Notes under the pieces: generated by a model
Database searches by the model: none
Seen by the model: only the letters and a program-made list of their open reading frames with translations
What the model was told of the DNA's origin: nothing
Shown: one piece after another, positions 1 to 64,000 of the stretch
How positions within the stretch are numbered: position 1 is the stretch's first letter
Layout of the letters: each line of letters begins with the position of its first letter
DNA from: Escherichia coli
Lineage (GTDB): Bacteria; Pseudomonadota; Gammaproteobacteria; Enterobacterales; Enterobacteriaceae
Reading direction: 5' to 3' (one strand)
Length of the DNA stretch: 64,000 bases
NCBI RefSeq assembly: GCF_003991155.1
Contig: NZ_CP031294.1
Position numbers and translations under genes: made by a program

Positions 1-170
1 GACCACTTGTGGCCCTGTTTATTGGTGATCTGGATGTGGTAACGGTCATAGGTTTTGATATTGCGCTTCATCCATGCTTTAAACCCAGGCTTGTTGGCCT
101 CAATTAAATCCAGAGCCTGTTTTGTATTGCGCACCTTTAGATGCCAGTGGCGGCCAAAATGTTTGGCCAT
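1..170 (-). CDS. partial ORF running off window start (hypothetical, tail-module position after K)
   Basis: Open frame from ATG at 168-170 reading MAKHFGRHWHLKVRNTKQALDLIEANKPGFKAWMKRNIKTYDRYHIQITNKQGHKW with no stop before position 1; not in ORF track because truncated. Confidence 0.3.
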   Translation of the reverse strand, partial: MAKHFGRHWHLKVRNTKQALDLIEANKPGFKAWMKRNIKTYDRYHIQITNKQGHKW

Positions 171-193
171 AGGGCCGCCAAGCTGCACATGAA

Positions 194-1018
194 CTAACTC
201 AGACACGTCTCATCTCCCTTGAGCAAGTCTCTGTGACGCAAGTGATGCGTCGTATGTTTCTGATACATTCCGCCGTAATAAGCACGACAACTAAGACGGT
301 CGATCTGGTGATGAAGAATCATTCCATCGCCGATATAAACCGCGCAGTGATCTGGCATTTTCCCGTATTGAATAAAGAAGACGTCCCCACGTTGAGGCTC
401 TGTTCCAGGTGCAAGCCGTACCAATCCCTCGTTTCGGTAGTTCTGGTCGAGAATGTCGTTATCGCCGGTGTACCACGATGGAATATGCAGGTGTGCGTTC
501 GGGTTAAGCTCGACGTTAAACTCACGCTTCAAATAGTCCCGACACAACATCCAGCAATCGAATACGCCAAATACATACGGTCTACCCAGGTATGGCATTT
601 CGAAACCATCAGGTGTGATCACATTCATCTCGCTAAAATGGAAAGGGGCATCTCCCTCAACATTCTTGCGAATAGCCAGAATCATCCACGGAACTTCCGT
701 CGCTTCACAGCCTGCACGATCGGCATCAGATGCTTCTGCTGATTCATCAGTATGTGAATGCCAGATTGCGATTACGTCACCTGCATCCTCTGCCGCCATA
801 ATGTCGTCAACGTGCATTACAAAAGTGTTCTGCGGGTTCTCCGAAACATTTCGCGCTTCCATAAAGCGATATTTGTCGCCATTAGTTCTCACCAGAAAGC
901 CACACGCTTCATTAGGGTAGCGATTTATGGCGCAGAGATAGATTTGCTGCATAACATCAGAGCCAAGCTCAGGGATTGCTTTATTACCCATATCGCGTAG
1001 CTCCAATAAACCCGCCAA
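194..1018 (-). CDS. tail assembly protein, lambda gpK-like (MPN/JAMM + NlpC/P60)
   Basis: JAMM-type motif WHSHTDESAEASDAD and C-terminal Cys/His NlpC-like region; sits directly downstream of L-like gene as in lambda. Start uncertain (overlaps L ORF). Confidence 0.7.
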   Translation of the reverse strand: MAGLLELRDMGNKAIPELGSDVMQQIYLCAINRYPNEACGFLVRTNGDKYRFMEARNVSENPQNTFVMHVDDIMAAEDAGDVIAIWHSHTDESAEASDADRAGCEATEVPWMILAIRKNVEGDAPFHFSEMNVITPDGFEMPYLGRPYVFGVFDCWMLCRDYLKREFNVELNPNAHLHIPSWYTGDNDILDQNYRNEGLVRLAPGTEPQRGDVFFIQYGKMPDHCAVYIGDGMILHHQIDRLSCRAYYGGMYQKHTTHHLRHRDLLKGDETCLS

Positions 1019-1715
1019 AATGGATCACTCCGTTGGCAAAATAATTCCGACGCGCATTACAGGCGTCATAACGTTTTGTGCAGTAATCAGCACCAGACAT
1101 AGACGTCTGCTGGTTATTTTTGTCGAAATATGGACCGGTATAGCCGCATTCTGGCCCTCGGTATTTCCACGGGCAGGTGTTTTTAATGATCTGACGATAC
1201 GGCAGTTGCACCCCCATCAAATCGAACACACTGGACAATTCAAACTCGACAACCTGATGAGTTTCGAGAGTTTTCTGTTCGATAAACCACATTTCATCCG
1301 GGAAATGTTGGTTTGGATCTGCTGTTGGGTTGCCGTCTTTAAAATTAACGGCATCGAGGAAGCGAGCCAGCGTCATCTTGCGAATAATGCGGCAGCCAAC
1401 AAGATCGTCGTTCGCCTGAACTTCCGCAGAGACGGTTCCGGCAAAGTTCGATACCTGAATTTTTGGACGTGGCAACGTTCCCTGGCCAGTTTTGTCAAAG
1501 CCTGATGCTTTGATTGGCCACGGCTCGTATGTCACTCCTTGCCAGACGACCGGTTGCATCAGTTCGTTTGTTCCGGCGTGGAAGAATAACTTCCCCCCTG
1601 AAGTTGTGTTCGACATATCCAGTACGAACAACTCAATGAGTGCAGAGGGAGATAAGCTCTGAATATCAGCTTTAATTCCCATTGTTTCATCCTTGAAATA
1701 AGTAGGCGCTAACAT
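984..1715 (-). CDS. minor tail protein, lambda gpL-like
   Basis: 243 aa; C-terminal motif NTCPWKYRGPECGY...C...C...FGGF matches lambda L Fe-S cysteine cluster pattern; position M-L-K. Confidence 0.8.
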   Translation of the reverse strand: MLAPTYFKDETMGIKADIQSLSPSALIELFVLDMSNTTSGGKLFFHAGTNELMQPVVWQGVTYEPWPIKASGFDKTGQGTLPRPKIQVSNFAGTVSAEVQANDDLVGCRIIRKMTLARFLDAVNFKDGNPTADPNQHFPDEMWFIEQKTLETHQVVEFELSSVFDLMGVQLPYRQIIKNTCPWKYRGPECGYTGPYFDKNNQQTSMSGADYCTKRYDACNARRNYFANGVIHFGGFIGATRYG

Positions 1716-1764
1716 CCTGTCAGCGCCACAATGATAGTAAATTAGTACTTACTTATCCAGATAC

Positions 1765-2100
1765 TTAAGCCTCAAATACTTGTCTGAATGTAGCAGTTAA
1801 GACACAGTACCCCTGATATCGCTTGACCGTATGACTGTCACATACAACTACAATCCGTTTTCCTCTTGGATTAACCCAATAGAACGACTCAACGCCTGCT
1901 CGCTCAGTCAGGAAGTCATCGATTGCATTAATTTCGTTGTATGATCTGGTAAAGGTTAACGACCATTCTTCTTTAATACGATTAAGACCTTGAGCCTGTC
2001 GCTGCTCGTAGTCATCACCAAAATTAAGTACCGTTACATTCGGTTTTACGCTTTTTTCAGATTCGTAATCTGGATACCAATTAAACGTTTGTCTTTCCAT
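1765..2100 (-). CDS. minor tail protein, lambda gpM-like
   Basis: 111 aa, FGDDYEQR...GLN pattern as in lambda M; immediately downstream of tape measure gene. Confidence 0.7.
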   Translation of the reverse strand: MERQTFNWYPDYESEKSVKPNVTVLNFGDDYEQRQAQGLNRIKEEWSLTFTRSYNEINAIDDFLTERAGVESFYWVNPRGKRIVVVCDSHTVKRYQGYCVLTATFRQVFEA

Positions 2101-2142
2101 CTCACATCCTTGTGAGACTGCCCCGGTCGGGGCAGTCGATAG

Positions 2143-5100
2143 TTAGTTACGTTGAGTGTTTGGGTTGAGTGATCCGCCAGGGCGTTTCTCTTGAGCGATA
2201 GTCTCAAGCGCGATTGCTTTCATCCGTTGAGCGGCATTGTTCCATATGCTTTCTGTATCGCCGGATTCAGTTGTGCTACCGTCACTATGGACGTTGATCT
2301 CAATTGATACAGGAGAAAGAACATTTCCTCCTCCACTCATACCATCGGTACTGAGCGTTACAGGGATTGTTCGACCATCAGGCAATGGAACATACGCCTC
2401 ATTCATATCGCCTTCCCCAAACAACGCCAATTGAGGTGAGTTGGCGATACCGCCTTTCTGGTATGCCCGGAGCGGGATCACGCCGTCTTTTCCGAATATG
2501 CCACCATTTGCAAACTTCGGAATTGCAGGAATACCATTCGTGCCATCGGCAGCAGAACTGGTCAGATTGTTGAACCCGGAAGTTGAGCCAGAAGAACCGG
2601 ACATCAATCCATCGAATCCACCACCAGCCCATACTGAAACCAAACCAGATGCAACTGTCGCGCCGAAATTCAACCACTTATTACCAGAGCCGGAAGCATT
2701 AGCTCCAAGCATTGCAAACGCGGCAGACAGAGCGCCGGTAACAGAGCTGAGGTTCTGCATCGAGAAGATGGAGTCCTTCACTGCTTTTGTCTCAGCATCT
2801 TTGGCTTCGGTGCTATTAAATAGCCCTGATACCCAGCTACCAATCGCATTTGTTGCTGTGCCAATTGCGCTGGTGGTCTGCTGTGTCGTTTGCCCCAATC
2901 CAGTTACCGAACTGGACGTCTCCTTCGTGGCTTCTCCTACCGACTTGTCGCCATTAACAGTGTTGCTTATGCGCACACCTTGATTGGCAACTGCGGAAGC
3001 AACCCCGGTGAGCAAATTACCACTCTGTGAACTACCAGCTGCGGTGGTTCCCATCCCCAACATGTTCATTAGAGGCAGCGTGATCTGCGACTTCACGACC
3101 ATATTGGTGATATCTTTCAAAATGGACTGAGATAGGCTGGAGAAGCTCATCTTCCCGTTAATAACGAAATCAGTCAGGACATCAGTTAAGCCACTAAACA
3201 AATCAGTCCAGGTGCTTTCGATCTGCTCTGCCAGATTTTCGTATTCCAGTGCCAACTTCTGCGTCGCAGTCCCCGTCTCTTTAATAAGCGCGGTATTGCC
3301 AGCAGCAATCAGTTGATTGATTTTCTTTGTATAAAGCGCCACAACTTTAGGATCAGACGCCTTATCACGAAGTTCTATCAACGCTTTGAGATTGCGGTTG
3401 TAGGTGTCTTCGAAATCAGCAACTTTCTCTTCGCGAGACGGCGTATAGCCAGCACTAATAATGGAATCCGCCTCCGGTGCCCAAGTGGAGATCATCTGCT
3501 CAACATTGCGGCGATTAAACATCTCACGATATTCAGGTGTCGCATTTTTGAGGTCTTCAAGACGTTTTTTCGCCTTGTCGATCATCTCTTGAGTGATGAA
3601 CTCGTTAGGAACCGCATTAGCCAAATCTGTCAGCGATTTCGTTGTATCGCGAAGAGACTGATCAAACGATACCGTAGCCTTAGAGCTTTCACCCATTTGC
3701 CCCATAAGCTGATCGGCTTTGTCCAGAGCCTTCTGGTATCCGGCTGCCAGTTTCTGTTGCGCTGCCTGTTCCTTCTTGGCCGCACGCTGCGAGGCGTTAG
3801 CTGATCGTTGGGCTGCTTTCTCGGCAGCTGCTGCATCCTGTTCACGAGCTTTAGTAAGTGCGGCAATGGCTGCGGCACGCTCTTCATCGCTCATTTTCTC
3901 CAGAGAGCTGGCACTGGATGCTTTCTGCAAATTAAGCTGCGTCTTGAGTTGTTTAGGCCCAATAATCGGCTTACCTTCGAAGTCCATCATCGGAGTGCCG
4001 TCAGGCAAAGTACGCTGATAAGTCGCAGAATCCATCTGGTTTCGCATATATTGCGCCAACGCCTTCTGAGCAGCTTTATCAGTTGTACCTAACCCAAGAA
4101 CAGTCCCCTGGTTTGACATTACGCCCTTACCAGTTTTGGCCGCGTTATCTCTCTCGAACTCTGCCTGAGTAAGTTCCTGAGCAACGGCTTCCAAATGCTC
4201 CTGATAACCACGAATACTGCCTTGCAGTTTCTGGATTTGCTCGGTATTGCCATCCTTTTTGGCTTTTTCAAGCTGATCATTAAGAGTCGCGATTTGCTTC
4301 TCGGTCGCATTCTTACGAGAAGAAAGTGAATCAACCAGTTTTTGCGCAGGCTCCAGATAGCTTTTGTTTACCGTTTCACGTAACGGTGCCAATAGCTTGT
4401 TCTTTTCGTCATCTGAAAGTGAACCGTCATCATTGATTTTCTGGATCTTATCCAGAGCCTCCTGCCGGGCTTTCACGAATGTTGCCGCGAAAATCTGGTT
4501 TTCCGCTCGAATTTTCTCAATCTGAGATTCGGCAGCCTCTTTAGCCAAACGCTTTGCTACAGCGCCGTCACCAAGAGCTATCGTGCCGGTTATCTTTTGA
4601 TACTCTTCCTGATTTTTTTTCAGGCGTGCTTCGATGTCAGCCTTCGACTCTTTGTGAGTAATAACACCGGCAGAGTTAGATACGTAATTAACACCCTCAC
4701 CAGTTTTTAATGCTCGTTGATCAGCAAGAATCTGCTTTTCGAGCTTTTCTGCGCGGTCGGCCATTTGTGCACGTTTGGCCGCCGTCATCGCCTCTGGTAT
4801 TTTCCTAATCTCGTCAACGACCTTTGAAGTTTCGCTGCGGAGCATGGTCATGTACGTGATTAGGCCAGCAACAGCTACAGTGGCAACTGTAAATGCTGCC
4901 CCTATAGGGTTTGCTGCAATGAACGCCGTTAATCCAGCAAAAGCGCCTTTAAGCCCCGTAATCGCCCCACGGATGGCGAAAATAAGAGAGGGGATCGGAG
5001 CCAGCCCCATACGTGCCGCACGATTGAATCGGGTTACTGCTGTAGCGCCGAGGTTAAATGGAGTCTGTATGGCGGTCGCCATCGTGGCAAAGGTGCTAAC

Positions 5101-6735
5101 CATCTGGCTGCCTGCGCCAACTACCCCCATGATCCCTGCTCGCATCAGTTTGAACGCAACCATCGCGGCCACGACCTTACCGAGATTAATTACCAGCTCT
5201 TGGTTCTTTGCTAACCATTGAGCAAGCTGACGCAACCCATCGATTGCCGTCGTTAACCCCGAGCCTAAAGAATTGGCAAACGAAATCCCTTCGGCGCTAT
5301 TCATGATTGAAGCCAGTTCTTTCATCCCCTTCGATAGAGAATCCAGATATCCGGCCTGACCAACCCGATCAGCAAATAACGTGAATGACGTCTGAAGTTG
5401 CGCCAGCGCACCTGTGTAGGTTTGCATCATGTCTTTCGCTGCGTTCTCATTCTCCGCACGCAGACCAACAAACATCAGAGACAACGCCTGTTTTGCCTCA
5501 ACCGTACCGCTGGCAACGGCTTTAGTCAGTTCCCCCATAGTGATGCCTGCGGCGTCTGCCATTGCCTGCATCGCGTTAGGAACGGCTTCACCTAATTGCT
5601 GACGTAGCTCTTCCATTGACACAACGCCCTTACCGGACATCTGCTGAACGGCCACAGCCGCACGTTTCAACAGCTCACTATCACCACCAAAACGAGCAAC
5701 GGAGTCCACCAGCGCCTTCAGAGAACCATCGGTTGGATCTAAGCCAGCAGAACGAAACTTCACGAAGGAATCTGTTAACGCCTGCATCGCGAACGGCGCA
5801 TTTTGCGCCATGTCTACGATGTACTTCATATCATCAGCGGCAGCCTGGCCCGGGTTGGACTTCTCCTTATTCAACCCTCGAAGCATCACCCGCATACGTT
5901 CCATTTCGGCCGCAGCTTCAACAATAGGCTTCTGCCACCCAAACATGATGTCAGTAACCGTTCTGGCTGCATCTCCGATCTCGCCAAGCAGGAAAATGTT
6001 GCCACGAAGGCCAGAGAACATACCTCCTTCGTTACTTTTACCGCTATGGCCAGAAGCGCCGCTACGCCGCCCGCTACCACCATCGCCACTTCCAGATGTA
6101 CGAACGCGTACCGGCTTGCTAATCAGTTGCTGACGTCCGATAACTTCGTCCATCTGCTCACGAACCTTTTTCAGTCCCTCGGCAGCCTGACTCGTTGTGA
6201 CACCCCAATTACTGAGTCGCTTCGTCGTGGTATTAAGGCGCGTATTCATGCCACTCACGGACGCAGAGGCTTCTTTGGCCTCCGTACCAAAGCGGCTTGC
6301 GCTTTTGCTTGCATAGGTCGCCCAATCAGAGAAATCATTTAGCTCTGATTGCACTTTACGTAATGACGCGGTGAGTTTATCTACTGAAGAAGTTGTCGTA
6401 TCGACGCGCTCAATCAGGGCTTTAAGACCAGAATTGAGGCTGGTGATGTTGCCACGCATTTTACGCGTAGCATCTGAAGCAAGCTCAAAACCGGCAGCTA
6501 CATCCTGTAGTTTATCTGCCGTAGAATCGAGCTTGCTTTCCAGAACGCCAATGATACGGGCGACCGAACCCAAAGAGCGTTCAAAGGTTTGGATTTTTTG
6601 AGCAGGCTTTGTTACCTGCTCACCAAATCGAGTAAGCAGTTTCCCCGCACGATCGATTGACGCTGTAAACTGTTTGTCTTCCAGCGACAGGATAAACTCT
6701 ACGTTTTGTGACATTCCCTTGTCATCCTCTGCCAA
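2143..6735 (-). CDS. tail tape measure protein
   Basis: 1530-aa ORF, long alpha-helical/coiled-coil Ala/Gln-rich regions, hydrophobic segments, located between G/GT chaperone and M/L/K genes. Confidence 0.85.
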   Translation of the reverse strand: MAEDDKGMSQNVEFILSLEDKQFTASIDRAGKLLTRFGEQVTKPAQKIQTFERSLGSVARIIGVLESKLDSTADKLQDVAAGFELASDATRKMRGNITSLNSGLKALIERVDTTTSSVDKLTASLRKVQSELNDFSDWATYASKSASRFGTEAKEASASVSGMNTRLNTTTKRLSNWGVTTSQAAEGLKKVREQMDEVIGRQQLISKPVRVRTSGSGDGGSGRRSGASGHSGKSNEGGMFSGLRGNIFLLGEIGDAARTVTDIMFGWQKPIVEAAAEMERMRVMLRGLNKEKSNPGQAAADDMKYIVDMAQNAPFAMQALTDSFVKFRSAGLDPTDGSLKALVDSVARFGGDSELLKRAAVAVQQMSGKGVVSMEELRQQLGEAVPNAMQAMADAAGITMGELTKAVASGTVEAKQALSLMFVGLRAENENAAKDMMQTYTGALAQLQTSFTLFADRVGQAGYLDSLSKGMKELASIMNSAEGISFANSLGSGLTTAIDGLRQLAQWLAKNQELVINLGKVVAAMVAFKLMRAGIMGVVGAGSQMVSTFATMATAIQTPFNLGATAVTRFNRAARMGLAPIPSLIFAIRGAITGLKGAFAGLTAFIAANPIGAAFTVATVAVAGLITYMTMLRSETSKVVDEIRKIPEAMTAAKRAQMADRAEKLEKQILADQRALKTGEGVNYVSNSAGVITHKESKADIEARLKKNQEEYQKITGTIALGDGAVAKRLAKEAAESQIEKIRAENQIFAATFVKARQEALDKIQKINDDGSLSDDEKNKLLAPLRETVNKSYLEPAQKLVDSLSSRKNATEKQIATLNDQLEKAKKDGNTEQIQKLQGSIRGYQEHLEAVAQELTQAEFERDNAAKTGKGVMSNQGTVLGLGTTDKAAQKALAQYMRNQMDSATYQRTLPDGTPMMDFEGKPIIGPKQLKTQLNLQKASSASSLEKMSDEERAAAIAALTKAREQDAAAAEKAAQRSANASQRAAKKEQAAQQKLAAGYQKALDKADQLMGQMGESSKATVSFDQSLRDTTKSLTDLANAVPNEFITQEMIDKAKKRLEDLKNATPEYREMFNRRNVEQMISTWAPEADSIISAGYTPSREEKVADFEDTYNRNLKALIELRDKASDPKVVALYTKKINQLIAAGNTALIKETGTATQKLALEYENLAEQIESTWTDLFSGLTDVLTDFVINGKMSFSSLSQSILKDITNMVVKSQITLPLMNMLGMGTTAAGSSQSGNLLTGVASAVANQGVRISNTVNGDKSVGEATKETSSSVTGLGQTTQQTTSAIGTATNAIGSWVSGLFNSTEAKDAETKAVKDSIFSMQNLSSVTGALSAAFAMLGANASGSGNKWLNFGATVASGLVSVWAGGGFDGLMSGSSGSTSGFNNLTSSAADGTNGIPAIPKFANGGIFGKDGVIPLRAYQKGGIANSPQLALFGEGDMNEAYVPLPDGRTIPVTLSTDGMSGGGNVLSPVSIEINVHSDGSTTESGDTESIWNNAAQRMKAIALETIAQEKRPGGSLNPNTQRN

Positions 6736-7108
6736 ATATTTGCATCAGTTGCTCTTTGGCGTCAGGGTCTGCCTTATCCTGGCTTGGATCGTAGACTTTA
6801 TCTGTTACGACTGGTCTTCCAATCCTGAGTTGCAAACCCTCCATGAACGCCTTCACAGCCTCGCCATCCGCCTGGGACGCACGAGCGACTTGTAAGTTGC
6901 GGACATCCTCTTCCGCACGCAGACGGTCTATATTGCGACTGAGCATCCAGAACATCGTGAGAGGAACGTTCAGTAGCTCTAATGGCGACACGGCGTAGTG
7001 AGCAACTACACGACTGAAATAGAATCCGAGATCTATTGAGACGGTCCTTGTCCCGGATTCATCGCGGGAAATTACTTTGCCCCTTCGCCAGCCGCTTTTT
7101 CGTTTTCT
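6722..7108 (-). CDS. tail assembly chaperone T-frame extension (putative -1 frameshift product GT)
   Basis: Frame is -1 relative to G ORF, open from 7108 down to stop at 6722, overlaps G 3' end and tape measure start; canonical arrangement upstream of tape measure. Confidence 0.5.
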   Translation of the reverse strand, partial: RKRKSGWRRGKVISRDESGTRTVSIDLGFYFSRVVAHYAVSPLELLNVPLTMFWMLSRNIDRLRAEEDVRNLQVARASQADGEAVKAFMEGLQLRIGRPVVTDKVYDPSQDKADPDAKEQLMQIFGRG

Positions 7109-7389
7109 TCATCAATCACTTCCATAGCGAAGGTGAAGATCTGCTGGAGTTGCGGAACAGTCAGTTTTTCAAGAACTTCGTCAGGTACTGAAGGGATAAC
7201 CTTACGAACCAGATCTGCATAAGCTGTCACTTGCTCAACAGGAGACATGTTCATGAGATCTTTGCCTTCCATCTGCTTGATGGAAACGAACAGACCTACC
7301 GTCATTTCAACGATGGGATATTCCTGACCGCCAAATTTGATGCTTTTCTTCGGAGGCAGAATGGAATCGAGATCGAGTAATTTGGTCAT
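7072..7389 (-). CDS. tail assembly chaperone (gpG-like)
   Basis: 105-aa acidic protein between major tail protein and tape measure genes; overlapped by -1 frame ORF. Confidence 0.6.
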   Translation of the reverse strand: MTKLLDLDSILPPKKSIKFGGQEYPIVEMTVGLFVSIKQMEGKDLMNMSPVEQVTAYADLVRKVIPSVPDEVLEKLTVPQLQQIFTFAMEVIDEENEKAAGEGAK

Positions 7390-7444
7390 TGGTTAAAATC
7401 CTTTTAAAAGAGAGGCCCATCCTGAGCCTCTGCTTAATTACTGA

Positions 7445-8191
7445 TTAATCTGCGGGGTTAATCGTTACTGACTTAGTTGCCTTCTTACCACCGCTATTGC
7501 TGGTGAAGGAGATATTTGTAGAACCCTGCGCCACACCACGTACCAGACCCGTTTGATCTACCGTGGCCTTTTCCTGGTCTTCGGATTCCCAAACACCGGT
7601 TTTGTCTGCGGCATCAGCTGGAGTGATTTCGGCTGTCAGTTGCACAGTTTCTCCAGCTTTTACGGTTGGAGATTCCGGTGAGATCGACACAGTTTTTACC
7701 GGTTTAGGACCGCTCATTTTGCCCAGAACGCCTTCATCATCCGGGTATGCGCTGAACTGAACAGAGAACACACGAACATCATCAGACTGGTAGGTCATAG
7801 TGAAGTTGCCCGCGGTTGCCGCTTTCGGGATGGTCAACACATAGTCGGTGGTGTCCTGCGGAGTCAGAACCAGCTCCTTCGCCACATCAATCAGGTTAAC
7901 GCCCTGTGCAGATGTGATCGTGACAGAGTTGTCATCTTCGCTCAGAGTAGAACCAGGCATCAGGTCAACCATGTTTTGGAGTACAGACTCAGCCAGAGGC
8001 GCGGTGATGGTAATGTTGCGCCCCTGAACTAATTCGGAAATTACGGTCTGCCCCAACTGATCGACGGTGACTTTCAGCGTTTCAGTGGCTACTTCAACCT
8101 GAACACCACCTTTGGTGTAACCCAAATCCACACCACCAAACGACACCTTACAGGCACCAAGTTTGATGTTTTTTACATGGGTATTAGACAT
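7445..8191 (-). CDS. major tail protein with C-terminal Ig-like (Big_2) domain
   Basis: C-terminal segment ...VKAGETVQLTAEITPADAADKTGVWESEDQEKATVDQTGLVRGVAQGSTNISFTS is a Big_2-type Ig fold as in lambda gpV; start set at ATG 8189-8191 which has AAGGAG RBS (ORF track start 8227 lacks RBS). Confidence 0.7.
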   Translation of the reverse strand: MSNTHVKNIKLGACKVSFGGVDLGYTKGGVQVEVATETLKVTVDQLGQTVISELVQGRNITITAPLAESVLQNMVDLMPGSTLSEDDNSVTITSAQGVNLIDVAKELVLTPQDTTDYVLTIPKAATAGNFTMTYQSDDVRVFSVQFSAYPDDEGVLGKMSGPKPVKTVSISPESPTVKAGETVQLTAEITPADAADKTGVWESEDQEKATVDQTGLVRGVAQGSTNISFTSNSGGKKATKSVTINPAD

Positions 8192-8265
8192 TGATGGAAA
8201 ACTCCTTTTTCCGTTAATTCTACGCATTCATTGCGCTAATAGTAAGTATATACTTACTAATTGAG

Positions 8266-8649
8266 TTAATTCAATAAATAGCCAGCAAATTCAACAGGAA
8301 TGCCTGCTTCTATTAATGCCCCATCATTTTTGGGATAAATGATTGGCATCGCCATCGGTCGTACAAGTCGAAAATAAACACCACCAGATTCCGTTTCCTC
8401 TACTGGAAACATCTCAATGATTTTATGGGCTTTCTCAACCGTCGTAGTAATTGACGAACCACGCACAATGATTGTGAATGATTCGTGATAAAAGCCCTGT
8501 AGCTCATGATCGATGCTGATGCCGGTATTTGGGTTAATAAGCAGGACGCCAGATTTCACATTGGCAGGCAAGTAGTGACAGAAAATGTCAGTCCCGACCG
8601 TGCCAATCTTTGCCTTCTGCATCAAACTTGCAAACGCTTCAATAAACAC
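8266..8649 (-). CDS. hypothetical head-tail/tail completion protein
   Basis: Position between head-tail genes and major tail gene; start placed at GTG 8647-8649 preceded by GAGAGG, avoiding overlap with upstream ORF. Confidence 0.4.
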   Translation of the reverse strand: MFIEAFASLMQKAKIGTVGTDIFCHYLPANVKSGVLLINPNTGISIDHELQGFYHESFTIIVRGSSITTTVEKAHKIIEMFPVEETESGGVYFRLVRPMAMPIIYPKNDGALIEAGIPVEFAGYLLN

Positions 8650-8650
8650 A

Positions 8651-9124
8651 TTAACCTCTCGTAAATCCGGCTTTTCTGGCAGCCTCAAGAATCGCTTCTG
8701 AGAACTGCTTCTCGCTAATTTCCACCGCTCTTTCCAGAAAGTGTGGCCCAACACGGGGTTTAACACCGGCAATTGGTGGGTTTGTCACGTTCTTCATTCG
8801 AGAAAGATAACCGAGTCGGTATTTACCCAGCTCCATGTACTTAGCATAGTCACCTACTTCTACGCCCGGATGCCCCTGACGTGGTTTTGCTCCAGACACA
8901 GAAAGCTCAATACGCAGCCCTGAATAACCTTCTTTAATCACCCTGGCAAAGATGGCTGTCTCCAGAGATCCGGTTTCCAGCGGGGCCATTGCACGGCTGA
9001 GACGCTCAACCAAACGCGCCAGCTTTTCCATGTCCCGGATAAGATATCGCTTAAATGCTTTCTGGCTGTTGTTGAGTCGATTCCCCGCACGTTTGAACTG
9101 ATGCGCATCGTATTTCAGACCCAT
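8651..9124 (-). CDS. hypothetical head-tail joining protein
   Basis: 157-aa ORF in structural operon, translationally coupled to neighbours. Confidence 0.4.
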   Translation of the reverse strand: MGLKYDAHQFKRAGNRLNNSQKAFKRYLIRDMEKLARLVERLSRAMAPLETGSLETAIFARVIKEGYSGLRIELSVSGAKPRQGHPGVEVGDYAKYMELGKYRLGYLSRMKNVTNPPIAGVKPRVGPHFLERAVEISEKQFSEAILEAARKAGFTRG

Positions 9125-9555
9125 ATATTCGCCCCTACTTCAAGATGCCCAGGTCTTCCTCGTAGCCCCCAGCGGCGATGAACACTGGACACCTTTAATT
9201 TTTGACCTTCAAGGATCAGCACATCATCAAGTTGTACAGCCGCTTCTAAAGGGACAACTAACACAGCATCAAACAGCTCCAGACTCGCCTTACCACGACT
9301 ACCAGAGCTATCAGCACGAACTGACGATTTCTCATTACTCTGTTCGAACTTAACCACGCCGACATTCGTCTTCCTGACGAATTGTAATTGCGCCTCGCCG
9401 TAAACGTTCTTTGCGCCAAAGCGGTAGATCGCAATTTCTGTTTGCCACGAAATATTCATGCTCTCTCTCTGTTGTTGTCGGTCGCTCTCATTACTGGCCA
9501 AAAACCCTTTCGACCAAAAGTAAATAATGCGACTGGCGTTACGCACGGCGAACAA
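9115..9555 (-). CDS. hypothetical head-tail joining protein
   Basis: 146-aa ORF, 10-bp overlap with downstream gene; structural operon context. Confidence 0.4.
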   Translation of the reverse strand: MFAVRNASRIIYFWSKGFLASNESDRQQQRESMNISWQTEIAIYRFGAKNVYGEAQLQFVRKTNVGVVKFEQSNEKSSVRADSSGSRGKASLELFDAVLVVPLEAAVQLDDVLILEGQKLKVSSVHRRWGLRGRPGHLEVGANIWV

Positions 9556-10372
9556 TCATACGGTTGTTGATGTAACTGACCAGCAAGCGCCAGGTACTGC
9601 GAGCCACATGAACGTTTGCAGCTTTACCGGTACGGTACATGTTGGTTGTTTCACCGATTGACTCTGACAAAATGCCATCCTCTCGTGCTGCGGCAACATC
9701 ATTGCCATTTGCGATCTCACACGCTTCGTTGACAACGGCAAGCATCAACGCTTCTTTGAAGTAGTCAGGGAACTCTTCAAACTTCTCCTGCGTCATCTTT
9801 TCCCAATCGACTAAATCATGCCGGTACGCTCCATCTGCTCCCCACGGAATGTCATACACATTCAGCATATTTTGAGGGCGATCGTATCGGTCAAAGTCGA
9901 TACGTAGAATTTTGCGGATTGAGAACGGTAAAGTTTTAATTCGTCTGGTAGCCTCAATGAGACGCTTGCGCATTAAGCCTTCACCATCCGACAGCAAAGT
10001 GTCCCCATTCAGCATATCGATCGCCTGCATTTGAGCATCAGCGACAGTTGCAAACGACTGTTCTGGTATCGACAGTTCAAAACTATTCAGCAGAACATAC
10101 ATTTGCCGCTCTTCATGCGTCAGACCCGATGCAACAGCCTTCACAATGACGTACCGCAGATCGCGTTCTTTCTCAGAGAGCTGGTTATATTCAGCCGACA
10201 CGACAACCGGAATCGACATTTGACCGCTGGTAATTTCTAGCGGCTCGCCATCAACGAGAATAGCCCCGGTGCTGTCCTTTACTGTGTAGGTAGCAGATTC
10301 GATATCCAGCACGTTGAAGGCAAATGAAAGGGAAACAGCTTCACCGCTACGATACGAGTCGATCTGCGCCAT
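9539..10372 (-). CDS. hypothetical structural protein
   Basis: 277-aa ORF between decoration-like gene and head-tail genes. Confidence 0.4.
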   Translation of the reverse strand: MAQIDSYRSGEAVSLSFAFNVLDIESATYTVKDSTGAILVDGEPLEITSGQMSIPVVVSAEYNQLSEKERDLRYVIVKAVASGLTHEERQMYVLLNSFELSIPEQSFATVADAQMQAIDMLNGDTLLSDGEGLMRKRLIEATRRIKTLPFSIRKILRIDFDRYDRPQNMLNVYDIPWGADGAYRHDLVDWEKMTQEKFEEFPDYFKEALMLAVVNEACEIANGNDVAAAREDGILSESIGETTNMYRTGKAANVHVARSTWRLLVSYINNRMIVRRA

Positions 10373-10806
10373 TACTCACCGCCTTGTGCTTTCAGGATGC
10401 CTTCAATCATCTCGACAATTCCTTTCGCTTTGACACCAACCTGATTACCAATCACACGTAGACCGGCAATGCCTTCATTGTCTGCAATTGACTCCAACTC
10501 TTCTCGTGTGAAAGTCTGGATCTGTTTGGCCGGTTCATCTGGTGTCCCACGTTTCATTGGCACAATGTCAGGTGCTGCTGGCTCGGTAATCAGGTCTGCG
10601 GTCAACTCGCCACGATCACTGTATGCGGCAGACGGAGAAACATTTTTGCCCTCGACTGTTGATGCTCGCATTGAGGCACAAATCCTTTGCTGATCGATAA
10701 AAGGCAACTCCGCTACGGACACCCCGTTCTCGAACTGAACGCCGCACAACATTCCCGAATAACCGGAAAATTGCGGTTCTAATAAAACAATTTTTGCTGG
10801 TTTCAT
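10372..10806 (-). CDS. hypothetical structural protein
   Basis: 144-aa ORF; 1-bp overlap (coupled) with downstream gene. Confidence 0.4.
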   Translation of the reverse strand: MKPAKIVLLEPQFSGYSGMLCGVQFENGVSVAELPFIDQQRICASMRASTVEGKNVSPSAAYSDRGELTADLITEPAAPDIVPMKRGTPDEPAKQIQTFTREELESIADNEGIAGLRVIGNQVGVKAKGIVEMIEGILKAQGGE

Positions 10807-10850
10807 AACGCATTCTCTCTACATGGGCGGCTTTCGCCGCCCAATATTGA

Positions 10851-11771
10851 TTATTCCTGTGCAGCAGTGACTTCTACGGTCGCTGTCGCTTTGTGGCTAC
10901 CATCTTGGGTAGTAACCTCGATTGTGGCAGTACCAGCCGCAACGCCAGTTACAACACCGGTTTCGCTATCCACCGTTGCAAACTCGGTATTTTTGGATTC
11001 CCAAGTAACGGTTTTATTTGTTGCTCCTGCCGGCTCGACATTTGCGGTCAGCTGAACAGTTTTGTTTGCCTCAACGGTTGTGCTATTTGGGTCGATTTCG
11101 ACGCCGGTAACAGCCACAACAGGCGCAGTTACTTCCACCGTTGCAGTTCCCTTTTTGCTGCCATCTTGGGAAACGATCTCAATCGTCGCAGTGCCAACTT
11201 CTACACCAGTAACGTTCCCGCTCTGGTCTACCGTTGCCTTGTCTTCATTTTTGGAAGACCAAGTAACTGCCTTATTCGTCGCATTTGACGGCTGAACATT
11301 CGCTTTCAGACTGACTGATTTCCCTTTCTCAACAGAGGTTGAGTCTGGCGTTACCGTTACGGATTGAACGGCTACCGGATTTACGGTGACTTCCACTGAC
11401 GCGGAAAGCTGGGTTTCCTGATCAGTTGCGGTAATTTTCACTTTGCCTGGTGCTACGCCAGTTACTAATCCAGTGCCGTTGACGGTTGCAATTTGATCAT
11501 TGGCTGACTTCCAGGTGAATGAACTGGCACTCTTACCCATAGTAATACCTGCACTAAGTTGAACAGTTTTCCCAACCAAAACTGACGGTGAAGCCGGGGT
11601 TATGTTTACGGATTGGGAGAAGGGAACCGCCTGCAAACAAGCAGATAGCTGACTTTGTTGTCGCTCGGTTAAAGGTTCATCGGAGATAGAATTGGTAAAT
11701 CCGGCACGGCACATATGCCCCGTAAAATCCGAAAATGCCTCTTCCGTAATCTTCATCTTTTGTTCTGGCAT
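10851..11771 (-). CDS. Ig-like (three Big_2 repeats) protein, capsid decoration candidate
   Basis: Three tandem ~80-aa repeats with TV...G.V.G...G.ATI..T.DG motif typical of Big_2 domains; directly downstream of capsid gene. Confidence 0.55.
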   Translation of the reverse strand: MPEQKMKITEEAFSDFTGHMCRAGFTNSISDEPLTERQQSQLSACLQAVPFSQSVNITPASPSVLVGKTVQLSAGITMGKSASSFTWKSANDQIATVNGTGLVTGVAPGKVKITATDQETQLSASVEVTVNPVAVQSVTVTPDSTSVEKGKSVSLKANVQPSNATNKAVTWSSKNEDKATVDQSGNVTGVEVGTATIEIVSQDGSKKGTATVEVTAPVVAVTGVEIDPNSTTVEANKTVQLTANVEPAGATNKTVTWESKNTEFATVDSETGVVTGVAAGTATIEVTTQDGSHKATATVEVTAAQE

Positions 11772-11844
11772 TTCTCGCTCCTACAAAAAGGGTGGGCGTA
11801 TAGCCCACCCTTTAACATAGATAATTACTTATCTACTTCACTGA

Positions 11845-12720
11845 TTAAATTTTTACATTGGTCAGTGCAGCGATAGCCTTATCGTGCTTATTCGCCAGAG
11901 AGCAGTACCACTTCACACGGGTACGTACTGCGTCTTTGTTCTGTACAGTACCAATGTTTTCAACAACGATACCTGCGTTGTCGCCGCCATACAGACCAGT
12001 AACGCCGTTCTCTTCTGACAGATGCAGGCAGTAGATGCTTGCTTTGCCAGAATCGGTCGGGATGAAGTCGTTGATGATGAACGGAACGCCGTTATGACAC
12101 AGCATCGGACGACCGAAGTTCTCCATCATGATTTCAGACGGACCTACGTTTACTGTACGCAGCAGCGCACGGTAAGCACGCAGGTGCTCTGAACGCATCA
12201 TGATGCAGTCAGCACCAAGATCTTTCACCGCATCGACCAGTTCGTCGAACATAGAGAAAGTCATAGATGCACCGGCGATATCGATCTTCTGATCTGCGTG
12301 CATCAGGCGTGGAATGCCGTCAAACGCCTTGTTGTTGGAGCTGGAGTCACCCAAAATCAGGTTGCGACGGAACGCACGAGCCAGACCTTTAACTTTCTGA
12401 CGAACCTGAATAGCCAACTGGTTGTTGGTGTCGGCCATAGTGGTCGCCAGGAATTTATCAACGTCTACGTCACCAGCCAGAATACGCAGTTTCGCAACGC
12501 ATTCTTCGAAGGTTGCTGCACCTTCAGGGATGGTGTCGTTAACGTCGATGAAGGTAGCTTCACTCAGCGTTTTTTCACGGTTGTACAGATATGCCTTTGA
12601 ATTAATTTTCATAAAAGGCAGGATGGCAAACAGGTCATCGCGATCGATGATAGTTTCGATCACACCCTGTTCAAGTTCGTTGTTAGACAGCTTTTCAGCT
12701 TCTTCACGCAGTAATGGCAT
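11845..12720 (-). CDS. major capsid protein (candidate)
   Basis: 291-aa ORF immediately after scaffold-like gene and portal; followed by a hairpin terminator at ~11786-11812. Confidence 0.55.
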   Translation of the reverse strand: MPLLREEAEKLSNNELEQGVIETIIDRDDLFAILPFMKINSKAYLYNREKTLSEATFIDVNDTIPEGAATFEECVAKLRILAGDVDVDKFLATTMADTNNQLAIQVRQKVKGLARAFRRNLILGDSSSNNKAFDGIPRLMHADQKIDIAGASMTFSMFDELVDAVKDLGADCIMMRSEHLRAYRALLRTVNVGPSEIMMENFGRPMLCHNGVPFIINDFIPTDSGKASIYCLHLSEENGVTGLYGGDNAGIVVENIGTVQNKDAVRTRVKWYCSLANKHDKAIAALTNVKI

Positions 12721-12745
12721 CTATCAATTCCCTTTGATTTAGATG

Positions 12746-13633
12746 TTACTTAAGTCCAATTTTCCCCAGACCGGAGGCCAACTTATCCATAGTCGACTTG
12801 TTCTTCGGTTGGGATATTGTGTAGGTCGATTTGGAATGTGAGCCTACACCCTGCTTGGCTTCGCTACGCATCAATGCGTCAGCTTCCGGATCTGCCCGCA
12901 CAATGCGTTCAATCGCGGATTCAAACGGCAACGGCTTACCTTCACCGTCAACCAGAACAGCTCGTTCTTTGTGACCTGCCGGTTTGTCATAACCCACTAC
13001 GCTACCGTCTTCACCCACTTCAAAATGAGAACCGTAGATCACGCGGGCTTTTGCCGGGGTCATCAGAACTTTGTCACGTAGGAAGAGAGAGTTACTGAAG
13101 GAAGCGCCCACGGTCATCTCGACTAATTGAGATTTCAGTGATGCGTTTTCACTTTCCAGTGCTGCATAACGTTCGTCACGCTGTGCCAGCTCTGCCTGGT
13201 GTGCTTCGATCATCTGTTTTTTAACAGCATCGAACTCACCACGACGCTCCAGTTCAGCTTGCTCCGCCTCACGACGTGCGTTTTCTGCGGCCTGTTCAGC
13301 TTCTAAAAGCTGGCGAGCACGAGCCGGATCGATATCACCGTACTGAGCAAGCTGATCGGCCAATGTGCGCTCTTTCTCTTTGCGCTTCATGTTCTCCTTC
13401 AGCAGTTCAGCACCAGCTTTCTTGGTTTTACGAAGTTCGGCCAGTAACTCTTCCTGAGTCATGCCAGCGTATTCGTCATCGCCCTTCGGCTGCTCTTTTT
13501 GTTCACCCTGTTTGTCAGGATCTTGTGTACTCTGCTCATTATCAGCAGCTACACCGCCAGCGCCTCCACGCTCATGCGCTTCAGCGACATCCATCAGACC
13601 ACGACGGGCCAAAAGCATTTGCCACAGATTCAT
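12746..13633 (-). CDS. scaffolding protein (candidate)
   Basis: 295 aa, highly charged coiled-coil (EAEQAAENARREAEQAELERR...), between portal and capsid genes. Confidence 0.55.
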   Translation of the reverse strand: MNLWQMLLARRGLMDVAEAHERGGAGGVAADNEQSTQDPDKQGEQKEQPKGDDEYAGMTQEELLAELRKTKKAGAELLKENMKRKEKERTLADQLAQYGDIDPARARQLLEAEQAAENARREAEQAELERRGEFDAVKKQMIEAHQAELAQRDERYAALESENASLKSQLVEMTVGASFSNSLFLRDKVLMTPAKARVIYGSHFEVGEDGSVVGYDKPAGHKERAVLVDGEGKPLPFESAIERIVRADPEADALMRSEAKQGVGSHSKSTYTISQPKNKSTMDKLASGLGKIGLK

Positions 13634-13654
13634 AAAAATTCCTTTTGTTACTTA

Positions 13655-15229
13655 TCACTCGTTCTCTTGAGTAGATGAGTCCCCATTCCCTCGGGGTTGA
13701 TCTTGCCCGCTTTCTTGGGCTGCACCACGATCATAAGTAAGTACTGACTTATTTTCAAGGGTATTTAGATCATTTTTTGGAGGAAAATTCAAGAGATCTT
13801 TATCAAATTCCTTTTTCATCGCCTCAGTAATGTTCGGGAAAATCTTCTCAATAAGCATTTCCATCTGGTGACGACGTACAGAGTCCGGTGCCTGAAGTAA
13901 TGACAGTTTCTCGGCAACAGAAAATTCATCAGTAAGGCCACGAATATCGAAACTTTCTGGATATGCAATTAAAGAGTGGTCTTCGTCCAGATCTACCCCC
14001 ATCCATTTCGCAACCAGTAGCATGATTTGGCGTTCAGCCCTTTCCAGACGCTCTGCTTTTGTGACAAGCAAGCTATTTACACGCTGGAAGTCATACATTT
14101 TTGCGGCACCAGATGAATTATCGATTCCCTGTGCGTTGTCCTGCTTCGTTCGCTCACCAGCTACACCAACTGAATGGTAGATTTCGTTAATCACCGTCTT
14201 AATCGTAGTGATGATCATCTGAGCTTGTTTCGGGTCTGGTGACAGATAAAACGGCTGGTTTCCACCTTCAGAATCGTAGGTGAAGACTCGCTTTGTGCCC
14301 ATTTCAAGCACTTTAGTGTGGTTTTCATCACCAGGTAAAAGCGACTGTACCGGTATAGCCAACTGGCTAAATGTCTGATCCTGAATAATGGCATCAAGGT
14401 TTGACAGATAGTTTGCAACCGCACGATCAAGATAAGCGATATCATCGATCAACGATGGGCTGAAATACGGTGATTCACTTTCTCCAATACAATCAACAGG
14501 AAACACAGGAACTACGCCGAGATTATGCTCACCGCTATCCTCTAAAATAACTTTTGCCTGACGGCGACCTGCTCCACCAGCGCCCTTCTTCACTTCCTCA
14601 CGGAACAGATACCACTCGTTTTGTGTCCACAGACGATAACGTTGGTATTCCTGACCTGTAGAAGTAAAAGGATCTGCGTCATCACGAGCGACTTCCACAA
14701 TTAACGCCCACAACATATTCCCGTCGTCGTCCCATGCCACATCCAGCATTTGCTGAGGTGAAATCCAGTAGGCGTAGGCGCGAGCATCTTTCTTTTTCTC
14801 GTCAGCTACTGACTCAACATCACCACTCATCGTGCTATCGACAACAACCCATATGCGACCGTAAATAGACGACTGCAAATCAATAGCGGCCATAAATGAG
14901 TCAATAGAGGCATTCTGGCGAGTCGCACGTTTCCAGAAATTGCGGATCTGCTCTGGTGCCTCTTCGATATTTCTATGAATGTCTTCTTTAAAGAGATATT
15001 TGTTGATGAGGTTTACCACCTCACGAGTGTGGTTGAAGCGATAAGCACGTTCAACTCGCTCCTTAAACTCCTGATCTCCCTCTTTAAAGTAACGAAAGAT
15101 ATTGTCTGTAAACCAACCACGCCCGCCAGCGTAAGTGCTGGCGAGGAAGTCCCAATGTTCTTTTTTCTTTTCGTATTCCGGGTGGCGTCGCGCCACCAGA
15201 TCCTTAATTTGTTTGTCGTTCAATTCCAT
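13655..15229 (-). CDS. portal protein
   Basis: 524-aa ORF directly downstream of large terminase; size and acidic C-terminus typical of portal proteins. Confidence 0.7.
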   Translation of the reverse strand: MELNDKQIKDLVARRHPEYEKKKEHWDFLASTYAGGRGWFTDNIFRYFKEGDQEFKERVERAYRFNHTREVVNLINKYLFKEDIHRNIEEAPEQIRNFWKRATRQNASIDSFMAAIDLQSSIYGRIWVVVDSTMSGDVESVADEKKKDARAYAYWISPQQMLDVAWDDDGNMLWALIVEVARDDADPFTSTGQEYQRYRLWTQNEWYLFREEVKKGAGGAGRRQAKVILEDSGEHNLGVVPVFPVDCIGESESPYFSPSLIDDIAYLDRAVANYLSNLDAIIQDQTFSQLAIPVQSLLPGDENHTKVLEMGTKRVFTYDSEGGNQPFYLSPDPKQAQMIITTIKTVINEIYHSVGVAGERTKQDNAQGIDNSSGAAKMYDFQRVNSLLVTKAERLERAERQIMLLVAKWMGVDLDEDHSLIAYPESFDIRGLTDEFSVAEKLSLLQAPDSVRRHQMEMLIEKIFPNITEAMKKEFDKDLLNFPPKNDLNTLENKSVLTYDRGAAQESGQDQPRGNGDSSTQENE

Positions 15230-15255
15230 TTGAATAACCTTAGATAATTACTTAC

Positions 15256-16512
15256 CTATCGAGAACCACCAAGAATAACACGGTTTTTGACTGGATACCT
15301 ACGATGTACTGGATAGCCCAATGCGTCTGCACTATGCTCAATGCCACCTGTCTTATCCATATCTCGTGTTCCAGGCTTGTAGATGACTTTTTCCAGTGAA
15401 TCAATCAAATGCTTGCACTTCGGATCGATATACAGCCGGATATCTCCAGATGCGGTCATCAGCATTCGGTTAACAGCATTAACACGATCCGCAATTGGCG
15501 GGTGCTTTTTCGAATAATCGACACGTAAGAATCCCTTCTCTTTGAATATGTCGACGTCAGACTCCCCGCGAGCATGTTGGCGATAAGCACCTGCCGGATC
15601 TGGAAATACCGTTATCTGTGATTTCCAGCGCCAGAAGCGTCTCTCAAGCTCATCACAAACCTCTGCCGTGTTAGAGGAAAAGAGCACCAATTCATCAATT
15701 GCCCATAGCTCACCATTTGGCTGAGGTTGCAAAATTACTGAAGACATCGGGTCAATGTTGAAGTCCTGCCCTACCCATATAGGCAACCGAGGGTTGAACT
15801 GAAGCGGTTTTACATGCACGTTACGATCGAACGGGTAGTAAACGCGCCCGGACATGTTCTCAAAGCTCGCCAGGTACTCCTGAGCGAACGATTTCGGGTC
15901 CATATCGTTCTTAGCAGCTTCAATTTCCGCCGTAGGTACAAACGGAGAATCGGCAGTTACAAACTGCCAGCTCTTCCACTGTCCCTTTCTTTGCAGCTCT
16001 ACGTTCTGGCCTATAGTCCACAGTTTGTGAAATTCCGAGAAGCCTTTTGGCGTACCAATGATCAGTGCACCGCCGCGTGTCGATGAAAGAGTAGGTCGTA
16101 ACACCTTGTACCAGGTGTCAGCCTTCATATCCTGAAATTCATCAAGCACTACAAAATGCAACGCTACGCCGCGCAGAGTGTCAGGCTTATCAGCACCTTT
16201 GAGGGCGATCTCCGAACCGTTCTTCAACACGATTGTCATCGTGGTGTCGTTCTTTTTCCTAACCCACTTACGAGGCAGAACTTCCTGTAGATCGTCCCAC
16301 AAAATCTGGCGAGCCATCTGGTAAGTAGGAGCGACATACCAGACTCTTTGCTTTTTTTCCTTTGCCGCCGCACGAATAATAGTGGAGATCGACAACCGGG
16401 ATTTTCCCCAGCGTCGACCAGCACAAACAACTTTAAATCGATGCGGAGACTGGAAGACTTTCATCTGTCCAGAATGCAGTTGCACAAGACTGAGCGAGGA
16501 CGGGATTGCCAT
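15256..16512 (-). CDS. terminase large subunit
   Basis: Walker A CAGRRWGKS, Walker B VVLDEF, C-terminal nuclease-like domain; 418 aa. Confidence 0.9.
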   Translation of the reverse strand: MAIPSSLSLVQLHSGQMKVFQSPHRFKVVCAGRRWGKSRLSISTIIRAAAKEKKQRVWYVAPTYQMARQILWDDLQEVLPRKWVRKKNDTTMTIVLKNGSEIALKGADKPDTLRGVALHFVVLDEFQDMKADTWYKVLRPTLSSTRGGALIIGTPKGFSEFHKLWTIGQNVELQRKGQWKSWQFVTADSPFVPTAEIEAAKNDMDPKSFAQEYLASFENMSGRVYYPFDRNVHVKPLQFNPRLPIWVGQDFNIDPMSSVILQPQPNGELWAIDELVLFSSNTAEVCDELERRFWRWKSQITVFPDPAGAYRQHARGESDVDIFKEKGFLRVDYSKKHPPIADRVNAVNRMLMTASGDIRLYIDPKCKHLIDSLEKVIYKPGTRDMDKTGGIEHSADALGYPVHRRYPVKNRVILGGSR

Positions 16513-17144
16513 TATTCGTCCTCCCCTTCACTTCCATCATCTGTCGCATCAAATTCGCTTAGAGCTTCTTCTTCCAACGTCTCAAGCAATTCGTCATCGA
16601 TGATTTCAGGCTCGTCGTCTTCCTGACGTAATTTCGCCACCTGGGAAGGCGTAAGCTCACCAAATACCAGGTTCGGAATTTCTTCCTCGTCATTTTCCGC
16701 ATGATCCATGCCCAATGCTTTGGACGAAACTTCAAAGCATTTTGCAAGGGTATTACTGGCTCTCTGTAAGCTCTTGAGAGAATCCTCAATCGCCCCTAAA
16801 GGCTTACCCTCACGTTTGGCCGTAGTGACTTCGACCATCACCATCTGCCCCAACGCATACGCCCAGCCGTCATAACGTGTACGACGTTCTTCTATCTTTT
16901 CCGCACGGGCTTTAGCGCGAAGCTCTGCGTCAGATTTAAGAGACTCACGAACCATCTTCCCAACAGAGTCCGCGCCTTTCTCTAATCCTCGCTTTTTGAA
17001 ATGTCTGGAGAGTGTTTCACGACGAATGCCGTACTCTTCCTCCAGCTTTGAGAGTGTATATTCGCCTGACGTCCATTTGGCTTCAGCTTCGGCCCACTCC
17101 GCTGGTGTCAGGCGAGTTTTTACCTCGTCTTTTTCGACCGTCAT
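16512..17144 (-). CDS. terminase small subunit (candidate)
   Basis: 210 aa, N-terminal HTH-like region, acidic C-terminus, 1-bp overlap with TerL start. Confidence 0.6.
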   Translation of the reverse strand: MTVEKDEVKTRLTPAEWAEAEAKWTSGEYTLSKLEEEYGIRRETLSRHFKKRGLEKGADSVGKMVRESLKSDAELRAKARAEKIEERRTRYDGWAYALGQMVMVEVTTAKREGKPLGAIEDSLKSLQRASNTLAKCFEVSSKALGMDHAENDEEEIPNLVFGELTPSQVAKLRQEDDEPEIIDDELLETLEEEALSEFDATDDGSEGEDE

Positions 17145-17256
17145 AGATCCCTCTAAAACACACAGAGCGCGTCCATGCGCTCTAAAACAACTTGTTTACT
17201 GCATCTGCTAACCAACTTGTTTTCTGGGGTGTTTAATTAGGTCTGGCATGTCTTAC

Positions 17257-17316
17257 GAAGCCTGCTTCCGTATATATTTAATAAGTTACTTATTATTTAT
17301 ATATACAGATGCAGGT
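17257..17316. promoter_or_regulatory. hairpin-flanked AT-rich intergenic element (copy 1) upstream of terminase operon
   Basis: Arms cctgcttccgtatatat / atatatacagatgcagg flank palindrome aataagttacttatt; near-identical copy at 47551-47610. Confidence 0.5.
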
Positions 17317-17339
17317 CTTTAAATAAGCTCCCAGACCGA

Positions 17340-17606
17340 TTACATCACCAGTAACTTCGCTTTGGCTCGACCTAAAGTGGTTAACCCAAGAGTCCGGCGG
17401 TGATAGCGATTGTCACTGCGTTGGCGCGTATGCCCTTTCTCCACCAGCCCCTTTTTTATCAGAGCGCGAATTGAGAACTGGATACTTTGCTTGGTTGTCT
17501 TGTACGGCAAAACTTCAAGCAATTCGTCCAGGTCAAGTAGATGACCTCGCTCATAACCGAGATTGAGCGTTTTGATGATGTCCTTTTGTTTGTCGGTTAA
17601 CGTCAT
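17340..17606 (-). CDS. small DNA-binding protein (winged-helix-like), hypothetical
   Basis: 88 aa, basic, helix-turn-helix-like segment; last gene of ParB/ATPase operon. Confidence 0.35.
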   Translation of the reverse strand: MTLTDKQKDIIKTLNLGYERGHLLDLDELLEVLPYKTTKQSIQFSIRALIKKGLVEKGHTRQRSDNRYHRRTLGLTTLGRAKAKLLVM

Positions 17607-17615
17607 GGCAAATCC

Positions 17616-18506
17616 TTATGCCGGTAAAGCAATTTCTAACGGTTTATCCAAAGGTTGTTTGTCGAATGCCAGCAGTGGCAGCGTGTCAGGCAGTCGACGG
17701 CCAAAGTCAGGGTTTCGGTACACACCATACAACGGAGACGTAAAGCTCAGGTTGTGAATGTCCTTGAGCAGCTTCACAATGCTGGCCTCGTCCACCAGAC
17801 TGTCGGCAATGTCCTGAATCGTCGTGCCACGATTCCGCCCAGCTTTTGCCAGGGAACTGTTCTTATGGTAGTCCGCCACCAAATCGCGCAGCGCACGGCG
17901 ACGACGAGACTCGCTCATAGCGAACAACTCTTTGACGATCGCCTCGTTATCACCCGGGTCGGAGCGGAAATGGCGCTGGAACACACGCAGTGCACTTTCA
18001 TAGCTCTTCGGTCGCTCAGGGCGGATGAACTTAAACCCTGCTTTCATGGCGAAGGGATTGTATTTGCTCATCGAGGACTGGATCTCAATGATTGGCCGGT
18101 CATGCATCCTGCTAACCAGGTTAATCATTCTATAAGAGACGCCTACGCCACGATACTGAGTATCCACAACTGAGCGACTGATCACCGCAAAGTTGTTATT
18201 CACGTACCGACCCCAGTACTGGTTAGCCACGGTGGTATTAGTGGTTGGTTTCAACTTAGGAAACATGCGGTGGCGAGGTGCCAACAGTAGTTTCGGGTAA
18301 GCCATAACCACGACGCCCACCAGACGGTCATCAAGTTCGCAGCGATAGTAAGTTGGCGCGAAAGGTTTGCCGTCTGTTTTGTAGTGAAGCGACTTAAGAG
18401 CGTGCCAGTCCTCTACAGTTCCCTTTGTAACAGTCATTCGCTCCAGAAAGTCCAGATGACGCGGAAACTCTTCAGGGCGGTAGCGTTTAATGATGATGTC
18501 CGTCAT
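17616..18506 (-). CDS. hypothetical protein with possible GNAT-like acyltransferase motif
   Basis: 296 aa; segment VVDTQYRGVGVSYRMINLV resembles GNAT motif A (Q/R-x-x-G-x-G/A); weak. Confidence 0.3.
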   Translation of the reverse strand: MTDIIIKRYRPEEFPRHLDFLERMTVTKGTVEDWHALKSLHYKTDGKPFAPTYYRCELDDRLVGVVVMAYPKLLLAPRHRMFPKLKPTTNTTVANQYWGRYVNNNFAVISRSVVDTQYRGVGVSYRMINLVSRMHDRPIIEIQSSMSKYNPFAMKAGFKFIRPERPKSYESALRVFQRHFRSDPGDNEAIVKELFAMSESRRRRALRDLVADYHKNSSLAKAGRNRGTTIQDIADSLVDEASIVKLLKDIHNLSFTSPLYGVYRNPDFGRRLPDTLPLLAFDKQPLDKPLEIALPA

Positions 18507-19168
18507 GAATGGACCTCATCATGACTACCATTGTGATATTCCACCTTCACGCGTTCTTTGTAGTGCTTGGTGATCTGCATATCAGGGCGCAGCGCGTTCT
18601 TCAGGTCTTCGTGAGTCGTCGCCACCATTACCGTCGCACCAACCTTTCGAGCGGCACGCTGGAGGTTAGACGCCACAACCTGAGCGGTTACACGGTCGAG
18701 AACAGCGCCGAACTCGTCAGCAGCCCATACTTTAGCGCCTGACTCAATCAGTTTGGCAATCTTGAGACGATATTTCTGGCCGTCTGACATTTCAGAAGGC
18801 TTGCGAACAAACAGATATGCATCGTTCAGACCAGCCATAGATAACAACCCAAGCGCATCACTGGTCGTTTTGCCCAACTGATCGATGACGTTAACCTCAT
18901 TATCGAAGGTAAAATCATCGATGGAGGCTACAGACAGCCCTTCATCCTTCATCTGTCGTTGCAACTCGCGCAGCACAACGGATTTGCCGGAACCGGATTG
19001 GCCGGTGATGTACACCACATCGCCCTGCTTCACTTCCAGCTCCAGATTGTCGTAAAGCGTCCACTCTTTTTCGTCCAGGCCAAGCCCGAACGACTCAGCG
19101 ATTTCCAACGTGCGCGTGGTTTTATTTACGCGTGTCTGAAACGATACGTTGATGATGTATTTGCTCAT
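18503..19168 (-). CDS. ABC-type ATPase (stand-alone nucleotide-binding domain)
   Basis: Walker A GQSGSGKS, signature-like SDGQKYRL, Walker B VWAADEF, H-loop ATTHE. Confidence 0.6.
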   Translation of the reverse strand: MSKYIINVSFQTRVNKTTRTLEIAESFGLGLDEKEWTLYDNLELEVKQGDVVYITGQSGSGKSVVLRELQRQMKDEGLSVASIDDFTFDNEVNVIDQLGKTTSDALGLLSMAGLNDAYLFVRKPSEMSDGQKYRLKIAKLIESGAKVWAADEFGAVLDRVTAQVVASNLQRAARKVGATVMVATTHEDLKNALRPDMQITKHYKERVKVEYHNGSHDEVHS

Positions 19169-19866
19169 GCAGCCATCTCCCCGGAAGAGATCTTCTCCGC
19201 ATATGCCACAAATGCGTCTACCCCGCTTTCTCCCGTCATTTCTTCCATATGGGCAAGCAAATCACCAACAACAATGGCAGAGCCAGCAGGGAGCGTTTTA
19301 AAGCCCAATACGTCGACAACACGTACTTCTTCCGCTGCAACTTCACGACTGATCTCGGTGTGTTCATCCTTCTGTCGTTTAGTTTCTTCGCCAAGATCGA
19401 TAACTAGCGAGTCGGTGTCCATTTCTTCTGTCATACTGCCAACGAGAACATTCAACTCACGCTCTTCAAAGCCGAAAACCTCGATATCGTCCAGAACAAG
19501 CGACTCAAGCTCTTTCTGTAGCTTAATTGCATCGTAATCAATGCTGGCAAGTCGGTTATCTTCAAGGCGCTTCGCACGAACCTCGTCATCACTGAGATCA
19601 TCGCGAACAATAACCGGTACGCGCTCAAGTCCAGCAAAAATTGCAGCCTCACGGCGGCCGTGGCCAGTAATAATTACGTCGTTCTTATCGACCGTAATTG
19701 GCTGGTCAAATCCGCGCTTTTTAATGGCTGCGGCTAGATCTCGGATCTGCTGTTCATCATGCTTTTTGGCATTCATCTCATAGGGAATAAGATCTGCCGG
19801 GTCGCGATATACGATTTCAAACTTTTTGGTCATTACATACGCTCCTTGTAGTAGTCGACCAGCCAC
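19165..19866 (-). CDS. ParB-like nuclease domain protein
   Basis: N-terminal ParB/Srx-type motif ITGHGRREAA; acidic C-terminus. Confidence 0.55.
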   Translation of the reverse strand: MAGRLLQGAYVMTKKFEIVYRDPADLIPYEMNAKKHDEQQIRDLAAAIKKRGFDQPITVDKNDVIITGHGRREAAIFAGLERVPVIVRDDLSDDEVRAKRLEDNRLASIDYDAIKLQKELESLVLDDIEVFGFEERELNVLVGSMTEEMDTDSLVIDLGEETKRQKDEHTEISREVAAEEVRVVDVLGFKTLPAGSAIVVGDLLAHMEEMTGESGVDAFVAYAEKISSGEMAA

Positions 19867-20531
19867 ACCAGAGCCTCACCAGCGTTCTCCATTTCATTAC
19901 CGGTGTTAATAGCCTGCTCTTTGATGATGTTTTTTATGGTTTCTGCAACACGATCTGACGCATCGAAAGTTACTTTGAAGCGCATGGTCTGATGTTCCGC
20001 ACCCACACGTTCGGTTTTCTCTCGTTTGTCGGTATCGACAGGCTCATCACTACCACGAGACAACGCCTCCAGTGCTTCAAGGTCGATTGCCGCCTCTTTT
20101 GCTAAAACCATCGAGATTTCGTCGTCATACGGAGCGATTTCAGACAGTTGATAGTCAAGTTCTGACTGAATTTCTTCAATGAAGCGTTGCAATGCGATTT
20201 GGTCGTCTTCACCGTATCGCTCGTTGTCCACCAGTGACATCTGTTTAGCTACGACATCGCTAATTTTGCCCACAGAAAGCACCGGAACCGTTGAAATTCC
20301 TTGCTCAATAGCAGCACGCCAGCGATGTTCGCCGCCGAGGATTTCAAAAAATCCATCTTCAAGTTCACGAGCCAAAATTGGCTTAAAAAAGCCCAATTTT
20401 TCGATAGAACCTTTCAGTTTTTCAAAATTCTGCGCACCAACCGAATTGGTGTTCCAGGTATTCGGGCGAAGGTTGGCAACATCAACCTGCAAAATCGTGA
20501 TTTTTACATCCATTTTATTGCTACAATCCAC
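19833..20531 (-). CDS. ParB-like nuclease domain protein
   Basis: N-terminal ParB-type motif LGGEHRWRAA. Confidence 0.55.
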   Translation of the reverse strand: MDCSNKMDVKITILQVDVANLRPNTWNTNSVGAQNFEKLKGSIEKLGFFKPILARELEDGFFEILGGEHRWRAAIEQGISTVPVLSVGKISDVVAKQMSLVDNERYGEDDQIALQRFIEEIQSELDYQLSEIAPYDDEISMVLAKEAAIDLEALEALSRGSDEPVDTDKREKTERVGAEHQTMRFKVTFDASDRVAETIKNIIKEQAINTGNEMENAGEALVWLVDYYKERM

Positions 20532-20595
20532 TAAGTAATCACTTACTTATTATAATAGCCAAATAACATACAAAAGGCACTAAGGAAAGAGGTTT

Positions 20596-22155
20596 ATGAC
20601 TGTTCGGATTGTATCTAACGCAGTAAATGCGCTTATTTCTGGCGCAGATGACAAGGTAAAGCAACTGGTGCAGCAAATGTTGAGCTACGAAGTCGAGACT
20701 GGCGACTGGAAGGGCACAAGCACGATGTTCAACTGGAGTAAAAACTCGTTCCCTGCTGGCTTTGCCAAGCCTGTAGCGGCGAACTTGAACAAGGCGGGCA
20801 TCAAATGTGTTCATATCCGCAAAGACAAAGCCCCGGCGCTTGGTAAACCAAATCCTGCGGTTAACCCATTCCCATACAATCCTGATTATGCGTATCAGGA
20901 TCAGACTGTGGAAACACTGGTTCGAGAGGGAATGATGATTGCGCAGATCGCTACTGGTGGCGGGAAATCTAACGTTGCCTGCAAAGCAGCTGCACGTATC
21001 GGTCGAATGACATTATTTTTAACAACCCGCTCTGTTCTGATGTTTCAAATGGCCGAAAACTTCCAGAGATCCATCGACTACCGCGCCGAAAATGGCGAAC
21101 CGTGGTTAAAAGACCAAAAGGTTGGAGTCATTGGCTCGGGTGAGTTCCAGGTATCACGACATATCAACGTCGCTACAGTTCAAACTCTTGCAAGTTTCCT
21201 CGAAGAACCACCACGCGATGCAACACCAGATAAGAAAAGCTACCACCTCAAACGTCGGGAGTTGGTGAAACGCTTCCTTTCAAGTGTCTCTCTTCTTATT
21301 CTGGAAGAGGCGCATGAGTCTTCAGGCTCAAATTTCTATGACATCGCCAGATTATGTGTGAACGCAGACTATCGTCTGGCGCTTACAGCCACGCCGTTCA
21401 TGAAGGATTCGACGGAAGCCAACATGCGCCTGATGGCGGTGGCCGGGCGAATTGAAATTAAAGTCACAGAAAAGTACCTGATTGATCGAGGCATTCTGGC
21501 AAAGCCGTACTTCCTTTATCATAAAGTTGCCTACAAGCCAGACGAGGCCAGAATCAAGGCCGAACTTGCCAACAAACACCTCAATTTTAGAGTTGGTATG
21601 AGCACCGCCTACCAAAAGGCTTATCAGTTGGGGATCGTGTATAATTTGGGACGTAACGAGGCCATAGTGCGCGAGGCATTGCTTTATAAGCAACATTCAC
21701 TCAACTGCATGACTCTGGTTCGTCTTAAACGCCACGGGCAAATCCTGATGGAGATGATGAAGGAGTCAGGTCTTAAAGTTGATTTCATCTATGGGGAATC
21801 TAACCAGACGACAAGGCAAGCAAAGCTGAATAGTTTAGCGTCTGGTGAAATAGATGTTTTAATAGGCTCGACTATTCTGGATGTTGGTGTTGATGTGCCA
21901 AGCGTTGGTGCGGTCATTCTTGCTGGTGGTGGGAAAGCAGAAGTTGAAATGAGACAGCGTGTCGGTCGTGGCTTACGAGCCAAAAAAAATCAGGCAAACG
22001 TGTGTTTTATCACCGATTTCATTGACATTAGCAACAAATACCTGTTGTCTCACTCTTATGAGCGAAAACACATCATCGACACCACACCTGGCTTTGCAGA
22101 AGGTGTATTGCCTATTGATGGAGCATTCGATTTTGGAGTTCTGAAACGAGATTAG
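20596..22155 (+). CDS. SF2 DNA/RNA helicase
   Basis: Walker A ATGGGKS, motif II LEEAH, motif III TATP, motif VI QRVGRGLR. Confidence 0.8.
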   Translation: MTVRIVSNAVNALISGADDKVKQLVQQMLSYEVETGDWKGTSTMFNWSKNSFPAGFAKPVAANLNKAGIKCVHIRKDKAPALGKPNPAVNPFPYNPDYAYQDQTVETLVREGMMIAQIATGGGKSNVACKAAARIGRMTLFLTTRSVLMFQMAENFQRSIDYRAENGEPWLKDQKVGVIGSGEFQVSRHINVATVQTLASFLEEPPRDATPDKKSYHLKRRELVKRFLSSVSLLILEEAHESSGSNFYDIARLCVNADYRLALTATPFMKDSTEANMRLMAVAGRIEIKVTEKYLIDRGILAKPYFLYHKVAYKPDEARIKAELANKHLNFRVGMSTAYQKAYQLGIVYNLGRNEAIVREALLYKQHSLNCMTLVRLKRHGQILMEMMKESGLKVDFIYGESNQTTRQAKLNSLASGEIDVLIGSTILDVGVDVPSVGAVILAGGGKAEVEMRQRVGRGLRAKKNQANVCFITDFIDISNKYLLSHSYERKHIIDTTPGFAEGVLPIDGAFDFGVLKRD

Positions 22156-22157
22156 TT

Positions 22158-22436
22158 ATGAGTGAAAAGAAAACAACTTACTGTCAGGTAGCATTGTCTG
22201 ATAAGGCCAATGACAAACTTGGAAAGTTTCAAGTGAAACTAAAAGAAAAAAATATCAAAATGTCTAAGGCTGAAGTCATAAATACCATTCTGGAACAATT
22301 GACAATGGCCGACTTTGACAAGGTTATATCTTCTGTCGGGGCTTCCGCTAAGACTCGTGAGAAAATCATGCGTATCTATGAGAACTCTAATATGACAAAG
22401 GAAGATCTCAAAACGCTATTAAGCAGATTAAAATAA
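22158..22436 (+). CDS. small hypothetical protein
   Basis: 92-aa lysine-rich ORF, 3 bp after helicase stop. Confidence 0.4.
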   Translation: MSEKKTTYCQVALSDKANDKLGKFQVKLKEKNIKMSKAEVINTILEQLTMADFDKVISSVGASAKTREKIMRIYENSNMTKEDLKTLLSRLK

Positions 22437-22462
22437 TCACGCTATCAATTAGGGAGACAAAG

Positions 22463-22927
22463 ATGAAGTCTCCCATACTGTTCACTTTCTGTTCTAAAAC
22501 TATCATGAAATACTCGCTTCTCCCTCTACTAACGTTACCAGTGTTGATGCTTGCCGCGTGCCAATCACACCCAATATCAATCCATGACGCCAAACCAGCA
22601 CCGCAGGCCAAAGTGTTCAAGTATCAAAGCGCAGCGCCAGCTACGTTGGTGGTAATGAGAGACACAGGTTTTGTAGGAGCTGGATGTGATGCTTCCATTT
22701 TCATCAACGGCGAAACTGTCGCAAAACTGGCTACAGGCGAAAAAGCGACTTTCCATTTAAATGCCGGAGAATTAATTGTGGGTGCATCTCTTGAAGGTGC
22801 AGGTTTATGTGCTCTAAACCCCGCTCGTCAAGAGCGAGAAACGACTCTGAAGAATGGAGACACAAAAGCGTTCAGGGTGTTTACCAGCAATTCTGGTGAC
22901 ATCGACATTCTGCCAACAACTCTGTGA
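22463..22927 (+). CDS. lipoprotein (predicted)
   Basis: GGGAGA RBS; signal peptide ending in lipobox LAAC; 154 aa. Confidence 0.55.
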   Translation: MKSPILFTFCSKTIMKYSLLPLLTLPVLMLAACQSHPISIHDAKPAPQAKVFKYQSAAPATLVVMRDTGFVGAGCDASIFINGETVAKLATGEKATFHLNAGELIVGASLEGAGLCALNPARQERETTLKNGDTKAFRVFTSNSGDIDILPTTL

Positions 22928-22931
22928 TGAC

Positions 22932-23456
22932 ATGACAACCAAAGATATTACCTACGGTATCCAAGCTGAACTCTGGCCGCGAGATTACACTAACGTTGAA
23001 AAACTACTGATGTTCTGGCGCAGAGAACAAATTCCTGTAAGGGTCACTCTCGAAGATGGCCAGGCGTTTTGCATGTACGTTTATGGCCTCATGCCATCTC
23101 GTAACAAAGTTGACCTTTGCCCAGCCCCTTTTGACAAAGAAAATCGTATAAGGCTCCCACTTGAACGCATTAGTACAATTGAATCAGGTGTGGTTGACAG
23201 TATCGCTCACGATTTCAAAGGTCGACTAACAGTTCACCCTGATTATGTCGATAATCGGCCATCACGCCGCGATTTTTTTGCAATTTGCAACCAAGCCTAC
23301 AAAGCAAACAAATCTATAAGGGTGTACATGGCGGATGGCCGTGAAATTGAGGGGGTGTCAGCAGGCGCAGATGCTTGTCAGGTTACACTACGTGTCGAGA
23401 ACGGTAGAAAAATAGTTGTTTTGTTCGATTGGGTTGAACGAATTTTGCCTTTTTGA
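22932..23456 (+). CDS. hypothetical protein
   Basis: Start placed at ATG 22932 (MTTKDITYG), same frame as ORF 22854..23456 but after lipoprotein stop. Confidence 0.4.
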   Translation: MTTKDITYGIQAELWPRDYTNVEKLLMFWRREQIPVRVTLEDGQAFCMYVYGLMPSRNKVDLCPAPFDKENRIRLPLERISTIESGVVDSIAHDFKGRLTVHPDYVDNRPSRRDFFAICNQAYKANKSIRVYMADGREIEGVSAGADACQVTLRVENGRKIVVLFDWVERILPF

Positions 23457-23459
23457 GTT

Positions 23460-23768
23460 ATGAAATCGATATTGTTACCACCATTATTTTTACTTTGCTC
23501 AGTTGCGGCAAATGCAATGGACTATAAGCCTGTCATTCAGTCGCTGATGAATGACGTGTGCTCAACGTCTCAGAATGTATCAGTTTGCATGTATCAATTT
23601 TCGGCAGCCGTAAAAGCAGGAAAAGCGATAGGCGAGAATGTGGAACTGTGTAAGAAAGTGGCAAATGAAGAACGGGCAATGTTGGATTGCGAATCTAGCG
23701 AGTCATCGGCACAGTTCGTTGATGCGCTATTTGACACCAATCGTAAGGCTGTAGAGTCTGTTCAATAA
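23460..23768 (+). CDS. secreted small protein (signal peptide)
   Basis: N-terminus MKSILLPPLFLLCSVAANA is a Sec signal; 102 aa. Confidence 0.5.
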   Translation: MKSILLPPLFLLCSVAANAMDYKPVIQSLMNDVCSTSQNVSVCMYQFSAAVKAGKAIGENVELCKKVANEERAMLDCESSESSAQFVDALFDTNRKAVESVQ

Positions 23769-23945
23769 ATCTATAAGGTTAATAACCGGCTAAGTCCGGT
23801 TATTATTTTTCACATCACTTCTTTATATCTACAAATCAAATAACCTAAATATATATAAGGTCTAAAGCCGCAATCAATTATTTATTTAGGGAACACCTTC
23901 GACGATCTCGCTTTTATTTCTAGGACTTTCATCCCTGCAAAAAAT

Positions 23946-23995
23946 TTAAAAAAAAACACTTGCAATCTTTTTTCGCATATCGATAATTGAACTCG
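23946..23995 (+). promoter_or_regulatory. strong sigma70-type promoter with A-tract UP element
   Basis: aaaaaatttaaaaaaaaacac TTGCAA-16 bp-GATAAT; ~55 bp upstream of ATG at 24053. Confidence 0.6.
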
Positions 23996-24052
23996 TCGAA
24001 AGCGAAGACGCTAACGACAATAAATTTTAAATTTACATAAGGAAAAATTATC

Positions 24053-24703
24053 ATGGCTAACATTATCATTTCTAAAAAATCCATCATTGAAGCTGCTTCC
24101 ATTGTATCCGATGAACTGCGCGAAAAAGCAGATCTGGCAACTCAAACATATAACGAACATTATAAAAATGGTACGCACACTAAAGCAGACAAAGCAAATA
24201 TGCAAGCTGCGACCACTAAACTTGCTTACTTCATCAACAACGTCGTAAACGCAGTAGAAGACGAAAAATTATGCTCTGTTTTCTACTATGCGATTAAAGC
24301 AAGCAAACAAGCGCCAGAAGTATTTTTCCGTGATGCAATGACTAATAGTTATTCTCTGGAAAAACTGGTTTATCTGGTTAAATCAATTAAATCTGGTAAA
24401 TGCGTTTATTCCATCGCTGATATGTCTGGATCTCGTGTATTCGCTTTAATCGATATGATTAACGACGAGATCGACACGTTCACTAATGGCGCTGTTTTCG
24501 ATTTAATGAATGAAGCTAAAAAAGCGTGTGAAATTAAATTGGACGCTGGTTATACTCAAGCCAACCAGTTGATCAATCTTTGCGAACGTCTTGGACTTGT
24601 TGAAAAAGTCAAAGGAGCTGGGAGCGCGAAAGCTGGTACTCAGCAATATCGCTTCATTAAAAATGATTTCTACAATTATTTAGCTGATGCTTTCAAAGCG
24701 TAA
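24053..24703 (+). CDS. hypothetical protein, probably highly expressed
   Basis: 216 aa, optimal-codon bias (ctg, cgc, ggt, gct, atc), strong promoter upstream, hairpin terminator just downstream. Confidence 0.55.
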   Translation: MANIIISKKSIIEAASIVSDELREKADLATQTYNEHYKNGTHTKADKANMQAATTKLAYFINNVVNAVEDEKLCSVFYYAIKASKQAPEVFFRDAMTNSYSLEKLVYLVKSIKSGKCVYSIADMSGSRVFALIDMINDEIDTFTNGAVFDLMNEAKKACEIKLDAGYTQANQLINLCERLGLVEKVKGAGSAKAGTQQYRFIKNDFYNYLADAFKA

Positions 24704-24751
24704 TTAATGGAATCAAGCGCCCACTATGGGCGCTTTAAAGGAGCTTTGAAA

Positions 24752-24955
24752 ATGGTCAGCTATGACAAGATCCGCGCGGAATATCGCGCAAAGTATCGCG
24801 CTTATAAACTAGAATTAATCGATGATTTAATCGCGCAACGCGACCAATTAAATTTTACGTTTTCTGATTTGCTTAACAGCAAGCGAGATTGCAAGCGCAA
24901 ACGTGAATACTTACGTTTAAGCGCATTAATCGGAAAACTTCAAAATTCTATTTAA
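24752..24955 (+). CDS. small basic hypothetical protein
   Basis: Start moved to ATG 24752 with AAGGAG RBS; ORF-track start 24707 overlaps a terminator hairpin. Confidence 0.4.
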   Translation: MVSYDKIRAEYRAKYRAYKLELIDDLIAQRDQLNFTFSDLLNSKRDCKRKREYLRLSALIGKLQNSI

Positions 24956-24975
24956 TTTTTTTAAGGAGCTTAATC

Positions 24976-25206
24976 ATGTTTGTTCTTATCGCTGGCGTTA
25001 ACGTCCATAACGAATATTATGTTAATCGCATCGCTGGGATCGCTGGTTACGCTGGGCGCGCAGTCGAGTTTATCGATGAAACAACGCGTAAAATTGATTT
25101 ATTGAGCGACCAGGAGCGAAAAAAAGCAGACGTGAACGACGCTGATATATTTTTAATGTTAAAAGCGTTTGTAGAAATGGGATTTAAAATCAGTTTACAC
25201 AAATAA
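24976..25206 (+). CDS. small hypothetical protein
   Basis: 76 aa, AAGGAG RBS. Confidence 0.45.
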   Translation: MFVLIAGVNVHNEYYVNRIAGIAGYAGRAVEFIDETTRKIDLLSDQERKKADVNDADIFLMLKAFVEMGFKISLHK

Positions 25207-25212
25207 AATCGA

Positions 25213-25240
25213 GCGCCCACTATGGGCGCTTTTTTCGTTT
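25213..25240 (+). terminator. rho-independent terminator
   Basis: gcgcccactatgggcgc hairpin followed by tttttt. Confidence 0.75.
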
Positions 25241-25257
25241 CCAATACTTCCACAATA

Positions 25258-25285
25258 ACGCGCCATTGATGGCGCGTTTTTTATT
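25258..25285 (+). terminator. rho-independent terminator (second of tandem pair)
   Basis: cgcgccattgatggcgcg hairpin followed by ttttttatt. Confidence 0.75.
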
Positions 25286-25823
25286 GTCTTTAACTCACTC
25301 CAACAACATAAAAATAAGCGCCAAAATAACGCCATAAACGCGCTTTTATATCCTTACCAGTACATACCCATTACTTAACACATTAACGCGCTTAAAACGC
25401 GTTATATTGCGCTATAGCGTATGGTTAATCATTGGCTTTTAGTCTTGCTATGTGATCCGCGTTTATTTGTCGGCGCGGATCGGCATTTTGTTTTGTTCCG
25501 TATCCGCTCGCGTATTATGTGCGCGTGATTTTTCACATAATCACACCACTTAATCACGTATGTGATTATGCTACGAAAGAAATCTGGATGTCTCAGGCGA
25601 CGAAAGTCATCATAATTTTCCCCGCTCGCCTGTCCGACAACCGCTGGTTGGATTCCACCAGCTTCCCGATGTTTTTTTCTACATAAAGGCGAATGCAGCC
25701 GTTTCCCGAAAAAATCCTGGCCGTTTCCCGTCGGCTCATGAATACGTTCCTCGCCGTTTCTGAAAATTTCCCTGCGGCAGCTGGTGGCTATAGAGAAAGG
25801 GCCGTTTCTGGCCCTCTTCTCAG

Positions 25824-26306
25824 TTACACGCCATCAAGGATGTGGATGCGGTTGCTTGCGTATACATTCAGCATAAAGTTAGCGCAAAACAGTTTCCATG
25901 TATCAACGCCAGCGGTATACGTAATGTTTTTGCATTTAATCGCATTGTTGGCGATCCGCATCCCCTGCGATACTGCTTCATCGTCGGAAAATTTGAACGA
26001 CGATTGAGTTTTAATCCAGACAGAAATCTGCGTAGCGAACTCAATCAGCTTGGACTGGCAGAATCGCCCGGAGCGCACCGGAAAGACGAACGTTCCGAAT
26101 CCAGAATTTACCACATATGCTTTCTCAAATACCCGCGAGTAACGACGATTGCCAATGATGTCGCGTGCAATAATGCATTTTTCTTGTGCTGACAGTTCTA
26201 CCGTCTCATTGTCGCGCCATGCACCAAGTACTCGTTTTTCAATGTCAGAGAACGTTACAGCGATATTGCCATGTGCGGGTGCGTTTACAGTAGCGATAAA
26301 ATTCAT
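25824..26306 (-). CDS. hypothetical early protein
   Basis: 160 aa; AGGA RBS; motif-A leader directly upstream (26326-26362). Confidence 0.5.
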   Translation of the reverse strand: MNFIATVNAPAHGNIAVTFSDIEKRVLGAWRDNETVELSAQEKCIIARDIIGNRRYSRVFEKAYVVNSGFGTFVFPVRSGRFCQSKLIEFATQISVWIKTQSSFKFSDDEAVSQGMRIANNAIKCKNITYTAGVDTWKLFCANFMLNVYASNRIHILDGV

Positions 26307-26510
26307 GATTAATTCCTTATCGTAAATAACAAATTGTTTTCTTGTTGGTGTTAATTATCGTTGTACGAATAAGGCGTCAAAGTGGAAAGTTGCGGTAGCC
26401 GGACGGGAACAGGTGGGTTTGTCGGTTGCCTGGAGGTAAGAGGTTGGTGTTTTTAGCCTGCGGGAAACAGGATGGTCATTTAAGGCCACCAGCATTGGTG
26501 GCCTTAATCT

Positions 26511-26791
26511 TTAGTGGAGCAGACCGATGTCGATGGTATCCCCTGAATCATCCACACGGATCATCAGCATGGCAAAGGCGTTTAGTGGATAGCTTGCGTG
26601 CCATTCAGGGAAGCGGTCATCTCGCATGAAGTCGGCAATGTCGTAAACGCATCCCTCAAAGTGGAAGAATCGCGTGCTTACCTGCTCGTCATAATCCACA
26701 TGATCCATTTCTTGCTGTTCTGTTTCCGGCAAGTCCAGCCATGATTCAAGAAATACATTTTGTGCTTTAGGGGTAATGGTGAAATCAGTCA
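26511..26791 (-). CDS. small highly acidic protein
   Basis: ~93 aa with ~19 Asp/Glu vs ~5 Lys/Arg; start at ATG 26789-26791 (ORF-track upstream extension runs through promoter motif). Confidence 0.5.
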
Positions 26792-27127
26792 TGAGCATAT
26801 CCTCACTGCGTAAACATGTTGTTTTCTTGTTGGTGTAATTATCGCAGTGTAGATAAGGCATAAAAGAAGTTAATACAGGCTGAATACACAAGAAAGGTTC
26901 TGGAAGTTGATAGCCAGGTTTCAAACTAACCTTCGGTTATTAAAAGTCATTTAAGACCACCAATGCTGGTGGCCTTAATAATTATCGCCCGATTACGCTA
27001 AGGATCTTTTCCTCAACTGATTTGTTGTTGCGACTAAACTGCCTTGCGTATCTGATGACAGAAGAGGCGTTTTGCTTTCTGACCATCTCGGCTCTTTCCT
27101 TCAGGCGTTTCTTGAAATCGCCCATAT

Positions 27128-27502
27128 TTACCACCAGGCGCAGAAGGTCAGTCTGTTATTGTGAAAGTCGTGGTTCTTAATCAGATCTTCCACAAGCTCT
27201 TTCAACTCCCCCACATCATGCCAGTAACCTTCATCGTACTCCTGACTGCCGAAGAAAAAACCTTCCCGGGTAGGCAAGTACTCTTCGCAATTACTTTCGT
27301 TTATGTGCATCAAATGAGCCTTCAGAAAACAAATGTCATTCATCGTTAATTCTAAAAGCTCACAATTTTCGACTTCACCTACGTTGCGCTCCATCCACCC
27401 AACGAGCGCATTGAACTTACGGAAGTAAGCAACCTGCTTTCTGGATGCCTCGTTATTCAGATCGTTTTTAGGCTGTGTCTCGATATAGATATCAAGTCCC
27501 AT
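27128..27502 (-). CDS. hypothetical early protein
   Basis: Start placed at ATG 27500-27502 (MGLDIYIETQ) with AAGGAA RBS. Confidence 0.45.
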   Translation of the reverse strand: MGLDIYIETQPKNDLNNEASRKQVAYFRKFNALVGWMERNVGEVENCELLELTMNDICFLKAHLMHINESNCEEYLPTREGFFFGSQEYDEGYWHDVGELKELVEDLIKNHDFHNNRLTFCAWW

Positions 27503-27619
27503 GATGGTTTCCTTATTAAGTTGCTTCAGTGAAATCATTTTCACAAATCAGATAAGGCAGAAAACAAATTGTTATCGGGCATAAGAAAATGGCGCGGTTT
27601 ACGCGCCATTCAAAGAGGA

Positions 27620-28015
27620 TTAAGCGAATACGCTTTCAGGGATTAAGGTGTCAGCAGGAATGCCGGAGGTAATGCGCAGGCCGTACTGACCAATCCAGGT
27701 AGTGTTGGTATTCAGGCTGGAGGCGAATACGGTGTTAACCATATTCATCATGGTTTCAAACACCTCTTCATCAACCTGGCGGAAGTAGTTCTCGATTTTC
27801 AGCAGCAGCGGGTCAGTTGCATCGAAAATAGACTGGTATTGAGTCGCGTACTCGCCGCCGGAGGCATCACCTTTACGCACGATCGTACTGGCCTGGACTT
27901 CGGCACCAGTTTCGGTGTTGTACGTAACAACGGTGATTTTTGCCACATTCTTACCTTCGGCGGTTTCAGAGGCATAGTAAACATCAACTGTCAGTTTTTC
28001 GCGTTTAACGGTCAT
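27620..28015 (-). CDS. hypothetical early protein
   Basis: Start placed at internal ATG (MTVKREKL) with GGAGAG RBS; terminator hairpin downstream at ~27572-27598. Confidence 0.45.
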   Translation of the reverse strand: MTVKREKLTVDVYYASETAEGKNVAKITVVTYNTETGAEVQASTIVRKGDASGGEYATQYQSIFDATDPLLLKIENYFRQVDEEVFETMMNMVNTVFASSLNTNTTWIGQYGLRITSGIPADTLIPESVFA

Positions 28016-28141
28016 TTCACTCTCCGTAGTGTTTTGGTTATTTTTATATTCTATGATCGTAAGTATGTACTTACAATACAAAAAAGCCCCGTAAGGATGG
28101 CGGGGCTGTCGTACTGTCGACTAATTACCACTTGCACATTA

Positions 28142-28453
28142 TCAGGCTATTGCCATCACTGATGCTCTCTGAATCTCTTGCTGGGCCACGCGGTTAACTT
28201 CCATCAAAGCCAGTTCGAGCTGATGTTCCGGCCACATTCTTTGAAATGCCACCCAGCCTTTTCCACGCTGGCGACGAACATTCATTACATAACGAGTAAA
28301 GGTGTATTTATCGAAAGACACCGCTGTTTCACGGAACAGACGAATAGAGGTTCCATTGGCAACGATGTCCAGCAAAGTTAATTGAGCAACCAGCGCAGGC
28401 TTCTCTTTTCTCTTCTGGTCTTTGTCCAGACCAAGAACCAATGATTTTTTCAT
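28142..28453 (-). CDS. hypothetical early protein
   Basis: Start at ATG 28451-28453 (MKKSLVLGL), GGAG RBS, motif-A leader at 28465-28490. Confidence 0.45.
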   Translation of the reverse strand: MKKSLVLGLDKDQKRKEKPALVAQLTLLDIVANGTSIRLFRETAVSFDKYTFTRYVMNVRRQRGKGWVAFQRMWPEHQLELALMEVNRVAQQEIQRASVMAIA

Positions 28454-28606
28454 CACAACTCCGTAAACAACTTGTTTTCTCAATGGCGTAAATAATACCA
28501 GTAAGAAAACGGCTACAAAGCATATTGATCAGGTGCATGAGCGATATGCAGGTTCTTCCCTGCGGCTATAGAGAAATTAAGCCAGCATTGCTGGCTTTGG
28601 TTAGGT

Positions 28607-28936
28607 TTACTCGAATACTTCAAGAAACTCCTGAACGTCCCAATGCTGGACAAGGTGAAGATAGACCTTAGAAATAACATCATTCTCGCTATCGCATGTG
28701 AAGTAGTACTTCTGGCTGCGGTTGTATGTGTCCACACAAAATTCGCTCATATCCATAAAGTCAGCATCTTCACCCATGTCGCAAATCATCAAAGCAGGTG
28801 CGTCATCACGAGTCATCAGCTCAAGCACCCACCGCGAATTGATCAGAGTGGAAGACCAACCTTCTAACTCATAAAACTGATCAAACTCTTTTTGAGTTAA
28901 TTTCTTGATTTGGTTGATGTCGATATTTGCAAACAT
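28607..28936 (-). CDS. hypothetical early protein
   Basis: Start at ATG 28934-28936 (MFANIDINQ), AGGA RBS, motif-A leader at 28948-28983. Confidence 0.45.
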   Translation of the reverse strand: MFANIDINQIKKLTQKEFDQFYELEGWSSTLINSRWVLELMTRDDAPALMICDMGEDADFMDMSEFCVDTYNRSQKYYFTCDSENDVISKVYLHLVQHWDVQEFLEVFE

Positions 28937-30490
28937 AAAGCAATCCTTAAACAACATGTTTTCTTGATGGTGTTATTATCGCAATAACGCACAGGTGAAA
29001 AAGGATTTTATTCCGGTGAATGTGGTTTTGGCAGTGAGTTTTCAGGTTCAGTACCGAGTACACTTTTTACATTATTCTGATTTAGTGGCCGAAGGTGGCT
29101 GGTGGGCAGAATAATCCTCTCCCCGAAAACCTACTGAAATCGATTGTGACCCGTTGGCTGTCTGGCACAATTACGCTGTAACTGGGCATTCAGAGGGAAT
29201 CCAGCGGTAAGTAAGTTCGCCTGCACGTGAGCGCCTCTCTTCTTCCCGCACATTACAGGTGGGTAGCCGCAACTCTCCCTCTCGCTATACCGGTACGCCG
29301 CCGTTCCTGAACCGGCATCGAGCCTTCTCCCGAAATCCACACAGGCAACTCGACCGTTTCCCTGAAAACCTCCAGCCGTTCCCCGAAGGCAACCCAGCCG
29401 TTTCTGTAGCGGGATGCAACCTTTTCCCTGTATGGACCGAAGGCTGACCGTAGGGGTGTTACGGGGGATAAAATCAGGAGTTGAATAAATACGAAAAAGG
29501 AGGCGACACCCCTCCTTCTCTCCCCACTTATACATACCTGGCTTCTTCGCTATACATGTTGTGTTTTATTCGTGTTTTATCTGTCTCAACCTCTCTATGG
29601 ACGTTAATACTCACTCCTTCCAGAACGTTCTATACGGCGACTAATTCTGTTGGTGAATTGGGTGTGTTGTTCTCTCTGTCGGTGTATGTGGTTTCGTTCG
29701 TTTTGCGGTGGTTCTTCTATGGGGTGTTCTCGTCGTTTTGGTGATTGTTCTTCTCCGTGTATGGAGTAATGGCAGGTGGGCGATTCCTTTCGTTATTGTG
29801 TTTGAGTTGTTTGTCTGGAGTGCGTGAAGGGCTTTTGTAGTTATTCGTGTGTTGGGTAATGGCGTTTCCCGTGATTGTTCTGTTTCGTGTCTTTTGGGAT
29901 TGAGAGAAACCTTGCGGTTACAGGCTTCGTTGGGGTTTCAGTGATTCTGGTGTTTCTTCGCTGTTTGGGTAATGGCGTGTCGTGGGTATCGCGCGTATGG
30001 AAGTTTCGAATTGCCTGTGAAAGTTAGGTTGGTTGTCCGGTAGCCTGAGAAGAAGAGGTGGGTCTTTTCGGTAGCCTGCCATAAAGAGGTTGGTTGTTTT
30101 TGGTAATGGCATATGTGTTATTTAGTTGTTTTGTTATGCCTGAAAATAAGTTGTTTATATGGTTATGTAACGCAACGGGAACGATTTTGAGCGTGTGTTT
30201 TTGTTGGTAGTGTGTTGGGTCGTCTGTGGTGAAAATTGGACGCTGTGGCGCTGTCTGCTGCGTAGAATTACGGGTATAAGCAGTGATGTGTGAAAACGTC
30301 AATTTTTTAGACCAAATCGGGTGAAAGCGTTGATGTTTCGTTGATCTGTTATTCAGTTGTTTTCTTATTGGTATAAACAACTGTAACCTATTGATATTTA
30401 AGGATGTGATTCCAGGCATGGAAGGGGAGTAGTGGCGATCAACGGATTCTTATAGAAAAGAATCAAATTGTGACCGCCATTATCAATGTT

Positions 30491-31225
30491 TTACTTAGTT
30501 TTGTTTAGCAGAGAGAGAATTTCATCACTAATTTCACTCGCCTGTTTGATAGCCAATGCAGTTACCTCTTCTATGGTTGGTGACTGTTGATGCTCATATT
30601 TGGTTTCGGTTATGACAATGTGTTCTTCACCAGAATTTGCGCATAGTGCCGCATTGACGATAAGGTTTGAGTAAGAATTTAGCAGAGCACTGTTGATGAA
30701 CGCTTTCACGGTATTACTGTCTGCACCAAATACATCTTTTCTGACCGCTTCAGCCTCACAGCGAACCCCTGCAGCAACATCGTGAAGAACATGTATGGCC
30801 TTGGAGCTTGTTTGTTCACAGTACTCAATCATTATTGTCGAATTGTTCTGTTCAACAAACGATCTGATGCCTGACGATTTACCCATAGCATCGAAGGCAG
30901 CGTGACCCGCACTAGTAGAGATATCTTCATAGAGTTCTTCATCGCTATCTTTTTCTTCAGGTGTCGAGGTGTCTTCATCGTCGTAATAGATATTGCCTTT
31001 AATCAGTGTCTTGGACACTTGATATAAACAATAAGAAACGAGATTTAAGCATTGGATTTTAGCTGTATTGTCCTTTGTCGCCTCGCTATTCAGTTCTTTC
31101 GCTTCTTCAGTAAGGCTGTTGATAAGACTTTGTATTTTTTCCAACGCGTTAGGTGCACACTCCGCGTTGTCCATAAAGAATTTATAACCAGTCCCAGGGA
31201 TTTCTAAACTTTTCAACTTTTTCAT
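30491..31225 (-). CDS. hypothetical protein (AT-rich gene)
   Basis: 244-aa ORF with ATG start; AT-rich composition distinct from neighbours. Confidence 0.45.
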   Translation of the reverse strand: MKKLKSLEIPGTGYKFFMDNAECAPNALEKIQSLINSLTEEAKELNSEATKDNTAKIQCLNLVSYCLYQVSKTLIKGNIYYDDEDTSTPEEKDSDEELYEDISTSAGHAAFDAMGKSSGIRSFVEQNNSTIMIEYCEQTSSKAIHVLHDVAAGVRCEAEAVRKDVFGADSNTVKAFINSALLNSYSNLIVNAALCANSGEEHIVITETKYEHQQSPTIEEVTALAIKQASEISDEILSLLNKTK

Positions 31226-31270
31226 TTCTTTGATAATCCTAAAAACAAACTACCAATGCTTTAATATCTG

Positions 31271-31570
31271 TTACCAGTTCCAGCACTCAAGCCCTTCAAC
31301 GACCGGCGCACCACAATCAAAATGTACAGAGTCAAAGCCTACATCAAGTACTTTCTGAATGTTAGCAATCGCGCCTTCGGATATACCATATCGACGCAAG
31401 TCCTCTTTCCAGACATCATCCTGTAACCCAGCGTGGACAATACAACCGCCGTCAATTTGTGAAACCCAATCCAGCTCATTGCTTGCGATCATGAATCGGC
31501 GAGCATCTTCCTCTGATGTATGAGATGAGCTGATCAATGCCACCTGGTAGGCTTGGGTAATGTTCAACAT
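31271..31570 (-). CDS. hypothetical early protein
   Basis: 99 aa, GGAG RBS, motif-A leader at 31583-31617. Confidence 0.45.
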   Translation of the reverse strand: MLNITQAYQVALISSSHTSEEDARRFMIASNELDWVSQIDGGCIVHAGLQDDVWKEDLRRYGISEGAIANIQKVLDVGFDSVHFDCGAPVVEGLECWNW

Positions 31571-31685
31571 TTCAACAACTCCGAAACAATTTGTTTTCTT
31601 ATGTGGCTTATTATCTCAATCAACAAAAGGTAGAAAACAAATTGTTTTAGGGTTTGTTAAAGTCAGAAGGGGTTGTGTCTATATG

Positions 31686-31716
31686 AAAATGCCCAGCGTG
31701 TTGCCGGGCATTGCGA
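31686..31716 (-). terminator. metG rho-independent terminator (candidate)
   Basis: On minus strand gcccggcaacacgctgggca hairpin followed by tttt, just after metG stop. Confidence 0.5.
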
Positions 31717-31731
31717 ACAGAGGTTGTTTAA

Positions 31732-33765
31732 TTACTTAACCTGGTGGCCTGGTTTAGCACCAGCATCCGGGCTTAACAGGAAGATATCTTTCCCGCCGGG
31801 GCCAGCAGCCATCACCATGCCTTCGGAGATACCGAAGCGCATTTTACGCGGAGCCAGGTTAGCCACCATAATGGTGTGACGACCAATCAGTGCCTGTGGG
31901 TCTGGATAAGCAGAACGGATGCCTGAGAAGACATTACGCTTTTCACCACCGAGATCCAGTGTCAGACGCAGCAGTTTGTCAGAACCTTCGACAAACTCCG
32001 CGTTTTCAATCAGCGCCACACGCAGGTCAACTTTGGCGAAGTCGTCAAAGGTGATGGTTTCCTGAATCGGGTCGTCAGCCAGTGGGCCAGTTACCGGTGC
32101 AGCTGTGGCTTTCACTTCTTCTTTGGATGCTTCCACCAGTGCTTCCACCTGTTTCATATCGATACGGTTATACAATGCCTTGAACGGATTCACTTTATGG
32201 CCCAGCAGCGGTTGCTGGATACCATCCCAGGTCAGTTCTGTATTCAGGAATGCTTCTGCACGTTCAGTCAGTTTCGGCAGTACCGGTTTCAAGTACGTCA
32301 TCAGCACGCGGAACAGGTTAATGCCCATAGAGCAAATCGCCTGCAGATCGGCATCGCGTCCTTCCTGCTTCGCCACCACCCACGGAGCCTGTTCATCGAC
32401 ATATCGGTTAGCCAGGTCAGCCAATGCCATGATTTCACGGATAGCTTTACCAAATTCGCGGCTTTCCCATGCTTCGCCAATCACTTCAGCGGCATCAGTA
32501 AAGGTTTTGTACAGTTGCGGGTCAGCCAGTTCGCTTGCCAGCACGCCGTCAAAACGCTTGTTGATAAAGCCTGCATTACGGGAGGCCAGGTTAACCACTT
32601 TGTTCACGATATCGGCATTCACGCGCTGAACGAAATCCTCCAGGTTGAGATCGATATCATCAATGCGCGAAGAGAGTTTCGCAGTGTAGTAGTAACGCAG
32701 GCTGTCGGCGTCAAAATGATTCAGCCAGGTGCTGGCTTTAATAAAGGTGCCGCGAGACTTGGACATCTTCGCGCCGTTCACCGTCACATAGCCGTGAACA
32801 AACAGGTTGGTCGGCTTGCGGAAGTTGCTGCCTTCCAGCATGGCAGGCCAGAACAGGCTGTGGAAGTAAACAATATCTTTACCGATGAAGTGGTACAGCT
32901 CGGCTGTGGAGTCTTTCTTCCAGTATTCATCGAAGCTGGTGGTATCGCCGCGCTTGTCGCACAGATTCTTGAAGGAACCCATGTAGCCAATCGGCGCGTC
33001 CAGCCAGACGTAGAAATATTTGCCCGGCGCGTTCGGAATTTCAAAACCGAAGTAAGGCGCATCGCGGGAGATATCCCACTGTTGCAGGCCGGATTCAAAC
33101 CACTCCTGCATTTTGTTCGCCACCTGCTCCTGCAACGCACCGCTGCGGGTCCATGCCTGCAACATTTCGCTGAAAGAGGGCAGATCAAAGAAGAAGTGTT
33201 CGGAATCACGCATTACCGGGGTAGCGCCAGAAACCACCGATTTCGGCTCGATCAATTCAGTCGGGCTATATGTTGCGCCGCAGACTTCACAGTTATCGCC
33301 GTATTGATCTGGCGCTTTACATTTCGGGCAGGTGCCTTTCACAAAACGATCCGGCAGGAACATGCCTTTTTCCGGGTCGTACAACTGAGAGATAGTGCGG
33401 TTTTTAATAAAACCGTTCTCTTTCAGGCGAGTATAGATAAGCTCAGACAGCTGGCGGTTCTCTTCGCTGTGCGTCGAGTGATAGTTGTCATAGCTGATGT
33501 TAAAGCCTGCGAAATCAGTCTGGTGTTCCTGACTCATTTCGCCAATCATCTGCTCCGGTGTGATACCAAGCTGCTGTGCTTTCAGCATGATCGGCGTACC
33601 GTGGGCATCGTCGGCACAGATGAAATTAACCTCGTGGCCGCGCATTCGCTGGTAACGAACCCAGACATCAGCCTGGATGTGCTCCAGCATATGGCCGAGG
33701 TGGATTGAGCCGTTAGCGTACGGCAGCGCGCACGTCACCAGAATTTTCTTCGCGACTTGGGTCAT
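31732..33765 (-). CDS. metG: methionyl-tRNA synthetase
   Basis: 677-aa product [29 protein letters not shown]... recalled as essentially E. coli MetG (HIGH motif, KMSKS, C-terminal tRNA-binding domain); start at ATG 33763-33765, ORF-track upstream extension rejected. Confidence 0.97.
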
Positions 33766-33922
33766 AGTAGGCATTACTTCTTTGTAGTGAAAAGGGGCTT
33801 GATAGTAACAAAATGGCCTTATGTCTGCCATGTGATAACAGCATTTCTCATAAATGATTAAATGTCGTAGCTGGAGTACACTACAAGGCGACAATTGCGC
33901 AAATTAAAATAAAGGAGACGGG

Positions 33923-35023
33923 ATGAGCGAGTCCAAATCGCCGGATGCCCTGAGAGCAATGGTAGCCGGTACGCTGGCTAATTTTCAGCACCCAACCCTG
34001 AAACACAACCTGACTACGCTTAAAGCGTTACACCATGTTGCGTTGATGGATGACACACTGCATGTCGAACTAATCATGCCTTTCGTGTGGAATAAGCCTT
34101 TTGAAGACCTGAAAGAGCAATGTAGTGGTGATCTGCTCCGTATCACTGGCGCAAAGGCTATTGACTGGAAGCTGTCGTACAACATTGCCACGCTTAAGCG
34201 CGTCAAAAACCAACCAGGCATTAATGGCGTTAAGAACATTATCGCCGTCAGCTCAGGCAAGGGCGGCGTGGGTAAATCCTCCACGGCGGTAAACCTGGCA
34301 CTGGCGTTGGCTGCTGAAGGTGCGAAAGTTGGTATTTTGGATGCCGATATCTATGGTCCATCAATTCCAACCATGCTGGGCGCGGAAAACCAACGTCCAA
34401 CCTCACCTGACGGTACTCACATGGCACCTATCATGTCTCATGGCCTGGCAACCAACTCTATTGGTTATCTGGTCACCGACGACAATGCAATGGTGTGGCG
34501 TGGACCGATGGCCAGCAAGGCGCTGATGCAGATGTTGCAGGAAACTCTATGGCCTGATCTGGACTATCTCGTTCTCGATATGCCGCCGGGCACTGGTGAT
34601 ATTCAGTTGACGCTGGCGCAGAACATTCCTGTAACTGGTGCGGTTGTGGTAACTACGCCGCAAGACATCGCGCTGATCGATGCGAAGAAAGGCATTGTGA
34701 TGTTCGAAAAAGTCGAAGTGCCGGTACTGGGTATCGTCGAAAACATGAGTGTGCATATTTGCAGTAACTGCGGTCATCACGAGCCAATTTTTGGCACCGG
34801 TGGCGCACAGAAACTGGCCGAGAAATACAACACGCAGTTGTTAGGCCAAATGCCACTTCATATCTCTCTTCGTGAAGATCTGGATAACGGAACACCAACC
34901 GTTATTAGTCGTCCAGATAGCGAATTTACGGCTATTTATCGTGACCTCGCAGATCGCGTTGCCGCCCAAATGTATTGGCAAGGTGAAGTAATACCTGGCG
35001 AAATCGCATTCCGCGCAGTGTGA
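33923..35023 (+). CDS. apbC: Fe-S cluster carrier ATPase ApbC/Mrp
   Basis: 366 aa; P-loop SSGKGGVGKSSTAVNLALALA; CxxC motif ICSNCGHHEP; divergent from metG as in Escherichia chromosome. Confidence 0.95.
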   Translation: MSESKSPDALRAMVAGTLANFQHPTLKHNLTTLKALHHVALMDDTLHVELIMPFVWNKPFEDLKEQCSGDLLRITGAKAIDWKLSYNIATLKRVKNQPGINGVKNIIAVSSGKGGVGKSSTAVNLALALAAEGAKVGILDADIYGPSIPTMLGAENQRPTSPDGTHMAPIMSHGLATNSIGYLVTDDNAMVWRGPMASKALMQMLQETLWPDLDYLVLDMPPGTGDIQLTLAQNIPVTGAVVVTTPQDIALIDAKKGIVMFEKVEVPVLGIVENMSVHICSNCGHHEPIFGTGGAQKLAEKYNTQLLGQMPLHISLREDLDNGTPTVISRPDSEFTAIYRDLADRVAAQMYWQGEVIPGEIAFRAV

Positions 35024-35059
35024 TAAAAGGCGGTGCATTGCACCGCCTAATCAGTTCTC

Positions 35060-35449
35060 CTACATCACGGGACAATCATCAAACTCGCCACTTCTTGCGT
35101 CGTTGATAATGTGAGTGATCACACCAAACACGGCATTGCTGCCCGTGCATCCATCGTCATCCTTTGGCAATGCTTCCTTCTTACCGGTTCTTAAATCCTC
35201 CAGATGCTGACGTGGGTACTTCCGGTATCTTTTTACGCGATATTCCCCATCCAGAGCGCATACAAGCAGAGAACCATCAACCGGGGTAAGTGAGGAATCG
35301 ACCACCAGCAATGCACCCTGTAATATTCCCTCACGATGATGACTATCAGCTGCCCTCATGAAGTAGGTCGCTGAAGGATGTCTAATTATCTGCTGATCAA
35401 GAGAAATACGGCTCTCAGCATAATCCGCCGCAGGAGAAGGGAAGCCCAT
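35060..35449 (-). CDS. UmuD/ImpA-like S24 peptidase (translesion synthesis accessory), orphan
   Basis: FPSPAADYAE...HPSATYFMRA...VDGEYRVKRY...AVFGVITHII aligns with UmuD; no umuC-like gene follows. Confidence 0.7.
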   Translation of the reverse strand: MGFPSPAADYAESRISLDQQIIRHPSATYFMRAADSHHREGILQGALLVVDSSLTPVDGSLLVCALDGEYRVKRYRKYPRQHLEDLRTGKKEALPKDDDGCTGSNAVFGVITHIINDARSGEFDDCPVM

Positions 35450-35467
35450 AGCGTTTTCACCTCAGAG

Positions 35468-35487
35468 TACTGTTTATCCATACAGTA
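35468..35487. promoter_or_regulatory. LexA (SOS) box
   Basis: tactgtttatccatacagta = CTGT-N8-ACAG palindrome, 19 bp upstream of umuD-like start. Confidence 0.7.
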
Positions 35488-35547
35488 TACATTAAAGATG
35501 CTTGAAGTGTGCAATAGCGCGATGCTTTGCGCTCGTCTGGTGGCGCG

Positions 35548-35799
35548 TTATTTTTTGGCTATATCTTCTTTCTGATATACCGGATCGTTTCCTTTTGGCA
35601 GCAGGAGGCTTAACTGCCGGTAGTGCCGTAGCCGTTCCATGAAATAGGTGCGCAGGTTCTCAGGTTGCTCACGGGCTACCTGTTCCGCTATGACGGGTAT
35701 GTTCAATCGCTCTTTGTAGGCAACCCCCCTGGCAGCCAGGTCAACGTTAACTTTATTCCTTTCTTCCTGGCTTTTGGCTGCTATGTTCCAGTTGCTCAT
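35548..35799 (-). CDS. small hypothetical protein upstream of umuD-like gene
   Basis: 83-aa ORF; no confident family assignment. Confidence 0.35.
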
Positions 35800-36151
35800 G
35801 TTTAAGGCTCACATTTCCAGATGGTATTCTGAACACCCGTACCAGGCGCAAGATGAGGGTTAGCGTTCGCGCTATGCAGATATACAGCTTTAGACTTTCC
35901 GTATTGCTGACAGGCTTTATCTGCGTTTTTTGGCAGGCTATCCAAGCCAATACCAGCCATCGAACTGGATGCTAACCTTTTCACCGTCATTGTATTGCAC
36001 CATCGCACACCCAGACATAGCTAAAATCGCACCGACAATACCGCTTTTCCAAAAAGCTCTAATTAGGTCATTCGTTACCTAATGTCCGAACTGCTAAAGC
36101 ATCCAAGTTGCTGTAGAATCACATCCAATTACTTAAACCTGAAATAAGTGG

Positions 36152-37710
36152 ATGAAAATGACAAGTATTCAACAACGTGCAGAGCTTCATCGCCAGATCT
36201 GGCAAATTGCTAACGATGTCAGGGGTTCAGTCGATGGATGGGATTTTAAGCAGTACGTTTTGGGCGCGCTTTTTTACCGTTTTATCAGCGAAAATTTTTC
36301 CAGTTATATTGAAGCCGGTGATGACAGTATCTGTTATGCGAAACTGGATGACAGCGTAATTACTGATGACATTAAAGACGATGCCATCAAAACTAAAGGC
36401 TACTTCATCTACCCCAGTCAGCTTTTCTGCAACGTAGCTGCGAAAGCAAATACTAATGACAGACTGAATGCAGATTTAAACAGCATCTTCGTTGCTATCG
36501 AAAGTTCTGCTTACGGTTATCCTTCAGAAGCTGACATCAAAGGTTTGTTTGCTGATTTCGATACCACCAGTAACCGCCTGGGTAACACCGTTAAAGATAA
36601 AAATGCCCGCTTGGCTGCGGTTCTGAAAGGGGTTGAAGGGCTAAAACTTGGTGACTTCCATGAACATCAGATTGACCTGTTCGGTGACGCCTATGAGTTC
36701 CTGATTTCTAACTATGCGGCGAATGCCGGTAAGTCCGGCGGCGAGTTCTTTACACCGCAGCACGTCTCTAAGCTGATTGCACAACTGGCTATGCACGGGC
36801 AGACCCACGTTAACAAAATCTACGACCCGGCAGCAGGCTCCGGTTCGCTGTTGTTGCAGGCGAAAAAACAGTTTGATGACCATATCATCGAAGAAGGTTT
36901 TTTTGGTCAGGAAATCAACCATACGACCTATAACCTGGCGCGTATGAACATGTTTTTGCACAACATCAACTACGACAAGTTTGATATCAAGCTGGGTAAT
37001 ACACTGACTGAGCCGCACTTCAGAGATGAAAAACCGTTTGATGCCATCGTTTCTAACCCGCCGTATTCGGTGAAATGGATTGGCAGCGATGACCCGACGC
37101 TGATTAACGATGAACGTTTTGCCCCGGCTGGCGTTCTGGCCCCCAAATCCAAAGCTGACTTTGCGTTTGTATTACATGCGCTGAACTATCTTTCGGCCAA
37201 AGGTCGCGCTGCGATTGTCTGCTTCCCAGGCATTTTTTACCGTGGCGGCGCGGAGCAGAAAATCCGTCAGTATCTGGTCGACAATAACTATGTCGAAACC
37301 GTGATTTCACTGGCACCGAATCTGTTCTTTGGCACCACTATTGCCGTCAATATTCTGGTGCTGTCTAAACATAAAACGGATACCAAAGTTCAGTTTATTG
37401 ATGCCAGCGAACTGTTCAAAAAAGAGACTAACAACAACATTCTGACCGATGCTCATATCGAACAGATTATGCAGGTATTTGCCAGCAAGGAAGATGTTGC
37501 TCATCTGGCGAAATCTGTTGCGTTTGAGACTGTTGTCGCGAATGACTATAACCTGTCGGTGAGCAGCTATGTGGAAGCGAAAGATACTCGCGAAATTATC
37601 GATATCGCTGAGCTGAATGCTGAGCTGAAAACCACGGTCAGCAAAATCGACCAGTTGCGTAAAGATATTGATGCGATTGTTGCTGAGATTGAAGGTAGCG
37701 AGGTACAGGC

Positions 37711-37714
<4 letters not shown>
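36152..37714 (+). CDS. hsdM: Type I restriction-modification methyltransferase subunit (Type IC, EcoR124 family)
   Basis: 520 aa; N-terminus [26 protein letters not shown] recalled as EcoR124-family HsdM; AdoMet motif [10 protein letters not shown]; NPPY catalytic motif. Confidence 0.95.
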
Positions 37715-38970
<1,256 letters not shown>

Positions 38971-39091
38971 TTGACCATTGCTACCGACCGGATCACCTTA
39001 ACATCCGGTCTATATAGAGACTATTTTTTACACGCCGGAAGTCGCCCTTAAAGCCCTTCCGGCCCTTGCCAGACGGCACAAAGGATGCGCT

Positions 39092-42000
39092 ATGACTCAT
39101 CAGACACACACCATTGCTGAATCCAATAACTTTATCGTTCTTGATAAGTACATCAAAGCCGAGCAAACAGGCGACAGCTACCAGAGCGAATCGGACCTGG
39201 AACGTGAACTGATTCAGGATCTGCGGAATCAGGGCTATGAATTTATTTCCGTAAAATCTCAGTCGGCGATGCTGGCCAACGTTCGGGAACAGCTTCAGAG
39301 CCTCAATGGTGTGATGTTTAATGACAGCGAGTGGCGGCGCTTCACGGAGCAGTATCTGGACAACCCCAGCGATGGTATTCTGGATAAAACCCGTAAAATC
39401 CATATCGACTATATCTGCGACTTTATTTTTGACGACGGGCGACTTGAGAACATCTATTTGATAGATAAAAAGAATCTCATGCGCAATAAGGTGCAGATTA
39501 TCCAGCAGTTTGAACAGACGGGTTCTCATGCTAACCGTTATGACGTCACGATCCTGGTTAATGGTTTACCGCTGGTGCAAATCGAACTAAAAAAACGCGG
39601 GGTGGCGATTCGTGAGGCTTTCAACCAGATACATCGTTACAGTAAAGAGAGTTTTAACAGCGAAAATTCCCTGTTTAAGTATCTGCAACTGTTTGTCATT
39701 TCTAACGGCACCGATACCCGTTATTTTGCCAACACGACAAAGCGCGATAAAAACAGTTTTGACTTCACCATGAATTGGGCGAAATCAGACAACACGCTGA
39801 TTAAAGACCTCAAAGACTTTACCGCTACCTTTTTCCAGAAACATACTCTGCTGAATGTTCTGGTGAACTACAGCGTTTTTGACAGTAGTCAGACGCTACT
39901 GGTGATGCGACCGTACCAGATTGCCGCCACCGAGCGCATTCTGTGGAAAATTAAGAGTTCCTTTACAGCGAAGAACTGGTCAAAACCGGAAAGCGGTGGG
40001 TATATCTGGCATACTACCGGTTCTGGTAAAACCCTCACCAGCTTTAAAGCCGCGCGTCTGGCAACAGAGCTGGACTTTATTGATAAAGTCTTCTTTGTGG
40101 TCGACAGGAAAGACCTCGATTACCAGACCATGAAGGAATATCAGCGTTTTTCGCCAGACAGCGTCAACGGCTCGGAAAATACCGCAGGCCTTAAACGAAA
40201 TCTGGATAAGGACGATAACAAAATTATCGTCACTACTATTCAGAAACTCAATAACCTGATGAAAGCAGAAAGCGACCTGCCTGTATATAATCAGCAAGTG
40301 GTGTTTATATTTGATGAATGCCACCGCAGCCAGTTTGGAGAAGCGCAGAAAAACCTGAAGAAGAAATTCAAACGCTATTATCAGTTTGGTTTTACCGGCA
40401 CCCCTATTTTCCCGGAAAACGCTTTAGGCTCAGAAACGACCGCCAGCGTATTTGGTCGTGAATTGCATTCGTATGTAATTACCGATGCGATTCGTGATGA
40501 AAAAGTGCTCAAATTCAAGGTGGACTACAACGATGTGCGGCCACAGTTTAAATCTTTAGAGACAGAAACCGACGAGAAAAAACTGAGTGCGGCTGAAAAT
40601 CAGCAGGCATTTCTTCATCCCATGCGTATACAGGAAATTACGCAATATATTCTGAATAACTTCCGCCAGAAGACCCACCGTACTTTCCCAGGTTCCAAAG
40701 GCTTTAATGCCATGCTGGCAGTGAGTAGCGTGGATGCCGCGAAAGCCTATTACGCGACGTTTAAACGGTTACAAGAGGAAGCAGCTAATAAATCGGCTAC
40801 CTATAAACCGCTGCGTGTTGCAACAATCTTCTCCTTTGCCGCCAATGAAGAACAAAATGCCATTGGTGAAATTTCCGATGAAACTTTTGATACCAGCGCA
40901 ATGGACAGCAGTGCTAAAGAGTTTCTTGACGCTGCAATTCGTGAGTATAACAGCTATTTTAAAACTAACTTCAGCACCGACAGTAACGGTTTTCAGAACT
41001 ACTATCGTGATTTAGCCCAACGGGTTAAAAATCAGGATATCGATCTGTTAATTGTCGTTGGGATGTTTTTAACCGGCTTCGACGCTCCAACATTGAACAC
41101 GCTATTCGTCGATAAAAACTTGCGTTTTCACGGCCTGATGCAGGCATTCTCCCGTACCAACCGCATTTATGACGCTACTAAAACCTTCGGTAACATCGTC
41201 ACTTTTCGGGATCTGGAACGCTCAACCATTGATGCCATAACGCTGTTTGGTGATAAAAATACTAAAAATGTGGTGTTAGAAAAGAGTTATGCTGAGTATA
41301 TGGAAGGCTTTACAGATGCTGCCACTGGTGAAGCTAAACGCGGCTTTATGGCAGTAGTTTCAGAACTGGAACAACGGTTCCCTGACCCTGCCAGTATTGA
41401 AAGTGAAAAACAGAAGAAAGACTTCGTAAAACTGTTTGGTGAATACCTGCGTGCCGAGAACATCCTGCAAAACTATGATGAATTTGCCACGCTGAAAGCC
41501 CTGCAACAAATCGATCTTAGCGATCCTGTTGCGGTAGAAAAATTCAAAGCAGAACATTATGTGGATGATGAAAAGTTCGCTGAATTGCAAACAATTCGTC
41601 TCCCTGCTGAACGCAAGATTCAGGATTATCGTTCTGCCTATAACGATATTCGCGACTGGCAGCGCCGTGAGAAAGAAGCTGAGAAAAAAGAGAAATCAAC
41701 CACTGACTGGGATGACGTAGTTTTTGAGGTCGATTTGCTGAAGTCTCAGGAAATAAACCTGGATTATATCCTTGGACTGATTTTCGAACACAACAGACAA
41801 AATAAAGGCAAGGGCGAAATGATCGAAGAGGTCAAACGCTTAATTCGTTCAAGCCTGGGGAACCGGGCGAAAGAGGGCCTGGTGGTCGATTTTATTCAGC
41901 AAACGAACCTGGATGATTTACCAGACAAAGCCAGTATCATTGAGGCATTCTTTACGTTTGCTCAACGCGAACAGCAACGTGAAGCAGAAGCATTGATAAA

Positions 42001-42208
42001 AGAAGAAAATCTCAATGAAGAGGCGGCGAAACGCTATATTCGCACGTCTTTAAAACGCGAATACGCCACCGAAAATGGCACAGAATTAAACGAGACATTA
42101 CCAAAACTTAGTCCGTTAAACCCGCAATATAAAACGAAAAAACAGACCGTTTTCCAGAAAATCGTCACGTTTATTGAAAAGTTCAAAGGAGTAGGTGGGC
42201 AGATATAG
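39092..42208 (+). CDS. hsdR: Type I R-M restriction endonuclease/translocase subunit
   Basis: 1038 aa, same length as EcoR124I HsdR; SF2 helicase motifs (GSGKT, FDECH), N-terminal nuclease region. Confidence 0.95.
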
Positions 42209-42266
42209 TGTATTAATCTGAACCAGATCTGGCAGACATCTGTGCAAATTGCAGATAGCTGTCAGA

Positions 42267-42677
42267 TCAAACCATCGTAGGGATGTTTGTATCCACTTTG
42301 AACTCAGGTACACCAACGAACTCTTTAACCTTCATCTGGTAGCCGGTTCTGTCAGTTTTGATGACTTCCTGTTTGCCCTCTATAAACTGCTCACGCCACT
42401 CGTCGCGACGGGAAGCTGGCATGATCAGCAAAACGTTAGTCATATCCGTGACCTTCCTCCAGTACTCGGCCCAAATATTCTGTTTCACCCATTCCAGATC
42501 GACTTTATCCAGCCAAGCTCGATTCAAACGTGAGCGTTCTTCATCTGGTCGATGGTTTAGTCTCAGCAGGCGATTAATCATGTTGTGGCGTTCGTCGCCA
42601 TAAACGAAGTCGTGTACCTGATACATGAAGGCGATCTCTTTCTCGCACTCGGCCACGATTTCGTGGATGACATTCAT
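42267..42677 (-). CDS. hypothetical protein convergent with hsdR
   Basis: 136-aa ORF with AGGA RBS; no family recognised. Confidence 0.4.
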   Translation of the reverse strand: MNVIHEIVAECEKEIAFMYQVHDFVYGDERHNMINRLLRLNHRPDEERSRLNRAWLDKVDLEWVKQNIWAEYWRKVTDMTNVLLIMPASRRDEWREQFIEGKQEVIKTDRTGYQMKVKEFVGVPEFKVDTNIPTMV

Positions 42678-42681
42678 TTCC

Positions 42682-42712
42682 TGCCGATAGTCGATAGTCG
42701 ATAGTCGATAGC
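42682..42712. repeat. 7-bp tandem repeat (gatagtc/ctatcga x4) immediately upstream of RBS of 42267..42677
   Basis: ccgatagtcgatagtcgatagtcgatagc read directly. Confidence 0.85.
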
Positions 42713-42860
42713 AGCGTTTGAGTTGGGATCGTCGATGATGGAAAGGGCTGTATTCATAATAGCACCATTAAGAAGTGATTTGTTTAATGGTGCTATTATT
42801 TCAAAAATGAAAAGGTACTAAATAGAAATAAACAGGCAATCCTTCAAATAAAGGCATTGG

Positions 42861-43532
42861 CTAATCATACTTGGAGGTATTTATCACCAGAATTTTGTTT
42901 GTATAAATCTTCTTAATATCCCATGTGACATTACCGGAATACCATTGACCGTTATATACTTGGTTTCCAGTTGCACCTGTCATTGTTACATAGACAGGTC
43001 TGTCGTAATCGGTTCGTCTATAGTTATATACTCCAACCATAGCAGGCATTACCGCACATGGATACCCCATATCTATTGTAAATTGAGGGTCAGAAATAGT
43101 GATAAGTTTCGCATCAAGGGGCATCATCTCACCGTGATACACCATTGCGCCTGCGCTGTTATACATGGCAATGCCATAGCCAGAATGTGGTAACACCATA
43201 TCAGAAAAAGCATAAACTGTTATTGTTCCGGGGCTACCATTTACCTGATGCAATCTGAGAGCATTGTATCCGTTACTATGTTCATGAATAAACATCATGT
43301 TCGCCTTATTACTGCTTTTTATGAAAAAAAAACATGATTTGTTTGATGGGATTGATGTTTGAAAAACAGAACCTTTAGATGTAGACATTGTCCCTTTATT
43401 AATCAGATTTTGCGGAGTAAATTCAGGACTCATCCACAAACTTCCATCTGATTGAGTAATTGACATCCCGAACATAATTATCCCCAGTATGTGTATATGT
43501 AAGAACCAAGCCCCGTATATAAATTTGACCAA
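42861..43532 (-). CDS. Tyr/Asn/Gly-rich hypothetical protein (TTG start; possibly 3' part of a frameshifted gene)
   Basis: 223-aa ORF with TTG start, AT-rich; overlaps upstream 93-aa ORF in a different frame. Confidence 0.3.
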   Translation of the reverse strand: MVKFIYGAWFLHIHILGIIMFGMSITQSDGSLWMSPEFTPQNLINKGTMSTSKGSVFQTSIPSNKSCFFFIKSSNKANMMFIHEHSNGYNALRLHQVNGSPGTITVYAFSDMVLPHSGYGIAMYNSAGAMVYHGEMMPLDAKLITISDPQFTIDMGYPCAVMPAMVGVYNYRRTDYDRPVYVTMTGATGNQVYNGQWYSGNVTWDIKKIYTNKILVINTSKYD

Positions 43533-43759
43533 CTAACCGTATTTCCATTAATAGTAACATTTGGAACAGGTAAATTGATGTAGTTGTCGTTGTTAAGAGG
43601 CATTAATGACCACACGGCATGTAGTGATTTACCCGGTGGCGGATTAGAGTACGTCTTAGAGCCTGATGACGCCGTAAATCGATCAAGAAAAAAAATAGGT
43701 GTAAGGAAGCCAGTAACGTTAATTCCTTTATTGTTGTAAATCCCTGTACCGTATGCCAT
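43478..43759 (-). CDS. Tyr/Asn-rich hypothetical protein (possibly 5' part of same gene)
   Basis: 93 aa, ATG start with AAGGGTG RBS; similar composition to downstream ORF. Confidence 0.35.
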   Translation of the reverse strand: MAYGTGIYNNKGINVTGFLTPIFFLDRFTASSGSKTYSNPPPGKSLHAVWSLMPLNNDNYINLPVPNVTINGNTVSWSNLYTGLGSYIYTYWG

Positions 43760-43774
43760 TTTTCACCCTTGTTT

Positions 43775-43798
43775 TTATCAACACAATATGGCCGATCA
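43775..43798. terminator. hairpin (atatggccg-atcatg-cggccatat) at boundary of cargo block and phage early genes
   Basis: Perfect 9-bp inverted repeat; no clear T-tract, so terminator function uncertain. Confidence 0.4.
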
Positions 43799-43813
43799 TG
43801 CGGCCATATCAGA

Positions 43814-44383
43814 TCAATTAGAGCTTTGAAAGACTTTGTGTGGTTGTGTTGCGAGGTTATGTCGATGGCTTAACTCACGCATCATGTCTTCAAGGCGACT
43901 CTTTGTGTCGTCGAGTTGGTCGGCCATTGCTCCCAAAAGCTGACGAACGGCCATAGGATCATCGCTGTTTAGTGATGGCATTTTATAACCCGCCTGAGAA
44001 GACATAAGATTGAACGCAGACATCAACATCGTTAGAGAGGATTTAAGCCCAGCAATTTCACGATCTTTGCTGGCAATAATCGTCTCACTCTTGTTAGTGT
44101 CATCAGTTCGTTGAGTCTCGCTCACCATATCCAAAGTCGCCTGCAACTTATCAGCGCGCTCTTTTTCAGCAAGATAATGAACACCGAAATGATGTGCTAA
44201 AGCTACAACCTGAGTTGGCTCTTCAAAGGTGGACTCAAAATTAAGTGCTGTAACCACTCTCTCAAATATGGAAACGTCTTCTATTCCTCGAAGAATGGCT
44301 AACATTTTGACCAGTTCATTAGCATCCATTTCTTCGAATAAGGCGTTTTGTTCATCAGCTATCGCTTTGCATTTCTTGCACAT
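43814..44383 (-). CDS. hypothetical early protein
   Basis: 189 aa; conserved RBS context AGGAAAAACACATG; motif-A leader at 44401-44435. Confidence 0.5.
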   Translation of the reverse strand: MCKKCKAIADEQNALFEEMDANELVKMLAILRGIEDVSIFERVVTALNFESTFEEPTQVVALAHHFGVHYLAEKERADKLQATLDMVSETQRTDDTNKSETIIASKDREIAGLKSSLTMLMSAFNLMSSQAGYKMPSLNSDDPMAVRQLLGAMADQLDDTKSRLEDMMRELSHRHNLATQPHKVFQSSN

Positions 44384-44680
44384 GTGTTTTTCCTAATTCT
44401 TAAACAAGTTGTTTTCTTATTGGCTTTATTGTGATGTGGCATAAAAGGGGAGCAAGCTAAACGTAAAGGTGCAAACTCTCTATTTCGGTCAACGAAACAC
44501 AAGGGCCATTTGGCCCTTGTTATTAACACGTTGCTTTACGGACTAGCGGATAAGCGAAGTAGATCGCCAGACCAATGAGGACGCCATCAGAAATGACAGA
44601 CATCATCTTTCCCGTAAAATCCACCAACACCGCCATCACCAGAAGAGCAATGACGATCACAAGCCGGAATCTCTCAAGCA

Positions 44681-45106
44681 TTAGAGATAAGCATCCAGTG
44701 ACAACTGAAGCGCCTGGGCGATCTTTTTCAGTGCCTGCTCTTCTTGTTCACCAATGCCATCCTGATCGGCAATATCAAGGCACAGACACAGAACATCGAC
44801 CGCCTCTGGAGTACCCGCAATATCAGACAGCTCACGAATAGCCTGTGCATTAGCAGAACGAGGGGACGCTTCGTAACGAGCACGGATATTGGCGCTCATT
44901 TGGGCAATTTCACCAGCAAACGGAGAAAACGCAGGCAGAGCTGCAATTGTCTTCTCAAGAATGGCAATTTCTTTTGCGTCACATGTGCCGTCGGCATAGG
45001 AGATCATGTACGCGCCCCACACGGTGGCCTCAACCGCATCACGGTTCTCCATTTTTTTGACTTCGATAACTGCTTTACGAGTTTTCTTTTTGAAGAAACC
45101 TAACAT
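44681..45106 (-). CDS. hypothetical early protein (possible TerB-like fold)
   Basis: 141 aa; conserved RBS context; motif-A leader at 45128-45160; TerB assignment is weak pattern recognition only. Confidence 0.4.
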   Translation of the reverse strand: MLGFFKKKTRKAVIEVKKMENRDAVEATVWGAYMISYADGTCDAKEIAILEKTIAALPAFSPFAGEIAQMSANIRARYEASPRSANAQAIRELSDIAGTPEAVDVLCLCLDIADQDGIGEQEEQALKKIAQALQLSLDAYL

Positions 45107-45199
45107 GTGTTTTCCTTTTGTTATTTGTCAAAACAAGTTGTTTTATAGTTTCATAAATTGCTTACGCAAAGATGGTCAATGCATATGCACTAACAGCCG

Positions 45200-45388
45200 T
45201 CAGAAATAACCAAGTACCGAACCGACTGGAAAAACAAAAATCCCAACTACACGAGCCAAGGTCATGCCAGCCTGAAACTGGAGATCGCCAGAGCAAACAA
45301 GTTTTATAATGTTCGATACCCAACCGGCGGCCATGAGGGCAAGAATTGCCAGCCAAATTTTTCCAAAGTGATTTGAAAACCAGTTCAT
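45200..45388 (-). CDS. small membrane protein (two predicted TM helices)
   Basis: 62 aa, hydrophobic stretches IWLAILALMAAGWV and VVGIFVFPVGSVLGYF. Confidence 0.4.
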   Translation of the reverse strand: MNWFSNHFGKIWLAILALMAAGWVSNIIKLVCSGDLQFQAGMTLARVVGIFVFPVGSVLGYF

Positions 45389-45636
45389 ACAACCGCCTTA
45401 GTCACAGCATGATCCTGAGTAACCGGATGAACTTGAGGTATCGCATCCACCGTCATCCCATCCAGAGTGACAGGACGCTCTACTGGAGTGGTGGTAATTG
45501 TCGTCGACGGAGGTGTGGTGATGGATGAACCCGGCATCAAAAGGCTCTGGCCGGCTGGAACGGCTACCGTCGCCAGTGAAACTATAATGAGAACGTAGGC
45601 CATTGGTTTCAGCCTCTTTCTTTGAAAATTTTCCAT
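45385..45636 (-). CDS. small secreted protein candidate
   Basis: Signal-like MAYVLIIVSLATVAVPAG; 4-bp overlap with downstream gene; fully embedded in another frame of ORF 45398..45892. Confidence 0.3.
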   Translation of the reverse strand: MENFQRKRLKPMAYVLIIVSLATVAVPAGQSLLMPGSSITTPPSTTITTTPVERPVTLDGMTVDAIPQVHPVTQDHAVTKAVV

Positions 45637-45892
45637 TCGAACTGTCCTTGTTGTTTTTCTCCTTCACTAAAGGCCGTGTACTTTTCGCTTCGCGTGAAGA
45701 ACCAGAGGCAACAATCGCCCCCACGTTCGCAACAACTGACGCTTGATTATCTAAACGTTCATTCAGCAACCGAACGGTAGTCTCTAGTTCATCAAGACGT
45801 GACATAACACGACCGCTAAACAATTCGGCCAAAATTTGACGTAAAGAACGAGGACGTTTAGTTGCAGAAGTGAAATAGGTTTGACGTGCCAT
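45398..45892 (-). CDS. hypothetical protein (N-terminal part plausible, C-terminal low complexity)
   Basis: 164-aa ORF; C-terminal third Ser/Gly/His-rich; overlaps 45385..45636. Confidence 0.3.
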   Translation of the reverse strand: MARQTYFTSATKRPRSLRQILAELFSGRVMSRLDELETTVRLLNERLDNQASVVANVGAIVASGSSREAKSTRPLVKEKNNKDSSNGKFSKKEAETNGLRSHYSFTGDGSRSSRPEPFDAGFIHHHTSVDDNYHHSSRASCHSGWDDGGCDTSSSSGYSGSCCD

Positions 45893-46037
45893 GTGGACTC
45901 CATCCAGTGTCAGAAAGAGTTGCGGCTGGCGATTGCCAGCCGCCTTTCTCGTTCCATCCTGGAACTGTGTCTTACCGACACATTGTCATCCTGACGCTGA
46001 TAAGATACATGATTTAAAATGATAGGTAAACACTTAC

Positions 46038-46682
46038 TTACCACTTGTTATAAACAAAACCAATATCTTTCTTGTGAGGCATATCTGCTGCTGAAAAAGC
46101 TGCGATCTTCGCGAGTCGATCACATATTTCATTTTCACGATGCCCGGCGTGACCTTTAACCCACTTCCAGCGAACATTATGTCGACTTGCGGCCTCATCC
46201 AGACGTTTCCACAGATCAACATTCTTTACCGGTTTTTTATCAGAAGTCATCCATCCATTACGTTTCCACCATTTCATCCACTGTGTCATGCCGTTTTTCA
46301 GATACTGGCTATCAGAGTACAAAATAACGTTGCATGGATATTTCAAACGCTCCAGCCCGATAAGTGCGCCCATCATCTCCATGCGGTTATTGGTGGTGCT
46401 ATGAAAACCATCTGAGAACTCGCGTTCCTCACCACGATACTGGAGAACGATACCGTAACCGCCCGGGCCACCCGGATTTTTAAGGCAAGAGCCATCACTA
46501 AAGATTTTCACGGTTTTGAGCTGGGGATTGAACTCTACGACAGGCGTTGTGGGATTGGTGCGGGGAGAATTTTTGTTTTTGGCTTTTTTGCGAGTTTTTG
46601 CTTGCGATCGGGCTGGTGTCTTCGTCGTCATATAAACTCCTGAATCAAGCGCCGCGCCGATTTTTTCCTCGCGCGTGCGCAC
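46038..46682 (-). CDS. rnhA: ribonuclease H (RNase HI family)
   Basis: C-terminal region [12 protein letters not shown]...[16 protein letters not shown]...[26 protein letters not shown]...[16 protein letters not shown] matches RNase HI; basic N-terminal extension. Confidence 0.85.
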
Positions 46683-47214
46683 ACGCGTGCGTGTTAATAA
46701 TTATTAAAATAAACAAATTACTTCCCAGAACAGGTTTTTTATAAACCTGAACTGAACGAACGAAGTGAGTGAAGTTCACCTCGAACGAAGTGAGAGGTTG
46801 TCTTTTCAGGTAATACTCTCCCAGGGAGGTGAGTATAAAATTCCTCACCAACCTGGTCGTTTCATAACCTGAAAAGCTATGGTCTAAGTCTACTGCCAGC
46901 TTAGACTTGGGAAGTTATGGATGACAGCACCCCAGAACCGAGATCTTCCCACACTTTATGAAGGGGAGTACTGGATTCAACCTCTCGAAACACCCCAGAC
47001 TCGACAATCATAAAGTGACCCTTGTCTCTGCTCACTTTGGTTCCCCCTTCCCCGACACCTAAACGGCACCGGTTCTACGCTGGTAGTGAGCTTTTTTAAA
47101 CCTGACGCCAGTGACGCTTACCCCCACCCATCAGGTCGAGTCTCCAGTCTACGACTGGAAACTATCAGATCTTAGCACTTACAATTCACTTTATGAATAG
47201 TTTGTACTTATCTA

Positions 47215-47469
47215 TCATTTCGATTGATTATTTTTTCGACCATGTAGTTGAACATTCAAGGCAAACACCTCGTTGATCAACTCACCTAAAAGCTGTTCAA
47301 CAAGTTCGCGATGCTCCCCAAGATGCAAGCACTTAATTGCCCATTCGTACAAGTTGAAAGCCTGCTCACGATCTTTCATCATTTCACGAGCCTGGGCCAG
47401 AAAATCGCTCTCTACGAGCGCAACGACATTAGTCGGATATGACATGTTGGTTTCCTTAAAGTGGTTCAT
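47215..47469 (-). CDS. small hypothetical protein
   Basis: 84-aa ORF downstream of hairpin element copy 2. Confidence 0.4.
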   Translation of the reverse strand: MNHFKETNMSYPTNVVALVESDFLAQAREMMKDREQAFNLYEWAIKCLHLGEHRELVEQLLGELINEVFALNVQLHGRKNNQSK

Positions 47470-47550
47470 AAAATCGATTTTAAAGCGTCTGGGAAGGGGT
47501 TCTAGTGGATTCTGTAGTGGTGTTCAGGTCTGGGAGTCTCTGATATAAAA

Positions 47551-47610
47551 CAGCCTGCTTCCGTATATTAATAATTAATATGTAGTTATTTATATATACA
47601 GAAGCAGGCT
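47551..47610. promoter_or_regulatory. hairpin-flanked AT-rich intergenic element (copy 2)
   Basis: agcctgcttccgtatat ... atatatacagaagcaggct; near-identical to 17257-17316. Confidence 0.5.
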
Positions 47611-47631
47611 AATTACAGACGCCAGAACAAA

Positions 47632-48225
47632 CTAAGCAGCCTTCTTTGATGGTCTTTTTTTCCTGATCACATTCGCAGGATCATACCCTCCCAGACTTTT
47701 CATGACGTCCAAAGGGATCTTGCTTATAGAGTGCCCAGCGTCCTGACAGAATCCTCGAAAAACAACGAGCATACTGCCACCGGGGTTGATGTTTACTTCT
47801 ACCTGACCCAAATTGACGTCAGGCTCGACAAACGCTACGCGGCCACCAGACAGAATAATCGTCTCATTCGCACACTCTGTTGCACGCTCATACCACTTTG
47901 TATCGAGGGATTGAGGAATTAGCATCACTGTTGTAACTCCGCGAGCCTGCTCACGTATAGCCGCATCAATCCAGGGGGAGATTTTGGAGTAGGGTGGATT
48001 GAGGAAGGCAATTGTACCTGGCTGTCCCCATTCAGATTTCAAAGCATCACGCTCAACGCCTATGAAATTAGGCAGCTTCGCATTGTCCTTGTTGCAGGCA
48101 ACGTCAACATCAAATGTCACTCCAAGATAACGTTGAATGGCAGAAAACAGCCAGTCAGGTGTTCTCCAGAGGTCACGAAGAGAGTTGTCGCGCTTTCGCT
48201 GTTTGATTTTTTCGGCTGCAATCAT
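47632..48225 (-). CDS. DNA N6-adenine methyltransferase (phage Dam-like, orphan)
   Basis: NPPY catalytic motif (AFLNPPYSKISPWIDAA); 197 aa; no adjacent restriction gene. Confidence 0.7.
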   Translation of the reverse strand: MIAAEKIKQRKRDNSLRDLWRTPDWLFSAIQRYLGVTFDVDVACNKDNAKLPNFIGVERDALKSEWGQPGTIAFLNPPYSKISPWIDAAIREQARGVTTVMLIPQSLDTKWYERATECANETIILSGGRVAFVEPDVNLGQVEVNINPGGSMLVVFRGFCQDAGHSISKIPLDVMKSLGGYDPANVIRKKRPSKKAA

Positions 48226-48408
48226 CTTCTTTCTCGATAGGTAAGTGATTACCTATTTTTGCATTTGATTTTATGTCTGACAATCAAATAAAACGCGCCA
48301 GAAATGCAAACGAGAAGCTCTCTGGCGCGTTTTTGTGGTGCTGGATATGTGATTGGCTTACCCAGCACTATAAAGCTCTCTATGGGCTTTATTTTCAGTA
48401 GGGGGACG

Positions 48409-49218
48409 TCATCCAATAGTGTACTCCGCTACAAACTTCTTAACGATCGGTGATTCTTCGTTCAATGTTAGATTTCCACCGTCTCTAACGGCAATTCCTG
48501 TCGCTGGAAATACAGCCATCATTTGCCCAGCCTGAGTTGACGCAGTGTTAAGCGGATACGGTTTTTCTGGATTGCTCATTAAAGCAATCTTAATACTATT
48601 ACTTGTAGCCTTCTTTTCTGTGAGAAGGTGTCTCATGGAAATTACCGTGTAAACACTAATATCTGGACCTCCGCTAAACCAATTAAGAAGGTTTAATATC
48701 TTATCCTTTGCTTTGACAGGCGCGTTTTCGTAAGCGTCTAAGAAAATATCTGTTTCTAAGCCTGCTTTATTGAAAAACGAATCATCTTTATCACTTAAAG
48801 TAAAACGAGGACCTCTTGCAGTACGCGCTTTTTTATTTGTGTTGCTATCATTTGACTGTTGAACTTTTAATTCATCATTAACATCAACACACTCTTCAAC
48901 CTCAATCAATCCCAATTGTTCTGGCTCGTTTTCGGCAGATTCAACACTTTCAGCGTTAATTACGTTTATAGGCTCATGCGCTAACTCCAACTCATTTAAA
49001 GCAGAGCTGAAATCACCTGCTTTTTCTTCATTGAACAGTTCTTCGGCAACATCATCAGAACTCATGGCTACGCCAGCATCGAGGCCGAGCAGCAGATCGT
49101 CAATATCATCAGTATTTTCAACCTGTGCGGCTTTTTTTACTGGCTCATCAAGTGATTGCAACATGGCTGTCAGCTCGTCCAGATCATCATTTGCCATTAC
49201 ATTTTCAACCGAACTCAT
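48409..49218 (-). CDS. hypothetical protein with highly acidic N-terminal half
   Basis: 269-aa ORF; Asp/Glu-rich first ~110 residues. Confidence 0.4.
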   Translation of the reverse strand: MSSVENVMANDDLDELTAMLQSLDEPVKKAAQVENTDDIDDLLLGLDAGVAMSSDDVAEELFNEEKAGDFSSALNELELAHEPINVINAESVESAENEPEQLGLIEVEECVDVNDELKVQQSNDSNTNKKARTARGPRFTLSDKDDSFFNKAGLETDIFLDAYENAPVKAKDKILNLLNWFSGGPDISVYTVISMRHLLTEKKATSNSIKIALMSNPEKPYPLNTASTQAGQMMAVFPATGIAVRDGGNLTLNEESPIVKKFVAEYTIG

Positions 49219-49378
49219 GTAAGTCTCCTTCTGCTTGGTTACATTTGCGTTTCGATAGCTACATTTTGACTAAACCTATCAGGCGGAAAAGTATTAAATA
49301 CAGGCAGGAAATGATTGAAAGGCGGCTGTTCTTTAAAAGAAAGCCTGCTTTAAACTCTCTTTAAAGCAGGCTTTTGTT

Positions 49379-49933
49379 TTACACAATTTCAGAGGGTAAT
49401 TTAAAAAGTCCGTACTTATTACGTGCCTTAAAGAAGCATTGCATCATTAAGTTTGTGTCATATAAGGCACTATGTGCTTTAGTATGATCGTACATAAAGC
49501 CAAGAGAGAAGGCCAACTCTTCAAGGCGGGGACGTTTACCGTCTTCTGTGGCCCACAGGGAAAATAGAGTGTCAATCAATGGGATGTCTGGAAGCGAAAA
49601 ACCGTAACTTTTCAGCTCATGCCTAATAAACGGAATATCGAACGCTTCGCCGTTGTGGGCTATCCAAATATCGGAAGAAGAGAGATACGAAGCGACAGAT
49701 GAAGCGTGATCGGCTAGTAACGGCTCGGCGGCTAAATCTTCAAGACTGATGCCGTGTACCGCTTGCGCTTTCGGATCGATACTGCGACGCGGGTTGAACC
49801 GCATTACAAAACTATCAACCATTGTCTGTGTCTCCAGTTCATAGCGGGTAATTGCGATTTCAATAATTTTATGACCAGCAAGGAAATCCAGTCCCGTAGA
49901 CTCGATATCGATGCCTGCAACAATCGTTGTCAT
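49379..49933 (-). CDS. DnaQ-like 3'-5' exonuclease (DEDD family)
   Basis: Exo I GIDIESTG, Exo II AHNGEAFD, Exo III HSALYD. Confidence 0.8.
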   Translation of the reverse strand: MTTIVAGIDIESTGLDFLAGHKIIEIAITRYELETQTMVDSFVMRFNPRRSIDPKAQAVHGISLEDLAAEPLLADHASSVASYLSSSDIWIAHNGEAFDIPFIRHELKSYGFSLPDIPLIDTLFSLWATEDGKRPRLEELAFSLGFMYDHTKAHSALYDTNLMMQCFFKARNKYGLFKLPSEIV

Positions 49934-49942
49934 CAGAACTCC

Positions 49943-50362
49943 TTACAACTTCTTAGCGCCCTTAAGTAGTGCGCTACGTACAAATTGAGCCGCTTTTTTC
50001 AAAGTTTCTTCACTGGTTTCACAGACAATCGGATCTTTCCACTTACCTGACGCAGTGTTGAGAATATTGATTTGGTTGCTATCCAGACAAACAGAGATAT
50101 AAAGCACCGTGCCACCAGCCAGCATCAAATGCATAGGAAACAGAGGCTTTTTACTGTCTTCACTGAACTGAGACATGGCGATGTTAATGGCTTCACCTAC
50201 TTGTGCGCCAACAAGCCCCTGCGCAGTTTCGAATATGGCACGAATAGCCAGACGAGCCTCTCGATCGGTCATAAGCGACCGGGAATGTTCGTCCGCTACA
50301 CGAATCAAAGCCTCTGTTGTTTTCCGATCCAGTTCATCTTCAAGCAACATTTCACTAAACAT
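49943..50362 (-). CDS. hypothetical protein
   Basis: 139-aa ORF in replication/nucleotide-metabolism operon. Confidence 0.4.
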   Translation of the reverse strand: MFSEMLLEDELDRKTTEALIRVADEHSRSLMTDREARLAIRAIFETAQGLVGAQVGEAINIAMSQFSEDSKKPLFPMHLMLAGGTVLYISVCLDSNQINILNTASGKWKDPIVCETSEETLKKAAQFVRSALLKGAKKL

Positions 50363-50423
50363 TTTTTATCCTTAACCCATTTTGAGAGTTTTATTGTCGC
50401 AATGTCGAAGAGGCGAACAATTT

Positions 50424-51068
50424 CTAATGAACGGTCACTCGGCCACAGAACCGGTTTTCTATCTTTTCTACAGCGTTATCTAGCATTCTCATCACTGATC
50501 TGGCTCTTGCTTCAACCGTGCGATATCGGTTGGAAACGACGAAGGTTTGCAGATCTCCCCTTTGCGGATGCAGGTGAATTTTTGTCAGTTCCCCGCACAT
50601 CAACGCATCAATACGAGCGACATACAGACGGTCTAATGATGCTCGTTGTGATCGCAAGTAATCTCGCTCTGAGAGAGCGACTCCCGGGCGTAAGCCAGCA
50701 ATGGCGTTAAAGTTTGAAATAGCAGTTTTGTGGCAAAACTTTTCGATATCGAGGGCTAACTCAATACACCGATCTTCATTTGTATGGCCGACCAAATCCA
50801 ACGTGTAGGCCATAACATCAGCAGGTGTGCGATCGATAACAAAGCCTTCAACACCACGCGTAAGTAGCTCTATATGCTTTGCTATTTCCATTTGAATCTG
50901 AAGCCGCTCATATAGAGGCATAGACTCACCTACTCGAACACCGAGGCGGCTCATCAAACTTCCGACACCAGCATCCACGTAAGGGATTCCGTAATGTTTG
51001 TCGATATATTTAGCCAGGGTTGTTTTCCCACTGCCCTGAGCACCAGTGATCCCAATCCGGTAATCCAT
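50424..51068 (-). CDS. deoxynucleoside monophosphate kinase (P-loop)
   Basis: Walker A GAQGSGKTT; FVIDRTP motif; coupled to DHFR gene. Confidence 0.65.
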   Translation of the reverse strand: MDYRIGITGAQGSGKTTLAKYIDKHYGIPYVDAGVGSLMSRLGVRVGESMPLYERLQIQMEIAKHIELLTRGVEGFVIDRTPADVMAYTLDLVGHTNEDRCIELALDIEKFCHKTAISNFNAIAGLRPGVALSERDYLRSQRASLDRLYVARIDALMCGELTKIHLHPQRGDLQTFVVSNRYRTVEARARSVMRMLDNAVEKIENRFCGRVTVH

Positions 51069-51544
51069 TACGACCTTCTGTATACGATCTGCGAAAAGCC
51101 AGGCTCTTCCTCGCTGGCTCGTTGGGTATAAGCTGTTTCAACAGGCACAAAGCCTAAGTTACGCATCATGCTTGCCGGGAAGAATGCATCGGCGTTTGGT
51201 ACATCAACGCCGATGTGGGAGAGCCAAATCTCTTCAACATGCGGCATGAATAGCGAGTAAATTTGTTCCCCGCCAATCACCCACACAGGCTCTGGTAATC
51301 GCAACACATCATCCACACCAGCAGGGTAGAATCCATTTGGTACAAAGCCATGAGAGCGCGTCAAAACGAGGTTATGACGCTCTGGAAGAGGGCGTTTGAG
51401 ACTTTCCATCGTTTTACGCCCCATAACGACAGTGGCGTTTTTGGTGAGTCTCTTAAATAGCTTCAGATCGGTAGAACAACGCCAGGGGAGTTCATTCGCT
51501 ATGCCGATCTCATAGTTACGGCCAACAGCAGCGATCATCTTCAT
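51068..51544 (-). CDS. dihydrofolate reductase
   Basis: 158 aa; MIAAVGRNYEIGIANELPW, VVMGRKT motifs characteristic of DHFR. Confidence 0.85.
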   Translation of the reverse strand: MKMIAAVGRNYEIGIANELPWRCSTDLKLFKRLTKNATVVMGRKTMESLKRPLPERHNLVLTRSHGFVPNGFYPAGVDDVLRLPEPVWVIGGEQIYSLFMPHVEEIWLSHIGVDVPNADAFFPASMMRNLGFVPVETAYTQRASEEEPGFSQIVYRRS

Positions 51545-51954
51545 TTGCTCACCTCATAGATGACCGGTCGATGGTGAGAGTCGGCTAAAGCGGCACGGAG
51601 TCGAGGATCGTGCACCAGCGCAGCGATAAGCAGATCGCCTTTATGCTCCGCTAATGTGCGCTTAATATGCTTCTCATAACTGGTGCCATTCGGTACGAGA
51701 TGAAGCCAGTCATAATCAACGCCAAAATCTTTCAGCCATCGTTTAGTTGGCGCTTCAAGAGTTTCAGAGCGGCTACTGATAAGCACCACTTCAGCCCCTG
51801 AGCGAGCAAAACCACGCAACATACGGCTGGTGGGGAAAATGAGTTCATCACCGGCAATGAGCTGGCCTGCATCCGCGTCAGATACTGATTTACGATGGCT
51901 GGCATTTGCCAGCACACCTTCAATTTCGCATAAGACATACATACCTCTTGCCAT
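51541..51954 (-). CDS. hypothetical protein between thyA and DHFR genes
   Basis: Start moved to internal ATG (MARGMYVL) to avoid overlap with thyA. Confidence 0.35.
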   Translation of the reverse strand: MARGMYVLCEIEGVLANASHRKSVSDADAGQLIAGDELIFPTSRMLRGFARSGAEVVLISSRSETLEAPTKRWLKDFGVDYDWLHLVPNGTSYEKHIKRTLAEHKGDLLIAALVHDPRLRAALADSHHRPVIYEVSK

Positions 51955-51955
51955 A

Positions 51956-53059
51956 TCACACCGCCACTGGAACCTTGATCCACGGTAGAGGGTCATAGCC
52001 AAGAATTAAAACCTCGTCCCATTTGAAATCATCCAACTCTGACCATTCATGAGGGAAAATAACGACCGGATCTGAATGCTCTGGAGCCTGTCGTTTCATT
52101 AGCTCACACACACCTTCCATGTGGTTGTTGTACAAATGCACGTCAAAGCCAAAATGCACAAATGCACCGGCCATGTGACCCGTAATCTTCGCGAGAAAAT
52201 GAGTGAGAATGCCATAGCCAGCAATATTGAATGGCATACCAACAAAAGTGTCTACGCTACGCTGTACGAGGCAGGAGTTGAGGATGCGTTTGGGGATTCC
52301 AAGTTCATCCAGTTCAGCTTCAGTAACACTGCCGTCCATATCCAGATCGTATAGCATCTTGGTGTAGATAGACTCGTAACCGAGGCGACTGTGTTGAAGA
52401 CCAATGTCAGTTGCCATCGTTAAACGGGTTTCAAAATCCAGCTCACGACTCCACAAAGAGAAGACAAAGTGGCAAGGTGGCAGTTTCATATCCTCAAGCT
52501 CGCCTACGTTCCATGCGTTAAGCATGATGCGACGATCGGTAGGGTTCGTGCGCAGTGTATCGACAATACGCTGTAGCTGATCGATTTCACGGGACAGCAC
52601 TACGCGATCTTCACTGATACCCAGGTATCCCTCGACTTTGTACCCGCGTTCACGGAAAGTAGCGATCTTGCTCAGATATTCACTATGGCTCACGATGCGG
52701 GTATCTTCCCATCGACGCCACTGCTTACCGTAAACCGGCCCCAAATCGCCATTCTCATCGGCCCATGCATCCCAAATCTTAACGCCGTTATCCTTGAGAA
52801 ATTGGATGTTGCCCGTGCCTTTCAGATACCACTCAAGTTCGACAAGTAGTGGCTTAAGATTTACCGCCTTTCCAGAAATAAGCGGCACAGTCCCACCAGT
52901 AAGCATGTAGTAAGAGGGAACGTAGCAGGTGCTTAAAGTACCAGTGCCTGTGCGATCATCAGCCTGCACGCCGCTTTTAAGCACCGTCTCAATAACTTTT
53001 GCATACGATGCGTTTGTTACCTGACCGTTCGTATGCTCTCGATTCAAAAGGAGTGACAC
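51956..53059 (-). CDS. thyA: thymidylate synthase (ThyA family) with two insertions
   Basis: DRTGTGT, IWDAWADENGDLGPVYGKQWR, catalytic PPCH, PFNIAGY motifs; GTG start; 367 aa vs ~264 aa for E. coli ThyA. Confidence 0.9.
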   Translation of the reverse strand: MSLLLNREHTNGQVTNASYAKVIETVLKSGVQADDRTGTGTLSTCYVPSYYMLTGGTVPLISGKAVNLKPLLVELEWYLKGTGNIQFLKDNGVKIWDAWADENGDLGPVYGKQWRRWEDTRIVSHSEYLSKIATFRERGYKVEGYLGISEDRVVLSREIDQLQRIVDTLRTNPTDRRIMLNAWNVGELEDMKLPPCHFVFSLWSRELDFETRLTMATDIGLQHSRLGYESIYTKMLYDLDMDGSVTEAELDELGIPKRILNSCLVQRSVDTFVGMPFNIAGYGILTHFLAKITGHMAGAFVHFGFDVHLYNNHMEGVCELMKRQAPEHSDPVVIFPHEWSELDDFKWDEVLILGYDPLPWIKVPVAV

Positions 53060-53229
53060 AAAAACCTCACAAAGATAAGTAATTACTTATTCATCGTGTG
53101 AGTTTACATTCATTGAGAGAACAAGACCAGACAGATAAAAAAATGGTGGCCATAGGCCACCAAAACGAATAGTCATTCCAGAGTTTTATTACGCATGTTA
53201 AATATACACAGATAGATAACTACCTACAA

Positions 53230-54099
53230 TTATTTTTTGATCATTCCGTACATTGCTGAGGCTTTAGCTTGCTCAACAAAGGAGGATAAATCGACATCAC
53301 TATAGGTTGGAGACTTCAGAATCTTTCCATCGGAAATTCGAAAACCGATCATCTTATCGGTGCCATCAGCATGGCGGAATCCCAGATCTGAAGAGTCGTA
53401 TTTGCAGTTGGCCACAGCCTGGCGACGTTCCTCAACATCAGCAGGCCATAATTTTGTCATGTTAGACCGATGAATTTCGCCAACCAGCTCGACGACATTG
53501 ATACCGAGGAAATCAGCCAGTCGATAAGTCATCATGCACGCCACATAGATTTTGTTCATTACACGGCGCAGTTCCTGAATCAGCTCAGAATCCTTAACAG
53601 TCTTCTTCTCAAGTTTATCTGCCAGCTCTTCGAGCATACATGACGCCTCACGAGCTTCCTGAAATGGCATTGCCATATCATCGAAAACAGTGTTACCGGG
53701 CACAAAAATTGTCTGCATAAAGCGATCAATGCTCTGTTCCTGCGTGTAATAGGTCATGCCGGTAGAAATACCACCTTTGATGGCGACCATCGTACCAACA
53801 CCAACGTATAAAAAGTCGGCCATTGCATCCAGCAGTTGCTCAATATCCCCATTCATTGCGGCTGGAATACCTTCCACTACAGCTTCTTCATGAATCAGGC
53901 TTGCACGGAGACGAAGCAGCTCTGGTGTCGGCATAACGCGTCTCGGATGCTGGAAGAGTTCATGAAACTGATCGACCATCTTGTAAATACTTTCAGTGGC
54001 TACACCATGGCCTTCATGCAACTCATATGGTTCTGGCTTAAATCCAATGAGTCGATCGGTGGCAAGTTTCAGGTGGTCAGTCAGTTTGGTAAAGTTCAT
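53230..54099 (-). CDS. MazG-like nucleotide pyrophosphohydrolase domain protein (candidate)
   Basis: EExxE...DxxD pattern (LIHEEAVVEG...DIEQLLDAMAD); start moved to ATG 54097-54099 with AAGGA RBS. Confidence 0.4.
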   Translation of the reverse strand: MNFTKLTDHLKLATDRLIGFKPEPYELHEGHGVATESIYKMVDQFHELFQHPRRVMPTPELLRLRASLIHEEAVVEGIPAAMNGDIEQLLDAMADFLYVGVGTMVAIKGGISTGMTYYTQEQSIDRFMQTIFVPGNTVFDDMAMPFQEAREASCMLEELADKLEKKTVKDSELIQELRRVMNKIYVACMMTYRLADFLGINVVELVGEIHRSNMTKLWPADVEERRQAVANCKYDSSDLGFRHADGTDKMIGFRISDGKILKSPTYSDVDLSSFVEQAKASAMYGMIKK

Positions 54100-54176
54100 G
54101 CTAGTTTTGTTCCTTCTTAATTCTTGTGATCCATTGTGGCCCAGCGTTGCCAGGCCACATAATGCTTTGTATCGGT

Positions 54177-55319
54177 TTACAGGTCTGCAAACTGGCTTAG
54201 AGAAGCCTTGTCCACGGTAGAATCGATCTGACCTACCAGATATGTGCTTTGCTCTGCCTCTTGTGGTGCAATTTGCAGTGTGTCGGTTAACAACCACTTG
54301 TTCATCCAGACCAGCGGATCAGTGGTAACTTCTGGAAATAAAGCCTTCAGGCCAAGACGATTCATAGCCAGATTGGTTCGGTATTTTACATAGGTCTTCA
54401 GAATATCCGCGTTTAAACCAATCATCGAACCGTCTTTGAAGAGATAGTCTGCCCAGTTCATTTCTTGTTCGGCGACTGATTTCATGGTGTCGTAAATGAC
54501 GTTTTCTTCATCAGCAGCAATCTCTTTCCACAATAAACCTTCGCGACCGGTACGCATGAAGCGGATCATGCGTTCAGTTCCTTCGCAATGCAGAGCTTCA
54601 TCACGGGCAATAAAGCGCATAATTTTGGTGTTACCCTCAAGCAACTTCCGTTCGCCAAAGGCAAACGTACATGCAAAACTTACATAGAAACGGATCGCCT
54701 CAAGCGCATTAATGGACACTAACGTGCGGAAAAGCTGACGGTGCAAAGGATATGGCTCCCAGCCATATTCATTTACGTACAGACGCTCAAATTCCTTCTC
54801 GCCTAACGACTGGCGATCGCAGGTCATCCCATAAAGCCTGTCATATTCAGCAGAGATACTGATGGCTCGGTTGATGATTTCTTCATCCGTAACAATACCG
54901 TCAAAAACAATACTCGGATCGTCCACCATGCCACGAATAATGTGGGTGTAGCTGCGGCTATGGATAGTCTCAGAGAAAGACCACGTTTCAACCCACGTTT
55001 CCAGTTCAGGAATAGAGATAAGCGGCAGCAGAGTTGCGTTTGGGCTACGTCCCTGAACTGAATCGAGCAACGTTTGATAACGGAGATTACTCAGGAAAAT
55101 GTGGCGTTCGTGGTCCCGCAGCTTCGTATTGAAGTCGATGCGATCGCTCGAAATATCAACTTCTTCCGGCCGCCAGAAGAAAGACAATTGACGTTCAATC
55201 AACTTTTCAAAATCACGGTATTTTTGTTGATCGTAACGAGCCACGTTGACAGATTGTCCGAGGAACATAGGCTCTTTGGTTGCATCATTAGCACCCAAAC
55301 GGAACGTTGAATATGACAT
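54177..55319 (-). CDS. nrdB: ribonucleotide reductase class Ia beta subunit
   Basis: 380 aa, strongly similar to E. coli NrdB ([20 protein letters not shown]..., C-terminal YLVGQIDS). Confidence 0.95.
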
Positions 55320-55425
55320 GTGTTTTTCCTTTTTCTTTTTTGGTGCGTTTAAACAGGTTGTTATCTTATGTGTTTAAACAAGGCTTACAAATCAAAGAGA
55401 AGGTGGGGATATCCCCCACCATATG

Positions 55426-57741
55426 TCAGATTTTGCAGGCTCCGTCGCACTCATCTTCTGGCTCGACGGCTACAGCTTGCGTCAGTGGATTCTGCGGTTC
55501 GTCGTCATCACGCTTTCCTGCCCCATCTCTGGTGTTGTGGTAGTAAAGCGTTTTAACTCCCATCTTGTAGGCGAGAAGCAAATCTGACAGTAGCGTCATC
55601 ATTGGGACTTTATCGCCTTCAAAGCGAGAAGGGTCATAGTTGGTATTGGCTGAAATAGCCTGGTCAAAGAACTTCTGGATGATCGCCACCTTTGTCAGAT
55701 AGCCGCGGTTGTCCGGCATATCCCACAGGTATTCATACTGTTCCTTCAGTTTTTCAAACTCAGGCACGACCATCTTAACGATGCCGTCCTTAGAAGATTT
55801 CACCGACACCGGTCCACGAGGCGGTTCGATGCCGTTGGTGGAATTAGTGATCTGGCTGGAAGTCTCGCATGGCATTTGTGCCGTCAGTGTGGAGTTGCGA
55901 AGGCCGTATTTTGCAATACGTTCACGCAGTTCTTCCCACGGCATCTTTAACTCAAAGTTGGTTTCGCCACTTTCGTCTAATGAAGAACGGTAATGGTCGA
56001 TCGGCAACTGACCAATTGCGTACTTGGTCTGCTCAAACCAGTCACACTCACCTTTTGCTTCAGCAAGTCGGCAGCTGGCATCAAGAAGGTAATACTGGAT
56101 AGCTTCGAACGTTTCATGCACCAGTTTATTGCCAGCGGTATCAGAATAACGAACGCCATTCTTTGCCAGGTAATAAGCAAAGTTGGTTACACCAATTCCC
56201 AAGCTACGACGAGCTTTGGCAGGCACTTCGGCTGCCTCCATCGGATAGTCTTGATAATCCAGTAACGAATCCAGTGCAGCAACGGCATAGAACGCCACCT
56301 CTTTAAGAGACTCCAGTGAACGGATGGCTCCGAGGTTAAAAGCGGATAAAGTGCATAGCGCGATCTCACCGTTCGGGTCGTCGGTAAATGCCAGTGGACG
56401 AGTGGGTAGAGTGATCTCCATGCACAGGTTTGACTGGCGAACAGGTGCAAGAGCAGGAATGAAAGCGCCATGCTCGTTAATATGATCGACGTTCGCAATA
56501 TAAATTCGGCCCGTGGACGCTCGTTCCTGCATCAGAGATGAGAACAGCTCAATGGCAGGTACTGACTTCTTGCGAATTGAATCATCGGCTTCGTATTTAT
56601 GGTACAGCTTTTCAAACAGATCCTGGTCTGTGAAGAAGGCTTCGTACATATCAGGCACATCATGCGGGCTGAACAGAGTGATGTTCTCGCTTCTGACGAG
56701 TCGACGGTACATTAGACGGTTACTCATGACGCCGTAATCAAGATGGCGAACGCGGTTTTCATCAATACCACGGTTATTTTTCACCACCAGCAGACTTTCA
56801 ACTTCAAGATGCCAGATCGGGTAAAACGCTGTTGCTGCGCCACCACGAACACCACCTTGCGAGCAAGATTTAACAGCAGTCTGGAAATGCTTCAGGAATG
56901 GAATAACTCCGGTATGGGTGGCTTCACCATTGCGGATCTCACTGCCCAGCGCACGGATACGGCCAAAACCAATACCAATTCCAGCACGACGTGAAACGTA
57001 GTCGATAATTGCGGCTGAAGCTGCACTAATCCCTTTCAGACTATCGCCAGACTCAATCAGCACACAACTGGAGAACTGACGGGTTGGAGTACGGACGCCG
57101 GCCATGATTGGTGTGGGCAGAGACAGTTTGAACGTACTTGTAACGTCATAGAAACCTTTGACCATCTCCATACGTGTTTTGCCCGCGCAGTCGTCTTCCC
57201 AATTCTGGAACAGACACATGCCCACCAGCATATAGATATGTTGCGGGCCTTCGTGAATCTCACCAGTAACACGGTTTTGAACGAGGTATTTGCTTTGCAA
57301 CTGCACCGTAGCTGCATAGCCAAAAAGATCGTCACGTTTAGGCTTAATGTAATTGCCGAGTTCTTCGATCTCTTCAAATGAATAATGTGTCAGCAAATCC
57401 TTGTCATAAACGCCCTTGTTAACGTTCTTGACAATGTGTTGGTAGAAGTTCGGATAGTCGTAACGACCGAAGGCATCTTTGCGGATTTTAAAAATGTTCA
57501 GGCGGGCAGCCACCTGCGAGTAATTTGGTGCATCTGGTGAGATCAAATCAGCGGCAGATTTAACCAAAGCCTCATGCAACTGGCTGGTGGTAATCCCATC
57601 AAAAATGCTGGCCGCAGCTCCCATTGCTACAGCGGATGCGCTTACACCTCGAATGCCTTCTACGCCATACATTACGACGCGGTTGTATTTTTCTTCGGAT
57701 AACGGCTCTGTTTGGCCGTTACGTTTTACGATGCTTATCAT
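55426..57741 (-). CDS. nrdA: ribonucleotide reductase class Ia alpha subunit
   Basis: 771 aa, ATP-cone N-terminus, SLPTPIMAGVRTPTRQFSSCVLIE, NLCMEI, C-terminal CxxxxC tail. Confidence 0.95.
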   Translation of the reverse strand: MISIVKRNGQTEPLSEEKYNRVVMYGVEGIRGVSASAVAMGAAASIFDGITTSQLHEALVKSAADLISPDAPNYSQVAARLNIFKIRKDAFGRYDYPNFYQHIVKNVNKGVYDKDLLTHYSFEEIEELGNYIKPKRDDLFGYAATVQLQSKYLVQNRVTGEIHEGPQHIYMLVGMCLFQNWEDDCAGKTRMEMVKGFYDVTSTFKLSLPTPIMAGVRTPTRQFSSCVLIESGDSLKGISAASAAIIDYVSRRAGIGIGFGRIRALGSEIRNGEATHTGVIPFLKHFQTAVKSCSQGGVRGGAATAFYPIWHLEVESLLVVKNNRGIDENRVRHLDYGVMSNRLMYRRLVRSENITLFSPHDVPDMYEAFFTDQDLFEKLYHKYEADDSIRKKSVPAIELFSSLMQERASTGRIYIANVDHINEHGAFIPALAPVRQSNLCMEITLPTRPLAFTDDPNGEIALCTLSAFNLGAIRSLESLKEVAFYAVAALDSLLDYQDYPMEAAEVPAKARRSLGIGVTNFAYYLAKNGVRYSDTAGNKLVHETFEAIQYYLLDASCRLAEAKGECDWFEQTKYAIGQLPIDHYRSSLDESGETNFELKMPWEELRERIAKYGLRNSTLTAQMPCETSSQITNSTNGIEPPRGPVSVKSSKDGIVKMVVPEFEKLKEQYEYLWDMPDNRGYLTKVAIIQKFFDQAISANTNYDPSRFEGDKVPMMTLLSDLLLAYKMGVKTLYYHNTRDGAGKRDDDEPQNPLTQAVAVEPEDECDGACKI

Positions 57742-57756
57742 GTATCACCAAATAAA

Positions 57757-57782
57757 GAGGGCCACTATATTTAGTGGCCCAT
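57757..57782 (-). terminator. hairpin terminator candidate between resolvase-like gene and nrdA
   Basis: gggccacta-aatat-agtggccc followed by T-rich run on minus strand. Confidence 0.45.
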
Positions 57783-57814
57783 GTTAATAGATAAGCACTT
57801 ACCTATCAATGAGA

Positions 57815-58384
57815 TCAAATGAGAGACTTGAGAACATCGCGCACCTGGCGAAACTGATCTGTTTGCATACCGGTATGGATGGCAGCCACCGCATCAGCCA
57901 AATGTTCGTTTTTGTTCACGAGAACATCCTGTCCAGATTGCTTACGACGCAGCCACGGTGCTTTAGGGTGTTTTTTCGTAGCCCACTGGATAATCTCTTC
58001 TTTCGATGTAGTAAGTTTATTGCCAACAAAATGCTTGATTTCGTTTGGAGTGACCTGGATCAATGGCTTATCCACACACGCAAGTACACCGATACAAATA
58101 CCGTAAGACGTCTGCGAACGAGAGTTTTGGCTTCCAACCGGTAGTTCACAAAAAACCATATTCGCCTTATCAATGATTGGCTTCGCAACACGCCATATTT
58201 CACTGGCACGGCGCAGATCGTCACTGTTCACACGAACGGTCTTTTTGTTACTCCCCGCTTTAGTCTCAACAAGAGTAAGGCCGTGAATCTCAAGTTCGTC
58301 CGTTTCAAGGTCTAAAGTGCCCACAGCAAGCCCAAAGTTGCTCATAGAGGGATCAACACCAACTACGCTGATTTTTTTACTCAT
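57815..58384 (-). CDS. RuvC-like Holliday junction resolvase (candidate)
   Basis: N-terminal VVGVDPS and downstream acidic residues in RuvC-like spacing; 189 aa. Confidence 0.5.
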   Translation of the reverse strand: MSKKISVVGVDPSMSNFGLAVGTLDLETDELEIHGLTLVETKAGSNKKTVRVNSDDLRRASEIWRVAKPIIDKANMVFCELPVGSQNSRSQTSYGICIGVLACVDKPLIQVTPNEIKHFVGNKLTTSKEEIIQWATKKHPKAPWLRRKQSGQDVLVNKNEHLADAVAAIHTGMQTDQFRQVRDVLKSLI

Positions 58385-58393
58385 ATAGTCTCC

Positions 58394-59137
58394 TTACCAT
58401 GTTCCCCATAGAGGGTTTTCCAATAATCTCGCCTCCAACGAATTGGTTACTATTGCCGTTTGCAACGTTGGTTGGGGATAGTTTGCAAAGTCTGAATACT
58501 CATTTTCCTGCGTGACACGTTTATCTACGGCATGTTTAACGCCACTTGCTATGAAATGACGCATGATGCCCAACAGCCTCCGACTGTCTGCACTATCGTT
58601 TGCTAAAACATGAGGGAGCTGAAGTTCGATTTCTACCATTTCTCCATACTTACCAACAAACTGTAGTTTGTCCGCACTGTACTTTTTATCCCTCCTTTGG
58701 ATAAGGAAACCAGTAAAAGCATCACCTGGCGATGCCAAACTATCCACCCGCTTATTGGCAAGTCGAATAAGGTTCGTGAAAGCCATACAGTGATGCGCAC
58801 CCATTCCCCCAAAGAACCCTTCGCTATTAATGTTAAGATCTTCAGTTTCATGGGATGCAATAAATCCAGGCCCGACGTTGGGAAGATATCCCCCCTCAAC
58901 AAAAGGATTAATCAGGATCGGCGCAATACATCCAGGTGGTAGTGATTTCAAACTTTGCATCAATGGTGTCTCGGATATTAGACCAAGCAACGCGGCGAAT
59001 TGTACTCCGTCAATATTGTTGCTGCCCCACAGAATACGTGGAGCCGAACCATTGGAAGTATGCCCATTGATCAGTTTTATCGACTGCATCACTGCAAATA
59101 CCTGCAAAAACTGCGAGCGGCTTAATTTAAACGACAT
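58394..59137 (-). CDS. hypothetical protein
   Basis: 247-aa ORF overlapping SbcC-like gene start by 11 bp. Confidence 0.4.
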   Translation of the reverse strand: MSFKLSRSQFLQVFAVMQSIKLINGHTSNGSAPRILWGSNNIDGVQFAALLGLISETPLMQSLKSLPPGCIAPILINPFVEGGYLPNVGPGFIASHETEDLNINSEGFFGGMGAHHCMAFTNLIRLANKRVDSLASPGDAFTGFLIQRRDKKYSADKLQFVGKYGEMVEIELQLPHVLANDSADSRRLLGIMRHFIASGVKHAVDKRVTQENEYSDFANYPQPTLQTAIVTNSLEARLLENPLWGTW

Positions 59138-61043
59138 AGCTGCGCCCCTCTTTAACTTCCAGCGTAATAGTTTCCCGGAACCATGACTTCATCTCTTTAT
59201 GGGAGATAATCAGCACAGTACCTCGCTCGCGAGCTTTGGACTCCAGAATACCCATGAGGCGTTCAAGACCGGCTGTATCGAGTGCATCGTCAATTTCGTC
59301 GCCGATAAACAAATCGATGTTTTTACTCGCCCGGTTACTAACCAGATCCTGCAATGCCAAAGAACACGCAATGCGAACCTTCCGCTTCTCACCACCAGAG
59401 AGGGTTTGGAACGACTTACTTGAACCTTTCTTCTGCACACTAATGTTGAATATGTCGCGATACTCACCTTTTTTAGTGGTATCCATCGTCGACCACTCAG
59501 CAGTAATATTCCCGTCAGACAACGTATTGAGATACTCGGCAGTGCGTGTATTCAGGAAAGGCGTAACAGACGTCAAAATATGAGAACGCACCCCGGCAGG
59601 AGAGTAGACCTGACGAGCTTTTTCCAATAGCAACGTTTGTTCCTGAATAGCCTTCAACTCATCTTTTAAGGACTTGAAGGTAGACTTACTGGATACCAGG
59701 TTATCTTCGTGTCTGGCGATAAGAGCAATAAACGGATTAATCTCTTTTGATATACGATCGACCTCAGTACGAGCACGAGTCACAAGAGACTCAATAGCAA
59801 CAACCTCCTTCTCACGATGACGCAAAGATGAGAGTTGTTTCGTAAGCTCTTCAATCCGGGCAATGATAGCCGTTACATCAGGTGTCGTTTTAACAAGGGC
59901 AGACTCAATGCTTAACGCTTTCTCAAGATTCGTTTTGTGTTTAGCCATTGCCTCTGCAAGTGTCTTCGCCTGACCAATTTCCTGACGTGCTTGTTCAATG
60001 AAATTCTCCTTCACCGTTGATAGATCTTCTTCGCAGTAGGCTTTGCCACAAGTAGGGCATGGTGATCCCACTTTAGTACCAACCTCTTCTGCTTTGGTCT
60101 TAAAATTACGCGCGCGGTTCATTGCATCAGCCTGACTATTTTCTGTAGCTTTGATGCTTGCCCGAATATCAGTTATCGCACCACGAACTTTGAGCAACTT
60201 GGCGTCATGTTCTTCTTTTGAGGCTAACTTTTTGCGCTCACTTTCGATTGCCTTCTCGGTATCACGTATCTGTTCGGGAAGAGTGCGGATCTCAAGTTCA
60301 ACTTCCGTTAACTCAACTTCGGCACTGGCCAGCCCAGCCAGGGCATCGTCATAACGTTTAGAACGCTCTTGCTCCCATGATTCAGAGGAGGCTTTCGCTG
60401 ACTCAATTTCTGACTGTGTTGCCTCAATGGTCGAGATTGTCGACTCCAATTTGGTTTTAACCACATCCATACGTGCGGCAGCTGCATTAGCTCGCTCACG
60501 AGCAATAGCGTAGGCGCGTGTCAGTCTGTCAACGCCAGCGGCTTCTTCTACGATGGTTTTGAGGTTTTTGTCGGACATTCCAGGTAAATCTGGCATAGCT
60601 TCTTGGCTCGCATAGATGGAAGCCATGAAAACCTCTTTAGATGCACCGATCAGACGCTCGACGAACTCCTGCGTCAGCGCATCTTTGCCTTTCGTCATAT
60701 CGCCATCTTCACCACGAACGATAAGACGATTTTTGAACTCTTTGTGTTTACGGTGACGAATGATTGCGTATCTCTTGCCTTCATCCTCGATGGTTACTGC
60801 AACACGACAGTTCTTTTCATGGTCGGTAGACAACACATCGTCACCCTTCACACCATGAGCTGTTTCGCCATAAAGACACCACATCAGGCTATTCATTAGA
60901 GTTGACTTTCCAGAGCCATTACTTGATGCGGAACTATCATCACTATTAACACCCTGAATGAGCACTAAACCACGCTGATCTAACTCGACCTCCGCGCTGG
61001 CGATAGCCATAAAATTCTCAACCTGGAGCTTTAAAAACTTCAT
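59127..61043 (-). CDS. SbcC/Rad50-like recombination ATPase
   Basis: N-terminal Walker A GVNSDDSSASSNGSGKST, central coiled coil with CPTCGK zinc hook, C-terminal signature/Walker B region. Confidence 0.8.
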   Translation of the reverse strand: MKFLKLQVENFMAIASAEVELDQRGLVLIQGVNSDDSSASSNGSGKSTLMNSLMWCLYGETAHGVKGDDVLSTDHEKNCRVAVTIEDEGKRYAIIRHRKHKEFKNRLIVRGEDGDMTKGKDALTQEFVERLIGASKEVFMASIYASQEAMPDLPGMSDKNLKTIVEEAAGVDRLTRAYAIARERANAAAARMDVVKTKLESTISTIEATQSEIESAKASSESWEQERSKRYDDALAGLASAEVELTEVELEIRTLPEQIRDTEKAIESERKKLASKEEHDAKLLKVRGAITDIRASIKATENSQADAMNRARNFKTKAEEVGTKVGSPCPTCGKAYCEEDLSTVKENFIEQARQEIGQAKTLAEAMAKHKTNLEKALSIESALVKTTPDVTAIIARIEELTKQLSSLRHREKEVVAIESLVTRARTEVDRISKEINPFIALIARHEDNLVSSKSTFKSLKDELKAIQEQTLLLEKARQVYSPAGVRSHILTSVTPFLNTRTAEYLNTLSDGNITAEWSTMDTTKKGEYRDIFNISVQKKGSSKSFQTLSGGEKRKVRIACSLALQDLVSNRASKNIDLFIGDEIDDALDTAGLERLMGILESKARERGTVLIISHKEMKSWFRETITLEVKEGRSYVV

Positions 61044-61272
61044 ATAACACCTCTGATACCGTGTGTTAGCTTTTGGCCTTCTTTCAATCTGAACTCCGTA
61101 TGCGCCGGGAAGGATCTGCGCCTCAATACGCCTTTTCTTGTTAACCTTCCAAGATAAAACGCTACGGGATTTCCTTGTGGCGGGTAGGGCTTGTGAAACA
61201 TCACCGTCTGGCCTCGTTCAAGTCTTTTCATCGTGATGGCAAAGTCTCGAAAGCTCCCATAACGACTTTGCT

Positions 61273-62358
61273 TCACACAGCCTCCGAACTCTCCGCTTCG
61301 GTGAGGATTTCCTGACACAAAATATCCAACTTGCTCAGATCAAATCCGCCGTCAGTATCGTGGACAATCTTGCAATAAGCAGATACCGACTCTCCCAAGC
61401 TATCGATTTTGCTGGTTTCCGTTGTGCTTGCTGTCCCTTCCATCATTGATGACTTACGGATGAAGTTGCACACGACACCTTTTGCGCCCATTGTTTTGAG
61501 GATATTCTGGTACTTAATGCCTTCTTCATCGTTCTCAATTACGGCGCGGAAACGCACGTAGTTGCCGCGAATTTGGTCATCGGCAACATAATCTTCCAGG
61601 TTAATGAATTTAGGCGCACTGGTTTCGTAGTGACTGAAACTGCCGTCCGGGTTTACGATCATGTAACCAGCCAGAGATCCAACATCTCCCCAATTTTGAT
61701 GGGTCAGTGCACCGACACTGATAACTCCAGGAATGACCTCTTTGTGGTTGTGGTAATGCCCACTAAGCACGAGACGAAAGCCGATATCCTTTAACTCCTG
61801 CGCATCGATACCGACGTCAGGCATTGTTGGAATGGCTTTGTTAATGGATGTATGGATAACAACGTCATGATTATCACCTTCTACGCTCTTACGTAATGCT
61901 TTCAGATCGCTGATAAGCTCCGCATGATTGTTACGCCAGCTAATCAGGTGGACAGTCACATCACCAATTTTTATTGAGTGTGGGCGCTTGCCACATACGA
62001 TTACCACGCCGATAGAACTCAGCGATGCTGCTGCGTTGGCGCTATATACTGAATCGTTGGTTTCAAGATCGTGATTACCGGCCAGCATTACTACTGTCAG
62101 ATCAAGCTCGTTGATAATCCACTTGTACGTTTCAGTTACGTAATGCAAAACAGAAGGGGACACAGTTCCTCGGACGTGAAATGTATCACCGGCAACCAAC
62201 ATGTACTTACAACCGGCCTTCTTCATGGCGATGGCTGCTTCTTTCGTTGCTTCCAACTGTATTTCAAGTCTGGAGTTAAGCCCCTCAGCGTTCGTCGTGG
62301 AGAACGCATCCCATTTGTGGTAGTGGCAGTCAGAAATGACGCCGTATGGCAAAGTCAT
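61273..62358 (-). CDS. SbcD/Mre11-like nuclease
   Basis: Calcineurin-like phosphoesterase motifs (SDCHYH, AGDTFH, GNHD). Confidence 0.8.
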   Translation of the reverse strand: MTLPYGVISDCHYHKWDAFSTTNAEGLNSRLEIQLEATKEAAIAMKKAGCKYMLVAGDTFHVRGTVSPSVLHYVTETYKWIINELDLTVVMLAGNHDLETNDSVYSANAAASLSSIGVVIVCGKRPHSIKIGDVTVHLISWRNNHAELISDLKALRKSVEGDNHDVVIHTSINKAIPTMPDVGIDAQELKDIGFRLVLSGHYHNHKEVIPGVISVGALTHQNWGDVGSLAGYMIVNPDGSFSHYETSAPKFINLEDYVADDQIRGNYVRFRAVIENDEEGIKYQNILKTMGAKGVVCNFIRKSSMMEGTASTTETSKIDSLGESVSAYCKIVHDTDGGFDLSKLDILCQEILTEAESSEAV

Positions 62359-62612
62359 GTGTTTTTCCTTTGTGGTTATTTTGATACAAATTCTAAGAGC
62401 AATGAGGAGGTAAACAACTATGCATAACGGTATGTTAGGAATGAAACGAGCGCCTTAATATACAAAATATATAAGTAAGTATATACCTATTTATCGTGGC
62501 GCAACTTTGCTTGTCTGTATGACTAAAAATAAGACAGGATCACTGTAGAACGCTATGAGAGCTATTTTGAGGGGGCGTAGATTCTATCTACGCCAATATA
62601 CGATCTGGAGGG

Positions 62613-63257
62613 TTACAGCGCGTCAGTGGGCTTTTTACGCGCTGCATTTATGCTTATGACGCCAGCTTTAGGACGTGGATCGACAAGGTTCAGTTCTTCT
62701 TCGCTATGGTATTCAAGGTCGAACTCACGTTTTACATGTCTGATGTAGATTGCAGTGAGCAGGCTATCTTTGGTCAGGAAGTGTCCGTAGGATTTGCGGA
62801 TCACTTCTTCAACCTTCTCGATTTTCTCACCACCCATGCAGAGGTGATTAAACCAGCTGTGTTTCCGCAACATCTCGTCAACTGGGCCTGAGTAAACCTT
62901 GTCTACTTTCCCAAAACGAATGATTTTTCCTGTATCTGCGGATACAAGGCAAATCAGTTTGTCTGGTGATAAACGATCTCGCCACGTTACTCCTGAACGG
63001 AGTGTGTTGAAGTAGGGCGCATCCAATCCGATGATCGGTTTACGAAATGCGAGCAATGGAACGTACCTGATACAACTATTCAAATGAAAGTTCACACCAG
63101 CCTTATCAAGTTTAATTCTGGTTTCGTAGATCGGGCACTTCGCCGCTATACCGCAGATATCACAAAGTAACTTCTGCTTATTCAGGTTGGAATTTGATTC
63201 GATAGTGTAGGAGCCGTCCTCAAGACGACGAACCCAGCGCGTGCGTTTTAGATCCAT
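62613..63257 (-). CDS. hypothetical protein adjacent to iteron origin (Cys-rich N-terminus)
   Basis: 214-aa ORF; CDICG...C motif; start 50-200 bp from iteron array 1. Confidence 0.4.
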   Translation of the reverse strand: MDLKRTRWVRRLEDGSYTIESNSNLNKQKLLCDICGIAAKCPIYETRIKLDKAGVNFHLNSCIRYVPLLAFRKPIIGLDAPYFNTLRSGVTWRDRLSPDKLICLVSADTGKIIRFGKVDKVYSGPVDEMLRKHSWFNHLCMGGEKIEKVEEVIRKSYGHFLTKDSLLTAIYIRHVKREFDLEYHSEEELNLVDPRPKAGVISINAARKKPTDAL

Positions 63258-63354
63258 AATCGTTTTTTCAGTAGTTATTGGCCGATGCTACGATAACTCA
63301 TTAGGCATACCTTAATCTGCATTTGCCTGTTTTACTTATCCCAGTTATCCACTG

Positions 63355-63430
63355 GATAGATCCAAATAAGAGATCCCAAGTAAGATCAAATAGAAGATCC
63401 AAAGAGATCCCCGATCGCCTCTAGCCGTTG
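63355..63430. promoter_or_regulatory. DnaA-box-like site plus cluster of six GATC sites
   Basis: ttatccact followed by agatcc/agatccc/agatca/agatcc/agatcccc/cgatcg within ~65 bp. Confidence 0.6.
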
Positions 63431-63454
63431 CGGTTACTGGTCTGAAAGGGTGTT

Positions 63455-63568
63455 GCCATCCACTATGGAGAGCAAAGAAACCTCTGTAGAGAGCTGAATA
63501 ACCGCTATGAAGAGTAAAACAACCACTCTGGAGAGCTGTATATATCCACTGTAGAGAGTAGAGCACAT
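63455..63568. repeat. iteron array 1 (five ~22-bp direct repeats, core CCACTNTAGAGAG)
   Basis: atccactatggagag, cctctgtagagag, ccgctatgaagag, ccactctggagag, ccactgtagagag at ~22-bp spacing. Confidence 0.8.
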
Positions 63569-63716
63569 TGTCTTTTATGGATAACTTAATGACTTAATTC
63601 TTCATTAACATACTGATATACATAGATATATTTTAAACTCTACTCTTAGTCATGATTCTTATGTCCTTAAATATCCACAGAAGAGTAGAGTTACCTGTTC
63701 TTGAAATCCTCTGATT

Positions 63717-63725
63717 TTTATCCAC
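63717..63725. promoter_or_regulatory. consensus DnaA box TTATCCACA
   Basis: Exact 9-mer read in sequence, preceding GATC-containing repeats and iteron array 2. Confidence 0.6.
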
Positions 63726-63837
63726 AGGCCCGATCCAGTAATTCAGATCACAAAGAGAACCAAAGAGACCCATAAAGACCCAATAAGATCCCCGCCCACC
63801 TCAAACCGTTGTGCCATCTGCCTTCAGACATGATCGA

Positions 63838-63960
63838 TATCCACTATAGAGAGCGAATAATCCACTATAGGGAGCAAAGCAACCACTATAGAGAGGAGAA
63901 AAACCACTATAGACGGTAGGATAACCGCTGTGATGAGTGCTACTATCCACTGTAATCAGC
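63838..63960. repeat. iteron array 2 (six ~21-bp direct repeats, core CCACTATAGAGAG)
   Basis: ccactatagagag, ccactatagggag, ccactatagagag, ccactatagacgg, ccgctgtgatgag, ccactgtaatcag. Confidence 0.8.
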
Positions 63961-64000
63961 AAAGGCCACCAAAGCCGTCGAATAACAAGAGACATTTGGA

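Follow-up and report, generated by a model that had tools for sequence, protein, structure and literature searches.

A probable humD gene, encoding a UmuD′ homologue without a umuC partner, at the edge of metG-apbC cargo on an SSU5-like phage-plasmid of Escherichia coli

The window analysed here, a 64-kb stretch of Escherichia coli DNA (64,000 nucleotides), belongs to an SSU5-like phage-plasmid. Its tail, capsid, portal and terminase genes are 97% identical to those of plasmid pCP53-113k, identity to this plasmid is 99.7% at positions 31271-38352, and the segment 35024-36151 is 100% identical in pCP53-113k and in many E. coli plasmids of about 110 kb. On the minus strand of this segment lies a 129-codon open reading frame with an ATG start, humD (35060..35449), which encodes an S24-fold protein of the type of the UmuD′ accessory subunit, without a cleavable N-terminal arm. 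Directly upstream, on the same strand, is a homologue of hot (35548..35799, minus strand, 83 aa), a gene for a DNA polymerase III theta subunit homologue. Downstream, humD converges with apbC (33923..35023, plus strand), the product of which matches the ApbC equivalog model at 759 bits. The apbC stop codon ends at 35023, 36 nt before the humD stop at 35060; the distance of 37 bp given in the first-pass annotation was right in substance but one nucleotide too long.

The humD product scores 37.9 bits against Pfam Peptidase_S24 (cut-off 23.3) and 219.8 bits against the HumD equivalog model, NCBIfam NF051876 (“HumD family translesion DNA polymerase”, cut-off 120), on which it aligns end to end (protein residues 1-129 to profile positions 1-129 of 129). 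It also matches PHROG 811, “UmuD-like”. An identical protein (100%) is encoded by Escherichia phage Cyrano, the record of which is 108 kb long, and another in RefSeq, on plasmids H9, H11 and H15, is already named “HumD family translesion DNA polymerase”. Identity is 91-93% to the HumD proteins of P1 (91%), P7, RCS47 and D6, and about 68-69% to gp26 of N15. A PADLOC defence-system search matched neither HumD nor Hot. Comparison with P1 humD gives a dN/dS of 0.05 (dN 0.042, dS 0.80), so the gene is live and under strong purifying selection. In all likelihood, then, it is humD, the phage-borne, umuC-less umuD′ homologue first described in bacteriophage P1, carried here by an SSU5-like phage-plasmid. 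The HumD family, its umuC-less state, its control by LexA and its capacity to replace UmuD′ have been known since 1999, and the exact protein has a name in RefSeq. The difference from P1 is one of context only: an SSU5-like host element, a missing lxr gene, and apbC instead of phd-doc downstream.

The architecture of the protein is that of a processed subunit. Residues 25-139 of K-12 UmuD align with the humD product from its residue 2 on, and HumD residue 2 pairs with Gly25 of UmuD and, in a PDB comparison, with residue 1 of the UmuD′ crystal chain 1UMU. In an alignment of UmuD with 23 HumD-family proteins from Escherichia, Salmonella, Citrobacter, Klebsiella, Enterobacter, Kluyvera and Trabulsiella, every HumD-family protein (23/23) starts with M-[GA]-FPSPA at the Cys24/Gly25 cleavage site of UmuD. 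The self-cleavage site itself, an Ala-Gly or Cys-Gly in the N-terminal arm or linker, is missing, only Met preceding the Gly that follows the UmuD scissile bond. The window gene is not a umuD damaged at either its N- or its C-terminal end; what it encodes is the processed UmuD′ form itself.

Two features of the protein are not explained by a simple UmuD′ role. One is K73, the equivalent of UmuD Lys97, which is invariant across the aligned family even though self-cleavage would be unneeded; the position of Ser60, occupied by Ser in the window copy, has Ser or Thr in the family as a whole and lies in a degraded GDSM nucleophile motif. The other is a HumD-specific C-terminal octapeptide, EFDDCPV[MIL], which is nearly invariant in the aligned family and has no counterpart in UmuD. 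The octapeptide is encoded by the last eight codons of humD (35060-35086 in the window) and occurs also in L004, L005, L008, L012, L016, L021 and L024. Across nine loci the codons change synonymously while the peptide is retained. An AlphaFold2 model of HumD built from a 24-sequence alignment was poor (mean pLDDT 52.7, pTM 0.40) and was left unused, so the model does not decide between a free and a docked tail.

A LexA operator (SOS box), TACTGTATGGATAAACAGTA, is located at 35468..35487 on the minus strand, 18 nt upstream of the humD ATG rather than the 19 first reported, and agrees with the 20-mer LexA consensus at 17/20 positions. Nothing else in the 64-kb window comes within three mismatches of the consensus, and 100 dinucleotide-preserving shuffles yielded no such site. 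The loose pattern CTGT-N8-ACAG occurs twice in the window against about one expected, which is not significant alone. The original description of a LexA-boxed, umuD-like S24 peptidase gene is thus borne out by both the Pfam match and the uniqueness of the box. Furthermore, a LexA box stands at the equivalent place before humD in P1, P7, N15, Cyrano, L012-L014, L021 and L024, and ahead of a two-gene operon, rather than of humD itself, in L008 and L016. All the other contexts examined thus keep the box before humD or this two-gene operon, also those with unrelated flanks. In the P1 and P7 records the box is annotated as a LexA site regulating humD, and humD has been named as a LexA-regulated SOS gene (PMC9603915).

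The remaining control signals are predictions of differing quality. A putative sigma-70 promoter, TGCACA and TATACT with an 18-nt spacer (35484..35513, minus strand), was found by a consensus scan with 9/12 matches. The scan does not rise above chance, with one site found against 2.0 expected, and the predicted -35 hexamer is weak. The elements TTGCAC and TRTACT are kept in P1 and P7, and the predicted -10 hexamer reaches into the LexA box, sharing its first four bases. A ribosome-binding site, GAGGTG (35458..35463, minus strand), can be read from the sequence 8 nt before the ATG and is likewise kept in P1 and P7. Downstream, a candidate intrinsic terminator at 35022..35048 (minus strand) consists of a 9-bp G+C-rich stem, AGGCGGUGC/GCACCGCCU, with a 3-nt loop followed by UUUAUC; it folds at about -20 kcal/mol (ViennaRNA) and overlaps the apbC stop codon. 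The hairpin is assigned to humD because a U-run follows the stem on the minus strand only. It had been missed by a simple terminator scan, which needs at least 5 T. A terminator-like site at 35528-35547 was considered as a hot terminator and rejected, being on the plus strand, the wrong one for hot, and at chance level (one found, 1.1 expected). No clear terminator was found between hot and humD in the window, so read-through from hot could give LexA-independent expression of humD. Taken as read from the DNA, humD is a self-contained cassette with predicted promoter, operator, ribosome-binding site and terminator.

No polymerase gene accompanies it. A tblastn search with E. coli K-12 UmuC found nothing in the 64-kb window (best E 3.5), and nothing residual at 35000-35100, where a remnant had been proposed as a check. 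The same search of the complete 113.6-kb plasmid pCP53-113k also found nothing (best E 0.74), so the absence of a Y-family partner noted at the outset holds for the window and for this complete relative. Nor was any Y-family (IMS-family) polymerase gene found beside the humD homologues in eight other kinds of element examined. The host can supply the partner: umuC is present in 5422/5426 complete E. coli genomes, nearly always on the chromosome. The umuC-less state is normal for the HumD family.

The neighbourhoods of humD differ from one element to another. The order is hot, lxr, humD, phd, doc in P1 (NC_005856), and similar in P7. It runs hot, humD, phd, doc in L024, a P1-like element of Salmonella, and hot, lxr-like gene, humD, DUF4145 gene in L021, of another SSU5-like plasmid lineage. 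In N15 the order is tail-fibre gene, gp26, annotated terminator, sopB, and in N15-like Klebsiella elements it is divergent dinI, humD, sopB. In P2-like prophages of Citrobacter and Trabulsiella, a LexA box is followed by an 80-aa ORF and humD. This conserved ORF (phrog_3893; 4756-4998 in L008, 4760-4999 in L016) lies directly before humD with the box upstream of the pair, and in the Citrobacter prophage a divergent dinI homologue is under the same box. Between Cyrano and the window, identity collapses just upstream of the humD start codon, and a different LexA box is present there in Cyrano; no hot homologue was found in the 20-kb locus around Cyrano humD. These arrangements indicate that humD moves between elements as a cassette of approximately 0.45 kb with its own controls. 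A published account places hot-lxr-humD in a variable region of P1-like phage-plasmids (PMC9603915), and a 2025 bioRxiv survey of phage-plasmids makes no mention of humD, umuD, metG or apbC. The DNA on the hot/hsd side of humD is variable. Beyond hot, positions 36152-42208 of the window hold a complete type I restriction-modification system (hsdM, hsdS, hsdR), with an hsdS product of 419 aa as opposed to about 439 aa in pCP53-113k. This system is absent from the 20-kb Cyrano humD locus, where Ea22-like genes lie upstream of humD.

The product of the hot homologue matches Pfam DNA_pol3_theta (PF06440) at 107.9 bits (gathering score 34.6), P1 Hot (PDB 1SE7/2IDO) over 83/83 residues with an E-value of 9e-45, and HolE with an E-value of 3e-18. 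Its gene is 89.9% identical to P1 hot at the nucleotide level (35790..35563), with a dN/dS of 0.11. A separate block of DNA similarity to P1, 35498..35061 (85.6%), comprises humD and a 49-bp control region. In P1 the 573-bp lxr gene lies between the two, and it is absent in the window. The same lxr-less hot-humD tandem is found in the Salmonella P1-like element, which is collinear with the window over 36055..35061 at 76%. The lxr gene (“LexA regulated function”, about 190 aa, phrog_6164, no Pfam family; 2838-3410 in L005) parts hot from humD in P1 and one SSU5-like lineage, and is cleanly absent from the window (35499-35562) and from the Salmonella element. Upstream of hot, a 68-aa ORF at 35802-36008 matches phrog_7757 only from residue 16 on. 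It is the counterpart of an 88-aa ORF in L021 and L024, and may be 5′-truncated or mis-started in the window.

Other replication genes are found on these elements. Besides the Hot homologue, the window encodes a 3′-5′ exonuclease of the DnaQ/RNase_T type at 49379-49933 (PF00929, 83.8 bits), and pCP53-113k (L017) also encodes a DnaE alpha subunit (16818-20324), a DnaB-like helicase, a primase and a ligase. The theta subunit stabilises the proofreader of Pol III. The alpha, epsilon-like and theta-like proteins amount to a Pol III core-like set on one phage-plasmid, and the partner of Hot may be the exonuclease encoded by the element and not the epsilon of the host.

On its downstream side, humD faces a mosaic joint at 35024..35059, between a metG-apbC cargo (31731-35023) and the humD cassette. 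DNA similarity to K-12 metG-mrp extends over 31731..35019 (88.2%) and stops at the ends of both coding sequences, while P1-like humD homology starts at 35061. The backbone homology of L021 spans hot and humD, breaks off past the humD stop and picks up again at 31655, a short way past metG; in that relative the metG-apbC slot is filled by a DUF4145 gene. On these grounds metG-apbC is captured chromosomal cargo, and humD is part of an older hot-(lxr)-humD accessory module common to P1-like and SSU5-like phage-plasmids. The first-pass annotation had correctly sensed a junction here but had drawn it inside the cargo block, whereas it is the edge of that block against the hot-(lxr)-humD module. Protein identity to K-12 is 98.8% for MetG and 94.8% for ApbC. 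Both are housekeeping genes, intact on this phage-plasmid, and their similarity to K-12 suggests that they were taken from a related enterobacterium and have since been under strong purifying selection. Outside the window, pCP53-113k carries a yehD-type fimbrial cluster at 2816-7737, with IS1 and IS3 on its flanks. The yehABCD genes adjoin mrp-metG on the K-12 chromosome, a hint that the piece captured from a chromosome was larger at first and underwent rearrangement afterwards.

The mechanism proposed for humD starts from what is observed at the locus, namely the family membership, the N-terminal architecture, the conserved operator, the absence of umuC, the purifying selection and the module boundaries. 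By analogy with the 91%-identical P1 protein and with pol V biology, the window HumD would be subject to LexA binding at its operator, would partner UmuC and would have the corresponding phenotype. In the undamaged cell, host LexA on the operator overlapping the -10 hexamer would block transcription of humD. After DNA damage, RecA-stimulated self-cleavage of LexA would derepress humD together with the chromosomal umuDC operon. RecA-dependent cleavage of UmuD normally delays the activation of polymerase V. HumD would be translated ready-made as UmuD′, with Met before the equivalent of UmuD Gly25, and would skip this slow step. A HumD dimer, host UmuC and RecA filaments could then form a pol V-like translesion polymerase, which would copy damaged DNA, the element's own included, at the cost of mutations. 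P1 HumD reportedly restored mutagenesis in recA430 lexA(Def) cells and is said to have bound both UmuC and RecA filaments in vitro. The P1 protein is also said to be poorly expressed and to complement well only when its gene is on a high-copy plasmid; bulk mutagenesis may thus not be what it naturally serves. The note on humD in the P1 record reads “functionally complements E. coli UmuD'”, and the title of McLenigan et al. (1999, J Bacteriol 181:7005) presents P1 HumD as a UmuD′ substitute.

A different origin for the gene was proposed initially, that of the truncated edge of a plasmid mutagenesis operon, in which humD would be what is left of a umuDC-, impCAB- or mucAB-type operon after the polymerase gene was deleted when apbC joined. 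The gene does abut a real mosaic joint and umuC is indeed not present, but the N-terminal 24 residues of operon-type UmuD, MucA and ImpA are missing, with the start at the cleavage site throughout the family, and the autoproteolytic pol V subunit model gives the product 87 bits, short of the 110 required, where the HumD cut-off is far exceeded. Moreover, umuC-less, LexA-boxed units of this kind occur in P1, P7, N15, Cyrano and prophages with unrelated genes downstream, the humD stop is followed by a terminator of its own and then by convergent apbC, and no leftover similarity to UmuC lies nearby or in the rest of the window. With a full-length HumD, a complete unit, a low dN/dS and umuC-less relatives, truncation fails as an account of the locus and is extremely improbable; the window copy is an intact, ordinary member of a family in which the missing umuC is normal. 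Scarcely credible, too, is an origin from a LexA-like or CI-like phage repressor, of which the ORF would be the C-terminal S24 domain left on its own. Several NCBI homologues are named “LexA family transcriptional regulator” and the LexA model gives a weak match, but at 27.2 bits this is well short of its cut-off of 111, the solved structures closest in sequence are without exception UmuD or UmuD′, HumD-family proteins agree in length and at both ends, and neither a DNA-binding domain nor a remnant of one was found upstream of humD. The value of these results is for annotation, in that the truncated-operon reading is corrected and the true boundary of the metG-apbC block is placed; they carry little weight as a discovery.

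A further reading concerns what HumD does for its element. It could be a real, expressed UmuD′ look-alike whose chief task is to bend the host damage response to the needs of the phage, not to switch on translesion synthesis, and it might do this by binding RecA filaments, by titrating UmuD or UmuC, or by offering its conserved acidic tail to SSB-tail-binding proteins as a decoy or an adaptor. The tail EFDDCPV[MIL], conserved at the protein level through synonymous changes, resembles the acidic tip of E. coli SSB, MDFDDDIPF, although the similarity is that of a short motif only. Prophage humD is often divergently paired with a dinI homologue that shares its LexA box, and DinI modulates RecA; in phage-plasmids, humD is paired with hot. 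P1 HumD is also said to complement weakly at natural expression levels. Against this reading, the P1 protein is on record, in its database note and in the title of McLenigan et al., as complementing UmuD′, and a main function other than translesion synthesis is unlikely. A narrower idea, drawn from the same motif and to be regarded as a long shot, is that EFDDCPV[MIL], which UmuD′, MucA′ and related proteins lack, may act as a short linear motif in imitation of the acidic SSB tip DFDDDIPF. If this were true, the phage would make a UmuD′ with its own handle on the SSB-tail binders (chi of the clamp loader, RecQ, ExoI, PriA and Pol IV). HumD would then be more than a pre-cleaved UmuD′ and, with the adjacent theta homologue, would form part of a phage toolkit that rewires the host replisome after damage.

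As a humD gene, the window copy can be set beside several known systems. The mucAB, impCAB, rumAB and samAB operons of mobile elements also specify a LexA-controlled S24-fold accessory protein for a Y-family polymerase, but they encode a cleavable precursor and their own polymerase, and window humD encodes neither. N15 gp26 and the UmuD-like genes of N15-like and P2-like prophages belong to the same family (67-75% identity) and are likewise standalone, LexA-boxed, terminator-followed and located at the edge of tail or partition modules; the neighbour of these N15- and P2-type genes is a divergent dinI or an upstream 80-aa ORF, not hot. E. coli UmuD′ (PDB 1UMU, 1I4V, 8GMT) is of the same fold family, with about 42-44% identity over UmuD residues 25-139, and HumD keeps the GFPSPAADY start, the equivalent of Lys97 and, in the window copy, that of Ser60. 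UmuD′ arises by RecA-stimulated cleavage of a 139-aa precursor encoded in an operon with umuC, whereas HumD is made directly and outside such an operon, has a degraded GDSM motif and carries an extra 10-residue C-terminal tail. P1 humD lies in a P1-like element, with a divergent lxr between hot and humD and with phd-doc downstream, whereas the window gene lies in an SSU5-like element without lxr and with convergent apbC, and the LexA boxes of the two differ at 3 positions. In other respects the P1 gene is like the window gene: its product has 129 aa, is 91% identical, opens with Met-Gly where UmuD is cleaved and ends in the same C-terminal tail, and the gene itself has a LexA box 18-19 nt upstream, a similar promoter and ribosome-binding site, no umuC, and hot nearby.

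Follow-up and report, generated by a model that had tools for sequence, protein, structure and literature searches.

In the 64,000-nucleotide stretch of DNA analysed here (the window), the region of interest matches plasmid pGF66.1-B of E. coli GF66.1 (NZ_CP172196.1, 110,673 bp) at 100% identity, and by its coordinates the window is the last 64 kb of this record. Related non-mobilizable plasmids, ~105-125 kb in size, occur in Escherichia, Shigella, Salmonella, Klebsiella, Enterobacter and Citrobacter, and further relatives include Salmonella phage SSU5 and related phages. A 99.95%-identical plasmid, pEC17CM6_2, is annotated with portal, terminase, ParB, nrdAB, thymidylate synthase and similar genes, and by homology we identify the window as an SSU5-like phage-plasmid. 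By annotation transfer from pEC17CM6_2, full-length metG (methionine-tRNA ligase) and apbC lie at ~31732-35023. Both genes are also found in an S. sonnei relative, so they belong to the conserved phage-plasmid backbone and are not a recent capture.

At the locus itself, a Type I restriction-modification cassette occupies positions 36152-42208 on the (+) strand, delimited by its open reading frames and the pEC17CM6_2 annotation, and comprises hsdM (36152/36158-37714), hsdS (37711-38970) and hsdR (39092-42208; TIGR00348 HsdR, E 4e-230). Convergent with hsdR, on the (-) strand, is an open reading frame of 136 amino acids (42677-42267) that opens at the ATG at 42677-42675. Next to this ATG lies a heptanucleotide tract (42684-42711, (-) strand), which we delimited from the sequence, from Tandem Repeats Finder (TRF) and from alignment with relatives carrying three, two and five copies. 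A sequence-only reading of the window had described four tandem heptamers beside the gene convergent with hsdR, and this arrangement is confirmed.

TRF reports a perfect period-7 array at 42685-42711, with 3.9 copies, 100% matches and a score of 54. On the (-) strand, which is the sense strand, the units at 42711-42684 are three perfect copies of TATCGAC and a fourth, TATCGGC, with one mismatch; they are preceded by GC and followed by AGGAA and the ATG, and AACGCTGC stands directly ahead of the tract. The chance expectation for a 27-nucleotide perfect period-7 array is ~7e-8 per 64 kb of the window's composition, and 200 shuffles gave a mean of 0.015 arrays per window (period 4-15, at least 2.8 copies), against two in the real window, namely the heptamer tract and a 12-mer in hsdS. 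The heptamer array is thus real and non-random.

In plasmids that lack the hsd cassette, the homologous DNA is the 5' end of a 561-amino-acid gene (for example in pSEV4_2, and SSU5_095), annotated either as a DUF4942 domain-containing protein or as a DNA methyltransferase. Along its whole length the intact 561-amino-acid protein matches phrog_6263 ("DNA methyltransferase"; E 5e-300), with DUF4942 at residues 140-295 and a SAM-methyltransferase-like region at approximately residues 396-522. Motif I (EPQAGRG) and NPPY can be recognized in intact genes only, for example in the intact-length three-copy allele L050, whose motifs were read from a translation starting at the downstream ATG. A PDB sequence search with the full-length methyltransferase gave no matches. 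The 136-amino-acid frame of the window belongs to the same family, matching positions 23-150 of the 548 of phrog_6263 (E 1e-59) and 23-158 of phrog_16000 (E 9e-98), with plasmid homologues at 93-100% DNA identity; searches of Pfam and NCBIfam with it and with its upstream neighbours gave no matches. It also occupies the same place as SSU5_095, between an upstream 204-amino-acid gene and a downstream module, although the window keeps only the N-terminal quarter, frameshifted relative to the start codon of the family.

The profile alignments start at position 23, which places the start of the family 22 residues ahead of the methionine of the 136-amino-acid frame. An ancestral ATG is indeed present at 42757-42755, and is conserved, together with the N-terminal codons that follow it (MNTALSIIDD...), in all seven aligned sequences from E. 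coli, Salmonella (SSU5) and Klebsiella. In the relatives in this alignment the heptamer is present as just two units, which are read in frame as ...A-I-D-Y-R-Q-E-M... and on into N-V. The conserved upstream ATG and codons therefore identify the repeat as coding sequence, corresponding to codons 17-22 of the ancestral methyltransferase frame, in which the two ancestral units have grown to four in the window. The unit, at 7 nt, is not divisible by three.

We additionally identified a conserved hairpin at the ancestral start (42756-42799, (-) strand; 16 bp with a 12-nucleotide loop in the sense transcript), with an RNA folding z of -3.7 for the 171-nucleotide region. Its 3' arm holds the likely Shine-Dalgarno sequence (GGUG) together with the A and U of the ancestral AUG. 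Between lineages there is one compensatory double change, A-U to U-A, and several G.U-compatible changes, with C>U changes at which pairing is preserved, as G.U, in the sense RNA alone, and the core GCACCA/UGGUGC is kept in the SSU5 and Klebsiella relatives. The hairpin could be a translational control element or a terminator of the upstream gene.

The gene that contains the tract is truncated in the window. Homology to the intact loci of pPK8276 and pSEV4_2 ends at 42296, the position at which the blastn matches of loci L023 and L004 begin, and the sequence to the left of it, starting with the junction (42209-42295), is the hsd module. The remaining 2.7 kb of the intact loci (L023 positions 1-2736), which carry the remainder of the methyltransferase gene plus two genes downstream of it, are absent, and hsdM-hsdS-hsdR stands in their place. 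What survives encodes residues 1 to approximately 149 of 561, so that the 3' three-quarters of the gene, with DUF4942 and the catalytic SAM-binding/NPPY region, lie past the breakpoint and are lost. The 136-amino-acid frame consists of residues 23 to approximately 149 followed by nine codons and a stop from the junction sequence. Over 127 codons, the remnant differs from the intact genes by few substitutions, with scattered private changes such as W55C and R95H/Y. In-frame equivalents of the fragment are labelled by PGAP as "incomplete; missing C-terminus". The sequence-only reading had treated this frame as an unknown gene of 136 amino acids, and it is instead the 5' remnant of the 561-amino-acid methyltransferase gene, cut by the hsd cassette. 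In one related stump (L030; CP142569.1, pA320_p0) we noted an internal 51-nucleotide duplication (...IEGKQEVIKTDRTGYQ IIEGKQEVIKTDR...) beside a three-copy heptamer, which is further decay of the fragment.

Since seven is not a multiple of three, every step in copy number shifts the reading frame, and translation of all loci from the ancestral ATG shows that two and five copies are in frame and that three and four are out of frame. Two copies give the intact protein of 561 amino acids, or 158 amino acids in the truncated form; five copies give an in-frame stump of 165 amino acids; and three copies give a 58-codon frame that runs beyond the internal ATG. The four copies of the window give a 27-codon frame (MNTALSIIDDPNSNAAIDYRLSTIGRK and stop; 42757-42674, (-) strand) that crosses the repeat and ends at the TGA at 42676-42674, overlapping the ATG of the 136-amino-acid frame (ATGA). 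It is this frameshift that leads gene callers to choose the internal ATG, and thus to report a 136-amino-acid hypothetical protein.

We investigated the copy number of the heptamer across related sequences. Among the best 60 of 233 matching complete-genome records of E. coli, ranked by score, two copies are present in 50, three in 3 (EC17CM6, OW849379 and MB53), four in 5 (PK8276, MB30, GF66.1, elppa10 and CUPF06) and five in 2 (88COLEC and M21170). Most additional PLSDB records have two copies, with a single record of three (CP142569). IMG/VR sequences have two copies in 17 of 18 cases and three in the other, and all 15 metagenome contigs have two, as do SSU5 and the Klebsiella plasmids. A metagenome scan for a pattern of at least three copies and a genome-contig scan with a general heptamer pattern both returned zero matches. 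Overall, more than 95% of ~450 relatives, including all the distant lineages, have just two copies, some of them impure (TATCGAT, TACCGG), and the largest number seen was five. The long tract is therefore not a feature kept across the family; copy number is nevertheless polymorphic among close isolates, from two to five. The sequence-only reading had proposed that the tract is prone to slippage and that copy number should be compared across related isolates; that comparison shows it to be variable, with near-identical plasmids one unit apart.

The expanded alleles of E. coli fall within one sub-lineage, recognizable by an A>G change 5 nucleotides upstream of the tract. Among the fetched loci, with the window and its source record counted once, all 12 expanded alleles of this sub-lineage carry AACGCTGC (the G marker), while all the two-copy alleles carry AACACTGC. 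The shared marker indicates a single original expansion. Eleven of the 12 are hsd-truncated stumps, the only intact gene being that of pPK8276 (four copies), and only 2 of the 12 are in frame, roughly in line with the one-third to be expected without selection for frame. The closest two-copy haplotype (L038) shares the stump protein and the hairpin variant and is itself truncated, suggesting that the expansion probably arose after the gene had already been cut.

Within the expanded sub-lineage, copy number has changed repeatedly. The window and pEC17CM6_2 differ across 50,019 aligned nucleotides by 6 SNPs and 2 indels, and both indels are repeat units: the heptamer, at four against three copies, and the hsdS 12-mer, at three against two TAEL units. 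The two varying repeats are the two best perfect tandem repeats of the window, and this pair of sister phage-plasmids, whose only indels in 50 kb are repeat units, thus offers a clean natural example of fast short-repeat mutation. At least four copy changes (4/3, 4/5, 4/3 and 4/3) separate nearest-neighbour pairs, a minimum that counts such pairs only, the 2.8-kb flanks being mosaic or recombinant by the distance matrix. In Shigella sonnei, pAUSMDU00010534_01 and plasmid 2 of AUSMDU00008333 are separated by 4 SNPs and 3 indels over 40.3 kb. A heptamer unit accounts for one of these indels (three against two copies); this expansion is an independent event, in a separate lineage and in an intact gene. 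These close pairs show that the copy changes are recent. Identical five-copy alleles were found in Singapore and Argentina, and identical three-copy alleles are likewise shared between China and a human isolate (OW849379), indicating that the alleles are inherited stably over epidemiological time.

We consider it probable that the tract is a neutral, slippage-prone simple sequence repeat (SSR), a relic in a decaying gene fragment, most likely without a regulatory role in this plasmid. Under this explanation, an intragenic SSR at the 5' end of an SSU5-family methyltransferase gene would change in length by replication slippage. The two ancestral in-frame units have grown to three to five in one E. 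coli sub-lineage, and the lengthened tract, a microsatellite whose instability grows with its length, gains or loses units at roughly the pace at which point mutations build up across tens of kb. The hsdMSR cassette has removed everything past approximately codon 149, leaving a stump, and in the four-copy allele of the window a ribosome that starts at the ancestral AUG would reach a stop after 27 codons, the UGA that overlaps the start chosen by gene callers. With the gene cut short and also frameshifted in the window, the repeat is most likely idle here; in a truncated 5' remnant, an on/off switch would have little to control. Several observations run counter to the relic explanation. The repeated copy changes in close relatives also fit a contingency locus, and expanded out-of-frame alleles occur in two otherwise intact genes, those of pPK8276 (four copies) and of S. 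sonnei pAUSMDU00010534_01 (three copies). The stop and start of the four-copy frame overlap exactly (AUGA), which could permit reinitiation. Finally, the stump may retain a residual function, as the 158-amino-acid form is in frame in many hsd-carrying plasmids.

The main rival is translational phase variation of the kind known for neuO, the phase-variable capsule O-acetyltransferase gene of the E. coli K1 prophage CUS-3. Here the methyltransferase, or its N-terminal fragment, would be ON at 2, 5 and 8 copies and OFF at 3, 4, 6 and 7, and termination-reinitiation at the AUGA overlap might still allow expression from four copies. In neuO a heptamer, AAGACTC, lies in the 5' coding sequence and the gene is ON when the repeat number, which ranges from 3 to 53 copies, is divisible by three (PMC13001214). 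The likeness is considerable, as both genes lie on phage-derived mobile elements of E. coli and both carry a 5'-coding heptanucleotide repeat, with strand slippage and a frame set by copy number (PMC13001214), although the frame is open at n = 2 mod 3 in this family and at n = 0 mod 3 in neuO. The location and unit length of the tract, its range of two to five copies among near-identical plasmids, the out-of-frame alleles of the two intact genes, the ATGA overlap and the neuO precedent itself (PMC13001214) all speak for a switch. However, neuO tracts are long, commonly of ~20 copies, and are polymorphic in most strains, with measurable heterogeneity within cultures and an intact gene (3-53 copies; PMC13001214), whereas the norm in the present family is two copies, some of them impure, with a low maximum of five. 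The variation, unlike that of neuO, is confined to one sub-lineage and one sporadic event, and the expanded alleles occur almost entirely where the gene was already truncated, with no catalytic domain in the window to be switched. The stable inheritance of the three- and five-copy alleles argues against switching as well. We therefore regard phase variation as unlikely. The suggestion in the sequence-only reading of phase variation by slipped-strand mispairing is supported insofar as the tract is slippage-prone; the mechanism it proposed, a change in promoter-RBS spacing, and the target it named are not supported.

A related possibility, which we consider improbable, is that the tract is a nascent contingency locus of SSU5-like phage-plasmids, in which slippage in the intact alleles toggles an orphan N6-adenine-type DNA methyltransferase. 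The four-copy AUGA allele might then make a protein lacking its first 22 residues, via termination-reinitiation. If true, this could change the protection of the plasmid from host restriction, or the methylation of the host, and hsd-carrying plasmids would then have two switches, this one and the hsdS TAEL repeat, which changes Type I specificity. Phasevarions are known from SSRs in Type III mod and Type I hsd genes of Haemophilus, Neisseria and others (PMC7383803, PMC4525171). The present tract resembles them in being an SSR inside a DNA methyltransferase coding sequence, where frame shifts would switch methylation (PMC7383803, PMC4525171). It differs in that the gene is an orphan phage-plasmid methyltransferase (DUF4942/phrog_6263) and not mod or hsd, and in that the tract is very short and the catalytic part is absent in the window. 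If intact alleles did switch at high frequency, neuO would have a counterpart, a second heptanucleotide switch of its kind on an E. coli/Shigella phage element, controlling DNA methylation; the census argues against such switching.

The sequence-only reading had taken AGGAA to be the RBS of the 136-amino-acid gene and had supposed that changes in copy number alter promoter-RBS spacing. Under such a model the repeat would be a promoter-to-RBS spacer of an independent gene, its copy number tuning transcription or translation initiation, and it is true that AGGAA sits between the repeat and the ATG and that PGAP (RefSeq) calls the 136-amino-acid frame from the internal ATG in three- and four-copy plasmids. 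A scan for sigma-70 promoters and terminators over 42100-43000, however, found nothing on the (-) strand of the gene, and with no sigma-70-like site on that strand the promoter-spacer model was dropped. AGGAA ends 1 nucleotide before the ATG, a gap too small for normal Shine-Dalgarno spacing, and in relatives it forms the codons CAG GAA (Gln-Glu) of the longer frame. The tract likewise is not non-coding DNA, lying inside the conserved ancestral frame 16 codons past its start, so that a change in copy number alters the frame and not a spacing. The likely Shine-Dalgarno sequence and the ancestral AUG lie 80 nucleotides upstream, within the conserved hairpin, and the frame thought to be controlled is itself a truncated fragment. 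A spacer function is thus very unlikely. We give hardly any credence to a protein-binding array of iteron- or operator-like repeats or to an assembly artefact. A protein could in principle bind the four direct repeats, which share one DNA face, and errors of assembly could in principle produce copy-number differences, but nearly all relatives have only two copies of a sequence constrained as coding, and the same counts, differing by exact 7-nucleotide units, recur in independent assemblies from different laboratories.

Literature searches on DUF4942 and on SSU5 phage-plasmid methyltransferases found no paper describing the tract. The main consequence is for annotation: the RefSeq "136-aa hypothetical protein" of the three- and four-copy plasmids represents the 5' end of a DNA methyltransferase gene, both frameshifted and truncated, and what looks like an RBS beside the repeat is coding sequence.

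The second perfect repeat of the window, in hsdS (38263-38302, (+) strand; 12-nucleotide unit, 3.3 copies, TRF score 80), encodes three TAEL units within the HsdS central coiled-coil, and pEC17CM6_2, with a 12-nucleotide deletion, has two units. This is the classic TAEL repeat of EcoR124I and EcoR124II, in which a change from two to three units shifts recognition from GAAN6RTCG to GAAN7RTCG (PMC7383803). The sister plasmids probably differ in restriction specificity, by analogy with this effect. The TAEL repeat is separate from the heptamer: its 12-nucleotide unit stays in frame and alters specificity rather than switching expression.

We additionally noted several minor features of the window. 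In the region from 42296 leftwards to ~35500, compared with the S. sonnei plasmid, hsdMSR also replaces a run of small genes for an ead/Ea22-like protein, a ClpX zinc-finger protein, a DUF551 protein and a toprim protein, up to the S24 peptidase gene. This region looks like a hotspot at which defence and anti-defence genes are exchanged. An rnhA-like gene at ~46019-46679 is annotated as frameshifted in pEC17CM6_2, with no indel there between that plasmid and the window, and a dihydrofolate reductase gene at ~51049-51525, in a nucleotide-metabolism cluster, is annotated as trimethoprim-resistant DfrA51. Finally, near the end of the window (63358-63913), TRF identified a cluster of imperfect 10-, 12-, 21- and 42-nucleotide tandem repeats, for example CCACTATAGAGAGCGAAAAAA in 3.5 copies, which may be plasmid iterons or partition sites.

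Follow-up and report, generated by a model that had tools for sequence, protein, structure and literature searches.

The two adjacent genes at positions 42861 to 43759 (minus strand) of the window, i.e. the whole stretch of 64,000 nucleotides from Escherichia coli contig NZ_CP031294.1 that was analysed, probably constitute a two-cistron operon for the exchangeable receptor-binding tip of the central tail fibre of a phage-plasmid. We put the probability of this reading at about 80%. The first gene, ORF1 (43478..43759, TAA stop included), encodes a protein of 93 amino acids which is predicted to be a small beta-rich subunit or adaptor. The second gene, ORF2 (42861..43475, stop included), encodes the large subunit of 204 amino acids, the predicted receptor-binding protein. 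Most likely the two proteins form a receptor-binding pair at the tail tip which chooses the host surface protein. The sequence-only reading had listed the function as unknown; in its place we propose the receptor-binding tip of the central tail fibre.

In the proposed mechanism, ORF1 and ORF2 would be translated from one mRNA, and the terminal Trp-Gly codons of ORF1 would serve as ribosome-binding site of ORF2. The products, a small beta-sandwich adaptor and a 'hand-like' protein, would be expressed late and would form a heterodimer, presumably with a 1:1 stoichiometry. This heterodimer is expected to dock, without covalent linkage, on the trimeric J-like tail tip protein at its C-terminal beta-prism. 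By analogy with characterised relatives, the complex would then bind an E. coli outer-membrane protein as terminal, irreversible receptor and trigger DNA ejection. Both the location at the fibre tip of the virion and the binding of outer-membrane receptors are known for the relatives DEV gp54/gp55, phi24B gp54 and the Oekolampad protein, and would apply here by the same analogy.

Profile searches assigned ORF1 to PHROG family 557 (residues 1-93, E 6.1e-29; family name 'outer membrane protein') and ORF2 to PHROG family 425 (residues 1-204, E 2.2e-72; 'membrane associated protein'). Homologues of ORF1 were found in gp55 of phi24B, gp55 of DEV, a 101-aa protein of T1/Bas07 and CYRAN_88 of Cyrano. 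Those of ORF2 comprise gp54 of phi24B, gp67 of Warwickvirus tonn with its Bas04 counterpart, gp23 of N15 with its counterparts in T1 and Bas07 (Bas07_0025), and gp54 of DEV. The pair is distributed over Stx podophages, T1-like and 9g-like siphophages and SSU5-like phage-plasmids, and in the window as in 11 other loci the small gene directly precedes the large one, in the same orientation and with tight spacing. In the relatives, the pair is almost always situated beside the gene of a J-like central tail fibre. Stx2 podophages carry it 3' of the gene for a Phage_Tail_Tip protein of 422-450 aa and before lom, in Warwickvirus tonn and Nonagvirus BRET it is convergent with gpJ, and in Bas07, T1 and N15 (gp22/gp23) it follows directly after J. 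Public databases label the proteins as 'hypothetical', 'outer membrane protein', 'membrane associated protein' or even 'C39 peptidase'; the sequence supports none of these labels.

The phage Cyrano of strain LF82 possesses the same pair at 99.5% identity. The closest alleles outside plasmids (83%) belong to the virulent Nonagvirus phages JenP1, JenP2 and BRET, for which no receptor was found in the literature. ORF2 is 61-63% identical to the type of Stx phages and phi24B, 41% to the BtuB type and 27% to the FhuA type, and the ORF1 homologues in Stx loci are 63-66% identical. Judged by these identities, the nearest allele with a proposed receptor is the phi24B type (BamA), followed by the BtuB type and then the FhuA type. 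A motif, [YF]-G-x-x-[IV]-x(4)-G-x(7,8)-[TM]-P, was located at residues 1-21 of ORF1 and at residues 1-21 and 99-119 of ORF2, and was present at the equivalent positions of DEV gp55 and gp54. Its recurrence suggests repeated sub-domains. On sequence grounds, the pair is to be regarded as a member of a recently recognised family of modules, each consisting of an Ig-like adaptor and a 'hand-like' receptor-binding protein, which is here ectopically placed.

Several members of this family have been characterised. The locus corresponds to what Maffei 2021 termed the 'bona fide RBP locus', at which the allele goes with the terminal receptor (PMC8594841), and a genome-wide screen of 2026 (LBL preprint) confirmed the link between allele and receptor. 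In the receptor table, Bas04 uses BtuB and Bas07 uses FhuA; the large subunit of Bas04 is 98.5% identical to tonn gp67. The combination of a small Ig-like protein and a 'hand-like' protein was predicted to cap the tail spike (Matusiak 2025, PMC12309495). The receptor-binding fibre of DEV is composed of gp56 (J-like, 429 aa), gp55 (99 aa) and gp54 (223 aa), and suppressor mutations in gp54 mark this protein as the LptD binder (PMC12892993). In phi24B, proteomics of the virion detected gp54 (204 aa), and the needle tip bears an additional asymmetric density; BamA is a proposed receptor only. One study on FhuA takes J itself as the receptor-binding protein (PMC10373560). The broad ORF2 profile matched residues 1-129 of DEV gp54 with an E value of 4e-8 in a single comparison. 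Since DEV gp54 and Rtp44, whose role as receptor-binding proteins is proven, are only weakly linked to the pair by sequence (19-20 bits, hhalign probability 11%), the tip model leans on fold and synteny.

Scans of both proteins against Pfam, NCBIfam and PADLOC yielded as sole result a sub-threshold match of ORF2 to the Pfam family DUF6453, restricted to residues 77-138 (15.4 bits, E 0.012, gathering cut-off 25); ORF1 did not match DUF6453. BLASTP comparisons of ORF1 and ORF2 with Rtp44 were not significant, hhalign of the small family alignments against DUF6453 reached an E value of 0.0028 at a probability of 11%, and a profile search of PDB sequences with the fused alignment gave no match. 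With a broader profile built for the Rtp44 family (DUF6453; alignment A4), members of the ORF2 family were matched in a constant register of about +105 (7.6e-10 for P0157). The sub-threshold match proved to be a true lead, although the link became visible only with the broader profile and a comparison of folds.

For structure prediction, ORF1 and ORF2 were concatenated and aligned with 8 other concatenated pairs, 6 natural fusions and 69 ORF2-only relatives, and the register was checked. AlphaFold2 modelled the concatenated protein with a mean pLDDT of 84 and a pTM of 0.83; ORF2 was mostly above 90, and confidence was lower in the ORF1 part and in both N-terminal hairpins. A Foldseek search against the PDB returned one significant match, 9rpt_C, the Oekolampad receptor-binding protein bound to LptDE (E 4.9e-4, probability 1.0), which is itself a DUF6453/Rtp44 protein (E 1.6e-109). 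Matches in BFVD were phage proteins of both the split and the fused size, some of them from Pseudomonas phages and one a 95-aa 'tail fiber protein'. In the model, ORF1 plus ORF2 have the three-dimensional fold of DUF6453 (PF20051) in common, and the locus, with 93 + 204 aa, departs from the single polypeptide of about 290-330 aa of this family. The fold match to 9rpt_C, the DUF6453 match and the register of about +105 together argue that ORF1 corresponds to the N-terminal third of a single-chain receptor-binding protein.

The region is 100% identical to circular E. coli plasmids of about 105-115 kb. The presence of metG, apbC, dnaE, thyA, dfrA51, a tape-measure gene and lambda-like tail genes on these plasmids identifies them as SSU5-like phage-plasmids. 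One of them, pPK8276, is 100% identical over the region of the pair, and its positions 47710-50000 correspond at 100% identity to positions 1-2291 of the window, which places a J-like tail-tip gene just left of the window. In pPK8276, the J gene (42577-47304, 1575 aa) and the pair (89238-90136) are about 43 kb apart, and BLASTP revealed no J-like protein inside the window. Unlike in nearly all relatives, the pair does not adjoin a J-like fibre gene; it is found a long way from the tail operon, among co-directional genes for replication and accessory functions (RNase H, TerB, methylases). T5 likewise encodes its receptor-binding protein away from the tail genes, and the distance from J is a positional and not a functional feature. 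Observations that run counter to the tip model include the location of the pair among non-structural genes, with no promoter-like site found near it, and the lack of an adjacent superinfection-exclusion lipoprotein gene, which many relatives have.

The C-terminus of the pPK8276 J protein aligned to the last residue with the J proteins of tonn, Bas07, RTP and BRET and with DEV gp56 (30-37% identity over 190-307 aa). By this alignment, its tip can be assigned to the type that operates with separate receptor-binding proteins. J is followed in pPK8276 by a side-fibre gene of 1357 aa and then by lysis genes, with no receptor-binding locus after J. The genes of 107, 230 and 83 aa past the fibre gene were considered as a second module and discarded, as they gave no profile match and were recognised as a lysis cassette by endolysin-like sequence and transmembrane segments. 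In a six-frame profile scan of the window and the rest of the plasmid, ORF1 and ORF2 were the sole members of the superfamily.

Comparison with the sister phage-plasmid pECOH89 delimited a cassette of 1,040 bp (42816..43855, minus strand), which belongs to the accessory region of a phage-plasmid of 110 kb. At the empty site of pECOH89, only 121 bp with a terminator separate the gene of the 189-aa protein from the DUF4942 gene. This plasmid carries instead a divergent pair of 84 + 202 aa between its fibre and lysis genes (profile E values 4.7e-18 and 2.4e-44; 26% identity), and the C-terminal 764 residues of its J protein are 99.2% identical. Within the plasmid collection, about 120 records contained the allele of the window and about 130 only a distant match (<60% identity), with every record sampled from the latter band being only 26-38% identical. 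One module per genome, at alternative positions and with a constant J tip, is the pattern to be expected of a receptor-binding tip that is both essential and exchangeable; this reciprocal presence and absence is read from two fully examined genomes and the counts in the plasmid collection. The ectopic position, the clean cassette boundaries and a possible source in lytic 9g-like Nonagvirus phages, the closest relatives outside plasmids, would also suit a passenger or spare receptor-binding cassette that is not used by this phage, either as a recombination relic or as a reserve module. We consider such an unused cassette unlikely, given that the pair is the sole module in a genome whose type of J tip needs one, that more than 100 plasmids preserve it at 99-100%, with both genes intact and under selection, and that its occurrence is reciprocal to that of the pECOH89 module.

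The proximity to hsdR, to which the sequence-only reading had drawn attention, is real but not immediate, since a 136-aa remnant of the DUF4942 methylase gene intervenes. The genes hsdM, hsdS and hsdR (window 36062-42295) replace 4.2 kb of the pPK8276 backbone and truncate the DUF4942 gene to this stub. The hsdMSR block is missing from pPK8276, pECOH89 and Cyrano, all of which retain the same neighbourhood, and the vicinity of hsdR is incidental. An anti-phage defence system, considered on account of the adjacent hsdR, was rejected: PADLOC gave no matches and hsdMSR is a separate insertion.

A role in lysogenic conversion has to be weighed against the receptor-binding tip. According to this explanation, the genes would form a 'moron' encoding membrane or outer-membrane proteins for superinfection exclusion or surface modification. 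The PHROG family names point to membrane proteins, the setting is moron-like with a low-GC, hairpin-bounded cassette among non-structural genes, and in Stx phages the pair adjoins lom. The GC content of the pair is 0.35-0.39 compared to 0.45-0.49 in the flanks, so that the region is AT-rich as first described, if modestly; Tyr, Asn and Gly account for 8.6, 12.9 and 10.8% of ORF1 and for 6.9, 7.4 and 8.3% of ORF2. Neither protein, however, contains a signal peptide, a lipobox or a transmembrane or hydrophobic segment (maximal Kyte-Doolittle values over 19 residues of 0.94 for ORF1 and 1.10 for ORF2), and a negligible membrane affinity was computed for homologues (Matusiak 2025, PMC12309495). 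The homologues are virion components, the PADLOC scan was without matches, and in Cyrano, which forms siphovirus particles, the pair is not among the genes listed as expressed during lysogeny. Taken against these findings, a moron function is very unlikely.

The proposed operon structure was read directly from the sequence. ORF1 is preceded by a Shine-Dalgarno sequence (AAGGGTG; 43757..43771, minus strand, together with the ATG). A putative hairpin with an 11-bp stem (AUAUGGCCG...CGGCCAUAU; 43784..43811, minus strand) lies between the upstream gene of the 189-aa protein and ORF1, within the cassette (MFE of the region -18.5 kcal/mol, z -2.1); it may be an element of transcript processing or attenuation. 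The junction of the two genes reads TAC TGG GGA TAA tt ATG TTC GGG ATG TCA, with the coupling segment TGG GGA TAA tt ATG at 43473..43486 (minus strand), and the ATG at 43475 lies 2 nt past the stop codon of ORF1. The Trp-Gly codons (TGG GGN) which close ORF1 supply the GGGG(A) Shine-Dalgarno sequence for ORF2, and a TGGGG(N)-stop-(0-5 nt)-ATG arrangement recurs in 8 other loci. The ends of the proteins are conserved as well, GSYIYT[YF]WG at the C-terminus of ORF1 and M[YF]G[ML]SI at the N-terminus of ORF2. From this arrangement we infer that ribosomes couple the translation of ORF1 to that of ORF2.

Two overlapping ORFs in different frames had been reported, one of 93 aa with an ATG start and one of 223 aa with a TTG start. 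Both are present on the minus strand (43478..43759 and 42861..43532, respectively) and overlap by 55 nt, but this overlap, like the TTG start, arises only because the longest ORF was listed, i.e. it is an artefact of mechanical upstream extension, since the homologues begin at the methionine of ATG 43475 and RefSeq annotates two separate genes, WP_001348723.1 (93 aa) and WP_000467662.1 (204 aa). All full-length homologues of ORF2 (49-100% identity, 203-216 aa) start at this methionine with M-[YF]-G-x-S-I, and the 19-aa TTG extension is without conservation among them. Translation from ATG 43475 gives the 204-aa product. The second of the two options offered earlier, two genes, was correct, as each of the 12 junctions compared contained a stop codon and an own ATG for ORF2. 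These junctions comprise the one in the window and 11 others from Stx podophages, Warwickvirus, Nonagvirus, Hanrivervirus, metagenomic contigs, pECOH89 and Pseudomonas phage DEV; their spacers range from an overlap, as between the stop and start codons in DEV and pECOH89, to 5 nt.

Both frames are, by codon comparison, under purifying selection. For ORF2 and its homologue in Nonagvirus BRET, dN was 0.105 and dS 1.66 (dN/dS about 0.06), and for ORF1 dN was 0.156 with saturated dS; dS was saturated in most comparisons, and numeric dN/dS values refer to ORF2 against BRET and against the Stx homologue only. At least 6 plasmids from independent assemblies have exactly this DNA sequence, and 149 E. 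coli records contain a match over at least 80% of the region.

An exhaustive profile search retrieved 217 relatives of ORF2 from the representative library, most of them 200-235 aa long and matching from residue 1. At least 6 of the 217 are 315-323 aa long and match from about residue 95-110. The N-terminal domain of these longer relatives is ORF1-like (GSGSRSY compared to SSGSKTY; SQSGKTVTWS compared to INGNTVSWS) and is matched by the ORF1 profile (E 2.9e-5 for P0204). One natural fusion is situated at a comparable locus, with a small gene in reverse orientation and tail-fibre genes behind it. Since these relatives carry an ORF1-like domain before an ORF2-like body, the split and the fused form are two natural versions of one unit, of which the split form is stable in this lineage. 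ORF1 and ORF2 are always adjacent and have their N-terminal motif in common; the earlier reader was, on this sequence evidence, right to sense that they belong together. P0216, a J fragment with an ORF2-like C-terminus, was considered as a natural covalent fusion of J and the receptor-binding protein and was dropped, as its host prophage is scarred by deletions.

The suggestion that a single gene of about 297 aa was broken by a frameshift or a sequencing indel, to which single-chain relatives of 315-323 aa (P0147, P0151, P0197, P0204, P0207 and P0221), the DUF6453 family of 311 aa with the same fold and the comparable combined length of 93 + 204 aa lend some colour, can be set aside as extremely improbable: the genes are separate in RefSeq and in more than 200 homologues (27-100% identity), every close or moderately distant homologue examined keeps the split with stop, variable spacer, own ATG and Shine-Dalgarno sequence, the start methionine of ORF2 is shared and both frames are under selection, independent assemblies contain the same DNA, and DEV requires each of its two homologous cistrons, which were complemented one by one (PMC12892993).

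As the probable receptor-binding tip of a large and clinically relevant group of E. coli phage-plasmids, the pair would allow predictions on which genes determine host range and which bacterial surface proteins are candidate receptors. It also clearly illustrates that one receptor-binding fold occurs naturally in two versions, split over two polypeptides here and contained in one chain in DUF6453 and in the fusions of about 315 aa. The module left the tail operon while the J tip remained constant, which bears on the engineering of modular phage host range. The position of the cassette differs by lineage, being the DUF4942 site in one and the place after the fibre gene in the other. More speculatively, and with more doubt than confidence on our side, SSU5-like E. 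coli phage-plasmids might set their terminal receptor by a free-standing two-gene cassette that can be placed anywhere and is swapped between lineages with identical J tips, and the present allele, whose nearest relative with a proposed receptor is the BamA-associated Stx module, might target an essential outer-membrane protein. For SSU5 itself, a Salmonella phage, the LPS core is the reported receptor; this weighs against the tip model, as a protein receptor cannot be taken for granted in the SSU5-like group. If the tentative view were true, an essential receptor would explain why none was found for SSU5-like elements. SSU5-like phage-plasmids carry resistance genes, e.g. blaCTX-M-15 on pECOH89, and the cassette would then be a sequence marker for the host range of resistance borne by phage-plasmids.

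Among the known systems, the LptD-binding DUF6453/Rtp44/Oekolampad protein differs from the pair in being a single chain of 311-327 aa. The identity is 11%, and the same receptor is not expected. The FhuA- and BtuB-type loci (T1, N15 and Bas07; tonn gp66/gp67 and Bas04) agree with the window in PHROG families and in the order of the two genes, but usually add a superinfection-exclusion lipoprotein (Cor, or the 89-aa tonn gp65), which does not adjoin the pair in the window. The gp55/gp54 pair of phi24B (Traversvirus) resembles it in the two-gene layout and in the sizes, with 204 aa for gp54 and 92-93 aa for the small gene when read from its upstream start. In phi24B, however, the pair follows directly after the J-like needle gene gp56 and precedes lom, whereas here it is about 43 kb away from J. 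The phage-plasmid is, unlike phi24B, of siphovirus type, and with an identity of about 62% the two may use different receptors. DEV (Litunavirus) is very distant in sequence, is a podovirus which uses LptD of P. aeruginosa as receptor, and has the pair contiguous with the fibre gene. Like the phage-plasmid, it combines a J-like fibre of the same C-terminal tip sequence type with an adaptor and a receptor-binding protein that are translationally coupled; its gp56, gp55 and gp54 are all essential, and the N-terminal motif M-x-Y-G is common to the pairs of DEV and of the window.

In the pECOH89 lineage of sister phage-plasmids, the site that holds the window pair (ORF1 and ORF2, a predicted tail-tip receptor-binding module) is empty. 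A divergent pair of 84 and 202 aa is instead found in pECOH89, flanked by a tail fibre gene and lysis genes. The C-terminus of the J-like tail-tip protein is 99.2% identical between the window-type and the pECOH89 lineages. Taken together, these features (compared loci L021, 6747-7609, of pECOH89, and L022, 10061-10201) look like a case of receptor-module swapping at alternative loci.

The two plasmid lineages have different C-terminal ends for the 189-aa gene upstream of the pair (window 43814-44383, PHROG 5508), since the final ~42 nt of this gene lie within the boundary of the cassette that carries the pair. Between ORF2 and the DUF4942 methyltransferase gene, a strong hairpin with a 16-bp stem was predicted (window 42757-42806; MFE of the region -28.7 kcal/mol, z -5.2). 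It is part of the conserved backbone and is found in pECOH89 as well, and thus lies outside the cassette. The truncated DUF4942 gene has a perfect 7-bp tandem repeat (CGATAGT x3.9, window 42685-42711) immediately before its start codon.

The truncation itself is associated with the type I restriction-modification block (window 36062-42295), which comprises hsdM (36152-37714), hsdS (37711-38970) and hsdR (39092-42208). In comparison to the otherwise near-identical plasmid pPK8276, this system is an insertion or replacement: the block took the place of 4.2 kb of accessory genes and shortened the DUF4942 gene to a 136-aa N-terminal stub (window 42267-42677, PHROG 6263/16000).

The ORF2 product WP_000467662.1 (window 42861-43475) is called 'cysteine peptidase family C39 domain-containing protein' in some recent RefSeq records, a name backed by no Pfam or NCBIfam model; nor does the sequence support the names given by PHROG, 'outer membrane protein' and 'membrane associated protein'. 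The side tail fibre protein of pPK8276 (L020, 38410-42483), with its long Ala/Ser-rich repeat region, comprises about 1357 aa, versus only 903 aa in the RefSeq annotation; the Ala/Asp-rich ORF annotated on the opposite strand (41258-41941) is spurious. The RNase HI gene, marked 'frameshifted' (pseudogene) in RefSeq records of identical plasmids, reads as an unbroken 214-aa ORF with a GTG start in the window (46038-46682); L003, a distant relative, carries two separate RNase H genes. The ORF2 relative P0216 (337 aa; L016, 6001-7014) combines a piece of a J-like protein, with FN3 and coiled-coil regions, with the C-terminal two-thirds of an ORF2-like sequence. Since its gene sits within a deletion-scarred prophage, P0216 is probably a product of rearrangement and not a functional fusion.

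The window locus differs from BtuB-type loci in its surroundings. The latter, such as that of the Warwickvirus phage tonn, encode, directly upstream of the pair, a lipoprotein of 89-91 aa whose lipobox is LTGC (tonn gp65, L008 5451-5720; L006 117-392; L013 175-444), whereas no gene of this kind adjoins the window pair. This lipoprotein probably serves in superinfection exclusion, in the manner of Cor, Llp and Rtp45.

Follow-up and report, generated by a model that had tools for sequence, protein, structure and literature searches.

The stretch of DNA analysed here (the window, 64 kb) belongs to an SSU5-like phage-plasmid of E. coli with a genome size of 108 kb, and it shares 98.7% identity with Escherichia phage Cyrano. 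An earlier note had claimed three overlapping small open reading frames (ORFs) in one part of it, and all three, here called A, B and C, were found on the minus strand at the positions shown in Table 1. The locus is surrounded by DNA-metabolism and early genes (A is located at 79800 in Cyrano), and homologues of the locus are present in 679 PLSDB plasmids. Comparison of the three amino acid sequences with Pfam, NCBIfam and PADLOC produced zero matches, and a search of the literature found neither an account of the A/B overlap nor Ribo-seq or proteomic data on its translation.

Table 1. Features of the A/B/C locus and its flanks (positions in the window)
Feature	Position	Strand	Description
Terminator-like hairpin	44499-44520	(-)	After tciB/DUF3927
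tciB/DUF3927	44523-44681	(-)	Downstream of C, co-directional
tciA/TerB	44681-45106	(-)	Downstream of C, co-directional
Gene C	45200..45388	(-)	62 aa; phrog_6006 member
B stop/C start	45385-45388	(-)	ATGA; B TGA overlaps C ATG
Gene B	45385..45636	(-)	83 aa, +1 frame of A; phrog_15659 match
A stop TAA (45398-45400) merged with C Shine-Dalgarno	45396..45400	(-)	7 nt upstream of C ATG
Putative dual-coding stretch	45398..45636	(-)	239 nt; frame 0 = A tail, frame +1 = B
Gene A	45398..45892	(-)	164 aa; phrog_10411 match
B Shine-Dalgarno-like AAGGA	45645..45649	(-)	8 nt upstream of B ATG
A Shine-Dalgarno GGAG	45898..45901	(-)	5 nt upstream of ATG at 45892; GGA in other lineages
Conserved structured RNA	45906..45999	(-)	Between RNase H and A
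GC-rich 9-bp hairpin, then invariant AACUCUUUCUGACA	45922..45943	(-)	Terminator-/attenuator-like, part of conserved RNA
Putative sigma-70 promoter	46002..46030	(-)	-35 TTTACC 46025-46030, 17-nt spacer, -10 TATCTT 46002-46007
Imperfect palindrome	46021-46042		Overlaps putative -35 and RNase H stop

Protein A, listed as a hypothetical protein for both Cyrano (CYRAN_83) and SSU5 (SSU5_091), consists of a basic N-terminus, a coiled-coil-like helix at residues 17-71 and a tail (residues 86-164) that is encoded by the overlap. The tail is rich in Ser, Gly, His, Asp and Cys and is predicted to be disordered and of low complexity. The hydropathy profile shows no transmembrane (TM) segment, as the maximum 17-residue Kyte-Doolittle mean is 1.03 and zero segments score at least 1.6. 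The AF2 model includes a soluble helix at residues 17-71, and its pLDDT is about 40 from residue 69 onward. A profile search of the PDB returned only coiled-coil noise (SlyX, P22 gp26). In protein B, which contains LKPMAYVLIIVSLATVAVPAGQSLLMPGSSITTPPSTTITTTPVER, a basic n-region is followed by one hydrophobic segment (about residues 9-34, maximum Kyte-Doolittle mean 2.24), the conserved residues P27 and Q30, a Thr/Pro-rich linker of variable sequence and the motif LDGM-xx-D-x-I, which is invariant; 17 residues are invariant across 18 diverse sequences. The AF2 model of B has a helix at residues 2-24 and is otherwise unstructured, and the models of both proteins are mostly of low confidence outside their one helix each. 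B had been described before as a signal-peptide ORF, and its basic n-region and single hydrophobic segment do form a signal-like N-terminus.

Protein C matches the profile of phrog_6006, a widespread phage family, with E = 2.1e-25 over positions 1-58 of 58. Its homologues comprise 1094 cluster representatives at E <= 1e-3, and phrog_6006 was matched by all of the members sampled (10/10). C has the signature of the family, GW-x-NI-x-K ... GM-x-x-x-R-x-x-G-x-F-x-x-P-x-G-x-x-L-G-F-F, as well as its size (about 60-67 aa) and its two TM segments. The latter had been claimed for the 62-aa protein and were located as hydrophobic stretches at about residues 11-32 and 42-62, the second of which forms the C-terminus (...PVGSVLGYF) without a charged tail. 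The A/B pair, in contrast, is specific to SSU5-like elements. Other members of phrog_6006 are preceded by unrelated genes, and no A/B-like partner was found in the gene context of distant C homologues. Relatives of C are located in nin-like early regions or among DNA-metabolism genes, not in lysis cassettes.

Although B was previously thought to lie entirely within A, the A stop codon occupies 45398-45400 and that of B 45385-45387, so that 239 nt are shared and B extends 13 nt beyond A. C is read in the frame of A and begins three codons past the A stop. The B TGA overlaps the C ATG, as expected from the proposal that B is coupled to the 62-aa protein, and coupling would be a plausible consequence of this junction. 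The sequence in which the A stop and the C Shine-Dalgarno merge is T[GA]AGG in all lineages. The B start ATG at 45636 is likewise invariant in all of them, and GGAG, AGGA or GGGA is found 8-9 nt upstream of it in every lineage. The A-frame residues over this Shine-Dalgarno vary among lineages (KD, ME, TG, KE) and the motif is kept nonetheless. The geometry, with the A stop 13 nt ahead of the B stop and the B stop overlapping the C start, recurs unchanged in 55 unique sequences that represent about ten diverged lineages. This set includes elements from E. coli, Salmonella (SSU5, pHCM2), Klebsiella, Cronobacter and Enterobacter and from three further lineages, and all of its indels are multiples of three. 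Gene calls in the inspected records include either A or B, never both; B is absent from the annotations of Cyrano, PhiR41_1 and SSU5, and in some assemblies it is called in place of A. In some lineages (L065 type, GArcari) C is missing while A and B persist; therefore, coupling to C is not the sole reason for the retention of both frames. Frameshifted alleles that fuse A to B occur in public assemblies, which indicates that the intact arrangement is not indispensable.

The conserved RNA upstream of A, which may belong either to A as its leader or to RNase H as its 3' UTR, has four helices and carries CAGGAUG in the loop of two hairpins. Compensatory changes were found in 4 of the 6 pairs of one hairpin, and another has a GC stem of 9 bp. 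The RNA is single-copy in the phage-plasmid, as neither the window nor 100 kb of Cyrano yielded a further match to its covariance model, and no Rfam family reached its gathering score anywhere in the window. The sole Rfam match of the leader was a weak one to CsrB (E = 0.064), far below the gathering score. The two CAGGAUG loops, together with the GGA in the A Shine-Dalgarno, may be regarded as CsrA-type features. Both hexamers of the putative promoter, a prediction only, are invariant or near-invariant over lineages, and its score of 8/12 is under the threshold of the scanning tool. The palindrome was considered as a repeated operator and rejected, being unique in the window. An ORF of 43-46 aa antisense to the leader seemed conserved and was rejected as non-coding, since the leader alignment has 1-nt indels. 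On the other side of the locus, counterparts of the P1 genes tciA and tciB adjoin A/B/C on the same strand and are unrelated to them in sequence. No terminator was found between C and tciA/tciB, and therefore all of these genes may share one transcription unit. In SSU5 and pHCM2 a Rha/antirepressor gene takes the place of tciA/tciB and A/B/C are retained, so the A/B/C module does not necessarily include tciA/tciB.

From a single sequence alone, B is not beyond chance. In the window, 11 ORFs of 80 aa or more share at least 200 nt with a long ORF on the same strand in another frame, and an exact calculation gave a probability of 0.09-0.71 that frame B is open given the A-tail protein; therefore, one sequence would not single B out. 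The converse probability, that frame A is open given the B protein, was 0.04-0.13 per lineage by the same kind of calculation, and the third frame of the overlap holds 3-6 stops. About 10 A-frame nonsense substitutions were expected on the tree and none of the 55 sequences carries one. When selection on B only was simulated, A acquired stops in 38 of 55 leaves and was stop-free in 0/400 runs; under simulated selection on A only, B was stop-free in 1/400. The comparison of homologues indicates that both overlapping frames are maintained by selection. The overlap proposed in the earlier note is thus real as judged by the geometry in 55 sequences, the simulations and the synonymous suppression described below, but it was not beyond chance on this sequence alone.

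Changes per site by codon phase followed the order A3 > A1 > A2 in the A-only part (2.47/1.54/1.06) and B3 > B1 > B2 in the overlap (1.75/1.30/1.17). Flanking segments served as the neutral reference and recombination is evident (L069 mosaic), so that the comparisons of rates between segments are approximate; on this scale, substitutions that change B occurred on the tree at 0.44-0.49 of the neutral rate, and those that change A and are silent in B at 0.73, a modest effect on the B synonymous rate. Substitutions altering both proteins (0.49) were not rarer than those altering B only (0.44), and pN/pS of frame A in the overlap was about 1.03. Amino-acid selection on the A tail is therefore weak and patchy. 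Third-position changes at conserved four-fold codons in the overlap averaged 0.60 (frame B) and 0.42 (frame A), compared with 1.39 in the A-only flank and 2.06 in gene C (Mann-Whitney p = 1.3e-4 and 6.7e-5). B-synonymous sites were invariant in 55/55 sequences at three islands of the overlap, namely NGLR in A with PMAY in B, SGWD in A with LDGM in B, and the C-terminal CCD of A. The substitution pattern shows a purifying selection that is clearer on B, with the A tail constrained mainly in the three short islands. Pairwise Nei-Gojobori ratios alone did not separate dual coding from B-only coding.

The explanation that we favor, with a probability of roughly 0.6, is that SSU5-like phage-plasmids carry here a small operon with one stretch of 239 nt that would be translated in two frames. 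The features by which overprinted pairs are recognized are found here, as both frames are open in diverged homologues, synonymous changes are suppressed and B has its own initiation signals. An alternative that deserves weight, although we consider it unlikely, is that only B and the N-terminal coiled-coil domain of A are functional. The A tail would then be a by-product of B, either tolerated as disordered or kept open so that ribosomes translating A reach the ribosome-binding site of C; it is possible that the A frame is kept open for ribosome delivery and not for the peptide. The pN/pS value near 1, the finding that substitutions nonsynonymous in both frames are not rarer than those synonymous in A and nonsynonymous in B, and the predicted disorder and low complexity of the tail are in agreement with this possibility, and the A stop, being the Shine-Dalgarno site of C, could have its position fixed without a functional tail. 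However, of the nonsense mutations expected for a by-product none was found in about ten lineages, and frame A stayed open in none of the B-only simulations. Neither the invariance of B-synonymous sites at NGLR, SGWD and CCD nor the significant depletion of changes at frame-B four-fold sites fits it well, and in lineages that have lost C, frame A nevertheless remains open as far as it does elsewhere.

The opposite view, that the genuine genes are just the two annotated ones, A and C, and that B is a chance open frame arising from the Ser/Gly/His/Asp-rich composition of A, is highly improbable. The probability that B is open given the A tail is high, alternative-frame ORFs of similar size are common in the window and B is unannotated in Cyrano, PhiR41_1 and SSU5, but the substitution pattern of the overlap tracks frame B and not frame A, and the least variable positions are the synonymous sites of A. 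The conservation of the B ATG and Shine-Dalgarno in all lineages, a coherent anatomy in which 18 diverse sequences agree at 17 residues and the single A-only simulation in 400 that left B open argue for a genuine gene as well. Equally improbable is programmed +1 frameshifting, by which the N-terminal domain of A would be joined to frame B, without independent initiation of B, in a fusion of coiled coil, TM segment and periplasmic tail. Where the overlap begins, the window has a U4 run (AAA UUU UCA) that would let tRNA-Phe re-pair in the +1 frame, and natural single-base deletions yield such fusions, all of 168 aa (P0034, P0023-25, P0028). However, the U4 run is missing in the Klebsiella type (CAA TTT CAA) and a T4 run at the other junction is missing in SSU5, and this mechanism was rejected because the runs are lineage-specific and the slippery site is unconserved. 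Also against it, B keeps its invariant ATG with a conserved Shine-Dalgarno, frame-B stops are located at variable distances upstream of this ATG, and the fusion alleles occur rarely and could be artifacts of assembly.

A resemblance to lysis-type overlapping genes had been suggested for this region, with the caveats that B has no lipobox and that no endolysin is nearby. The architecture bears the resemblance out: a gene in the +1 frame, with a signal-like N-terminus, overlaps its neighbor, and a small two-TM protein comes next. As in lambda Rz/Rz1 and other two-component spanins, a small, Pro-rich and presumably exported protein (B, Pro/Thr-rich) is encoded in the +1 frame over the 3' part of a larger coiled-coil gene; the smaller gene extends past the larger one, as in the "overlapped" class, and where one frame is conserved, the other tends to encode a flexible or disordered part. 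The lysis role itself is unsupported, and of all the explanations considered the least probable would have A and B form a divergent two-component spanin, or a lysis-type pair of another sort, partnered by C in a holin-like role. A is devoid of the N-terminal TM domain of an i-spanin and therefore has no route to the periplasm. B does not possess the lipobox Cys of an o-spanin, as the first caveat correctly held: Cys is absent from the B proteins of the E. coli, Salmonella, Cronobacter and Enterobacter lineages, and the Cys of the Klebsiella lineage is in a PDSC context (LMPDSC) that is not a lipobox. The second caveat was also right. Cyrano has a canonical holin-endolysin-Rz-Rz1 cassette of its own at 26739-28157, about 52 kb from A and outside the window, and a published census of spanins placed those of SSU5 at 28585-29000, not at SSU5_091 (80054-80548) (Kongari et al. 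2018, PMC6139136). A two-component spanin identity of A/B was consequently rejected for reasons of anatomy and location; A/B share with spanins their genetic architecture only, and no similarity of sequence. C was rejected as a holin because its C-terminus (...LGYF) does not form a charged, hydrophilic tail, the endolysin gene is at a distance of 52 kb and relatives of C are found among DNA-metabolism genes or in nin-like early regions.

In the two-frame operon that we propose, translation from the start at 45892 would produce A as a cytoplasmic protein with a coiled-coil-like helix and a disordered Ser/Gly/His/Cys tail. Initiation inside A, at the Shine-Dalgarno and ATG that B has of its own, would produce the 83-aa protein of the +1 frame. 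The N-terminal hydrophobic segment of B would direct its insertion into, or export across, the inner membrane, and the Thr/Pro-rich unstructured tail with the LDGM-xx-D-x-I motif would be located outside the cytoplasm. Since A would end inside the Shine-Dalgarno of C and B on its start codon, both stops being at the initiation signals of C, ribosomes of both frames could be handed to C. We infer the translation of both frames, the export of B and the translational coupling to C. B would be the older frame and the A tail an overprinted extension, and the module would act at the cell envelope in the lytic or early phase rather than in lysogeny. The genes are silent in a Cyrano lysogen, where RNA-seq found CYRAN_83 and CYRAN_84 at background (about 8 fpkm) versus 117 for CYRAN_81 (PMC9928086, S1 Table). 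An envelope function, e.g., superinfection exclusion or membrane modification, is a guess made with low confidence.

Small phages offer precedents for two proteins being specified by one stretch in different frames, such as phiX174 B in A, E in D, and K, and MS2 L. As in those overprinted pairs, the frame that would be the newer one is compositionally biased and disordered, and suppression at synonymous sites is the diagnostic signature. Unlike them, A/B are part of a 108-kb genome with no obvious size pressure, and both of their frames lead in addition to the start of a further gene, C. T4 Imm and Sp are small early exclusion proteins of the membrane or periplasm that are encoded outside the lysis cassette. 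A/B/C have no homology to them; the likeness, that of small proteins with membrane segments or signals whose genes are early or accessory, may serve as a lead only.

Clinical E. coli, Klebsiella, Salmonella and Enterobacter commonly carry SSU5-like phage-plasmids. Because annotation pipelines call A or B, not both, in the records inspected, the annotation of these genomes systematically omits a small protein that is predicted to be exported. The pair, well supported as dual-coding on one strand of a large phage genome free of packaging pressure, offers a useful natural case for the origin and persistence of overprinted genes. A more far-reaching version, which we regard as doubtful, is that the A/B overlap is a functional unit in which the cytoplasmic, disordered Cys/His-rich tail of A and the periplasmic tail of B would act on the two faces of the inner membrane together with C, the whole being switched by the structured leader with its CsrA-type GGA loops as an envelope-directed early-phase module. 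If true, this would be an undescribed exclusion, lysis-timing or host-takeover unit in hundreds of phage-plasmids of clinical Enterobacteriaceae. Frame-specific mutations can separate the products of A and B, and the structured RNA and the large phrog_6006 family provide further handles on the early-phase biology of these elements.

The small genes A, B and C are located within 2.1 kb that share 98.7% identity with Escherichia phage Cyrano (pLF82) and 96-98% identity with other E. coli SSU5-like phage-plasmids. On the Cyrano map, the window runs from about 61.7 kb through the end and on from 1 to about 17.3 kb. It carries replication, DNA-metabolism and structural genes, without the lysis cassette and the repressor/integrase region. 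The gene order, all on the minus strand, is Dam methylase, RNase H, A, B, C, tciA and tciB. The best reading of the analyses described here is that A and B are a conserved pair of overprinted genes, both frames converging on a third gene that encodes a small membrane protein, and the pair joins the already known same-strand overlapping phage genes.

Coordinates of the features discussed in the text
Feature	Coordinates	Strand	Remarks
Region equivalent to CYRAN_81	46901..47035	-	region of a 44-aa ORF with a GTG start, between Dam and RNase H
RNase H	46038..46682	-	
Imperfect palindrome	46021..46042	+ (as written)	GATAGGTAAACACTTACTTACC
Putative promoter	46002..46030	-	invariant TTTACC + TATCTT, 17-nt spacer, 8/12 match
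Structured RNA	45906..45999	-	94 nt, four helices, downstream of the hexamers
A	45398..45892	-	164 aa
B	45385..45636	-	83 aa, +1 frame relative to A
C	45200..45388	-	62 aa, same frame as A
tciA (TerB-like), tciB (DUF3927)		-	downstream of C
Terminator-like hairpin	44499..44520	-	just past tciB; ACAAGGGCC-AAAT-GGCCCTTGT and T-rich tail

The three ORFs pointed out in the earlier note are all present. B was thought to lie entirely within A; it does share 239 nt with A in another frame, but it is overlapped rather than enclosed, ending 13 nt beyond the A end. The TGA of B and the ATG of C overlap as ATGA, an arrangement consistent with the coupling of B to C that had been proposed, and the TAA of A lies 7 nt upstream of the C ATG, within its AAGG Shine-Dalgarno. 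Cyrano, PhiR41_1 and SSU5 were deposited with annotations for the 164-aa and 62-aa ORFs alone, as hypothetical proteins in each case. In other assemblies, gene callers picked B and left A uncalled. Annotation thus always misses either A or B in the records inspected. Since there is no terminator in the gap between C and tciA, the genes from A to tciB may be transcribed as a single unit in this element.

Loci were collected from phages, PLSDB plasmids, IMG/VR and metagenome assemblies. Tblastn searches with A or with B found the same 12 phage records, A matched 679 plasmids, and the relatives of both are confined to SSU5-like elements. Amino acid identity to the window across lineages is 42-54% for A and 50-60% for B. 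The geometry is identical in 55 unique A-to-B sequences: A stops 13 nt ahead of B, C starts at an ATGA or GTGA that overlaps the B stop, and all indels are multiples of three, including in-frame insertions of 15 extra codons in the Klebsiella type and 2 in locus L009, and a duplication of 9 codons in L090. In the third forward frame, each lineage has 3-6 stops. The exceptions are sporadic frameshifted copies (L013, L056 and L080). Deletions of one base within a short homopolymer (the T4 run in CCTTTTGAT or an A5 run) were observed in public assemblies at these loci and in proteins P0023, P0024, P0025, P0028 and P0034; they join the N-terminal part of A to the B frame, with products that are all 168 aa. 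Either such loss-of-function or fusion alleles circulate, or the deletions are sequencing errors at homopolymers.

Taken alone, an alternative-frame ORF of 83 codons would not stand out in the window, where long ORFs are overlapped on the same strand by 11 other-frame ORFs of 80 aa or more, and the probability that frame B is open given the Ser/Gly/His/Asp-rich tail of A is 0.09-0.71. The substitution patterns were compared between the overlap and the A head (the A-only part). The A head showed ordinary coding behavior, with parsimony changes per site on the tree decreasing from position 3 (2.47) to position 1 (1.54) and position 2 (1.06). The order in the overlap was B3, equivalent to A1 (1.75), B1 (1.30) and B2, equivalent to A3 (1.17), so frame B dominates there and the third positions of A are the most conserved. 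Nei-Gojobori pN/pS values were 0.50 for the A head, and 1.03 (frame A) and 0.62 (frame B) for the overlap. When reconstructed substitutions were classed and scaled to the A-head synonymous rate, taken as neutral, those altering B occurred at 0.44-0.49 of neutral whether or not A was altered, and those altering A while silent in B at 0.73. These rates indicated that B is clearly under purifying selection and the A tail weakly so overall. One A, at L069 (IMG/VR UViG 2576861193_000004), is a mosaic with its N-terminal two-thirds of L009 type and its C-terminal third of E. coli/window type; the dual-coding region therefore contains a recombination breakpoint, which makes comparisons of rates across segments approximate.

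Whether the A frame is open merely as a by-product of selection on B was addressed by three tests, which agreed that the A tail is maintained. At four-fold codons with a conserved amino acid, third-position changes averaged 0.60 for frame B and 0.42 for frame A, versus 1.39, 2.06 and 1.14 in the single-coding A head, gene C and RNase H, a depletion with p = 1.3e-4 (frame B) and 6.7e-5 (frame A) in one-sided Mann-Whitney tests against the A head plus C. The observed class rates, taken together with the share of mutational opportunities that create stops, gave an expectation of about 10 A-frame nonsense substitutions on the tree, and none of the 55 extant sequences carries any. The probability that frame A is open given the B protein is 0.04-0.13 per lineage; in simulations of B-only selection along the tree, A-frame stops appeared in 38 of 55 leaves on average and none of 400 runs left all leaves open. 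Simulated A-only selection left B open in 1 of 400 runs. We conclude with high confidence that both frames are kept by selection and, with moderate confidence, that the A tail works as a peptide and not merely as an open frame. Constraint on A concentrates at three islands, in which no synonymous position of B varies among the 55 sequences: NGLR of A (PMAY in B), SGWD of A (LDGM in B), and the C-terminal CCD of A.

The B ATG is invariant, and a GGAG/AGGA/GGGA motif is found 8-9 nt upstream in every lineage, while the A-frame residues at this Shine-Dalgarno-like motif vary (KD, ME, TG, KE). The second Met of B (M12), which phrog_15659 uses, is not kept in the L065 lineage, which has Ile there; M1 is therefore the start. 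The A stop is always T[GA]A fused with the GAGG/AAGG Shine-Dalgarno of C; both overlapping frames would converge on the start of this gene.

A has no hydrophobic segment by hydropathy. AF2 with a 16-sequence alignment predicted a helix at residues 17-71 (pLDDT 70-86), with pLDDT falling to about 40 from residue 69 to the end, and a profile search of the PDB returned coiled-coil noise only. The description of B as signal-like and C as a two-TM protein held in hydropathy profiles, with one hydrophobic segment after a basic N-terminus in B and two segments in C. AF2 predicted a helix at residues 2-24 of B and an unstructured remainder. Aligned B sequences share a basic n-region and a hydrophobic core, as well as conserved Pro27 and Gln30; their Thr/Pro/Ser linker is hypervariable and LDGM-xx-D-x-I is invariant. 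The hydrophobic segment would be either cleaved (VPA/G) or an anchor. C belongs to phrog_6006, a group of two-TM phage proteins without a Pfam model; an exhaustive profile search found 1094 cluster representatives (50% identity) at E <= 1e-3, nearly all of 55-70 aa with a common motif (proteins P0040-P0188). Members typically sit in early, nin-like regions: the three contexts sampled contained genes for NinB, ligase, kinase and phosphatase, and the genes upstream were unrelated. C is absent from L065-type and GArcari-type elements, where A and B persist, so A/B is the core and C a separable module. The C-less loci are L065, L066, L068 and L005, all with A and B intact; in the L065 type the ATGA became ATAA and the gene is gone, and in GArcari-2022b a 689-aa reverse-strand ORF follows B.

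The 150 nt gap between RNase H and A has 85-87% column identity, above that of the genes on both sides, and is non-coding because it contains 1-nt indels. Its invariant hexamers resemble a promoter. In the structured RNA, compensatory changes affect 4/6 pairs of one helix and 2/9 of a 9-bp GC hairpin, and 97-99% of cells are paired versus 25-50% with the partners slid. Two hairpin loops contain CAGGAUG and the A Shine-Dalgarno includes a further GGA; this pattern resembles that of CsrA sites. Rfam gave nothing at gathering score, the sole match, to CsrB, being sub-threshold (E = 0.064). A covariance model of the RNA matched once in the window and once in Cyrano. Invariant AACUCUUUCUGACA follows the GC hairpin, which has a terminator-like score and could end RNase H transcripts, attenuate A, or both. 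The RNA could be a regulatory leader/attenuator of the A/B/C operon or the RNase H 3′ UTR. The imperfect palindrome overlaps both the stop of RNase H and the presumed -35 of A. It occurs once in the window, which ruled out a repeated operator.

The lysis-type reading raised in the earlier note fails. A has no TM domain, B no lipobox and C no charged C-terminal tail, and the holin, endolysin, Rz and Rz1 of Cyrano occupy 26.7-28.2 kb, which is 52 kb away from A and not part of the window. Likewise, the overlapped spanins of SSU5 are at 28585-29000 (Kongari et al. spanin census, PMC6139136), away from the A homologue SSU5_091 (80054-80548). A/B has the same-strand overlap architecture of such spanins but lacks their defining features. 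Transcription of CYRAN_83 and CYRAN_84 in the LF82 lysogen is at background level (about 8 fpkm, as for their neighbors; PMC9928086, S1 Table), so the A/B/C module is not a lysogenic-conversion gene; its expression presumably follows induction or infection. An envelope-directed early-phase role is suggested, with low confidence, by the topology, the context and the silence of the module in this lysogen. The only nearby feature transcribed strongly in that lysogen is CYRAN_81, at 117 fpkm (PMC9928086, S1 Table); the equivalent region in the window could specify a small protein or a non-coding RNA.
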